This document shows positions 1 through 32,000 of a DNA stretch of 32,000 nucleotides, piece after piece. Location: assembly GCF_000020025.1 (NCBI RefSeq), contig NC_010628.1, positions 1,290,001 to 1,322,000 of the forward strand. The letters run 5' to 3'. How positions within the stretch are numbered: position 1 is the stretch's first letter; every line of letters starts with the position of its first letter. The position numbers were made by a program, and so were the translations under genes. The notes under the pieces were generated by a model. It worked only from the letters and a program-made list of their open reading frames with translations. It was not told the DNA's origin and ran no database searches. Source of the stretch: Nostoc punctiforme PCC 73102. GTDB lineage: Bacteria; Cyanobacteriota; Cyanobacteriia; Cyanobacteriales; Nostocaceae.

Positions 1-80
1 GATGGATGAAATAAGTCCGAACCAAATATTGTTGATTCGGAAACTTAGATTATTTCTTCTTTGCTGCTAGGCAGCTCTAT

Positions 81-1109
81 CTACTTTTTATTCCAGAAGA
101 AATCTTTGTCAATTTGCTCGGTGCGGATTAGATACTCTAGCTGTTTTAAGCGAGTAAATCCTCTAAACAAGAAAGTGTCTTCAGCCATATCTATTTGGCT
201 AAATAAATCAAATAGCTGCTGGGCACCAAGTCGGGCATTCCAATCACATTTAAATCCGGGGAGAATTGTGTTGATTTTCTCGAAGGATACCCGATAGCTG
301 CGGTTATCTGAGCCGTTGTCACCAAAGGACAATTTACAATCTGGGAAAATATCAGCAATAATTTCTGCGATTTCTTTGACACGATAGTTGTTTGCTGTGT
401 CTCCCACGTTGAAGATTTGGTTATGTACAATATCTCGTGGTGCTTCTAAAGCACAGACTATTGCTTTGCAAATATCCAGTGCGTGGACTAATGGCCGCCA
501 AGGTGTACCATCACTGGTCATTTTGATTTGTTTGCTAGTCCATGCCAACCCAGCTAAGTTGTTTAAAACAATATCAAAGCGCATTCTGGGAGAAGCACCA
601 AAGGCTGTGGCATTCCGCATAAAGGTGGGAGAGAAATCATCGTCAGCTAGTGGTGTGACATCCCGTTCTACTAGAGTTTTGCACTCTGCGTAGGCTGTTT
701 GGGGATTAATTGGGGATTCTTCTGTGACATCACCTGCGGTAGCAACACCGTAGACACTACACGAAGACATATATACAAAACGACGCACACCCATAGCTTT
801 AGCTAGGCTAGCGAGACGAACTGAACCTACATGATTAATTTCGTAGGTAATATTGGGTGCTAATTGTCCGGCTGGGTCGTTAGAAAGTTCCGCCATGTGA
901 ACTATTGCTTCAACACCTTCCAAATCATCAGGGGTGATGTTGCGGATATCTTTGTTAAGGGTTTTAGGTGTTACCCCATTAGCGTTGTATAGCCAACCAA
1001 CTTTATAGAACCCTGTATCTAGGCCGATAACTTCATGTCCACGTTCGATTAACAGAGGCGGTAATAATGAACCTAGATAGCCTTCTGTTCCAGTTACTAA
1101 TATTTTCAT
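81..1109 (-). CDS. NAD-dependent epimerase/dehydratase (extended SDR family), probable nucleotide-sugar modifying enzyme
   Basis: 342-aa ORF with ATG at 1109. N-terminal Rossmann motif MKILVTGTEGYLGS and a YAECK (YxxxK) catalytic motif. Lies close to rfbF. Confidence 0.85.
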   Translation of the reverse strand: MKILVTGTEGYLGSLLPPLLIERGHEVIGLDTGFYKVGWLYNANGVTPKTLNKDIRNITPDDLEGVEAIVHMAELSNDPAGQLAPNITYEINHVGSVRLASLAKAMGVRRFVYMSSCSVYGVATAGDVTEESPINPQTAYAECKTLVERDVTPLADDDFSPTFMRNATAFGASPRMRFDIVLNNLAGLAWTSKQIKMTSDGTPWRPLVHALDICKAIVCALEAPRDIVHNQIFNVGDTANNYRVKEIAEIIADIFPDCKLSFGDNGSDNRSYRVSFEKINTILPGFKCDWNARLGAQQLFDLFSQIDMAEDTFLFRGFTRLKQLEYLIRTEQIDKDFFWNKK

Positions 1110-1186
1110 TGTGGTTAACGCCTTTGTATTGATGAGTTAAATTTTTCGTTTAGTATAGGCGCACAGATGTTCGCCCTAAAAGGTGT

Positions 1187-1419
1187 TGCATCCAAGAAGG
1201 AACCGCTATATTTTTCGTTTGTATGCAATCATTTGACCTCTCTCCTCTTAGGAGAGAGGCTTTGAATCTTGCTCTCATTCCCTTGTAGGGAAGGGGTTGG
1301 GGGTTAGGTCATTGGACTCAACCCAGAAGCGCTATATATAACTCGGCTAACAGTCATTACATAGTTTGCCGACTTACCTATTGAGTAACAGCACTCTATA
1401 GCGGTTCTTAATTGATGCA
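1187..1419. mobile_element. MITE-like small element with imperfect terminal inverted repeats and an internal hairpin
   Basis: Left end tgcatccaagaaggaaccgctata (1187-1210) is an imperfect reverse complement of the right end tatagcggttcttaattgatgca (1397-1419). Internal perfect 9-bp stem cctctctcc/ggagagagg at 1237-1259. Lies in a 430-bp non-coding spacer. Confidence 0.4.
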
Positions 1420-1541
1420 CTACACTTTTTTCTTGTGAGATAGGTATCTTACCCGTCTCTTATATTTCCAGGCTGGAAAAGATGCCCACTATACAAGATT
1501 CATCCTTTTATTCAGCAGCCCGGAAGTAATAACAATGTTAT

Positions 1542-2756
1542 CTATGCAGTTACTGCAATATCTAGATGCGAGGGTTGGGGAATTTCTGCTACAAGCGCTT
1601 TGCCGATTTCTAGAGAAGATGTGGCCGCTGGAGAAGGAGCATTGCAAACATGGATGGAGTTTTGACCGGAAACAATCAAAAAGTCGTCTACAAGTTTGCC
1701 GTCGTTCATTAAGGCTTGAGCGCGAACTCCTGCGTGGGTGGGAACTAAGTCTTCTGCTTGGACTTCGGGAATTAGTTTTTGCAAACTTCTGGTGAAGGCT
1801 GCTTTACTAAAGGAACGAATGATTTCTTGGATGCCTTCATCAGCGTGTTTGGCTGCCAATTTCCAGAAACCAGGATAGGTGACGACTTCAAGAAAATCTC
1901 GTAAGTCAAAGTCGGTTTTTTTGTAACCTTCGCGTTTGAGGGATAGAACCGCATTTGGTCCTGCGTGAACGCTACCATCAATCATCCGGGTAAAGTGGAC
2001 ACCCAGGAAGGGAAAATCGGGATTGGGAACTGGGTAAATTAGTGTTTTGACGAGATAGCGTTTTTCTGGAGTGAGTTCGTAGTATTCTCCCCGGAATGGG
2101 ACGATTTTGGCTTGAGGTTCAACTTTACCTAGTTTGGCGGTGCGATCGCTATGCAATCCCGTACAATTAATTACAAAGCGGGTTGCAAAGTTACCTTTGT
2201 TTGTTTCTAGTACCTGATTTTTACCACTTGGGGAGATTTTCAGAACTTTTGTATTGAGATGCAAATCTCCGCCCTGTTGTTGAATTAGCTGGGCATATTT
2301 CAAACAAACTTGCTTGTAATTAACAATCCCAGTTGAGAATACCCGAAGCCCACCTACGCATTTTACGTGAGGTTCAATTTCCCTGACTTCTTCGGGGCTG
2401 ATTCTCTTAACTTCTATACCATTGTCTAAGCCGCGTTGGTAGAGATTTTCTAGACGTGGTAGTTCTTGTTCTTCTGTTGCAACAATGACTTTACCACAAA
2501 CTTCATGTTCTATTCCATGCTCTTGGCAAAATTCTACCATAGAGCGAGAACCATCACGACAAAATTTAGCTTTGAAACTCCCTGGTTTGTAGTAAATACC
2601 AGAATGAATTACCCCGCTATTATTGCCGGTTTGGTGAAATGCCCATTGACTCTCTTTTTCTAGTACTAAAATACGCGCATTGGGATAGCGTTTTCCTAAA
2701 GCCAATGCTGTAGAGAGTCCAACTATTCCCCCACCTATAATCGCAAAATCATACAT
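1542..2756 (-). CDS. lhgO: L-2-hydroxyglutarate oxidase-like FAD-dependent oxidoreductase
   Basis: 404-aa ORF with ATG at 2756. MYDFAIIGGGIVGLSTA dinucleotide-binding motif. Recalled end-to-end similarity to E. coli LhgO/YgaF (HQTGNNSGVIHSGIYYKPGS, FRGEY, GVHFTRMIDGSV, CNAPSPAATSS). Confidence 0.88.
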   Translation of the reverse strand: MYDFAIIGGGIVGLSTALALGKRYPNARILVLEKESQWAFHQTGNNSGVIHSGIYYKPGSFKAKFCRDGSRSMVEFCQEHGIEHEVCGKVIVATEEQELPRLENLYQRGLDNGIEVKRISPEEVREIEPHVKCVGGLRVFSTGIVNYKQVCLKYAQLIQQQGGDLHLNTKVLKISPSGKNQVLETNKGNFATRFVINCTGLHSDRTAKLGKVEPQAKIVPFRGEYYELTPEKRYLVKTLIYPVPNPDFPFLGVHFTRMIDGSVHAGPNAVLSLKREGYKKTDFDLRDFLEVVTYPGFWKLAAKHADEGIQEIIRSFSKAAFTRSLQKLIPEVQAEDLVPTHAGVRAQALMNDGKLVDDFLIVSGQNSIHVCNAPSPAATSSLEIGKALVAEIPQPSHLDIAVTA

Positions 2757-2798
2757 TAGTATTATCGTACTTAAAATTACAGTAAATCCATAAAGTTA

Positions 2799-2852
2799 TT
2801 TGGGATTTGGTACTGGGTATTGGGTTAGAAAAAATCTCCCCCAGCCCCCAGT
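2799..2852. repeat. Degenerate heptamer (STRR-like) repeats
   Basis: TTTGGGA/TTTGGTA/CTGGGTA/TTGGGTT in 7-nt register (2799-2826), then CCCCCAG x2 (about 2837-2852), in the spacer between lhgO and rfbF. Confidence 0.5.
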
Positions 2853-2856
2853 TACC

Positions 2857-3630
2857 TTACCATGCCTTCCAAGGAGCCTGACTGCTTTTCCATAGCCCCT
2901 CTAGATAGTTTTTATCGCGTAAAGTATCCATTGGTTGCCAAAAACCATCATGTTTGAAAGCAGATAGTTGTTCCATATCAGCTAACTTTTCTAATGGCTC
3001 TTGCTCCCATACTGTAGAGTCATCAGCAATCAAATTGATTACTTCTGGTTCTAACACAAAATAACCGCCATTAATCCAAGCTCCATCACCTTCAGGTTTT
3101 TCCCGAAAGCTGGTAATTTTAGTTTGCTCATATCCCAAGGAAATGGCTCCAAAACGTCCGGCTGGTTGAACCGCTGTGAGTGTTCCTAATGTATTTTGCT
3201 CTTTATGAAACTTCACTAGCTCGGTGATATTAATATTACTTACACCATCACCATAAGTAAAGCAAAAGGTCTCATTACCAAGATGTTCCCTGATTCGCTT
3301 TAAGCGTCCGCCTGTCATGGTATTATCACCCGTATTGACTAAGGTAACACGCCAGGGTTCTGCATAACCAGAATGCACGTTCATCTGGTTGAATCGCATA
3401 TCAAAGGTAACATCTGACATGTGTAAGAAGTAGTTAGCAAAATACTCCTTAATTATGTAACCTTTGTAACCGCAACAAATTATGAAGTCATTAATGCCGT
3501 GGGCGGAGTAAGTCTTCATTATGTGCCAGAGAATTGGCTTACCACCAATCTCAACCATCGGCTTGGGTCTGATACTAGTTTCTTCACTGAGGCGTGTACC
3601 AAGCCCTCCAGCCAAAATCACCGCTTTCAT
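2857..3630 (-). CDS. rfbF: Glucose-1-phosphate cytidylyltransferase
   Basis: 257-aa ORF with ATG at 3630. MKAVILAGGLGTRLSEET...KPMVEIGGKPILWHIMK nucleotidyltransferase signature. Length and motifs typical of RfbF. Confidence 0.9.
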   Translation of the reverse strand: MKAVILAGGLGTRLSEETSIRPKPMVEIGGKPILWHIMKTYSAHGINDFIICCGYKGYIIKEYFANYFLHMSDVTFDMRFNQMNVHSGYAEPWRVTLVNTGDNTMTGGRLKRIREHLGNETFCFTYGDGVSNINITELVKFHKEQNTLGTLTAVQPAGRFGAISLGYEQTKITSFREKPEGDGAWINGGYFVLEPEVINLIADDSTVWEQEPLEKLADMEQLSAFKHDGFWQPMDTLRDKNYLEGLWKSSQAPWKAW

Positions 3631-3861
3631 GCAATTACCTCGGAGATTTGTAGGGATATTATTTTATTTGACTTTTCGACATGAAGAGGATGCACTTAGA
3701 TAGAGAAAAATTGATTTCTGATTTGTTTTTCTCCGTCAATAATCTAACTGCAATTTTCCCCGAAATTATAAAGGAAAGATAAATTAACATCTTTTCTATA
3801 TAAAAGCTCTATGAATATCTATAAATATGAAAATAAATTACTTAATTAAATAAAAATGTTA

Positions 3862-3899
3862 CCAAATAAATAACTAGGGTTAGCTTGCACTAACCCTAG
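3862..3899 (-). terminator. Rho-independent terminator downstream of the kinase gene
   Basis: Perfect 10-bp stem ctagggttag/ctaaccctag (3874-3883 / 3890-3899) with a 6-nt loop. On the minus strand it is followed by TTATTTATTT. Sits 60 nt after the stop at 3959. Confidence 0.7.
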
Positions 3900-3958
3900 C
3901 TAGGCTTGATTTCTCCAATCAAAACCGATAATAGGCGAGTAAAAAAACTTACTTGTTT

Positions 3959-6127
3959 TTAGTTAGTTTTTTCCAAATTACTTGAGCTTTGAAATAAAGG
4001 ATCGCATTTGTTTTCTACGACTACACATAAGTTACTGAGTGCTTGCTGATAATTATCCATATCATCTTGCTCAAGAAACATTTTGGCAGATGCCTGTACA
4101 TCTTCGATCGCTTTCGCCTGATTTTTGTTAGATTCACTACCACCATATTGTGCCAGTTCATAACGAACCATACCTCGTTTGAGATATACTTTTGCTAATT
4201 TAGGGCTGATAGTTAATGCTTGGTTAAAGTCAGCGATCGCTTGATTGTATTCTTGTTCATAATTGCTGCTATATTGAGCAATTTGATAATAGACAACACC
4301 TCGCTGAAAATAAGCTTCTGCTTTCGATACATTACGTTTTATAACCTGAGTGAAATCTGCAATCGCTCTTTTGTAAGCTTGTTGAGATTCACCGCTATAT
4401 TTAGCCATTTGGGTGCGGACAATCCCTCGTCTGATATAAGCTTCAATTTCGTTCTTATCCAGACCGATGGCTCGATTATAGTCTGCGATCGCTAGGTTAT
4501 ACTCTGTATCAGGATCGTTGCTATATTCGGCGAGCATATAGCGGGCATTACCCCGATTCACAAGGGCTTTGGTTTGATTGGGATTGATTTTGAGAGCTTG
4601 GCTATAATCTGTAACTGCTCCTTCGTAGTCTTTGAGGTTATAGCGGGCATTGCCCCGATTTACAATTGCTGTGGTATGTGTTGGTTGTTGTTCAATTGCT
4701 GCGGTAAAGCTGGCAATTGCTTTTTCATAGTCTCGGTCTTTGTAAGCAGCATCACCCTGCTGAAAGTAGTCAGCGAAGCTAAGTTTATTAATCGTCTGGC
4801 GAGACTTTAATGTTTGTTGAGTGTAAGAATTTTGGGAAACCAACGGCTGAGTAAATTTAATCATTACGTCGGCATAACCCAATAAACCGAAACCCAGCAA
4901 ACAACAAATAACCGGGTACAATTTTGACTTTTTGGAACGTTTATAAGATGAACCGCTTGGAGTAATTACTGGCTGCCAATAATTACCTAAGTGCGGTGAC
5001 ATACTGCGCTGGGGAAAATGCGGTGTCTGGGTGTAGCGCTTTTTCGCTTTGATTCGCGGTTGGAGATGTTCTCTAGCTTCTATAGCCCGATGTGATGGGA
5101 AGGGGTCGCGTCCACCTAATCGCACGGTACGTTCACACCACGGACAGCTAGGCATGTGGTTGTTGTAGCGATGCTGGGGATTTGTGGTGCAGGTAATTAA
5201 GGAATCTTCGGCTTCAGCGATGGCTGAGAGCCAAGTCTGGGCATTGGGGCGCAGTTGTGGGTTGTTGTGACCATCTTCAAAACAACGGACAAATAGTTCT
5301 TGTAGGCTGGGATGAAGAATTTCCCAAGGGGGTGCAATGGGGGTAGGTAGATAGGGTACGTACCGCTTTTGGCTATAAGTGAAATGCCCTGATGCAATGC
5401 GGGCTTCGTAGGGCGGTGGCTCAATAGAGCCTTGAAAAATCCCCGAAAATGGGTGAGTGCCTTCCATTAAGAGTTGGAATACCAGCACTGCTAACCCAAA
5501 TAAATCGTGAGAAATTTCGCGATCGTGTTGGGCAAAAGTTTTATTCTGTAGTTCTGGTGGCGTAAACTCTGGTTTTCCGACTGGGCAGCGATAAACAACA
5601 TTGCTGTTGGGGTCGAGTACTTGGAAAGAGTCTGTGTCTATCAAAGTCACCAGTGCGGTGTCACTGACGAGGATATTTGACTCGTTCACATCACCAATGC
5701 AATATCCACTAGCGTGCAAAGCAGCAATTGCTGCCGCCAAGTTACGAGCCGTGCGGAGCAGGTACTGATAGTTGAATAGGGGACAGTGTTGACGACGGGT
5801 TCTGGGGTTGTAAAAGTCGATGATTGGACGCATCCCCTGAATCCGTGGCATCAAAAAGCCCAAGATGCTATTTTTGCCATCTGGTGTCCGCAATAAATCC
5901 TCTGGCCAAGCGATAGAGATATGACCCAAACTAGCTGTCGGGTTTTCTGGCGGGTTGGCAAGCATCGCCTGTAATTTATCAGCATGGGCTGTAGTTGGCT
6001 TGTGGTAAATCTTCGCCACCAAGTCATTATCAGATGGCACTGCATAAACACAAGCTTCACCGCCACGCCCCAAACTGACATTGAGGCTGAGGATTTCTTT
6101 TCTAGGGGAACAACGTAGTACCTGCAT
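3959..6127 (-). CDS. Ser/Thr protein kinase-like protein with Zn-ribbon-like motif, one predicted TM segment and C-terminal TPR-like repeats (kinase of a vWA-PP2C-kinase triad)
   Basis: 722-aa ORF with ATG at 6127. Kinase-like motifs GRGGEACVY, VAKIY, IGDVNESNILV and DTDSF. CPWC motif. Hydrophobic stretch LYPVICCLLGFGLLGYADVMI. At least 5 repeats of the type AIADYNRAI...(A/V)Y..RG. Confidence 0.8.
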   Translation of the reverse strand: MQVLRCSPRKEILSLNVSLGRGGEACVYAVPSDNDLVAKIYHKPTTAHADKLQAMLANPPENPTASLGHISIAWPEDLLRTPDGKNSILGFLMPRIQGMRPIIDFYNPRTRRQHCPLFNYQYLLRTARNLAAAIAALHASGYCIGDVNESNILVSDTALVTLIDTDSFQVLDPNSNVVYRCPVGKPEFTPPELQNKTFAQHDREISHDLFGLAVLVFQLLMEGTHPFSGIFQGSIEPPPYEARIASGHFTYSQKRYVPYLPTPIAPPWEILHPSLQELFVRCFEDGHNNPQLRPNAQTWLSAIAEAEDSLITCTTNPQHRYNNHMPSCPWCERTVRLGGRDPFPSHRAIEAREHLQPRIKAKKRYTQTPHFPQRSMSPHLGNYWQPVITPSGSSYKRSKKSKLYPVICCLLGFGLLGYADVMIKFTQPLVSQNSYTQQTLKSRQTINKLSFADYFQQGDAAYKDRDYEKAIASFTAAIEQQPTHTTAIVNRGNARYNLKDYEGAVTDYSQALKINPNQTKALVNRGNARYMLAEYSNDPDTEYNLAIADYNRAIGLDKNEIEAYIRRGIVRTQMAKYSGESQQAYKRAIADFTQVIKRNVSKAEAYFQRGVVYYQIAQYSSNYEQEYNQAIADFNQALTISPKLAKVYLKRGMVRYELAQYGGSESNKNQAKAIEDVQASAKMFLEQDDMDNYQQALSNLCVVVENKCDPLFQSSSNLEKTN

Positions 6128-6183
6128 AATGAAATTACCGCTAACGGAAGTTATTTAAGATGTGAAACCTGTAAATTGATTGC

Positions 6184-6999
6184 TCATGAGTCGTTGAATG
6201 CAGCTATAATGAGTGTTAAATCATCATCAGTGCGTTGTGTAATTCGGTCTGAGCGTAAAAACTTTACTAACTGCTCCTTCGCTTCTGTCTTATCTTCGGT
6301 ATTAGCTACAAATTCAAACAGTGGAAAAAAGAATGGTTTGTGAGGTTCTCCAACAACCATATTCAAAGCCAGCATTTGTAGTCCGTCGGTGATGATACCA
6401 ACATTAACTATCTCGGTGCGCCATAATCTCATCTGCGCTGTATCTAAGGCAGTAGGAGAAGTTAAAAAAGTGGTTTCGTTGATGTACTCGCCGCTATCAG
6501 GTATAGTTAGAGCGAGGAGATTGCCAGCGCTATCTTTTGCCACTGCCAAACCATCACCTATTTGCACTACAGCTACAACTTCTGGTGTGGCAACCATCAT
6601 AATTAAGGTAGTTGCTAAATCTTGAGGCTGTTTGTCACAAGTAGCCGCTTCAGCCTCCACAGCTTTTTTGGCAGCTAGTATGGCATCATTTAAGAGCGAT
6701 CGCACAAACGCATCATCACTTAAAACTTTTTGGGTGATTCCTTTGGTGGAAATACTTTCTATTGCTGTCTCCACAGCAATCATCGCTCCCACTTTCCCAA
6801 GGCTAGCAGAACCCGCACCATCTGCTGCGGCTGCCACTAAAACATTATCAGACAATATTTGCCAGTGATGAGCATCCTGACATAACTGCTTGTTTTTTAA
6901 GTGACTTGTACCACATACCGACGCAGCCACAATCCGCCATTGAGCAATCTGTTTTGATATTTTCATAGATTTTTTTTCAACAGCTCGCTGTGTCAACAT
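6184..6999 (-). CDS. PP2C-family protein phosphatase-like protein
   Basis: The ORF track opens at a TTG (7032) that would overlap the vWA stop. The first ATG is at 6999 and another is at 6966. Motifs WRIVAASVCGTSH...CQD, AAADGAGSAS, VQIGDG and IITDG fit the PP2C_2-type family. Confidence 0.7.
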   Translation of the reverse strand: MLTQRAVEKKSMKISKQIAQWRIVAASVCGTSHLKNKQLCQDAHHWQILSDNVLVAAAADGAGSASLGKVGAMIAVETAIESISTKGITQKVLSDDAFVRSLLNDAILAAKKAVEAEAATCDKQPQDLATTLIMMVATPEVVAVVQIGDGLAVAKDSAGNLLALTIPDSGEYINETTFLTSPTALDTAQMRLWRTEIVNVGIITDGLQMLALNMVVGEPHKPFFFPLFEFVANTEDKTEAKEQLVKFLRSDRITQRTDDDLTLIIAAFNDS

Positions 7000-7016
7000 C
7001 AAGCTGCGATTTTTAA

Positions 7017-7718
7017 TTAAACAGTCCCCCAACCAATCGGCGGTAGTGCTACCTGTTCGTCTACCTGCGAATGAGAAACAGCCGACATACTAGTTGATAG
7101 CCAGACAAACATCTCGATGAAATTTAGTCCTTTGAGCTTCAAAGGTGTACGCACAGTTATTTGATTTAAACGTGTCATATTCGCATTTTCTACACCAACT
7201 GTAAAGAATGCTACACGCTTGTTCGCCTCGTCTCCCTGTAAGCGCACAGATGCTTGCTCCACTACATTCTCTAACTCACCTTGGGGTTCTCCATCGGTAA
7301 TCATGAATACCCAAGGACGATAATAAGCAATCCCATTGGTACGATACTGAGATTTCCGATCTTGAATTATGTCCAAAGCTTTATGAATGCCTGCACCCAT
7401 TGTAGTCAAGCCCTGTGCCGTTAAAATGGGTGGATTAAATTGATCGGCAGTCACAAAGTCTTGTACTACATTGACATTACTATCAAAAGTGACGATCGCC
7501 ACTTCCACCCGTCTTGCGGCTAAGGAATTTTTGACTAATTCATCCTTTAGACTGAGCAAACCCTGATTTAAAGCCTCAATCGGATCTCCTTGCATCGAGC
7601 CAGATGTATCTAGTAAAAGTACACAAGGACAACGTGGTTCTGGGTTCTCAGCAAATTCTACTACTTCATCAAGTCTTAATGTATCATGCATAACTTTTTG
7701 TGTTATGTTAAAGTTCAA
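7017..7718 (-). CDS. von Willebrand factor type A (vWA) domain protein, TerY-like
   Basis: 233-aa ORF. MIDAS motif LLLDTSGSM and a downstream MITDGEP. The track start is TTG at 7718 with AGGAAA 11 nt upstream. An alternative ATG lies at 7691. Confidence 0.85.
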   Translation of the reverse strand: MNFNITQKVMHDTLRLDEVVEFAENPEPRCPCVLLLDTSGSMQGDPIEALNQGLLSLKDELVKNSLAARRVEVAIVTFDSNVNVVQDFVTADQFNPPILTAQGLTTMGAGIHKALDIIQDRKSQYRTNGIAYYRPWVFMITDGEPQGELENVVEQASVRLQGDEANKRVAFFTVGVENANMTRLNQITVRTPLKLKGLNFIEMFVWLSTSMSAVSHSQVDEQVALPPIGWGTV

Positions 7719-8441
7719 AGCTTTATTTCCTTTTTGTCCGAGTATATAATTTCAGTCGTCGAGGTCACTACAGAATATAGTATCTAGTGGTAGATGCTCT
7801 AATCTTTATTAAACAAATTATTTTCATGAAGTTCTCAATATATTTTTTAAGAAAAACTTGAGTACGGCTTAGTTTAGCAAAAAAGAGTTTATCAAAACCC
7901 AGTGTTACCTGTTGTAATGTATCTACCAAAAATTTATATCCATTAAACCTACAGTACAATAAATACGTAAACTTTCCCAGATAAGTTTTTAAAGATTTTA
8001 TGTAGAAGAGTTTTTCCTTTACAGAAAAATTATTAACCATAATTAAGACCGTTAGCTTCAGAAGTATACCAGCGTAACCGCGTGAACTTGGAATCAAATT
8101 TGCCTGCTTTTTGTGAGTAGGCATAAATAAACGTCATTACTAAGGTCTTAAGGTAAGAGTCGTCAGAGTTGGTAAAATCCCGAATTAACCGATATTTACT
8201 GATAGGCTAGCTATGATAAATGTTTCTCTTTATTCATACTTACTTGTGGCTTAAGACAAATTAAGTAAAAAGTACCAAATGTAACAAATAAGTTATAAAA
8301 CTTATAATTTTTAAAATATATACATATTTTAAAAGGAATAACTTGTACGTAGATAAATATTACAAAGAAGAGAATACTTCATCGTTGATATTTTCAATCT
8401 ACAAATGTTCAGTTGTTGATTCCGCAAGAAACTTGAAAAAT

Positions 8442-9827
8442 ATGAATAACTCAGGTGCATTCACCAAACTACGCCCTCTAAGTTTGTTAAGACAGTTATC
8501 CAATTGCTTTGATAGTACTTGTTTACAAGCATTAAGTAACTCAGTTCGTTGGTCAATTTACTTAGAACAGGGCAAAATAACTTACGCAACTCATTCAGTG
8601 GAGCCTTTTGATCGACTAGAACGCCATTTGCGCCGCCTCAGCCATCAAATTCCCCTGCTTACTAGCGAGGTGCGGGTTCAAGTCCGTCTGATGTTTGAAC
8701 CTGACTCACACAATCAGTTACTCGAATATGACAGCAATTCCAGAAGCCACCCTCCTGAATATCAGGCGATATCCTGGCTTGTTAGTCAACAACATCTACA
8801 TTCTACACAAGCAGTAGTGCTGATTCAAGAATTAGTTAAAGAGGTGATTGAATCATTTTTGCTCATTAAAGAAGGTATTTATGAATTAACAGAACCGCTT
8901 GAGAGAATGCCAAGAATTTGTAGGCTAGATGTAGAAAAAATTCTAGAACGTTGTCAAGGAAGATTACAGAATTGGCAAGCTTTTGTTCCGCAAATCTCTT
9001 CTCCATATCAACGTCCATATCTGTTGATTAACAGCAAAATTGAGGAAAAAGATTTACCAAAGCTTCAGCCAGATTTGATTAATTGGATGAAGGGTTTCAG
9101 CTTGTGTCATCTGGCAACAATTTTGAATCAAGATGAAATTCAATTGGCTCGCAATTTATACCCTTACATACTTAATGGTGCGATTATCTTGCATGAGCCA
9201 GATCCACCTTATGATAAATTACCAAAGCTATTTGAAGAGCAATCGCTTTTATCAAAATTAATTCCAGAGATAGAAAATACCACAAAAGAGCTAAATAGCA
9301 CCATCAACTCTTACCCTGATATTGCTGAAGAGAATATATCTCCTGTTTCAGGATTACCACAGATTTCTCTTCCTCCCCAAGAAGACTTTCAGGAACCAAC
9401 ACTATCAAATAACATAAATCTTGCTTCCCAAAAAGTAACAGCTGCTACTGTAACGACACAAAAAGTCCACAAAATCGTTTCTGTAGATGATAGCCCCACA
9501 ATTCTCAAAGAAATTAGCCGTTTCTTAGAAAATGAAAATTTCTCTGTAGTGACTATTAACGATCCAGTAAAAGCCGTTTTATCAATTATAAGGCACAAAC
9601 CAGACTTAATTTTGTTGGATTTAAATATGCTAGGAATAGATGGTTATGAGTTGTGCCGAATTATACGAAATAATTCGATATTTCAAAGAACTCCTATTAT
9701 TTTTGTTACTGGTAATAAAGGAATTGTAGATAAAGTAAAAGCCAAATTGGTCGGGGCATCTGGATATCTGACTAAACCGTTTACTCGTGCCGAATTACTT
9801 AAAATAGTCTTCATGCATTTGACTTAA
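8442..9827 (+). CDS. PatA/PixG-type response regulator (N-terminal PATAN-like domain + C-terminal receiver)
   Basis: The ORF track begins at TTG 8343; the first ATG is at 8442 (MNNSGAFTKL). PATAN-like stretch WSIYLEQGKITYATHSVEPFDRLERHLRRL. C-terminal REC motifs VDDSPTILKEI, DLILLDLNMLGIDGYE and YLTKPF. Confidence 0.8.
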   Translation: MNNSGAFTKLRPLSLLRQLSNCFDSTCLQALSNSVRWSIYLEQGKITYATHSVEPFDRLERHLRRLSHQIPLLTSEVRVQVRLMFEPDSHNQLLEYDSNSRSHPPEYQAISWLVSQQHLHSTQAVVLIQELVKEVIESFLLIKEGIYELTEPLERMPRICRLDVEKILERCQGRLQNWQAFVPQISSPYQRPYLLINSKIEEKDLPKLQPDLINWMKGFSLCHLATILNQDEIQLARNLYPYILNGAIILHEPDPPYDKLPKLFEEQSLLSKLIPEIENTTKELNSTINSYPDIAEENISPVSGLPQISLPPQEDFQEPTLSNNINLASQKVTAATVTTQKVHKIVSVDDSPTILKEISRFLENENFSVVTINDPVKAVLSIIRHKPDLILLDLNMLGIDGYELCRIIRNNSIFQRTPIIFVTGNKGIVDKVKAKLVGASGYLTKPFTRAELLKIVFMHLT

Positions 9828-9870
9828 ATTAACCACAAAATCTAATAGTTGTGAGCTAGTGAGGATAAAT

Positions 9871-10233
9871 ATGGCTACAGTGTTGGTTGTTGAAGATACT
9901 CCTTCTCAATTGGAATTAATCAATAGTTTTTTAAGAGACAGTGGATACACGGTGATTAAAGCTTATGATGCCAAAGATGGCATGAGCAAAGCAATAAATC
10001 ACCATTTGGATGCAATTATTACTGATGTGGTAATGCCAGAAATTAGCGGTTTTGAATTCTGCCGTCAATTAAAAAAAAATCCAGTGACTCAAAAAGTACC
10101 AATTATTATTTGTAGTTCTAAAAATCAGCCAATTGATAGGATTTGGGGAATGCGACAAGGTGCAAATGTTTATTTAACGAAGCCTTTTACTAAACAGCAA
10201 TTACTAAATGCACTCAAATCTCTTGTAGAGTGA
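9871..10233 (+). CDS. Single-domain CheY-like response regulator
   Basis: ATG at 9871 preceded by GAGG (the track uses GTG at 9859). REC motifs VLVVEDTPSQ, DAIITDVVMPEISGFE and YLTKPF. Confidence 0.9.
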   Translation: MATVLVVEDTPSQLELINSFLRDSGYTVIKAYDAKDGMSKAINHHLDAIITDVVMPEISGFEFCRQLKKNPVTQKVPIIICSSKNQPIDRIWGMRQGANVYLTKPFTKQQLLNALKSLVE

Positions 10234-10265
10234 GAGAGGTAATTCGTAATTAAAAGAGTCAGCAC

Positions 10266-10466
10266 ATGGCTACTAATCTAGAAATTGACGAAAACTTAAT
10301 TAAGGAAGCTCTCAAACTTGGTGGTCATCCAACTAAGGACGCGGTTGTTGAAGAGGCATTACGAGAGTATGTGCAACTTCGAAAGCAACTGAAAATTCTG
10401 GAGCTATTTGGCATGATTGAATACGATGATGATTATGACTATAAGCAACATTATCGGAGTGGATGA
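10266..10466 (+). CDS. VapB-like (DUF2191-type) type II antitoxin, apparently orphan
   Basis: 66-aa ORF. MATNLEIDENLIKEALKLGGHPTKDAVVEEALREYV resembles the small RHH-like antitoxin family usually paired with PIN toxins. No PIN ORF follows. Confidence 0.6.
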   Translation: MATNLEIDENLIKEALKLGGHPTKDAVVEEALREYVQLRKQLKILELFGMIEYDDDYDYKQHYRSG

Positions 10467-10636
10467 AAGTCAACGAACCGCAGAGGCGCAGAGAACGCGG
10501 AGAGAATAAAGAGGGATTTTCATATCACAAAACTTGTCTGCACGTTTTTAATGATGTGCAACGCCTTACTAGAGCCGATCGCACAAAATGTAAAGATAAA
10601 GCAAAAAAGCGATATTGTTCTGCCAGTGTAACGTAG
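10463..10636 (+). CDS. Hypothetical 57-codon basic ORF whose start overlaps the antitoxin stop (ATGA)
   Basis: ATG 10463-10465 overlaps TGA 10464-10466. Translation is MKVNEPQRRRERGENKEGFSYHKTCLHVFNDVQRLTRADRTKCKDKAKKRYCSASVT. No recognisable family. It may be a remnant rather than a gene. Confidence 0.2.
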   Translation: MKVNEPQRRRERGENKEGFSYHKTCLHVFNDVQRLTRADRTKCKDKAKKRYCSASVT

Positions 10637-10744
10637 TAGGATTGTTCAAGTGAAAGGGTACGCCTAGCAGGATGAGTAGCCATCGATCGCTAGTAGGCAC
10701 CCTAAAATAAGAACAAAAGACGATTCCTAAAACAAGCACACTCC

Positions 10745-13195
10745 ATGCGTATTTCTCTAAATTGGCTGCGCGAACTAGTAGAGATAAAACTAAGTCCAGA
10801 AGAATTAGCCGAAACCCTGACAATGGCGGGGTTTGAGGTTGAAGATATTGAAGATCGCCGCACTTGGGCAAATGGCGTGGTTGTAGGGAAAGTGCTTGAG
10901 CGTCAACCCCACCCCAACGCCGATAAATTAAGTGTTTGCCAAGTCGATATCGGTGCAGGTGAAACTTTAAATATTGTCTGTGGTGCTGCCAATGTGAAGG
11001 CAGATATCTATGTACCGATCGCAACTACGGGTACTTACTTACCCAACATCGATTTAAAAATTAAACCTGCAAAACTTCGTGGTGTCCCTTCTCAGGGCAT
11101 GATTTGTTCTTTAAAGGAACTCGGTTTGCCCACCGATGTAGACGGAATTCATATTTTTACCCAGGAAAATTTACCATTAGGTAGTGATGTACGTCCTTTG
11201 TTGGGTCTAGATGATGTAATTTTAGACCTGACTGCAACTGCCAATCGCGCTGATGCTCTCAGTATGGTAGGTGTAGCCAGAGAAGTAGCAGCTTTAACTG
11301 GTGGAAAATTGAGCATCCCTGAACCTAGTGAAGTTTCTATTAGCAAAAATACTGGAAATTTAACTTTAAAAATTGCTGATACACAAGCTTGTCCTGCATA
11401 CATCGGTACGGTAATCGAACAGGTAAAAATTGCTTCATCTCCCGAATGGTTGCAACAGCGTTTGCGTGCGGCTGGGGTGCGTCCTATAAGTAATGTGGTG
11501 GATATTACTAACTACGTTTTGTTGGAATGGGGACAACCATTGCACGCCTTTGACCGCGATCGCTTAAAATCAGTTGCAGGTAGCGAAAATTTAAGCATCG
11601 GCGTTCGTTTCGCTAATAATGGCGAATCTCTCAAAACCCTAGATGGACAAACTCGCACCCTAGCATCCCAAAATTTGTTAATTACCGCTAACGATAGGCC
11701 CGTTGCATTGGCGGGAGTCATGGGTGGGGAAGAAACGGAAGTCTATGAAGGGACTCAAAGCCTAGTTTTAGAAGCAGCTTTATTTGATTCTGTGGCAATT
11801 CGCCGTTCTTCGCGCAGTGCAGGCTTAAGAAGTGAGGCTTCTGGGAGATATGAACGGGGAGTTAACCGCGCTGAGTTGGAAATAGCTAATCGCCGCGCTT
11901 TATCCTTAATTAGCGAATTAGCGAGTGGAATTCTTGTCCAGCAGGAAATTGCCGACACTCGCCCCGATCCTTCTACCTGGAGTCGTTCGATCGCACTGCG
12001 TTTAGACCGAGTTAATCAGATACTAGGGCCAATCGATTTGGGAGAGGACACAGGTGAACTCCAAGGACAAGATGTTGAGCGCATCCTGACTGCACTAGGA
12101 TGTCAGTTGACTCCTTCAGTTGAAGATAGCAACCATCAACCTACATGGTCAGTTTCTGTCCCACCCTATCGTTACCGCGACTTAGAGCGAGAAATTGATT
12201 TAATTGAAGAAATCGCCCGTCTCTATGGTTACAACAGATTCTGCGATACTTTACCAGAAAAATCGGAAGGTGGTTATCTGCCTTTAGACGAGGAACTGAT
12301 TCGCAAGTTACGGGCTTTCCTCCGGGCTGAAGGATTGACAGAATTAATCCACTATTCTTTAGTCAAACCAGGAGAAGACAGACAGATAGTACTGTCAAAT
12401 CCTTTATTTGCCGAATATTCAGCGCTGCGAAACGATTTGCTATCTGGGTTGATTGATGCCTTTCAATACAATTTAGAGCAGGGTAATGGTTCCCTGAACG
12501 GCTTTGAAATAGGGCAAATTTTCTGGCGAGAAGAAGACGGTTTGCAAGAAACAGAAGCCTTAGCTGGGATTATAGGAGGCGATCGCACCGTTGGCAAATG
12601 GTCAAAAAGTGGACGCGAAGAACCCATCACCTGGTTTGAAGCCAAAGGCATTTTAGAAAGTGTATTTCGGCAACTTGCCTTGCAGGTAGAATTCCAACCC
12701 GATTGCCGAGATAATCGCTTACATCCAGGACGCACCGCTTCCCTGTGGATTCGGGGTAACAGGCTAGGTATTTTTGGACAACTCCATCCCCAATTGCGAC
12801 GAGAAAAAGGTTTACCAGATTCCGTTTATGTTTTCCAGTTAAATCTAGATGTGCTTTTAGATTCTCTGGGAGAAGATGAAGTTCTGGTGCCAACATTCCA
12901 GCCTTATTCTACCTATCCAGCGAGCGATCGCGACATCGCCTTTTTCGCACCCGTGAAAATCTCAGTTTCCGAAATTGAAAAAGTAATTACCAAAGCAGGT
13001 AAAGATTTGCTCGAATCTGTGGAATTATTTGATGAATATCGCGGTGAAAACGTCCCCGAAGGGCAGCGGAGTTTAGCATTCCGCTTAATTTATCGGGCTA
13101 GCGATCGTACTCTTACTGAGGCAGAAGTCGAACCAGTACACAATAAAGTCCGCGAAGCCTTGGTGGAAAAATTTGGTGTAAATCTCAGAAGTTAG
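10745..13195 (+). CDS. pheT: Phenylalanine--tRNA ligase beta subunit
   Basis: 816-aa ORF with ATG at 10745. N-terminal tRNA-binding domain ([26 protein letters not shown]), B3/4 and B5 regions, and a C-terminal FDX-ACB-like region (DIAFFAP...LFDEYRG...SLAFRLIYR). Confidence 0.97.
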
Positions 13196-13223
13196 TCATT
13201 GACCATTGGTCATTTGTCATTTG
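13196..13223. repeat. STRR-like heptamer array directly after the pheT stop
   Basis: TCATTGA CCATTGG TCATTTG TCATTTG in 7-nt register. Confidence 0.6.
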
Positions 13224-13224
13224 T

Positions 13225-13254
13225 TAAGAGTTAGGAGTTAATTCCTCACTCTTA
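13225..13254 (+). terminator. Possible hairpin terminator of pheT
   Basis: taagagttagga / tcctcactctta forms a 12-bp stem with one mismatch and a 6-nt loop. No clear U-tract follows. Confidence 0.3.
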
Positions 13255-13268
13255 AACCTACTGGTTCC

Positions 13269-13289
13269 AAAATCTAAAATCTAAAATCC
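13269..13289. repeat. Heptamer repeat AAAATCT x3
   Basis: aaaatct aaaatct aaaatcc. The reverse-complement unit recurs at 16801-16819. Confidence 0.6.
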
Positions 13290-13304
13290 CAAATTGGTAA
13301 AGTT

Positions 13305-13574
13305 ATGCCTAAATATGTACTCTGGGGAACTTACTGCGAAGACGTTCTCGAAAAACGCACCGCCCACCGCCAAGCTCATTTAGACGGATTAGCAAAACAG
13401 AAAGAATCCGGTGTGCTGATTACTATTGGCCCCACCAAGGATGTCACAAAAGTTTTTGGGATTTACGAAGCCGAAGACGAAGCCACTGTGCGCCAGTTGA
13501 TTGAAAACGATCCTTACTGGAAAAATGGCATCTGGACTGAATATTCTGTCAAAGAATGGATTCAGGCTTTTTAA
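13305..13574 (+). CDS. YciI-family protein
   Basis: 89-aa ORF with ATG at 13305. MPKYVLWGTY...HRQAHLDGL...DPYWKNGIW pattern is typical of YciI-like dimeric alpha/beta-barrel proteins. Confidence 0.7.
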   Translation: MPKYVLWGTYCEDVLEKRTAHRQAHLDGLAKQKESGVLITIGPTKDVTKVFGIYEAEDEATVRQLIENDPYWKNGIWTEYSVKEWIQAF

Positions 13575-13614
13575 ATTGGGTATGGGGTATAGGGCATTGA
13601 TTATAATTTTCCTC

Positions 13615-13702
13615 CCCCATTCCCAATTCCCCATTCCCAATTCCCACTTGCCCTGAGCGTTCGCGTAGCGTCTTGTAGAGAAGCCGAAGGGATTCCCAAT
13701 TT
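13615..13702. repeat. Heptamer array (CCCCATT/CCCAATT) interrupted by a ~44-nt dispersed element
   Basis: CCCCATT CCCAATT CCCCATT CCCAATT CCCACTT (13615-13649), then ttgccctgagcgttcgcgtagcgtcttgtagagaagccgaaggg, then attcccaattt. The core gcgttcgc...tagcgtctYgtagaga recurs at 22056-22109. Confidence 0.6.
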
Positions 13703-14497
13703 ATGAAAATTTGGCAGGTTGATTTTTATCGTCGTCCCTCACAAGATGCATCGGGACAAATTTTATGGGAGTTGTTGATTTGTGACGCAACTCGCAGCTT
13801 TGAGTATGAAGCTACCTGTCTCCAGTCAGCAGCAAATTCTAATTGGGTTGCTGCTCAACTTGAGCTAGCCGCAGGTGAAAAATTGCCAGATGTAATTCAG
13901 GTGTTTCGTCCGCAGTCTCTAAGCTTAATTGAGGTGGCGGGACGCAATTTAAGTATAAATGTCGAACCTACACGCCATACTTTGGCGTTGAAACAGTGGT
14001 TACAAGAAAAGCAATATCCCTCAGCCCTAGATAAACCACCTCCAGCACCATTACCAGAGAACCTCTGGGGAGAACAATGGCGGTTTGCGACTCTAGCTGC
14101 TAGTGATGTAGAAACGAGATTTAGCGATCGCCCCATTCCCATTTTGCACATCCCAGAACATCTCAAACCCATCAACTTGGGTTTAGCGTCAACAGTGCCT
14201 GTCCCTGGTGTAGTAATTTATGGTGGACGGCAATCCATGCGACTAGCCCGCTGGTTACAGCAAGCCCGTCCTGTAGCGTTAAACTACATATCTGGCGCAC
14301 CAGACGGCTTAGTATTAGAAGCGGGCTTAGTAGATAGGTGGATTGTTGCCACTTTTGAAGATCCAGAAGTTACAACAGCAGCCCAAACATATCAACAGCG
14401 AAAAAAGCATTGCCGAGGATTGCATTTTTTGTTAGTGCAACCAGATGATTCCGGTATGACTTATAGCGGCTTTTGGTTATTGCAGGCAGAAGATTGA
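13703..14497 (+). CDS. Tab2/ATAB2-family (DUF1092) RNA-binding protein homologue
   Basis: 264-aa ORF with ATG at 13703. N-terminus MKIWQVDFYRRP...GQILWELLICD is characteristic of the cyanobacterial/plastid Tab2 family. Confidence 0.7.
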   Translation: MKIWQVDFYRRPSQDASGQILWELLICDATRSFEYEATCLQSAANSNWVAAQLELAAGEKLPDVIQVFRPQSLSLIEVAGRNLSINVEPTRHTLALKQWLQEKQYPSALDKPPPAPLPENLWGEQWRFATLAASDVETRFSDRPIPILHIPEHLKPINLGLASTVPVPGVVIYGGRQSMRLARWLQQARPVALNYISGAPDGLVLEAGLVDRWIVATFEDPEVTTAAQTYQQRKKHCRGLHFLLVQPDDSGMTYSGFWLLQAED

Positions 14498-14638
14498 TAT
14501 GGCGTTGCCAAAAATATCTGTCCGCTCAATTTCTGCTCAAAAAATAGACTTAAGCTATGTCTGACGGTAAGTCACTACGTGTCTACCCTTTATTGTAATT
14601 TGCCTATGTAGGTAAGGTACATAGACTTGGCAAATTAT

Positions 14639-14660
14639 AGTATGATGATTAAATCATACT
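14639..14660. promoter_or_regulatory. Perfect palindrome upstream of the TA operon (candidate operator)
   Basis: agtatgat-gattaa-atcatact, 28 nt upstream of the antitoxin ATG. A second imperfect inverted repeat, aatttgcc...ggcaaatt, lies at 14597-14636. Confidence 0.4.
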
Positions 14661-14687
14661 AAACAGTAATATTAAAAATTAATATAG

Positions 14688-14918
14688 ATGCTCAAAGTTA
14701 CAATTACCTTAGAAGAAGACATTCTGCAATTTGTAGATCAGTATGCACAGGGAAATCGTAGTGCATACATCAATACACTGCTAGCAGAACACCGCCGCCG
14801 AATTTTGGCAGCAGAAATGATTGCAGCCCTCAAGCAGGATGCTGAAGATCCAGAATATCAAGCTGAAATTGCTGCTTGGGATAGTGTTGTTGGGGATGGC
14901 ATAAATGCCAGGGAGTAA
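14688..14918 (+). CDS. RHH/CopG-like antitoxin of a MazEF/PemIK-type pair
   Basis: 76-aa ORF with N-terminal MLKVTITLEEDILQFVDQYA (RHH-like). Overlaps the downstream toxin gene by 14 nt. Confidence 0.6.
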   Translation: MLKVTITLEEDILQFVDQYAQGNRSAYINTLLAEHRRRILAAEMIAALKQDAEDPEYQAEIAAWDSVVGDGINARE

Positions 14919-15264
14919 TTTAACTTATCGGCGAGGAGAAATACGTTGGGTGAATCTCGATCCAACAGTGGGCGCTGAGGCAAAAAAAATCCGCGCTTGC
15001 TTGATTGTGCAAAATGACATCATGAATCAGTATGGGTTGCTGACAATTGTGATGCCATTTCGGCCCGGAAGTAAACAAGCGCCCTACGTTGTAAATGTGA
15101 AAGCAACACCAAATAATGGACTAGACCAAGACCGTTTTATAGATATTGGCCAAATTCGTGCTGTTGACCATAGTCGTATTTTGGGCTTGCTGGGCGTGCT
15201 GGAGTCAGAATACTGGGAACTTATTCGTACAGCCTTAAATATAGTTCTGGGTTTTGTGCTTTAG
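14905..15264 (+). CDS. MazF/PemK-family endoribonuclease toxin
   Basis: 119-aa ORF. RRGEIRWVNLDPTVGAEAKKIRACLIVQND is the hallmark N-terminal motif of PemK/MazF toxins. Confidence 0.85.
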   Translation: MPGSNLTYRRGEIRWVNLDPTVGAEAKKIRACLIVQNDIMNQYGLLTIVMPFRPGSKQAPYVVNVKATPNNGLDQDRFIDIGQIRAVDHSRILGLLGVLESEYWELIRTALNIVLGFVL

Positions 15265-15329
15265 GGGTGTTAGGGAATAAAAGTAGAGATTATAAGTCAA
15301 TACATTTCAGATAAGACCAAAACACTTGT

Positions 15330-15565
15330 AGAGACGGCGATTTATCGCGTCTCAAAACCCACGATTTTGTAGAAGTAGCGCTTAACCCAAGCGCATTGGA
15401 TTATAAGTGATGAAAAGGCGATCGCTCTATATTAGAGGATAGGCATTGCTAAAAAATGCGAAACCAGGTGCAATATTATTTAAAGTAATGCCCACTCCAA
15501 TACGATTCAGATAAGGTTTTTGATAAAAGTTATAGATCGCAAAGACGCAATAAATCACAGTCTCT
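15330..15565. mobile_element. MITE-like element bounded by inverted copies of a ~24-nt Nostoc-type repeat
   Basis: agagacggcgatttatcgcgtctc (15330-15353) matches the reverse complement of aagacgcaataaatcacagtctct (15542-15565) at 20 of 24 positions. Confidence 0.4.
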
Positions 15566-15595
15566 TCCCTGAACCAAACCGTATTGATGCCCACC

Positions 15596-16795
15596 CTACC
15601 ACTGCCCTGAATTATCTTCTTGTTGCAAACCTATCAACTGTCGCCGCTTCCAAGCATAATGAAGAATATTAATTCCAAGTTCCTGGGCTGTACGAATAGT
15701 CAATCTGGGTAAACTTAAATCTCTATCCAACCCCCACGCAGTTGCTAAATCTCCAATTGCTAGAATAATTCCGCCACCGATTAACAATTTAATTTGCTGT
15801 TGATTAACCATTGGCAAGGCAGCAAATAAAAAAGGTTTTGTCCTTAAAGGATGACTCCGTTGCAATTCTTCTAAAGGTCTTAAAGGACTTTCTAACTGTT
15901 GTGCTAATGCTTGAGTACTCTCAATTAAAGCATTAGCATTTGCTGGCGCATCAACCAGAAGCACACCACCTAAATTTAAGTAATTTTTAAGAGATTCAAA
16001 TTCGAGACTATTTAAAGAAATTGCCTGTCCACCTGTCAAATAAAGTAGGTCATAATCTTGAATATTTTCACTTAAAGAAACCTGCCCTGGTTCATCAGCC
16101 CCTCGTAAACTGGGATATAGGGGTTCTACTGCTTGTAACAAATACGAAAGGCTGAAAAAATTACGCGCACATTCCGGATCGCTATGAGTTGCTTGCGCCA
16201 TACACACAAGTGCTTGAGGACGCATTTGTGCTTGACGGCGATAACGTAAATCAATATTGTTATATCCAGGAAAGAAGGCATCCGCCGGTTGGGTAATTTC
16301 AGTATGTCCTGGTTGCAGAAGTATTTGACATATTTCTATTTCTGAACTGGCTGGTATAGAGTTTCTTTGGTCAATTCGATAGGTTTCTTGAACAACATCT
16401 CTTTGCTGTCCACGCCGCAATTCATCAGGGTCTACATAGCTAACTACTAAGTAGATCATGAGTGGTTCAGAACTTACTACTTCTATATCAATGGGAAAGT
16501 CATAAGAAGTCGGTACAACAATTAGATTACCTGCTAAATCAATTGCAATACCAGGTTGAATTTGCACCCAACGCCCATCTCGATATCTAGCTTCTACTTG
16601 ACTTGGGGCTGTCACATCTCGAACGCCTAAACCACAGACAATTCCTGGTTGGTTTAAACTTTGATATTGAGCATTTTGCCGATTTCGATGATAATCATGG
16701 GCTGTGCGCCAGCGTTCTGCATTTATTAGTAACCCGTCTGCGGCTTGCAGGCGTTCCAAAGATTTGATTGGTGGGGGTGGGAAAGGATGGGACAT
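15596..16795 (-). CDS. Terminal gene of the tail-like operon: unknown N-terminal region + DUF4159-like C-terminal domain
   Basis: 399-aa ORF with ATG at 16795, co-directional with and 73 nt downstream of the gpI-like gene. The C-terminal stretch DYDLLYLTGGQAISLNSLEFESLKNYLNLGGVLLVDAP...SHPL...PFLF matches my recollection of the DUF4159 signature. The N-terminal half has no recognised family. Confidence 0.5.
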   Translation of the reverse strand: MSHPFPPPPIKSLERLQAADGLLINAERWRTAHDYHRNRQNAQYQSLNQPGIVCGLGVRDVTAPSQVEARYRDGRWVQIQPGIAIDLAGNLIVVPTSYDFPIDIEVVSSEPLMIYLVVSYVDPDELRRGQQRDVVQETYRIDQRNSIPASSEIEICQILLQPGHTEITQPADAFFPGYNNIDLRYRRQAQMRPQALVCMAQATHSDPECARNFFSLSYLLQAVEPLYPSLRGADEPGQVSLSENIQDYDLLYLTGGQAISLNSLEFESLKNYLNLGGVLLVDAPANANALIESTQALAQQLESPLRPLEELQRSHPLRTKPFLFAALPMVNQQQIKLLIGGGIILAIGDLATAWGLDRDLSLPRLTIRTAQELGINILHYAWKRRQLIGLQQEDNSGQW

Positions 16796-16800
16796 AATAA

Positions 16801-16819
16801 TTTTAGATTTTAGATTTTG
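16801..16819. repeat. Heptamer repeat TTTTAGA
   Basis: ttttaga ttttaga ttttg; reverse complement of the 13269-13289 unit. Confidence 0.55.
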
Positions 16820-16868
16820 TCTATTTTAGAAATTCTAAACAATATTACCTATTGGTGTATTAAATTAT

Positions 16869-17897
16869 TTAATTAGTGGGATTTTCAATAGATAATTCGT
16901 ATGTGCAGAAAGCAGGCTTTTCTTGTTCTATTATTCTTTGAATGAGTTGCTCGTTAATAATGCCACTAGAAATATTTGAACGCAAACGTACTATAAAATG
17001 ATATGGTTGCCCACCTGCTAAAACGGCATTTCCTAATTGGACATCTCCTATGATGAAACTTGGGCCAAAAGGTTCTGTAATACTGATATGTTTATCCGCT
17101 TCATTAGGTAAATCTTCGTCTAGCGGTAAACCAGTATAAAGATGTAAATAGAGACGCAATCCTTTACGAGTTCCGCGCCAGCGATAAAGTTCTACAGCCC
17201 GACGAATTAAACGCCGTTGTTGCTGGAGATCCCAAACTGAATCTACTTGCCAAGCAACCCAATGAGCCATAAAAGGTAGTAATGCTTGTGGCGCTGTCAA
17301 AGGATCGAGGTTTGCCCACATGACATTGTAACTATCAACTATTGGTTGAAAAGCTTGCTCAAATATCTTCATGAAGCGACCAATAAAGTCTACTTCTCGA
17401 TACAAAATTGGCAAGAACTCCATGTAGGCAGTGTAGGGACGAATATATAAATCGAAATACTCGCTTCTTTCGATTTGTTCGTTCTCTGTGCCTGGGTCTA
17501 TATGTAAAGTAACTAGACTACGAAAATTGAGAGTTAATTTGTTTTTTGTTCCAGGAGAAATTGCTTCTTGGTCTTCAAAAAATGTGTCGGGAATTGAGAA
17601 GTAGAGAACAGCATCCATTTGTCCACGAGGCGGTATTTCACTACCCTCTGTGCCAATTTGACACCACTGGGATGGAAAGTTTCCCTCAACGCTTAAGCTT
17701 ACCCGCAAAGGATGTTGTTCTAAGTTTTGTACTTGCACAATCATCTCGCTGGGATGCCCAGGATGCAAGAGTAAAGTACGTCCAGCCACATCCATATCCG
17801 CGTTTGCAAATCCTAAGCCCGCCACAGGTAAAGCTTCGGGTATTTGCATTGGCGTTAATTGAATACTTACAGCTGGACTAGAGCGACTTTGAACCAT
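16869..17897 (-). CDS. Baseplate wedge protein, P2 gpI / Afp12-like
   Basis: The track ORF starts at TTG 17939 inside a heptamer array; the first ATG is at 17897 (MVQSRSS). The C-terminal two thirds carry the gpI-like pattern FLPILYRE...FIGRFMKIFE...LDPLTAP...LPFMAHWV...RRAVELYRWRGTRKGL. Confidence 0.75.
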   Translation of the reverse strand: MVQSRSSPAVSIQLTPMQIPEALPVAGLGFANADMDVAGRTLLLHPGHPSEMIVQVQNLEQHPLRVSLSVEGNFPSQWCQIGTEGSEIPPRGQMDAVLYFSIPDTFFEDQEAISPGTKNKLTLNFRSLVTLHIDPGTENEQIERSEYFDLYIRPYTAYMEFLPILYREVDFIGRFMKIFEQAFQPIVDSYNVMWANLDPLTAPQALLPFMAHWVAWQVDSVWDLQQQRRLIRRAVELYRWRGTRKGLRLYLHLYTGLPLDEDLPNEADKHISITEPFGPSFIIGDVQLGNAVLAGGQPYHFIVRLRSNISSGIINEQLIQRIIEQEKPAFCTYELSIENPTN

Positions 17898-17903
17898 AGG
17901 ATT

Positions 17904-17994
17904 TGGGAATGGGGAATGGGGAATGGGAGAAATAACCAATAACCAATGACCAATGACAAATGACGAATGACAAATTACGAATTACGAATTATTT
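17904..17994. repeat. 13-unit heptamer (STRR-like) array held in one 7-nt register
   Basis: TGGGAAT GGGGAAT GGGGAAT GGGAGAA ATAACCA ATAACCA ATGACCA ATGACAA ATGACGA ATGACAA ATTACGA ATTACGA ATTATTT. Fills the spacer between the gpJ-like and gpI-like genes and supplies the gpJ-like stop codon. Confidence 0.85.
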
Positions 17995-20173
17995 GAATGT
18001 CGTGATTTGAACGTAGATTGGTATCAGCCCAAGAACATATTAAACCTTCCGAGCCTGGGTCAATTAATTGTTCGGGTGATGGTTGTCGTCGCCAATTTTC
18101 TCCTTGCTTGCGGATGGGAAACAACAGGACGGGGCCTAAATGACGCACGCCTGGGGTTTGTTGCAATAATGCGACAATATCTGATGTATAAACGGGTCGA
18201 CCAAATGGCCAACCTTTGCCGTCCATTCCTCCAGTTAATGGATTTAAATATTTATACAGTGATACCCTTAAATTCCGGCGAATTTCTTCTCTGGCAAAAG
18301 GATTATCATAAGCAGGTTCTAAAGCAATTTCTGTCTGTACAGAAACACCTACGTAATTCGGTTCTTGTAATTCTATTTGTACCCCTAGTAACCGTCTTTC
18401 ATCTAAGTAACTCATAATTTGCTCTTGCAGGGCATTACTAAGAGCAAAATTTTCTGGTGTCATGCCATTACCTTGCGCGATCGCATCTGTATTTGCATAA
18501 GGTACTACCAGTAAACTAACTATACCAGCTTGTCTACGAGAATTTGCTGCTAAACATCGGACGCGCGCGATCGCACCTGCACCCGCCTGTTGAGTCAAAA
18601 CTTCAAAATCTTCCGCAGTGACGGCGCGATCGCGCGTGCGGAGGATGCGGGGAGCCTTGATCACAGCCTGTTCCAGAGACTCGGCATCCGCACCATTGAT
18701 TGCTGGTACACGATTGACCACACTAGCAATGTATGGATACGCAGATTTCAAAAACTGAATTGCCCCAGTTTGCACATTGCCTTCCCTACCGCCACCTGTA
18801 CGATAAGCAACCATTTTAATCTCTGCACCACGGGGAGGAATTGCCCCATATTGGTGTTCCGACTGGTTATTTTCTAGAACTTGTACAGATGTGTTATCTA
18901 GCGATGGTTCTTGAATTCGCGATCGCATCTGGGTATGCTGTTTAAGTTGGCTAGGTTCCCGAATCAGCGGCCCAAACTGGATTGTCCCAGCGATCGAATC
19001 GATGGTGTAATGAAAGTTATGTGGCCCAGAATCAGCAAAATCTCTCACCTCAATCCACTTTTGAGGCAAACCACCACTGGGAGTAACTAAAATATACTCA
19101 TTTTCTCGGCGTTCTAAAATTGGTACTGTTTGTAACTGGAAACTCTGACCGGGCGTACCATCACTAATTCCCAATCGCTCATCTAAAATCAGCGTACTGT
19201 GACTAGCCCTAACAGTACCGCCAATTGACCGCGCTGCTAAACCAATAATTCTTGGTGGACGATTGTAACCAGTTTCATTGGCTTCTGTAGAAACAAAGCT
19301 ACAGCGCAACCAACGACCTCGATAAGAGGTAAAATTCGCCACAGGCCAAATTTGAGGTAAATGTAAACGTACCTCTGCACCTTGAGATGGGTTTCCACCC
19401 TGTTGGGCCATTTCATAAAAACTGAACCCACGAGTTTTATCATCTGACTCTTGCAATAAAACTGCTTGCCAATTTTCCCCATCCCAGGCTTCCCACTTGC
19501 GGGGTGGTTGATTAGGGTTAATACCAGCAGGTGTAGCCGCAGCTCCTTGGAAAATAATTTCTAAAACATTAGCATCTAAAGGAGCGTCAGAATTAATTGC
19601 TAAATAAAAGCAGTTACCAGGCTGGGGTTCCTCTTCAAATATCGGTTGTTCATTACCTGTCCAGAAACCGTTAGATTGACGAGTCCATGAAGTTGTAACT
19701 CTTTCGCGCAGAGATTGGGGAATATCTTCGGTAGTTTGGGCAGTTAAGAAGTGTTGGATGCGGGGATTGCCGATAATTAGAGGATAATCTGTGCTGAAGG
19801 TAATAGCTTCTGTAGTTTCAGTGCGAATAGTTGAGGCTTCTAATCCTGCGGGAATAGTGTAGGCTTCGGGTAATGCAGCGCTTAAATAAAAAGTTAATTC
19901 CGTGCGGGCTGGGGCGGGAGGCTGGAGACGAATACCCAGTAATTCTAGGAAAGCGACATAATTTTTGCGAGGTACTTGGTTAAATCTGAGCAACATTTGG
20001 TCAGTCAACCAAGCAAATAACTCAATTAGCGTAATTCCTGGGTCGCTGAGGTTGTGGTCAGTCCATTCGGGACAGTAGCGGGGAATACGCATAATACATT
20101 CTTCCACCAAATCATCGAAGGCGCGATCGTCTAAGTTGGAAGAAGGTAATTTCGGTAAAAAATCAAAGTTCAT
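17975..20173 (-). CDS. Baseplate protein, gpJ / T4 gp6 / Afp11-like
   Basis: 732-aa ORF with ATG at 20173. N-terminal pattern FDDLVEECIMRIPRYCPEWTDHNLSDPGITLIELFAW is typical of baseplate J-like proteins, as are the size and the position after gp25. Confidence 0.85.
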   Translation of the reverse strand: MNFDFLPKLPSSNLDDRAFDDLVEECIMRIPRYCPEWTDHNLSDPGITLIELFAWLTDQMLLRFNQVPRKNYVAFLELLGIRLQPPAPARTELTFYLSAALPEAYTIPAGLEASTIRTETTEAITFSTDYPLIIGNPRIQHFLTAQTTEDIPQSLRERVTTSWTRQSNGFWTGNEQPIFEEEPQPGNCFYLAINSDAPLDANVLEIIFQGAAATPAGINPNQPPRKWEAWDGENWQAVLLQESDDKTRGFSFYEMAQQGGNPSQGAEVRLHLPQIWPVANFTSYRGRWLRCSFVSTEANETGYNRPPRIIGLAARSIGGTVRASHSTLILDERLGISDGTPGQSFQLQTVPILERRENEYILVTPSGGLPQKWIEVRDFADSGPHNFHYTIDSIAGTIQFGPLIREPSQLKQHTQMRSRIQEPSLDNTSVQVLENNQSEHQYGAIPPRGAEIKMVAYRTGGGREGNVQTGAIQFLKSAYPYIASVVNRVPAINGADAESLEQAVIKAPRILRTRDRAVTAEDFEVLTQQAGAGAIARVRCLAANSRRQAGIVSLLVVPYANTDAIAQGNGMTPENFALSNALQEQIMSYLDERRLLGVQIELQEPNYVGVSVQTEIALEPAYDNPFAREEIRRNLRVSLYKYLNPLTGGMDGKGWPFGRPVYTSDIVALLQQTPGVRHLGPVLLFPIRKQGENWRRQPSPEQLIDPGSEGLICSWADTNLRSNHDIQIIRNS

Positions 20174-20234
20174 ACCAATTTAAAAAAGATTGTGACAGAT
20201 ACAAGCCTAGAAACCCAGAGAAAATTCAGCTTTC

Positions 20235-20269
20235 TTAATTTTTAATTTTCAATTTTTAATTTTTAATTC
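20235..20269. repeat. Heptamer repeat TTAATTT x5
   Basis: ttaattt ttaattt tcaattt ttaattt ttaattc, between the gp25-like and gpJ-like genes. Confidence 0.7.
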
Positions 20270-20272
20270 GTA

Positions 20273-20695
20273 TCACGATTCCTCCCCAGCTGAAACCAAA
20301 TAATAAGGATAAACAAAACTATAAATATCGGGGCCGTCTTTGAGTCGATAATTGATAATGATGTCCACTCTGCCACGCACAGGGTCAGGATCGGTGACAA
20401 CTTCATCGATAGTAATGCGTGGTTCCCAAACTTCTAAAGCTTCCAAGACATAAAGACGGATTCGCAGTAGGGTATCGCTATTTAAAGGTGCAAACGCCAG
20501 TTCCGACAAGCGCGAACCAAAGGTAGGTCGATAAACCCGCTCACCTACTCCCGTGCGAAGGATAATCCAAATAGATTCCTTAACTTTTTGATCTTCACGG
20601 CTAAGTTGTATCCCACCTTGCACACTTAAATGCAGTGGATAAGCCCAACCTGTTCCCAAATAGGCTCGTTCACGACCGTAAACCATATCTGGCAC
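20273..20695 (-). CDS. Baseplate wedge protein, GPW/gp25 (Afp9-like)
   Basis: 140-aa ORF with GTG at 20695 (alternative ATG at 20686). GTGWAYPL...ESIWIILRTGVGERVYRPTFGSRL...LEALEVWEPRI is the gp25-like signature. Confidence 0.9.
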   Translation of the reverse strand: MPDMVYGRERAYLGTGWAYPLHLSVQGGIQLSREDQKVKESIWIILRTGVGERVYRPTFGSRLSELAFAPLNSDTLLRIRLYVLEALEVWEPRITIDEVVTDPDPVRGRVDIIINYRLKDGPDIYSFVYPYYLVSAGEES

Positions 20696-20712
20696 TTAGA
20701 CAGTTGTACATG

Positions 20713-20730
20713 GATATCTTCAAAGATATC
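20713..20730. promoter_or_regulatory. Perfect palindrome just upstream of the gp25-like gene
   Basis: gatatctt-ca-aagatatc, 18 nt upstream of the GTG at 20695 on the minus strand. Confidence 0.35.
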
Positions 20731-20867
20731 GGCACAGAGGGTTTAAGCCTATTCGCCAAAGGTCGAGGATGAAGAAGCGGGGGGCAGGGGAGCAGAGGGG
20801 CAGGAGGCTTTTCCGATTTTTGCACAGATGGGGTAATCATAAGTGATTAACCGGACTTGATATGAGA

Positions 20868-20930
20868 TGGATGAACGGAGTTCTGAGGTGGATGAACGGA
20901 GTTCTGAGGTGGATGAACGGAGTTCTGATA
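20868..20930. repeat. Three tandem copies of a 21-bp unit
   Basis: tggatgaacggagttctgagg x2 are identical; the third copy ends ...ctgata. Lies 44 nt upstream of the plus-strand YdhR-like gene. Confidence 0.9.
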
Positions 20931-20973
20931 TTATGTCCGCATAATTACAGAAAAATTCAAGATAGGAGCAAAA

Positions 20974-21300
20974 ATGCCAGTGAGTAAAGTATTTCTATAC
21001 GCCGAGTATCAAGTGTCTATTCCTTTTAGTCAGATTGATTGGAAATCAGCTAATGTAGAAATGAAAAAGTTTCCCGGATTGAAATCCAAAACTTGGTTAA
21101 GTGCTTTGAACACCAACACTGTTGGTGGTTTTTATGAATTTGATTCTGTAGAGAATGCACAAAATTATATTGATGGCATTTTGATTCCATTCGCTAAACA
21201 AGTCAATGGAAATCTCACTGTAAAGCTTTTCGATGGTGATATAACCAAAGAAGCTAGCACAGGTATGAGTTCTCCTTTCTATCCGGCAGAATCTAAATGA
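20974..21300 (+). CDS. YdhR-like small alpha/beta-barrel (putative monooxygenase-family) protein, opposite strand to the tail operon
   Basis: 108-aa ORF with ATG at 20974 preceded by AGGAG. PGLKSKTWLSALNTNTVGGFYEFDSVENAQNYID and TVKLFDGD align by eye with E. coli YdhR (PGFLWKVW...AGGIYLF...ALAYLE, AKVFDVN). Confidence 0.55.
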   Translation: MPVSKVFLYAEYQVSIPFSQIDWKSANVEMKKFPGLKSKTWLSALNTNTVGGFYEFDSVENAQNYIDGILIPFAKQVNGNLTVKLFDGDITKEASTGMSSPFYPAESK

Positions 21301-21366
21301 TTGTCCATCCCACACGCCAATTTCAAAAAGCCAAACGAGCCAAGGATGGTGGTATCCTTCATCTGG

Positions 21367-21420
21367 GATAAGAGCTTTTATGCGCTGACCTGCGAGGAGA
21401 TTGCATAAACCGCTCTTATC
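21367..21420. other. Extended hairpin between convergent genes
   Basis: gataagagc (21367-21375) / gctcttatc (21412-21420) form a perfect 9-bp stem, with an inner ttatgc/gcataa pairing. No U-tract on either strand. Confidence 0.4.
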
Positions 21421-21524
21421 GCTATACGGTTCAATCTAAGGATGCGATCGATCGAGCGGATATGATATGAGACTGATGAGTAAAGTTGCAACTCTACCCT
21501 CCCCAATTTCCTCTACTTCTCCAA

Positions 21525-22022
21525 TCAGCCGCCAATCAAAACGGTAAAATCACCTTTGATAATTTTATTCGGTGGCCCTAATGCTTCTAAAACAGTGTCG
21601 CCCATGCGAGAGGCAGGTAGATTGTTAATCAGCACTGTCTGACTACCGTCAATCACAACCCCAGGGCCGTGAGGAGGGAGGGGTAAAGGTGTGGCGCAAT
21701 TATGAATATCAGCTCCTGCTGCTGCTGCTGCGATCGCACTACCCATAGTAGCTGCTGATGTTGCCTTTGTAGTTTGTTCGGTGGCTAAAGCAGCAGGTGC
21801 GCCTGGTGTACCTGCTGCCGCTAGGGTAGCAGCCTCAGCCACTTGGATAGCCGTATCTGAAATTTGTTTGGCGGATTGCAAAGCTGGTACTGCTGCTGCA
21901 AGCACGCCCCGCCACGCAGGTAAAGACCCAATCAACACATTGGGACTACCCGGCCCCCCTGTTAAGACTGGGGGTAATGGATGCGCCACATTATCAGTAA
22001 TTCTTGCTGCTGGTTTACCCAT
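21525..22022 (-). CDS. PAAR-domain spike-tip protein with Ala-rich central insertion (Afp10-like)
   Basis: ATG at 22022 preceded by AGGAGG at a 5-nt spacing (the track adds a GTG codon). GKPAARITDN motif, then ...HNCATPLPLPPHGPGVVIDGSQTVLINNLPASRMGD. An Ala-rich stretch of about 70 aa lies in between. Confidence 0.85.
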   Translation of the reverse strand: MGKPAARITDNVAHPLPPVLTGGPGSPNVLIGSLPAWRGVLAAAVPALQSAKQISDTAIQVAEAATLAAAGTPGAPAALATEQTTKATSAATMGSAIAAAAAGADIHNCATPLPLPPHGPGVVIDGSQTVLINNLPASRMGDTVLEALGPPNKIIKGDFTVLIGG

Positions 22023-22041
22023 CACAACCTCCTATTGTGTT

Positions 22042-22127
22042 AATTACGAATTACGTTAGCGTAGCGGTAGCGAGTCCGCGTTCGCTTTTAGCGTCTCGTA
22101 GAGAGCGTCATTACGAATTACGAATTA
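22042..22127. repeat. AATTACG heptamer repeats flanking a ~54-nt dispersed element
   Basis: aattacgaattacg (22042-22055), then ttagcgtagcggtagcgagtccgcgttcgcttttagcgtctcgtagagagcgtc, then attacgaattacgaatta (22110-22127). The core is shared with 13648-13691. Confidence 0.65.
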
Positions 22128-23858
22128 ATTAAGGCGAATCATCGCACCTTTAACTGTAATCACTCCGTTGGCTGTAATGTCTATATTGCCAGCCGCATCT
22201 AATGACATATTACCTGTTGATTTCACTGAAACAGATTTAGCCATGTCGTCCATTTTGATTTTATGACCGCCTTTGGTTTCAATCTCTATGCAGCTTTGAC
22301 TATCATTAAGATATATTTTATGACCGTCTTTAGTTTCTACGCGAATACCTGTTTTACTAGTTCCTTTATCCTCTTCGACAAACTGTAGAACATGACCTAC
22401 ACGAGTTTTAATGGTGCGTAATCTTACACCGCTTGCAACTGAATCACTTACCCTTTCCGGTGGTGCATCCTTGCCGTTCCATACCCCACCAATGACGTAG
22501 GGACGGTGGATATCGCCATGCTCAAAACCTACCAAAACTTCATCGTTTACCTCTGGTAAACAGTCGAAACCTCTGTTATTCCCTGCTCCCACAGCTACAA
22601 CTCTCGCCCAGTCACTTGTATGGTCTTCTGTAAGAGTGGGAAACTTGACTTTCACTCTGCCCATTTTCTCTGGGTCTTTATTATCAGTCACAATTCCGAC
22701 TAATAAAGTCTCAGATGGCTGTAGACGTTTTTCTGGGGATAGAGTTGTGAATAAGTTACCAGAACGGAGTCCCCGCACGCTGAAATCAGTTTCATAAACG
22801 CGCTGATTAAAGAAATGGCGGGTTTCTGTAACATAATACTTACCACTATAGCGATCGCCCATACCCTCAAGACTAATAACCCGTCCAGGACGAATCTCAG
22901 GATTCCCTTCTGCTTTGGCATCTGCGTAAACAAATTCTCCTCCTAGTTCATCACACAAAGCCTGAGCCATCGTATCTGCTTGTTTTTTGCTGGCAACAGG
23001 TTTATCTACAACAATCATTTTAGGAGACTTAAGATTAGAAAATGCATTACTCGTACTACTTCCTAGCTTATTACCTGTCTCAGTTGTTTGCTTCTCTTTG
23101 TTAGCTGTTCCACTAATCAATTTTTTCTGGGTATAGTCCCAGGCTCGTACTTCTACAGAACTTATCTGTTCAGCACTAGTAACACGAGTACTAAATTTAT
23201 TAATATCAACTAGCCATTTTAATGATAAAGCTCCCTGAGTTTTTGGTTTGCAAAAATTGAGTTTTTCTTCGGTAATAAATAACTCAAAACCAATGCGAGC
23301 AGCCCTTTCTCGCAAAAATTCCATATTAGTTTGATTTTCTTGAAAGACATACTTATGAACTTCACCAGTTTGCTCTATATTGCCAGGTTTTATACCTACT
23401 TCTTTAATTATTTTATTGACTATACCGCTATCAGTTTCATTTAGAAAAGAACGATTATAACGACCTCTATGCAGACGATGAGAAATATCATAACCGCGAA
23501 CAATTATATCAGCTTCAGATTTTTCATTAAAGTGAACTTCCATCGCTGTAATTTCGCCTTCAATAATGAATTCCCCTACCTCTTCTTGAAAATTATTATC
23601 TAGAGTAGTACTTGAAGTAAAACCTAACTTCACTTTTTTACCAATCTTAAACAACTGATCGTGTCGCCAAGCCTTATTTTCTGCTCGATCAGATGTGGGA
23701 ATATAGCTATTATGGATTACTAGCGTAAACATTGCTGGTAAATGAAGGCTTTCTTCTATTGTGATTTGCAACAAATCCTTCATTAATTCAGGCGAAGCAG
23801 GTTGTCCATCTACCTGTATTTTAGGTTCGCTTAAATAAAGGCTTTTTTTAGCAGGCAT
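22125..23858 (-). CDS. VgrG-like spike/hub protein (gpD-like N-domain + gp5 OB-fold + C-terminal beta-helix; Afp8-like)
   Basis: 577-aa ORF with ATG at 23858. VGIVTDNKDPEKMGRVKVKFP...DWARVV...LPEVNDEVLVGFEHGDIHRPYVIGGVWNG is the gp5/VgrG OB signature. The C-terminus has repetitive beta-strand units (ETKDGHKIYL / ETKGGHKIKM). Confidence 0.9.
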   Translation of the reverse strand: MPAKKSLYLSEPKIQVDGQPASPELMKDLLQITIEESLHLPAMFTLVIHNSYIPTSDRAENKAWRHDQLFKIGKKVKLGFTSSTTLDNNFQEEVGEFIIEGEITAMEVHFNEKSEADIIVRGYDISHRLHRGRYNRSFLNETDSGIVNKIIKEVGIKPGNIEQTGEVHKYVFQENQTNMEFLRERAARIGFELFITEEKLNFCKPKTQGALSLKWLVDINKFSTRVTSAEQISSVEVRAWDYTQKKLISGTANKEKQTTETGNKLGSSTSNAFSNLKSPKMIVVDKPVASKKQADTMAQALCDELGGEFVYADAKAEGNPEIRPGRVISLEGMGDRYSGKYYVTETRHFFNQRVYETDFSVRGLRSGNLFTTLSPEKRLQPSETLLVGIVTDNKDPEKMGRVKVKFPTLTEDHTSDWARVVAVGAGNNRGFDCLPEVNDEVLVGFEHGDIHRPYVIGGVWNGKDAPPERVSDSVASGVRLRTIKTRVGHVLQFVEEDKGTSKTGIRVETKDGHKIYLNDSQSCIEIETKGGHKIKMDDMAKSVSVKSTGNMSLDAAGNIDITANGVITVKGAMIRLN

Positions 23859-23938
23859 AACTATTATTTGATAATTTATAAAATGTTCAGAGCAGCCTTG
23901 AATGAAAAAGTAAATACTAATTTCTCACTTTATTTGTT

Positions 23939-24496
23939 TTACTTACTCAGTTTTTGACCCTTTTTATCTGTTGCACGAGCGTTGCCTTTAGAATCAGATT
24001 TACGTCCTCCAGGCAGGTTATTCTTATCTACTTCTTGCAAGGCTATATCTACCAGTGCCCTGACTGGTGTACCATCACTCAAAAACATATTTAAAGTGTA
24101 GGTTAAACTCGTGATTACACAATAAAAATACTCATCTCCCCAGGTAAATATATAAACAGGTGGTCGTTTGTCAGTTGCTTTAGTGATAGTTTCTACACCT
24201 TTCTTAATGTTATCTATGTACTTTTTTATCACCGACTCTTTCGTTTCATAAGTATCATAAAGTAACTGTTTAAGTGTAAATTTGTAAGGTTCAACGCCAG
24301 AAAAGTTTACTTTCGGAAGTAGAGTAGTTCCTCTATTGCCATCCTTACTTTCCCACTTAACAGTCCGAGCGAAACTAATATCTGTAGGATTAAACATTAA
24401 TTCAATATCTGGCGCTTCATTGTTATAAGCTACAAGCTTGGCTTTCTCAAGTTGGGGTTTAAGCTTTTGAATAACAATAATTGCTGGACTTGCCAT
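23939..24496 (-). CDS. CIS tube-initiator/baseplate-hub protein (Afp7/Pvc7-like N-domain, no LysM)
   Basis: 185-aa ORF with ATG at 24496 after AGGAGA. LEKAKLVAY...IELMFNPTDISFARTVKWES fits the 'LEKA.I ... F.FNP ... W' pattern I associate with Afp7-type tube-fold proteins. Sits between the tape-measure-like and spike genes. Confidence 0.6.
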   Translation of the reverse strand: MASPAIIVIQKLKPQLEKAKLVAYNNEAPDIELMFNPTDISFARTVKWESKDGNRGTTLLPKVNFSGVEPYKFTLKQLLYDTYETKESVIKKYIDNIKKGVETITKATDKRPPVYIFTWGDEYFYCVITSLTYTLNMFLSDGTPVRALVDIALQEVDKNNLPGGRKSDSKGNARATDKKGQKLSK

Positions 24497-24534
24497 TTGA
24501 ATATTTCTCCTAAAATTAATTATTTAATGAAAAT

Positions 24535-27500
24535 TTACCAAGGTAATCGACCTGAGTAACCACCATGACGCTCTCGTTCAATTTCTATCCGTTGTCGTAA
24601 TCTGTGATAAATTTCACGAGCTAGAGCTTCCAAATCAGCTGTATCATCTTTTTCATCTCCTGGAGAAGATGAGGATGCACTCTCTATGGTTTCAGTTATC
24701 GGTTGTATTTCTCTAGATATGTCGGGTGGAGTGACTTCTCCACCATTAGCAAAGCCTCTAGGTGAAGGAAGGTGTTTAGCAAAAACTTGTGGTGATTCGG
24801 AAACATGAGAAAATTCATAATTTTGACTGTTTGATTCCTCATCATTAAAATTAAAGCTAGAGAATTCATCATTATTTCCATTTAGTAAATCTTCCACACT
24901 TGACCATTGAGAAGGTGTATCTGACCATTGGGAAGGTGTGTGAGTGCTGGGATTTGCTTTTCGGAAAATCAGGGGAGGCGATGAGTATTGAGGTGAAGAT
25001 TCACCGACATCTATTGTTTCATTTTGAAGAGTATGAAGCTGGGGAGAATTGAGGATAGAAAGTTTCTGTTTGTTAATATTCAACCCCAAGGAAGAAGGAA
25101 TTAAAGAATTTGATATCTCAGGTGAATCAGTCTCAGCGCTTTTTAGCTGTAATGCAGTGTCTGGAAAAGAATCGACTTTAGTCGGAGTCTCTGGAGAAAT
25201 TGTTGCTTCCGGTTCTATGGGATTGGGTGTTTGTAAACTTGGAAGAATAATATCTTGCGGTGTTCCACCCGTGTTGATGTGATGTAGTAGGGGTAGATTT
25301 TTCTGTGCATCCCTGGTATTAATCACAAACTCCCCAGGCGTAAGCATTGCAGGTACTGTATCGGAGGGTGCTATTTGCTCGCGATTTTCAACACGTGAGT
25401 CTGTAACATGACCACCAGTAGCATAACCTTTAGGCGCGGGCAAATTTTCTGCGATCGCATTTTGTTCAACTTTAGGTGCTGTGCTTACCTCATCTTGTAG
25501 AGAAGTTGGGTTGTCTAGAATATCTGGATTATCCCAGGTATAAGCAAAGGTTGATATTTCAGGATTTTCTGATTCTACTGCTTGTTCATTATCAATAATT
25601 TCCCTAAAAATACTTGTTTTCTCAACAATTTCAGGCGATGTGGCGCTAACTACCAATGCTTCATCAATTTCAGGTGATGTGGCGGTAACTGTTGGTGTTT
25701 CAGTAATCTCAGGCGAATTGGTGCTAACTACCAATGCTTCATCAATTTCAGGCGATGTGGTGCTAACTACCAATGCTTCATCAATTTCAGGTGATGTGGC
25801 GGTAACTGTTGGTGTTTCAGTAATCTCAGGCGAATTGGTGCTAACTACCAATGCTTCATCAATTTCAGGTGATGTGGCGCTAATTGTTGGTGTTTCAGTA
25901 ATCTTAGGCGAATTGGTGCTAACTACCAATGCTTCATCAATTTCAGGTGATGTGGCGGTAACTGTTGGTGTTTCAGTAATCTCAGGCGAATTGGTGCTAA
26001 CTACCAATGCTTCATCAATTTCAGGGGAAATGGCGGTAACTGTTGGTGTTTCAGCAATTTCAGGCGAATTGGTGCTAACTACCAATGCTTCATCAATTTC
26101 AGGTGATGTGGCGCTAATTGTTGGTGTTTCAGTAATCTCAGGTGAATTGGTGCTAACTACCAATGCTTCATCAATTTCAGGTGATGTGGCGCTAACTGTT
26201 GGTGTTTCAGCAATTTCAGGTGATGTGGCGCTAATTGTTGGTGCTTCAGTAATCTCAGGTGCTGCTAAGATGGGTTGACTTTCTGTAAACTCGCTACTAA
26301 GATTTTGAACATTGCTATCACGTTGTAGTGAAGTCACATTTCCTGAGACATCTGAGACATTAAGCACCATCGCAGACTGTGATTCTGAAGTTACTAATTG
26401 TTCATCGCTATCAGGGTTGCTGAATAAACTAGGTGTGTGTTCAATAGCTGCTGAGGTAGGTGTTAACTGAACAGGCGTAATATCTGGAAACTCACTCGTA
26501 ACACTGGAATCAATTTCCTGACTTTTCACAGTATCTGTAAAACCTTTTTCCTGAAAGGACAGAGGCTTTAAATTCTCCCTATTATCTGGTAATAAAGGGG
26601 GGTGAGGGGTTAGATTTTGCGTTGCTTTTTTTACATTGTGTGAAAAGTCAGGATCAATTTCTTGTTGTACTGTAATAGGATTTTTTGCAACTGAAGACTC
26701 AGTATTAGGTGAAGTAAAATGCGTCTCTACGGTATTTTCATCATTCTCCAAAGCATGGAGTAAAGTAGGTGAATCATCAACCTCAGATGAAGTAGGTGCT
26801 GAAGATAAAGTTAAATAATTATCAGAGATAGCATTATTTGTAACAAAATTATTTGTGTTTTTTTCTGAATCAGAGACAGCATTATCTGTGACAAAATTAT
26901 TTTTGCTTTTTTCTGATATTAAGTCTGCTTCAATAGCTGTAATTTCCTCAAGTTTAGTATTAATATTTGGTGATTCTTCTTCCTGCAATAGAGAGTTTAA
27001 GGTTGGTAAAATCTCTTTTGCTTGGATTAAATTTCCTTTGATTAAATTTGTTCGACTTACGCTGCTTTTATTGTCAACTATAGAAGGGACTTGAACTGTT
27101 TGAATGTCTTGTTGTGGTGGCGTTTGGCTAACTGGTATACCTGAAAGGTTAAGTGATTCTGAGACTTCAGGGATTAGTTCTTCTTCACTATTTGTAAAGT
27201 TGCTATCCCCTATAAATATTTTTTCTGTATTTTTCTTAGAAGGAACTTCTATAGATGAAGTGTTGACTAATTCACTGGTTTCATCTTCTAATTCAATATT
27301 TTCTTCCGATGTTAAAGTATTTTCTGTTAAAGACAAATCTTTACTAGAGAAACTAGATATTAGCTCAGAAGTTTCTGACAGCTCATCGCTAGCATCGGTA
27401 GCAAAATTATCGAATAAAGTTGATTTGTCTTGAAAACTAGGTGAAGTATCTACGGTTGGGGTACTGACAGAACTACGATCCTTTGTAGTAGTGTCTAACA

Positions 27501-28137
27501 CAATATTTAGTTGTAAATCTTGTGTTTCGAAATTAGCCTCAATAGGCATAGATTCATCTGATATTAATAAGTTATCTTTATTAAGATTAATATTAGTTTT
27601 ATCAACAATTGGCTCAAAGTTTTTAGGACTAGATGATTTGATAGCTTTTTTAGTTCTAGATTTTGACTTTGGTTCTTTTTCTAGTGGTTTCTTAGATTTA
27701 TTTGTTTTTTTTGGCTTAGATTTAGTTTTTATATTTACTTCTTGGGATGTGCCATTACTCGTATTTGTCTCGTTGGGAGTTGGCATTATCTTTGGAATAC
27801 TATTTTTTACTGATTCATTGCTATTTTCTAGTTCAGCTATTGAATCAGAAGCATCAAACTCAATCAACGGAAATTCGCCAAATTCACTATTTATATCCTG
27901 AGTATCCCAACTATCCCAACCTATTAATGGTTCAATCGATGGTTCATACTGACGAGACAAGAAAAATTTAGAGGATTTGACTAATGGTGGTTTAGTTTGG
28001 ATTGTACTAATAAAATTACTTCGTGAATGCAAAGAATGAGATTCTTTTCTCAATATTATTCCCTGAGAATTATATAAAGATGATATAACCCCAAGGGGAT
28101 GAATATTGTTTCCTAGTGAAGATTGAATAATTTGCAT
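24535..28137 (-). CDS. Tape-measure-like protein, 1200 aa, mostly low-complexity
   Basis: ATG at 28137. Located between the tube and tube-initiator genes, the usual tape-measure position in CIS loci. Two copies of a G(Y/F)A(T/N)GG.VT motif; the first is followed by VPAMLTPGEFVIN (lambda-H-type tape-measure C-terminal motif). The sequence is S/T/E/N/P-rich. Confidence 0.6.
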   Translation of the reverse strand: MQIIQSSLGNNIHPLGVISSLYNSQGIILRKESHSLHSRSNFISTIQTKPPLVKSSKFFLSRQYEPSIEPLIGWDSWDTQDINSEFGEFPLIEFDASDSIAELENSNESVKNSIPKIMPTPNETNTSNGTSQEVNIKTKSKPKKTNKSKKPLEKEPKSKSRTKKAIKSSSPKNFEPIVDKTNINLNKDNLLISDESMPIEANFETQDLQLNIVLDTTTKDRSSVSTPTVDTSPSFQDKSTLFDNFATDASDELSETSELISSFSSKDLSLTENTLTSEENIELEDETSELVNTSSIEVPSKKNTEKIFIGDSNFTNSEEELIPEVSESLNLSGIPVSQTPPQQDIQTVQVPSIVDNKSSVSRTNLIKGNLIQAKEILPTLNSLLQEEESPNINTKLEEITAIEADLISEKSKNNFVTDNAVSDSEKNTNNFVTNNAISDNYLTLSSAPTSSEVDDSPTLLHALENDENTVETHFTSPNTESSVAKNPITVQQEIDPDFSHNVKKATQNLTPHPPLLPDNRENLKPLSFQEKGFTDTVKSQEIDSSVTSEFPDITPVQLTPTSAAIEHTPSLFSNPDSDEQLVTSESQSAMVLNVSDVSGNVTSLQRDSNVQNLSSEFTESQPILAAPEITEAPTISATSPEIAETPTVSATSPEIDEALVVSTNSPEITETPTISATSPEIDEALVVSTNSPEIAETPTVTAISPEIDEALVVSTNSPEITETPTVTATSPEIDEALVVSTNSPKITETPTISATSPEIDEALVVSTNSPEITETPTVTATSPEIDEALVVSTTSPEIDEALVVSTNSPEITETPTVTATSPEIDEALVVSATSPEIVEKTSIFREIIDNEQAVESENPEISTFAYTWDNPDILDNPTSLQDEVSTAPKVEQNAIAENLPAPKGYATGGHVTDSRVENREQIAPSDTVPAMLTPGEFVINTRDAQKNLPLLHHINTGGTPQDIILPSLQTPNPIEPEATISPETPTKVDSFPDTALQLKSAETDSPEISNSLIPSSLGLNINKQKLSILNSPQLHTLQNETIDVGESSPQYSSPPLIFRKANPSTHTPSQWSDTPSQWSSVEDLLNGNNDEFSSFNFNDEESNSQNYEFSHVSESPQVFAKHLPSPRGFANGGEVTPPDISREIQPITETIESASSSSPGDEKDDTADLEALAREIYHRLRQRIEIERERHGGYSGRLPW
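25627..26268 (-). repeat. In-frame 39-bp tandem array (~16-17 units; alternating 13-aa units SPEIDEALVVSTN / SPEITETPTV(T/S)AT)
   Basis: Near-identical 39/78-nt periodicity is visible on both strands. The plus-strand 212-aa ORF 25640-26278 is its antisense shadow. Confidence 0.9.
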
Positions 28138-28160
28138 AGTGATAGTTTAAGAGTAGCCAA

Positions 28161-28685
28161 TTAGCTAGAAACGAAATATCCTGATTTTTGATTTCGTTGT
28201 ACAGAAGAGCCTCCTCCTGTAGACCTTGCGACTTGTAAACCTTCATAAGCTAAAGTTAATTCTTCAATCGCAACTGCCTTCCCATCTGCTTGGAGTGCAG
28301 GAGTTTTCCAGGTTATAGGAATAGCACCAATCAAAGTCCAACTCATCATCGTTTCACCGGCTTGATTAAAAATCAGAATATTGACATTGCGTCGAGATGT
28401 TTTCTTTTTTTCATCAAAAACTGCATTCATCCAGTTCCAAAAACCTGGATGATCGGTAAATCCTCGTTTAAGAGTTATGTCTGCAAATTCTGTATGACCT
28501 AAATAAATTCTTTGCTGGTCGTTAACACCACCTTCCTGAAAAACATTTTTCTTAATTTGAACACTTAATCCTGAACATTCAGCGAAAGATGCAGCAATAG
28601 AACTGTCTATCTCTACGTAAAACCGATTAGTAGTGACATAATTTAATTCGTGAGTAATGTTGCCATTGTTAGCGCCTGTAGCCAT
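28161..28685 (-). CDS. Tail tube protein (T4 gp19 / Afp1-like)
   Basis: ATG at 28685 overlaps the upstream stop (TAATG); the track uses GTG at 28694. NRFYVEIDSSIAASFAECSGLSVQ...GHTEFADITLKRGF...FWNWMN is the conserved phage-tail-region/tube signature. Confidence 0.9.
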   Translation of the reverse strand: MATGANNGNITHELNYVTTNRFYVEIDSSIAASFAECSGLSVQIKKNVFQEGGVNDQQRIYLGHTEFADITLKRGFTDHPGFWNWMNAVFDEKKKTSRRNVNILIFNQAGETMMSWTLIGAIPITWKTPALQADGKAVAIEELTLAYEGLQVARSTGGGSSVQRNQKSGYFVSS

Positions 28686-28924
28686 TACAACCACCTTTGA
28701 GAATCATAACTACCTATTCTTTCGCGCTGCGATCGCAAATCTTCTAGCATAAGTTTATATACGTGTTCTGTAAGCTGGTTCATCAGCCGTGAATCGTTGA
28801 GATATTTACTTGCCGTTTTAGCCGCCTTAGTAGCATCAGATGCCGCCGAAACCCCGGCGTATCCAGCAGTACCGCCAACATCTCCATCGAACGTGAAAAA
28901 AGTTTGTTGCTGTTTTGAGTCCAT
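28685..28924 (-). CDS. First gene of the tail operon: 79-aa protein sharing a C-terminal motif with the tape-measure-like protein
   Basis: ATG at 28924 with GGGAGAG upstream. The C-terminus LTEHVYKLMLEDLRSQRERIGSY parallels LAREIYHRLRQRIEIERERHGGY at the tape-measure C-terminus. Translationally coupled to the tube gene. Confidence 0.5.
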   Translation of the reverse strand: MDSKQQQTFFTFDGDVGGTAGYAGVSAASDATKAAKTASKYLNDSRLMNQLTEHVYKLMLEDLRSQRERIGSYDSQRWL

Positions 28925-29115
28925 AAATAAAAAAACTCTCCCTAAATCCAGGCTAAAGGTACTGCATCAGAATCAAAAGTAGCCAAAAGTCGAACTTAGT
29001 TTTTGCCTGGATTTTGACTTTTGAGTAGTTGTGTTACTAGTGCGATCGCTGTAATATCCATGTAAGTAACAGCGTACTATTCATCTACCTACAGCTTGGG
29101 CATCTGGAGAAGAAA
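28925..29115. promoter_or_regulatory. Divergent control region between the tail operon and the DUF4157 gene, with interleaved inverted repeats
   Basis: IR-A is aaatccaggc (28944-28953) / gcctggattt (29005-29014). IR-B is caaaagtc (28984-28991) / gacttttg (29016-29023). Both are perfect, and their arms interleave. Confidence 0.5.
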
Positions 29116-31395
29116 ATGAGAGAACACATCAGCCGGCAGAAAAAAACTACTACAGGCTTCTCAATTCCATCCCTAAAACACCCGACACCCGGCTTTGGTT
29201 TGGAGTCGTCGGCAATTTCACGCCAAGCGGTTCCTGAAATACAACCACTCCATCAACCAGTTACTCACGATATCAGTCGCATACCACTGCGTAGTCCTCA
29301 AGCAAAACTCTCAATTAGCCAGCCTGGAGACATTTACGAACAGGAAGCTGATAGCGTCGCACAGCAGGTAATGCAAAGAATGGCGCAGCCTGTAAATCGT
29401 CAGCCTATCCAACGAGAAATATTGTCAGAGGAAGAAGAATTGCAGATGAAACCTCTGGCAAGTTCCATCACGCCTTTGGTGCAACGAGAAGCATTGCTAG
29501 AGGATGAGGAAGAAGAATTACAGATGAAACCTGTGGACAATAGCACATTGCAACGAGAAGCATTGCCAGAGGATGAGGAAGAATTACAGATGAAATCCCT
29601 CGACAGTAGCACGCTGCAACGAGAAGCATTGCCAGAGGATGAGGAAGAATTGCAGATGAAACCGATGGTGCAGCGTCAGGCTGAGGCTGGAATGGCTGCT
29701 GCACCTGACTTGGAAGCGTCCATTAGCCAAGCAAGGGGTGGTGGACAGGCGATCGCAGACAACATCCGCGAACCGATGGAACAGGCGTTTGGCGCAGATT
29801 TCAGTGGGGTGAAGGTTCACACGGATGGTAAATCTGACCAGTTAAATCAGTCAATTCAGGCGCGGGCTTTCACAACGGGACAAGATGTGTTCTTTCGCCA
29901 GGGGGAATATAATCCTGGGAGTCGAGGGGGTCAGGAGTTGTTGGCGCATGAGTTGACCCATGTAGTGCAGCAGAACAATAACACTGTGAATCGGCAGTTA
30001 ATTCAAAGAGCTGTTGGATTTGAATTTGAATTTGGAGAATGGAAATCCTACAAAAATGATGACAAGAAAAGTCGATTAGCTAAAGGTGAAGAAATTATTT
30101 CGGGAACGGGATATAAAATTGAAGGAGAAGATACATACGATAGTAAAGTATCTGCTGTTGAAGTCGTCACAAAGCCATACACAACAAGAAAAGAAGCCTT
30201 AGAATCTGTCACCGAAGCTCAAGAAAAAATGCAGTCAATGTCAAAAGATGGAGAGGACATAGGACATCTGGCAAATAAGTATGGTGGTAAGGCAAGTGTT
30301 TTTATTGAGCCGCATGGAAAAGCTGGTAAAGTCCAAGCCTCAGCTGCTATTCCCCTTGATAAGCTTGCGAATTTGTATTCAATTCAAGCAGGTGGTGATG
30401 GGAAAGGTCTAGGAGCTTCAGTTACAACTAAACTACAAAATGAAGATTTAAAAAACAAGTACTTGGATGGTAAAGATGCCAGTCCTGAACTGATTGGTCT
30501 AGTGACACTTGTCTTAGATTATATCGAACAAGGATCGGGTAAAGGAAATCTCAGTTATCCAAAATCCACGTTCAAACTCATGGCAAGAACTTCATTTGAT
30601 AAAATGTTGACTCTTGTTCCAGAACACTCATTCTTTAGTAATAAGAGCAATATAGATAAATGGGCTGGTTTAGTATTGGAGATTGCCGCTAGTCTTGGGA
30701 TGAGCAAAAAACAAGAAGTAGTAGAGTCTAAAAAATCTGTAATGACAGATGTTGAGGTCAAAAAAGAACGGAAGTTTAAATGGATGACTCGAATATTTGG
30801 AAAGAGAAAAGTAACCGAAAAAGTCATGAAAGAGTTTATAATGAAACAACCAACTTTTGTGAAAAAAACCGCAGAAGAGTTAGCGGAAGAACCAATTATA
30901 AATCAAGTTCTTATGGGTATGGAATTATTGCCCGAAGACTCAGATAAAGATAAGCAATCTTACAAGCTAAAAATTAAACGAATTGAATGGCTTAAAGGGA
31001 TGCTAAAAGAAGATTTAATCAGTAAGGCAACAGATAAGCGTTTTGAGGGGATGGGATCATACGGAGTCTCAACAGATGTCCAGGTGATACCAGAAGACAT
31101 TGAAGTAGTAACAGAAAAAGCCGTCTCCAAAGCAGTGGATGAATTAGAGAATGAAGACGAAGCTCAGTCTAAATCGGTTTCTAAGGAAACAAAGGAAGCA
31201 CCTATTTTTGAGTTGCGTGGCATGAAGGATATGTTCGCTATTCAACAAGATATTAATCTAACTGATTGGACTGAGAAAGTAAAAGCAGTGTTTGAAGTGA
31301 TTGAAGAAGCGAATAAAGGAGAATCGTTTGCACCTGGCGGAAAACCGAATATTCCAAAGGATGTAGACAAGCCTGATATTTGGGAGAAAGTTTGA
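29116..31395 (+). CDS. DUF4157 (zincin-like HExxH) domain protein with acidic repeat leader and unknown ~460-aa C-terminal module; candidate CIS cargo/effector
   Basis: 759-aa ORF with ATG at 29116 after GGAGA. MEQAFGADFSGVKVHTDGKSDQLNQSIQARAFTTGQDVFF...ELLAHELTHVVQQ is the DUF4157 signature (HELTH at 29947-29961). Residues ~300-759 have no recognised family. Confidence 0.85.
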   Translation: MREHISRQKKTTTGFSIPSLKHPTPGFGLESSAISRQAVPEIQPLHQPVTHDISRIPLRSPQAKLSISQPGDIYEQEADSVAQQVMQRMAQPVNRQPIQREILSEEEELQMKPLASSITPLVQREALLEDEEEELQMKPVDNSTLQREALPEDEEELQMKSLDSSTLQREALPEDEEELQMKPMVQRQAEAGMAAAPDLEASISQARGGGQAIADNIREPMEQAFGADFSGVKVHTDGKSDQLNQSIQARAFTTGQDVFFRQGEYNPGSRGGQELLAHELTHVVQQNNNTVNRQLIQRAVGFEFEFGEWKSYKNDDKKSRLAKGEEIISGTGYKIEGEDTYDSKVSAVEVVTKPYTTRKEALESVTEAQEKMQSMSKDGEDIGHLANKYGGKASVFIEPHGKAGKVQASAAIPLDKLANLYSIQAGGDGKGLGASVTTKLQNEDLKNKYLDGKDASPELIGLVTLVLDYIEQGSGKGNLSYPKSTFKLMARTSFDKMLTLVPEHSFFSNKSNIDKWAGLVLEIAASLGMSKKQEVVESKKSVMTDVEVKKERKFKWMTRIFGKRKVTEKVMKEFIMKQPTFVKKTAEELAEEPIINQVLMGMELLPEDSDKDKQSYKLKIKRIEWLKGMLKEDLISKATDKRFEGMGSYGVSTDVQVIPEDIEVVTEKAVSKAVDELENEDEAQSKSVSKETKEAPIFELRGMKDMFAIQQDINLTDWTEKVKAVFEVIEEANKGESFAPGGKPNIPKDVDKPDIWEKV
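29410..29672 (+). repeat. In-frame tandem repeat (periods 72/69/66 nt; about four units, the last truncated) encoding QRE(A/I)L.E(D/E)EEELQMK(P/S)
   Basis: The unit caacgagaagcattgccagaggatgaggaagaattacagatgaaa starts at 29410, 29482, 29551 and 29617. Confidence 0.85.
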
Positions 31396-31410
31396 TCGTG
31401 GATCTTGTAG

Positions 31411-31531
31411 TGCGATCGCTCTCTCTATTCTCACTAAAAATGCGATTGCTGTTGTCGGTTGAGTGCGATCGCCTGTTGATGTTTTTGTGAATGCGATCAC
31501 TGCTATGACGATAAAATAAGAGTGCGATCGC
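31411..31531. repeat. Five HIP1-type cores (TGCGATYRC) spaced 23-31 nt apart in a 121-bp spacer
   Basis: tgcgatcgc at 31411, tgcgattgc at 31441, tgcgatcgc at 31464, tgcgatcac at 31492, tgcgatcgc at 31523. Several are followed by tgttg(tcg). Confidence 0.7.
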
Positions 31532-31541
31532 GATGTTGTCG

Positions 31542-31877
31542 TTAAAAAACTCCATAGCCCGTATATTCCCGCATTTCAGGAGATTGAAATCCAAGAACAA
31601 TATTATCTTTTGGAACCCCTCGCTCTACAAGTTCTTGAGCCACTCTCATTTCCGTCATATTCTGCTCAATCGAAATTTTTCCCTGTTTAATATCCAAATG
31701 TAAAACACAACCATAGACTCGCCGATGACCATCCCATCCCACATTGATAACCATGTAATGGTCTTGTTTTGTATCAAAAACAGTGTAACAATCAATCTGA
31801 CCATTGGCTATTGGGATAGCAGCATAAGCCGTCAACAACGACTGAATGATATGGCGATAAGATTCTAGGGTATCCAT
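31542..31877 (-). CDS. xisI: XisI-family protein
   Basis: 111-aa ORF. YRHIIQSLLTAYA...CYTVFDTKQDHYMVINVGWDGHRRVYGCVLHLDIKQGKI.IEQN.TE is the XisI signature. The start overlaps the upstream xisH-like stop. Confidence 0.9.
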   Translation of the reverse strand: MDTLESYRHIIQSLLTAYAAIPIANGQIDCYTVFDTKQDHYMVINVGWDGHRRVYGCVLHLDIKQGKISIEQNMTEMRVAQELVERGVPKDNIVLGFQSPEMREYTGYGVF

Positions 31878-32000
31878 TGTACAATTACCTCTTGAATTGG
31901 GTCATCAATAATTTGTTTAATCTGATATCTCTCTACAGATATTTGGGCAAATTCCCGCTTGAAAAAAGCTTCATAAACACCTATAGGCACTGCCAAATAG
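31865..32000 (-). CDS. xisH: XisH-family protein, C-terminal fragment (runs off the window)
   Basis: Minus-strand reading gives ...LAVPIGVYEAFFKREFAQISVERYQIKQIIDDPIQEVIVQWIP*. The ending EVIVQW matches XisH C-termini, and the position is the usual one immediately upstream of xisI. Confidence 0.65.
   Translation of the reverse strand, partial: YLAVPIGVYEAFFKREFAQISVERYQIKQIIDDPIQEVIVQWIP

Follow-up and report, generated by a model that had tools for sequence, protein, structure and literature searches.

The closest solved relative of the locus described here is the cytoplasmic contractile injection system (CIS) of Streptomyces coelicolor, CIS-Sc (dbeCIS type IId; sco4242-sco4263; PDB 8BKY, 9GTP, 9GTS), and type IId loci have already been reported in filamentous cyanobacteria. 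Like the Nostoc system, CIS-Sc encodes its sheath in an operon of its own (sco4253 to sco4251), has a pair of tube homologues (cis1a and cis1b), and contains divergent promoter regions within its cluster. It likewise has a Pvc16_N terminator, an AAA+ ATPase, and an eCIS_core-domain protein tied to cargo, and it lacks a conventional tail fibre. The thylakoid-anchored system (tCIS) of Anabaena sp. PCC 7120 (all3313-all3327; PDB 7B5H/7B5I) comes from the same order, Nostocales; it has DUF4157 effector candidates alongside, its cluster lacks an Afp15-type ATPase, and the two share the generic parts Cis1/5/7/8/9/10/11/12. The Afp/PVC systems of Serratia and Photorhabdus contain the same parts, including a Pvc16_N cap and an AAA+ ATPase, and their baseplate half follows the same order (Afp5-like, tape-measure slot, Afp7, Afp8, PAAR, Afp9, Afp11, Afp12); however, they have three sheath genes, whereas one was found in the Nostoc-related loci, and the Nostoc genes are not contiguous and include no receptor-binding fibre.

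We analyzed a 32-kb stretch of the Nostoc punctiforme PCC 73102 genome (hereafter, the window). Positions 15596-28924 very probably represent the baseplate/spike/cargo operon of a fully contractile injection system with genes split over three places.

Gene content of the baseplate operon

Using Pfam and NCBIfam, we confirmed the content and coordinates of ten minus-strand genes within 15596-28924. Eight window proteins are exact matches to PCC 73102 entries in the range ACC79813 to ACC79829. Locus tags were assigned to window genes from accession order and strand pattern, by which the genes would be Npun_R1092 to R1102 plus the DUF4157 gene Npun_F1103; the count of 11 genes from R1092 to R1102 and the F/R pattern of the tags, with forward F1091 and F1103 at the flanks, fit the window exactly. 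Tags for individual window genes are given below on this basis. The first-pass annotation described ten co-directional genes, and although their content and coordinates stand, they do not form one unbroken run, because a plus-strand ydhR-like ORF (20974..21300; PF08803, 5e-7, above cut-off; Npun_F1096) sits in the 830-bp gap separating PAAR from gp25. Based on the accession count, exactly one gene fits between gp25 and PAAR, and the ydhR-like gene is missing at this position in a related locus (L008); it is not part of the CIS.

The operon begins with a gene encoding a conserved 79-aa protein (28685..28924; ACC79828, Npun_R1102), a gene that does not head the corresponding operon of CIS-Sc. 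The protein had no match in Pfam, NCBIfam, PHROG, or PDB, and its C-terminus weakly resembles that of the 1200-aa protein described below (hhalign E 4.8e-4, probability 32%). Its orthologues have 58-96% identity and are always encoded directly upstream of the gp19 gene.

The gp19 gene (28161..28694, minus strand; Npun_R1101) encodes an inner-tube paralogue (PF06841, 5.7e-40); translated from the annotated start, it gives a product of 174 aa, and its reading frame overlaps the stop codon of the preceding 79-aa gene. The protein scored 91 bits against CIS5_fam versus 46 bits against CIS1_fam, both below the curated NCBIfam cut-offs, and because the CIS5 adaptor family outscores CIS1, it may not be the main tube. 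Its PDB matches include Cis1 of AlgoCIS and Anabaena, Pvc5, and the six-chain S. coelicolor baseplate tube protein 9gtp_a. The same PDB search gave no match to the main tube chain 8bl4_v, which the two gp19 paralogues of the sheath operon do match. Judged by sequence, Npun_R1101 is probably a tube adaptor (Cis5/Cis1b-like); it was initially read as a gp19/Afp1-like tube, of which the family assignment holds and the main-tube role is in doubt.

In the tape-measure position, a gene at 24535..28137 (minus strand; Npun_R1100) encodes an acidic, repeat-rich protein of 1200 aa; the corresponding slot in Streptomyces is reported to be empty. Neither Pfam, NCBIfam, nor PDB searches returned a credible match, and PHROG gave a single weak tape-measure match (residues 923-961, E 0.0048). 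The protein contains 43% S+E+T+P, has no hydrophobic segment, and carries the motif P[KR]G[YF]A.GG.V twice, and within its gene, Tandem Repeats Finder identified a 78/117-bp tandem repeat array at 25622..26236 (period 78, 6.4 copies, 92% matches). Homologues range from 1031 to 1666 aa, with conservation confined to the C-terminal third. This candidate tape measure or lumen cargo is likely disordered and shows none of the features typical of tape measures.

The next three minus-strand genes encode a tube initiator and the spike. The Cis7/Afp7-like tube initiator (23939..24496; PF19266 CIS_tube, 2.7e-23; ACC79825, Npun_R1099) matched the tube initiator 8kea_P and LysM-domain proteins of 9gtp and 7aeb in the PDB. 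The VgrG-like spike (22125..23858; ACC79824, Npun_R1098) exceeded the cut-off for VgrG_rel (NF033848, 1.7e-117) and contains Phage_base_V (2.9e-28) and Phage_GPD domains based on Pfam. The PAAR spike tip (21525..22025; PF05488, 7.8e-14; Npun_R1097) has an Ala/Gly-rich insertion.

Beyond the ydhR-like ORF, the minus strand encodes the gp25/Cis9 sheath initiator (20273..20695; PF04965, 1.9e-20; Npun_R1095) and the Cis11/baseplate J wedge protein (17975..20173; TIGR02243, 7.5e-208; ACC79820, Npun_R1094), which aligned to S. coelicolor Cis11 (PDB 9gtp_1K) at 1.5e-126. The Cis12/P2 gpI-like wedge protein (16869..17939; PF09684, 7.5e-10; Npun_R1093) is a short form of 356 aa, with matches to TIGR02242 (1.5e-39), to part of CIS12_fam in NCBIfam, and to PDB 9gtp_E (1.8e-4). 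The last gene (15596..16795; ACC79818, Npun_R1092) encodes a 399-aa fibre-slot protein, in which a Cis13-like N-terminus (CIS13_fam, NF053767; residues 20-98, 4.4e-10, below the curated cut-off) is followed by a C-terminal DUF4159 domain (7.1e-17); we did not find a clear transmembrane helix in it. In Streptomyces, the slot downstream of the baseplate genes is instead occupied by the membrane protein CisA. A 75% identical 399-aa homologue closes the baseplate operon in a related locus (L085), where it adjoins the ATPase block.

The first-pass annotation raised membership in the Anabaena tCIS. That the locus is a copy or part of this system is very improbable. Like tCIS, the locus belongs to a Nostocales host, has DUF4157 genes nearby, and contains no ATPase within its cluster; the 399-aa protein also has its weak Cis13-like N-terminus. 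However, the sheath and Cis11 resemble those of Streptomyces far more closely. The orthologous sheath of Nostoc ATCC 53789 (P0322) aligned along its full length to S. coelicolor Cis2 (8BKY) at 9e-120, whereas its matches to Anabaena All3325 (2e-52) and, at much lower similarity, to Afp/PVC sheaths (1e-42 to 2e-48) were limited to the C-terminal domain, and the window Cis11 had no Anabaena match at E<0.01; by these two proteins, tCIS is another lineage. The Anabaena cluster is contiguous, with sheath gene all3325 adjoining tube gene all3324, whereas the Nostoc system is split. Nor were three further tCIS features seen in the Nostoc system, namely the Cis19 crown, the extension of Cis12 beyond 1100 aa, and a Cis13 with a transmembrane segment; at 356 aa, the window Cis12 lacks the 610-1100 extension. 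N. punctiforme is also absent from the feature table of the tCIS paper.

Sheath, cap, and ATPase genes outside the window

No scanned ORF of the 32-kb window contained a sheath, cap, or AAA+ domain. In agreement, TBLASTN of a relative's sheath-operon cap, sheath, small proteins, FHA, and kinase against every frame of the window returned no match, the sole signal being paralogy among gp19 proteins; the first-pass observation that these genes are missing from the 32 kb is thus upheld. Their absence is an effect of the window edge. In a published study of this strain (PMC12691664, mBio 2025), co-localised phage-like genes were described from Npun_F1091 to F1118 (1,303,703-1,340,837), of which two structural sets, F1091 to R1102 and F1111 to F1116, were co-expressed mid-dark, whereas F1103 to R1110 were not; Npun_F1112 was named there as the tail sheath gene and validated by RT-qPCR. 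Npun_F1112 is nine locus tags past the DUF4157 gene Npun_F1103. In orthologous loci, its two published qPCR primers fall within the sheath ORF (nt 181-274, 0-2 mismatches), and the window has no site for either. N. punctiforme has a sheath gene, and this gene is expressed.

Among 82 related cyanobacterial loci, the genes for cap and sheath share a conserved operon with a pair of tube paralogues and three small genes. Cap and sheath occurred in all 82, with the Pvc16_N cap gene always directly before the sheath gene; tube164 occurred in 80, and p115 and p127 each in 79. A kinase/regulator/PBP-like/FHA module was present in 66-68 of these loci. Sheath sequences from the 80 genomes retrieved share 88-99% identity, with a single conserved operon order. 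The 79-aa/gp19 and cap-sheath-tube-tube operons of ATCC 53789, Anabaena subtropica, and Nostoc P8256 are transcribed divergently, with 5.5-9.8 kb between them. The 80 loci that the genome scan returned do not include PCC 73102, and the content of Npun_F1106 to F1116 is based on published annotation, the primers, and synteny. On these grounds, we infer that the sheath/tube/cap operon (Npun_F1111 to F1116) lies roughly 8-12 kb past the right edge of the window, divergent from the baseplate operon.

These results bear on the alternative that the first-pass annotation had proposed alongside a split locus, namely a reduced, non-contractile tail-like device that has tube, spike, and baseplate and lacks a sheath. 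The lack of sheath, cap, and ATPase in any frame of the window is consistent with such a device; however, the operon includes gp25, a sheath initiator, the same strain expresses a co-regulated sheath gene nine tags away, and every related locus retrieved has cap and sheath, close to the baseplate half wherever both are in view. This reading is scarcely credible, whereas the split locus, with its contractile and assembly parts encoded elsewhere, is borne out.

The co-expression burst of tail-like genes at a single mid-dark time point was read in PMC12691664 as induction, which would make the locus an inducible temperate myovirus prophage with tail genes turned on in the dark. We consider this unlikely in the extreme. 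Capsid, portal, terminase, integrase, lysis, and replication genes were unseen in the window and in two syntenic loci (L009 and L022), whereas the eCIS hallmarks are present, namely Pvc16_N terminators, eCIS_core/DUF4157 genes, and a WHD-AAA+ ATPase. The protein listed in that study as "GpW head morphogenesis" appears to be the GPW_gp25 baseplate protein. In the window, the baseplate operon adjoins the housekeeping genes pheT and Tab2, and these neighbours, together with the conservation of the sheath, point to a long-resident cellular system.

Between the two operons lies a DUF4157/eCIS_core gene (29116..31395, plus strand; PF13699, 1.3e-32; ACC79829, Npun_F1103), divergent from the baseplate operon, with a product that contains an HExxH motif (HELTH in translation) and is a candidate effector or cargo adaptor. 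It is followed by XisI and the start of XisH (31542..32000, minus strand; XisI PF08869, 2.4e-44). A Logan contig from an N. punctiforme run (L091), on which XisH was called, is 100% identical to window positions 29778-32000 and extends through XisH into a second DUF4157 paralogue that begins just past the window edge; XisHI is an insertion between the two paralogues and is not part of the CIS. The gene content of this contig accounts for the eight tags F1103 to R1110. The gap holds effector paralogues and XisHI and, by synteny, would also hold a four-gene histidine kinase/GerE-type response regulator/PBP-like/FHA module, and this separation of the structural operons differs from CIS-Sc.

The AAA+ ATPase is present in PCC 73102 as ACC81871.1, approximately 2,040 protein accessions from the window operon; it falls within the 90% cluster of a protein (P0400) that is 69% identical to the ATPase adjoining the sheath operon in L085. 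Logan contigs from N. punctiforme runs show an intact Pvc16_N gene (424 aa) and AAA gene (662) in the same direction, with a divergent Ser/Thr kinase gene. Because three relatives carry this block immediately adjacent to the sheath operon, the distant module would serve the system in the window. In CIS-Sc, about 22 genes form a single region. The first-pass annotation took sheath, cap, and ATPase genes immediately past the edge as evidence against its reading, and the position of the sheath, tube, and cap operon largely corresponds to this; the ATPase lies far away.

FHA and Ser/Thr kinase genes adjoin the sheath operon and likewise the ATPase block, unlike in CIS-Sc; an FHA protein follows the sheath operon in most relatives, and a CHASE2 Ser/Thr kinase does so in many. 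This neighbourhood resembles the threonine-phosphorylation control of the type VI system (T6SS; TagH/Fha, PpkA, PppA), and the FHA proteins matched the TagH model at sub-threshold values (2.2e-13 and 8e-10). The resemblance is one of gene neighbourhood alone; there is neither a T6SS membrane-complex gene nor a TssB/C-type sheath.

Finally, dispersal over three places, the XisHI and ydhR-like interruptions, and the remote ATPase block could indicate a decaying, non-functional remnant of a formerly contiguous cluster. We regard this as most improbable. None of the ten baseplate ORFs is disrupted, and their conservation is high, with as many as 196 members in the 90% clusters. About 80 species share the gene order of the sheath operon, the two structural operons are expressed together, and N. 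punctiforme read assemblies contain intact ATPase and Pvc16_N genes.

Proposed assembly and mode of action

In the contractile, three-part system that we favour, the window operon would supply the 79-aa protein, the gp19 adaptor, the acidic tape-measure-slot protein, Cis7, VgrG, PAAR, gp25, the Cis11 and Cis12 wedges, and the Cis13-like/DUF4159 fibre-slot protein, with the divergent DUF4157 effector gene alongside. The second operon would contribute the Pvc16_N cap, the sheath, two more gp19 tube paralogues (three in all, one more than in CIS-Sc), and small conserved proteins, and the third part would add the second Pvc16_N protein and the AAA+ ATPase, with the kinase. One particle would be built from all three parts. 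Its baseplate may nucleate on VgrG, Cis7, and the gp19 adaptor; gp25 would then start polymerisation of the sheath encoded by the second operon, the caps would end it, and contraction would expel tube, spike, and cargo. By analogy with the Streptomyces type IId CIS, its closest solved relatives, and given that no receptor-binding fibre is present, the system would most likely be deployed from the cytoplasm in response to stress or dark-phase signals, and not be released as a particle.

Gene content of the baseplate operon and its flanks

It is very probable that the minus-strand operon running from 28924 down to 15596 encodes the baseplate, spike and cargo of a complete contractile injection system (CIS) whose genes are spread over three places. 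The system is neither sheath-less nor non-contractile.

We used an ORF listing together with Pfam and NCBIfam scans to define the gene content of the window. Eight of the encoded proteins are identical to PCC 73102 (ATCC 29133) entries in the series ACC79813 to ACC79829. In transcription order, the operon begins with a gene for a 79-aa protein without a family (28685-28924), followed by genes encoding a gp19-family protein (28161-28694; PF06841, 5.7e-40), a 1200-aa protein that occupies the tape-measure slot and has no credible family (24535-28137), and an Afp7-like tube initiator of the CIS_tube family (23939-24496; PF19266, 2.7e-23). An inner-tube type gp19 and a tube initiator are thus both present. 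All five baseplate components are also encoded, each with a significant Pfam or NCBIfam score: VgrG (22125-23858), PAAR (21525-22025), gp25 (20273-20695), baseplate J/Cis11 (17975-20173) and a 356-aa gpI/Cis12-like protein (16869-17939). The tenth and last gene encodes a 399-aa protein (15596-16795), in which a Cis13-like N-terminus, a sub-threshold NCBIfam match, is joined to a DUF4159 domain; the first-pass annotation had listed this protein by length alone. That annotation also described ten co-directional minus-strand genes with a gp19/Afp1-like tube. The ten genes are present as listed, but a plus-strand ydhR-like ORF (20974-21300) breaks the run between PAAR and gp25. The gp19 family assignment stands, but the CIS5 adaptor model outscores the CIS1 model, with both below their curated cut-offs.

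The ydhR-like ORF lies in an 830-bp gap (20696-21524), whereas the corresponding gap in Anabaena subtropica is only 110 bp; this insertion probably divides the baseplate operon into two transcription units. A 21-bp tandem repeat (3.1 copies, 20863-20928) sits ahead of the ORF. Two heptamer tandem repeats, AATGACC (6.4 copies, 17931-17975) and TTAATTT (4.9 copies, 20235-20268), fall exactly in the gpJ/gpI and gp25/gpJ intergenic gaps, respectively. A promoter and terminator scan of 15.2-32 kb returned fewer sites than shuffled sequence and was therefore uninformative on operon boundaries.

Divergent from the operon, a gene at 29116-31395 encodes a DUF4157 (eCIS_core) protein that carries an HExxH motif, and to the right of this gene are XisI and the start of XisH. 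The left flank of the cluster consists of a MazEF pair, Tab2, a YCII gene and pheT. The MazE/MazF toxin-antitoxin pair (14688-15264) adjoins the last cluster gene, and a VapB-like antitoxin ORF (10266-10466) lies upstream of pheT. No sheath, Pvc16_N or AAA+ domain was found among the scanned ORFs of the window, and TBLASTN alignment of a relative's cap, sheath, small proteins, FHA protein and kinase against the window returned nothing in any frame. The initial claim that sheath, cap and ATPase genes are absent from these 32 kb was therefore correct.

The sheath operon in relatives and in N. punctiforme

In A. subtropica, an operon encoding the 79-aa protein, gp19, the long protein, CIS_tube, VgrG, PAAR, gp25 and J matches that of the window, and an opposite-strand operon 5.5 kb away encodes a Pvc16_N (DUF4255) cap, a sheath, two further gp19 paralogues and small proteins. 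Nostoc sp. ATCC 53789 (locus L009) has the same layout, with the baseplate and cap-sheath operons oppositely oriented. Between its two operons lie a DUF4157 gene and four minus-strand genes encoding an FHA protein, a PBP-like protein, a GerE-type response regulator and a histidine kinase; after the sheath operon come an FHA protein and a CHASE2 Ser/Thr kinase. In Nostoc P8256 (locus L022), the order is 79-aa gene, DUF4157, XisI, XisH, signalling module, cap and sheath, which resembles the right end of the window.

A genome scan with the ATCC 53789 sheath as query identified 80 loci, with PCC 73102 not among them, and synteny was counted over these plus the A. subtropica and ATCC 53789 loci (n = 82). 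Cap and sheath occur in 82/82, with the Pvc16_N cap gene (279 aa) directly before the sheath gene. A 164-aa tube protein is found in 80 loci, 115-aa and 127-aa proteins in 79, and DUF6760 in 74. The upstream signalling module (histidine kinase, GerE-type regulator, PBP-like, FHA) is present in 66-68 of the 82 loci, and the 79-aa gene lies within 10 kb in 10 of them. The FHA protein after the sheath operon (L009:13902-15890) has a C-terminal domain like methylglyoxal synthase (TIGR00160, 4.5e-25, below cut-off); such a fusion is unusual beside a CIS, and the protein is conserved in 67 of the 82 loci.

For N. punctiforme itself, phage-like genes Npun_F1091 to F1118 were reported as co-localised at 1,303,703-1,340,837 (PMC12691664, mBio 2025). 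Structural genes F1091 to R1102 and F1111 to F1116, but not F1103 to R1110, were co-expressed at mid-dark, and the tail sheath gene Npun_F1112 was checked by RT-qPCR (PMC12691664). The strand letters and gene count of these tags agree exactly with the window genes, and on that basis we infer that F1091 is MazF, that R1092 to R1102 comprise eleven genes, starting with DUF4159 and ending with the 79-aa gene, among which F1096 is the ydhR-like ORF, and that F1103 is DUF4157. F1091, the inferred MazF, was grouped among the "structural" genes in that study (PMC12691664). In orthologous loci, both published Npun_F1112 primers match inside the sheath ORF (0-2 mismatches), and neither occurs in the window. 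Logan contig L091, assembled from a sequencing run of N. punctiforme, is 100% identical to window positions 29778-32000 and continues for another 1,014 bp into XisH and a further DUF4157 paralogue. The eight non-structural tags are thereby explained, as are the approximately 4 kb by which this region exceeds that of L022. Based on synteny and the published coordinates, we estimate that the sheath gene starts roughly 8-12 kb past the right edge of the window. Npun_F1111 would be the 279-aa Pvc16_N cap in PCC 73102.

The first-pass annotation had offered either a split locus or a reduced, non-contractile derivative. With Npun_F1112 annotated and expressed as a tail sheath, its primers mapping in orthologous sheath ORFs, and a sheath in every one of the related loci, we reject a non-contractile device. 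A decaying remnant is also rejected, as all ten ORFs are intact and the two structural operons are co-expressed.

The locus has also been interpreted as a dark-induced prophage (PMC12691664). We consider this unlikely because capsid or other head, portal, terminase, integrase and lysis genes are absent from the window and from syntenic loci L009 and L022, whereas eCIS hallmarks are present and operon order is kept across about 80 genomes. The housekeeping genes pheT and Tab2 also adjoin the cluster. The protein named "GpW head morphogenesis" in that study appears to be the GPW_gp25 baseplate protein.

The displaced ATPase block and kinship with Streptomyces

In Nostoc FACHB-152 (locus L085), a Leptolyngbyaceae genome (L081) and Anabaena azotica (L087), whose sheaths are 88-89% identical, a block encoding a Ser/Thr kinase, a 424-aa Pvc16_N protein and a 662-aa WHD-AAA+ ATPase lies immediately before the cap and sheath genes, on their upstream side. 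In L085, the block also adjoins a DUF4159 gene that shares 75% identity with the one in the window. In this second architecture (L085:1-9000, L081, L087), the kinase/Pvc16_N/AAA+ block replaces the histidine kinase, regulator, PBP-like and FHA module of most Nostoc loci.

In genomes of the N. punctiforme type, the ATPase block is elsewhere; in ATCC 53789 it is at 5.58 Mb amid housekeeping genes. Within PCC 73102, the protein ACC81871.1, annotated as "AAA ATPase, central domain protein," shares a 90% cluster with the ATPase P0400. This 662-aa WHD+AAA protein is orthologous, at 69% identity, to the ATPase beside the sheath operon in L085, L081 and L087. Assemblies of N. punctiforme sequencing reads show the kinase gene in one orientation and the genes for the 424-aa Pvc16_N protein, which was read directly, and the 662-aa AAA protein in the other. 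Counting along the accessions, about 2,040 proteins separate the block from the window, and it is outside the CIS region. The split-locus alternative proved right, with the sheath operon an estimated 8-12 kb past the edge and the ATPase and Pvc16_N pair far removed.

The ATCC 53789 sheath aligned over its full length with Streptomyces Cis2 (8BKY, 9e-120), whereas the Anabaena thylakoid-anchored CIS (tCIS) sheath matched only in the C-terminal domain (2e-52). Similarly, the window Cis11 aligned with the Cis11 of 9GTP at 1.5e-126, and the tCIS Cis11 gave no match to it. For both proteins, the next-best lineages scored far lower. Judged by these sequence similarities, the Streptomyces cytoplasmic CIS are the nearest systems with solved structures, and the N. 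punctiforme CIS is an uncharacterised member of that lineage, distinct from the Anabaena system. The occurrence of type IId loci in filamentous cyanobacteria has already been noted (PMC10020575). Features shared with Streptomyces type IId include a separate sheath operon containing two tube paralogues (as seen in the relatives' loci), divergent promoters in the locus, the lack of a fibre, a Pvc16_N terminator and an AAA+ ATPase. Unlike in Streptomyces, however, the N. punctiforme ATPase block is displaced, the signalling module is embedded between structural operons, and there is a third gp19 paralogue. In addition, the slot of the membrane protein CisA (SCO4242) is filled in N. punctiforme by the Cis13-like/DUF4159 protein, and the tape-measure slot holds the acidic, repeat-rich 1200-aa protein.

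The hallmarks of the Anabaena tCIS are a Cis12 extension at aa 610-1100, a transmembrane Cis13 and a Cis19 crown. We rejected membership in this group, as the N. punctiforme Cis12 homologue is 356 aa long and the 399-aa protein in the fibre slot has no clear transmembrane helix. None of the ten window proteins matched a crown-like family in Pfam or NCBIfam.

Putative cargo, assembly and control

The three gp19 paralogues were not cleanly told apart by NCBIfam CIS1/CIS5 models or PDB matches, and we do not name a main tube. Searches with the 79-aa protein against Pfam, NCBIfam and PHROGs, and with its profile against PDB sequences, returned nothing informative. The C-termini of the 79-aa (28685-28924) and 1200-aa (24538-24807) proteins share a motif (...L..RQR.E.ERER.G.Y...RLPW and ...DLRSQRER.G.Y.SQRWL, respectively). 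Because this likeness is so slight (BLASTP E 0.002; hhalign E 4.8e-4, probability 32%), we assign no function from it; the two proteins might dock at one site in the spike or tube lumen.

The 1200-aa protein has no PDB match even at E≤1, and its Pfam match to Cas_csx3 spans only 28 residues and was rejected as chance. It is acidic and repeat-rich (43% S+E+T+P) with no hydrophobic segment, and its orthologues range from 1031 to 1666 aa. A 78/117-bp tandem repeat (25622-26236) within the gene encodes units of 26 aa, SPEI(D/T)E.... A 1031-aa version in the Logan assembly of another N. punctiforme run could reflect real copy-number variation or short-read repeat collapse. Cargo proteins of Streptomyces that are tape-measure-related and paired with eCIS_core proteins are a possible analogy for the 1200-aa protein and the DUF4157 genes. 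The two DUF4157 paralogues (29116-31395 and, just past the window end, L091:1-528) are almost identical in their N-termini and in the DNA upstream (87-89% nucleotide identity), with the XisH/XisI pair between them; the first contains a 66-bp repeat (2.7 copies, 29480-29663).

Extrapolating from homologous structures, VgrG with PAAR, Cis7 and the gp19 adaptor would form the hub, and Cis11, Cis12 and gp25 the wedges. The gp25 protein would initiate the sheath around the tube, with sheath and tube supplied by the second operon, and Pvc16_N proteins would cap the distal end. Like its Streptomyces counterpart, the ATPase may have a role in maturation or in function; the Streptomyces protein is required for activity, whereas assembly proceeds without it.

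In the Streptomyces lineage, the particles are cytoplasmic, are not released and mediate cell death. Because a receptor-binding fibre is lacking and the kinship is with Streptomyces, we favour, by analogy, action in the cytoplasm, for which stress or signals of the dark phase would provide the trigger. Candidates for its regulators are the FHA, kinase and two-component genes; the sheath operon and the displaced Pvc16_N-ATPase block each have FHA and Ser/Thr kinase genes beside them. Within the window, the products of a minus-strand operon (3959-8124) are a TPR-repeat Ser/Thr kinase, a PP2C phosphatase, a VWA protein and a protein of 118 aa. The baseplate operon has its distal end 7.5 kb away. 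This kinase operon is perhaps unrelated, although FHA and kinase genes recur beside the other two parts of the system.

A fuller model, which is speculative and on balance improbable, is a cytoplasmic Streptomyces-like CIS whose assembly or firing is gated by phospho-signalling, with the acidic repeat protein as lumen cargo and not a ruler. The gating is suggested by the conserved kinase, regulator, PBP-like and FHA module between the operons, the flanking FHA and kinase genes, and the dark expression peak. If true, this would be T6SS-style threonine-phosphorylation control grafted onto an eCIS-type particle, by which a multicellular cyanobacterium would bring about regulated cell death or the release of cargo.

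What looked exceptional, a myovirus-type baseplate and tube with the sheath missing, vanishes once the neighbourhood is read, and further work should not treat the cluster as a non-contractile device. With the sheath operon about 10 kb off and the ATPase and terminator pair megabases off, pipelines that accept only contiguous clusters containing an ATPase could overlook loci of this kind or cut them short. N. punctiforme is a genetically tractable symbiotic model with an uncharacterised CIS, and reading the locus as an injection system alters the meaning of the dark expression burst (PMC12691664). The conserved signalling genes around each part suggest possible control of the system and provide a testable regulatory lead.

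Follow-up and report, generated by a model that had tools for sequence, protein, structure and literature searches.

A DUF4157-headed protein beside a CIS operon of Nostoc punctiforme: a likely effector with a new toxin-type domain

The phage-tail-like contractile injection systems (CISs) of cyanobacteria abound in nature, with effectors that are uncharacterised. Among predicted CIS effectors, DUF4157-headed proteins form the largest pool, and to our knowledge the eCIS field still lists what DUF4157 does as unknown. The domain is a recognised marker of eCIS effectors, being N-terminal in eCIS toxins (PMC8213781; PMC11297309), and 983 of 1130 DUF4157-headed proteins carried no annotated toxin domain (Danov et al. 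2024). One such gene lies beside a CIS operon in the window analysed here, a stretch of 32,000 nucleotides of the Nostoc punctiforme PCC 73102 genome, and it raises the question of what its large unannotated C-terminal part is and whether the protein is cargo of the neighbouring machine. We consider it a likely CIS effector with a new toxin-type domain. The reading that we favour, with moderate confidence, is that of a three-module CIS cargo whose C-terminal enzyme domain most likely descends, with great divergence, from the glutamine-synthetase-like carboxylate-amine ligase fold (Amidoligase_2/GCS2). The analysis establishes the domain architecture, the family with its conservation, the link to CIS loci and the confident fold models; loading, delivery, toxicity, the kinship with the ligase fold and the chemistry are inferences.

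Architecture of the protein and its locus

The protein matches the NCBI entry "DUF4157 domain-containing protein [Nostoc punctiforme]" at 100% identity, and a GGAG stands about 7 nt 5' of the ATG of its gene. A scan for promoters and terminators was uninformative, returning fewer sites than shuffled sequences did. A previous reading of this DNA, made from the sequence alone, had described a leader with about four acidic repeats, a DUF4157 core and a K/E-rich C-terminal module. All three parts were recovered where it had placed them, as were its motifs HELTH (aa 278-282, 29947-29961), VGFEFEF (aa 300, 30013), VFIEPHG (aa 395, 30298) and PIFELRG (aa 696, 31201). The parts of the gene are as follows.

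29116..31395, + strand: whole gene, encoding a 759-aa DUF4157-headed putative CIS effector (ORF call, identity to the NCBI protein, GGAG 5' of the ATG)
29116..29754, + strand: N-terminal leader, aa 1-213, proposed loading sequence (composition; function by analogy with Cgo1/2)
29410..29664, + strand: four acidic repeats, aa 99-183 (regular expression; TRF)
29755..29979, + strand: DUF4157/eCIS_core domain, aa 214-288, with HExxH (Pfam PF13699; motif)
29995..30006, + strand: head/module junction LIQR, aa 294-297 (Q and R near-invariant just before the start of the fold)
30001..31392, + strand: C-terminal module, aa 296-759, an unannotated enzyme-like domain family (database negatives; 676 clusters; AF2 pLDDT 91.2)

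By composition, the leader is acidic (net charge -16), repeat-rich and of low hydrophobicity. Its four repeats follow the pattern QRE[AI]L.E(D/E)nELQMK[PS], and in the DNA beneath them a 66-nt unit recurs in tandem 2.7 times, at 88% matches (29480-29663, TRF). PF13699 (DUF4157, now eCIS_core in Pfam) matched at E=1.3e-32 and 112.2 bits (cut-off 22), which together with the position of HELTH, a zinc-binding-type HExxH motif kept as HExxHxxQQ in homologues, confirms the DUF4157 core. The remaining 464 aa are K/E-rich, as had been claimed (K+R 16%, D+E 17%).

The gene starts 191 bp from an operon carrying tube, spike (VgrG/PAAR) and baseplate (gp25, J, P2_I) genes, all identified with Pfam, and is divergent to the 5' end of this operon.

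28161..28694, - strand: CIS tube protein (Phage_T4_gp19), second gene of the divergent operon (Pfam E=5.7e-40)
24535..28137, - strand: 1200-aa repeat-rich protein in the tape-measure position (gene order tube, repeat-rich gene, gpU-like, hub; repeats)
16869..24496, - strand: CIS_tube/gpU-like, VgrG-like spike, PAAR, gp25, Baseplate_J and Tail_P2_I genes (Pfam)

The 1200-aa protein had no credible Pfam match; its repeats and its place in the gene order suggest that it is the tape measure. No more than about 10 genes separate the gene under study from CIS core genes, the distance used to recognise an eCIS-associated toxin. Unlike known eCIS cargo loci, the cluster has no sheath or ATPase gene in the window: among the window ORFs of at least 100 aa, none encoded a sheath, a tail terminator or an AAA+ ATPase. 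Such genes may lie elsewhere in the 8.2-Mb genome, and because they are missing from the window, a functional machine at this locus stays putative.

The C-terminal module family and its fold models

The module matched nothing in Pfam, NCBIfam, PHROGs, PADLOC or phage genomes, and no PDB sequence at E<=10 in single-sequence and profile searches. It belongs to a family of 676 clusters at 50% identity (E<=1e-3), by which one unannotated domain of putative CIS effectors is now delimited as a large family across many phyla. DUF4157 was present in 84 of 168 sampled members, always N-terminal to the module; of the members without it, some were found in CIS operons beside stand-alone DUF4157 genes and some were orphans. 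Three distant matches of the module, annotated as hypothetical proteins, sit on Bacteroidota megaplasmids, and CIS genes were absent within 20 kb of the one such homologue inspected.

Two AF2 models were confident (pLDDT 91.2 and 92.3, pTM 0.86 and 0.90), and the module can be divided into the following parts.

30001..30696, + strand: conserved N-terminal core, module residues 1-232, with E8, E10, K28, E54, Q112, K188 and R196 (distant relatives match profile positions 1-230)
30706..30864, + strand: variable K-rich insert, predicted long beta-hairpin, module residues 236-288 (DSSP E236-255, E269-288; K+R 32%), missing or variable in homologues
31126..31179, + strand: variable acidic low-confidence loop, module residues 376-393 (pLDDT <50; variable in the homologue alignment)
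31201..31221, + strand: PIFELRG strand with near-invariant E404 and R406, "ExR" (motif; conservation; suboptimal hhalign pairing with amidoligase LEFRAMR)

The invariant or near-invariant residues, in module numbering, are E8, E10, E54 and E404-x-R406, which lie on beta-strands, and K28, Q112, K188, R196 and D338. The charged ones are kept across 101-121 sequences at about 25% identity, and G6, E8, E10 and E54-x-V56-x-x-P59 are invariant in the family. Of the ExE...H...ExR pattern singled out by the sequence-only reading, ExE and ExR alone count as family features, because the His of VFIEPHG varies (PHG, PKG, PGx or PNG in the family).

Relationship to glutamine-synthetase-like ligases

The motif spacing had led to the guess that the module resembles glutamine-synthetase-like ligases and amidoligases. 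When the module core was aligned with Amidoligase_2 using hhalign, the score was 26.7 (E=0.0034; null 12.5 +/- 2.9), a value reached by 1 of 60 shuffles (and 1 of 50); the hhalign probability was 10% or less. This score about equals that of an accepted same-fold control, Amidoligase_2 against GCS2 (27.1), and for this reason the kinship is plausible, if unproven. The pairing was collinear, GFEFE falling on GIEIE and SxIExVTxP on sxEYVLxkP, which places G6, E8 and E10 on G18, E20 and E22 of the amidoligase profile and E54, V56 and P59 on E54, V56 and P60. FELRG (E404, R406) paired with LEFRAMR only in a suboptimal alignment, the optimal one pairing MARTS.

Amidoligase_2 (PF12224), the glutamine-synthetase-like COOH-NH2 ligases of phages and mobile elements (e.g., Salinivibrio phage CW02 gp9), shares with the module a GxExE strand at the N-terminus and, after it, an acidic strand that ends in ExVxxP ahead of a helix. 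A C-terminal F-E-x-R strand leading into a conserved Trp helix may be a third common element. The two differ in size (about 250 aa versus about 450 aa, the module adding helical regions and inserts), in the invariant K28, K188, R196 and D338 that are the module's own, and in context, since Amidoligase_2 is found in metabolite- or peptide-modification operons whereas the module is fused to a putative secretion head. Two motifs invariant in Amidoligase_2, HxHxN (H92, H94, N96) and CGxxRxGNLFCL, are absent from the module, which shows xIxP...KMQAS there and no Cys/Asn block. Searched for PF12224, 33 members of the module family gave no match at E<=10 and 85 members none at E<=0.01, and the best HMMER cross-search between the module and amidoligases reached 9.5 bits. 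As to GCS2/YbdK (PF04107; PDB 1tt4), relaxed hhalign paired GFEFE with GIELE and SAIEVVT with ESMLEIAT; there was no Pfam match, and hhalign against a single YbdK sequence and against the YbdK family profile stayed at the null level.

Foldseek searches of PDB with the two models gave nothing at E<=0.001 (best E 0.04 and 0.44, TM <0.2). YbdK ranked second for the first model (E=0.1) and was not among the 50 matches listed for the second. In the viral library BFVD, phage amidoligases or COOH-NH2 ligases occupied ranks 1, 2, 4, 5 and 11 (E from 2.8e-3, probability up to 0.87), and the carboxylate-amine ligase fold was the only family of weak hits to recur in two independent structure libraries. 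Weak signals from the viral fold search, from YbdK in PDB and from hhalign converge on the fold that had been guessed, but no fold or profile match of the module passed a strict threshold and the HxH is missing. A CYTH/triphosphate-tunnel fold, an idea taken from the ExExK-like first strand, had 3sy3 (E=3.1) as its sole hint and was dropped.

The same results bear on a different reading, possible though doubtful, in which the protein is a CIS effector but the enzyme in its module has a new fold, with no kinship to glutamine-synthetase-like ligases, and with GxExE and ExR convergent and the chemistry open (nuclease, phosphatase, nucleotide-modifying or CYTH-like). Two confident models without a significant PDB neighbour, sequence links below HMMER level, the lack of HxH, a size about twice that of Amidoligase_2 with a separate set of invariant residues, and hhalign and Foldseek signals that are all sub-threshold would be expected of a new fold. 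The silence of PDB is, however, also expected of a ligase relative, because Amidoligase_2 has no solved structure detectable by sequence. Moreover, no other fold recurs among the weak structural matches of the two libraries, and the motifs are collinear and score on a par with the accepted same-fold pair, which argues for the ligase relationship.

If the module is such a ligase, it would bind Mg-ATP on a face of its beta-sheet and modify a small-molecule or protein carboxylate or amine in the recipient cell, a proposal that builds on the metal and ATP ligands of the glutamine-synthetase-like fold. For the family, there is now a fold model of high confidence, a set of candidate catalytic residues and, as a biochemical hypothesis open to testing, a Mg-ATP-dependent ligase-type enzyme. 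No ligase-type CIS effector was found in the literature searched.

Cargo reading, tail swapping and the head/module junction

The order of N-terminal leader, DUF4157 HExxH and variable C-terminal domain is shared with Cgo1 and Cgo2 of AlgoCIS and with Alr3311 and Alr3312 of Anabaena. Cgo1 and Cgo2 are cargos shown to reside in the tube lumen, and their loading requires the N-terminal leader, DUF4157 being dispensable for it (bioRxiv 10.64898/2026.05.27.728243). Alr3311 and Alr3312 are putative effectors with a leader-DUF4157-CTD layout (PMC8894136). By its likeness to the N-terminal domains of Cgo1/2, the Nostoc leader may be a loading sequence. In the mechanism that we propose, an Afp15-type AAA+ ATPase would use this putatively disordered acidic leader to thread the protein into the tube lumen, the DUF4157 domain would have an accessory or processing role, and the 464-aa C-terminal enzyme domain, once released or refolded in the target, would carry the toxicity or activity.

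The earlier proposal that the protein is the payload of the adjacent tail-like machine is backed, by inference, by this architecture, the DUF4157 marker, the proximity of the operon and the homologue loci, 8 of 31 of which have CIS structural genes within 10 kb (5 more have an Afp15-like ATPase alone). It is weakened by the incomplete cluster and by orthologues away from tail genes, which do exist: within 10-20 kb of the closest ones, and of many relatives, there are no structural tail genes. These two observations would also fit a protein that is not injected but acts in the cytoplasm or regulation of its producer, e.g., as a DUF4157 peptidase-linked enzyme working in cis on CIS assembly, lysis or programmed cell death, the adjacency to tail genes then reflecting co-regulation only. 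No conserved immunity gene was found downstream or adjacent, and the CISs of Anabaena, which are anchored to thylakoids, have been tied to cell death instead of classic secretion (PMC8894136), both of which would suit such a role. We nevertheless judge it quite unlikely, since the architecture is that of proven lumen cargos (bioRxiv 10.64898/2026.05.27.728243), the module co-occurs with an Afp15-like loading ATPase, and tandem arrays with swappable tails, one of them CdiA-type RNase-like, are typical of polymorphic toxins.

In these arrays, the heads of tandem paralogues are 63-78% identical and the tails unrelated or only about 25% identical; in one paralogue, whose head is 77% identical, a CdiA-CT RNase A-like toxin takes the place of the module. 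The C-terminal part thus varies behind a constant DUF4157 head, and the sequence comparison supports modular tail swapping. A constant head, a tail that varies among paralogues and a position beside CIS genes are traits of eCIS-associated toxins. The domains described in these toxins are ADP-ribosyltransferases, deaminases, nucleases, transglutaminases, etc., and the Nostoc module is none of them; their genes stand at the 3' end of operons, whereas this one diverges from the 5' end. Polymorphic toxins (CdiA-CT, Rhs, T6SS effectors) likewise join similar trafficking heads to unrelated C-terminal tails, and CdiA-CT RNase A is resembled by the tail of one sister paralogue. Their heads are filamentous haemagglutinin, Rhs or PAAR instead of a leader with DUF4157, and the Nostoc protein differs from them in that no adjacent conserved immunity gene was detected.

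That the module has no enzymatic role and serves as a structural or adaptor domain (a lumen plug, or a spike- or receptor-binding part) is highly improbable, despite its long variable inserts and the lack of an enzymatic family match, since it sits in the slot used by toxin domains and the residues invariant at about 25% identity are nearly all charged or polar (E, K, R, D, Q) and occupy alternating strand positions (ExE, QxS, ExR), which is more typical of a catalytic sheet than of a binding surface.

At the junction between head and module, Q is present in 123 of 126 sequences and R in 122 of 126, and the [LIVM]QR motif is 10.7-fold enriched in heads. A bolder version of the ligase reading, which we regard as rather unlikely, would make the module the founder of a new class of effectors delivered by injection, amidoligase-type enzymes that depend on ATP and either modify proteins or metabolites of the target cell covalently or make a toxic adduct from them. 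Cleavage by the HExxH peptidase of DUF4157, in cis or in trans, would in addition fall at the [IV]-Q-R junction motif, which is repeated in leaders, and would release or activate the toxin. If true, cleavage at [IV]-Q-R would give DUF4157 its long-sought function, and the QR motif offers a concrete handle for experiments on the role of this domain.

Composition had also been put forward as a sign of a swapped-in module. The C-terminal part is indeed more AT-rich (GC 0.373 and GC3 0.284, versus 0.496 and 0.47 in the N-terminal part), and this step is real. The lack of HIP1 sites in the module is not meaningful because, at 0.69 sites/kb in the window, the expectation for 1.4 kb is 0.96 sites, with P(0)=0.38. 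A foreign origin argued from GC3 was dropped because the module (0.28) agrees with the neighbouring CIS genes (0.23-0.35) and it is the head (0.47) that stands out. Support for the swap comes from the paralogues instead. Overall GC was lower in the module in 10 of 10 homologues examined, with GC3 shifting either way, and this fits an effect of amino-acid composition.

The DUF4157-headed gene and its partial injection-system operon

The 759-aa open reading frame is identical to NCBI Nostoc punctiforme protein P0001, labeled only "DUF4157 domain-containing protein," and a GGAG about 7 nt 5′ of the start codon supports that start. Apart from DUF4157, now named eCIS_core, Pfam had no match in the remaining 464 aa, and NCBIfam had none in the protein. 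All motif coordinates of the sequence-only reading were exact on rechecking. An operon of the contractile injection system (CIS) begins 191 bp away on the minus strand. The features are as follows.

29116..31395 (+), 759-aa DUF4157-headed ORF
aa 99-183 (+), four acidic repeats, also a 66-nt tandem DNA repeat (29480-29663)
aa 214-288 (+), DUF4157/eCIS_core (PF13699; Pfam, E = 1.3e−32)
29371-30006 (+), [LIVM]-Q-R copies at aa 86, 98, 122, 145, 167, 185, and 296
28685-28924 (−), 79-aa ORF
28161-28694 (−), gp19-type tube
24535-28137 (−), 1200-aa repeat protein
23939-24496 (−), CIS_tube/gpU-like
22125-23858 (−), VgrG-like spike
21525-22025 (−), PAAR
20273-20695 (−), gp25
17975-20173 (−), Baseplate_J
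16869-17939 (−), Tail_P2_I
31542-31877, XisI (PF08869; E = 2.4e−44), convergent, just downstream of the DUF4157-headed gene

The adjacent tail-like machine proposed earlier is only partly present in this CIS cluster (15596-28924, −): tube, spike, PAAR, and baseplate genes were found, but the window holds no genes for a sheath, a terminator (DUF4255), or an AAA+ ATPase. The missing parts may lie elsewhere in the genome. A P2-like gene order would place the sheath gene where the divergent DUF4157 gene now stands. The 1200-aa protein is Ser/Thr/Glu/Pro-rich, has no credible Pfam match, and occupies the tape-measure position (tube, 1200-aa protein, gpU-like, hub); its gene contains a 78/117-nt tandem array (25622-26234, −) that encodes some 20 repeats of SPEI(D/T/A)E(A/T)(L/P)(V/T)V(S/T)... 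It ends in a motif, ..Y..L......RER.G.Y.....W (24538-24648, −), similar to that ending the 79-aa ORF (28685-28795, −). The local alignment score of the two C termini was 43, against 20.3 ± 4.2 for shuffles (0/2000 reached 43), and a docking helix common to both proteins is one possible reading. Inside the operon, a 108-aa ORF (20974-21300, +) on the opposite strand separates the gp25 gene from PAAR and matches YdhR-like mono-oxygenases (E = 5e−7).

Among 31 fetched homologue loci searched with iterated HMMs, 8 had structural CIS genes within 10 kb and 5 more had an Afp15-like AAA+ ATPase alone. The Anabaena orthologue (79% identical) directly follows such an ATPase, with no structural CIS genes nearby, and the block that holds a Trichocoleus homologue comprises two DUF4157 genes, an ATPase, and baseplate genes. 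Two homologues without DUF4157 (P0024 and P0033) nevertheless stand at CIS operon ends adjoining stand-alone DUF4157 genes. Since others are orphans (P0022, P0005, and one Bacteroidota plasmid copy), the linkage of the family to CIS is strong but not obligatory, like that of other secretion-system effectors. A search for a conserved downstream gene of possible immunity role found none.

A C-terminal module family and variable tails behind similar heads

DUF4157-headed CIS effectors are a known kind (PMC8213781, PMC8894136, PMC11297309, bioRxiv 10.64898/2026.05.27.728243), of which the whole 759-aa protein is typical. The C-terminal domain is unannotated in every library searched: PHROGs, PADLOC, and PDB sequences gave no match to the module, and Pfam, run on 33 close and 85 distant members, returned eCIS_core and Peptidase_M91 over the same HExxH region, nothing else and nothing in the module. 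A word-indexed search with the module gave 35 clusters, DUF4157 fusions in most; an exhaustive HMM search with the trimmed module profile (A2) gave 676 representative clusters at E ≤ 1e−3 (275 at E ≤ 1e−10). DUF4157 was present in 84 of 168 collected members, N-terminal to the module in every case, and the others carried only a leader of 25 to 125 aa. The effector-domain family is large and unnamed, and it plausibly brings a new enzymology to CIS toxins.

In alignments of 101 to 121 sequences (about 25% identity), G6, E8, E54, K188, and D338 (module numbering; add 295 for the full length) are invariant, and Q2, R3, E10, K28, Q112, S/T114, R196, T197, F199, W330, L331, G352, E404, and R406 are at least 90% conserved. 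These residues, overwhelmingly charged and in alternating strand positions, read as the signature of a probable catalytic sheet. The ExE...H...ExR pattern noticed earlier thus keeps E8, E10, E404, and R406 and loses its histidine, that of VFIEPHG, which is unconserved. P0033 (L033, 10001-12289), encoded at a CIS operon end, may be a two-enzyme effector: behind its compact module it carries another 304 aa, unmatched in Pfam, in which "NNCLIRSI" recalls the catalytic motifs of Cys proteases (OTU-like).

Modularity of head and tail is shown by loci where two to four DUF4157 genes stand in tandem (L003, 6963-8252; L002, 2733-11338; L011, 9446-17069), in line with the swapped-in module suggested earlier. 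These paralogues share 63 to 78% identity in their heads. Their tails show no relationship in L002 and L003; in L011 most are likewise unrelated or only about 25% identical. One sister tail, in L003, looks similar to CdiA-CT RNase A (PF18431; E = 3e−5, just below the Pfam cutoff); for two large L002 tails (869 and 590 aa), Pfam returned nothing.

Composition had been read as marking an AT-rich, HIP1-free, swapped-in module. The GC step is real, with GC3 at 0.47 in the head versus 0.284 in the module. Neighboring CIS genes have GC3 of 0.23 to 0.35, so that the module resembles its neighbors, the head is the outlier, and GC3 does not mark the module as foreign. Overall GC is lower in the module in 10/10 homologues, which fits an amino acid composition effect, and the direction of GC3 among them is mixed. 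HIP1 absence was likewise rejected as a sign of foreignness (P = 0.38).

A possible distant relationship to carboxylate-amine ligases

Confident AlphaFold2 models, built with the family alignment, were obtained for the module of this protein (pLDDT 91.2, pTM 0.86) and for that of the most compact homologue, P0033 (pLDDT 92.3, pTM 0.90). In the former, the K-rich stretch (module 236-288) is predicted to insert as a long beta-hairpin, and residues 376-393 to form a floppy acidic loop. Neither model had a Foldseek match in the PDB at E ≤ 0.001, with the carboxylate-amine ligase YbdK (1tt4) at rank 2 in the first search (E = 0.1); the PDB is silent because no solved structure of Amidoligase_2 (PF12224) is detectable by sequence. 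Among predicted viral structures, phage amidoligases or COOH-NH2 ligases took ranks 1, 2, 4, 5, and 11 (E = 2.8e−3, 1.4e−2, 0.13, 0.36, and 0.91; probability 0.82 at rank 2 and 0.87 at rank 3), and rank 1, CW02 gp9, is a genuine Amidoligase_2 member.

Profile-profile comparisons are listed below.

A2 versus Amidoligase_2: E = 0.05, no control
48 full modules versus Amidoligase_2: score 24.0; single-reversed controls 12; 1/50 pooled column shuffles reach 24.0
121-sequence core profile (Neff 6.3) versus Amidoligase_2: 26.7, E = 0.0034, probability 9.6%; null 12.5 ± 2.9; 1/60 shuffles reach 26.7
Amidoligase_2 versus GCS2 (PF04107), accepted same-fold control pair: 27.1, E = 0.0074; null 15.0 ± 2.7
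Module versus GCS2: 13-16 (E = 0.38-0.49), at null level

Judging by the control pair, sequences this divergent bring the method close to its limit. The core alignment (module 3-78, amidoligase 15-78) pairs VGFEFE/VGIEIE and SxIExVTxP/sxEYVLxkP; relaxed alignments are collinear through a Trp-containing helix, and a suboptimal one pairs PIFELRG...W with SLEFRAMR...W. The ligase fold guessed earlier is favored by the viral ranks and by a core score close to the control's; against it stand GCS2 at null level and the lack, in the module, of counterparts to the amidoligase HxHxN and CGxxRxGNLFCL motifs. On balance we lean toward the module being a distant relative of the glutamine-synthetase-like ligase fold; it belongs to neither PF12224 nor PF04107. 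No link between amidoligases and CIS was found in the literature searched.

The junction motif, proposed delivery, and other neighbors

[LIVM]-Q-R is enriched 10.7-fold in the heads of 131 members (286 observed versus 26.8 expected; about 5.8-fold without the junction copy), with two or more copies in 81; module bodies show no enrichment (16 versus 27.4). Precisely where head meets module (LIQR|AVGFEFEF), its Q and R are near-invariant, and this holds for members without DUF4157 too. The motif could be a recognition or cleavage/processing site for the HExxH domain, and with the module family this junction offers a concrete handle on DUF4157 function. In the known AlgoCIS cargos Cgo1/2, a disordered N-terminal domain is needed for tube-lumen loading and DUF4157 is dispensable (bioRxiv 10.64898/2026.05.27.728243). 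By analogy, the leader would direct the protein to an Afp15-type ATPase and on into the tube. The C-terminal enzyme would then work on the recipient once the protein is ejected or, as in Anabaena (PMC8894136), the producer lyses.

XisH/XisI are listed among eCIS "cloud" domains (Danov et al., PMC11297309); the 146-nt spacer between the stop codons of the DUF4157-headed gene and XisI has three HIP1 sites (31412, 31465, and 31524). The CIS cluster is bordered at its far end by a MazF/PemK-type toxin gene (PF02452, E = 1.4e−24; 14905-15264, +), which adjoins a DUF4159 gene (15596-16795). Consecutive genes for a Ser/Thr kinase-TPR protein, a PP2C phosphatase, and a vWA-domain protein (3959-7718, −) look like a signaling cassette unrelated to the DUF4157-headed gene.
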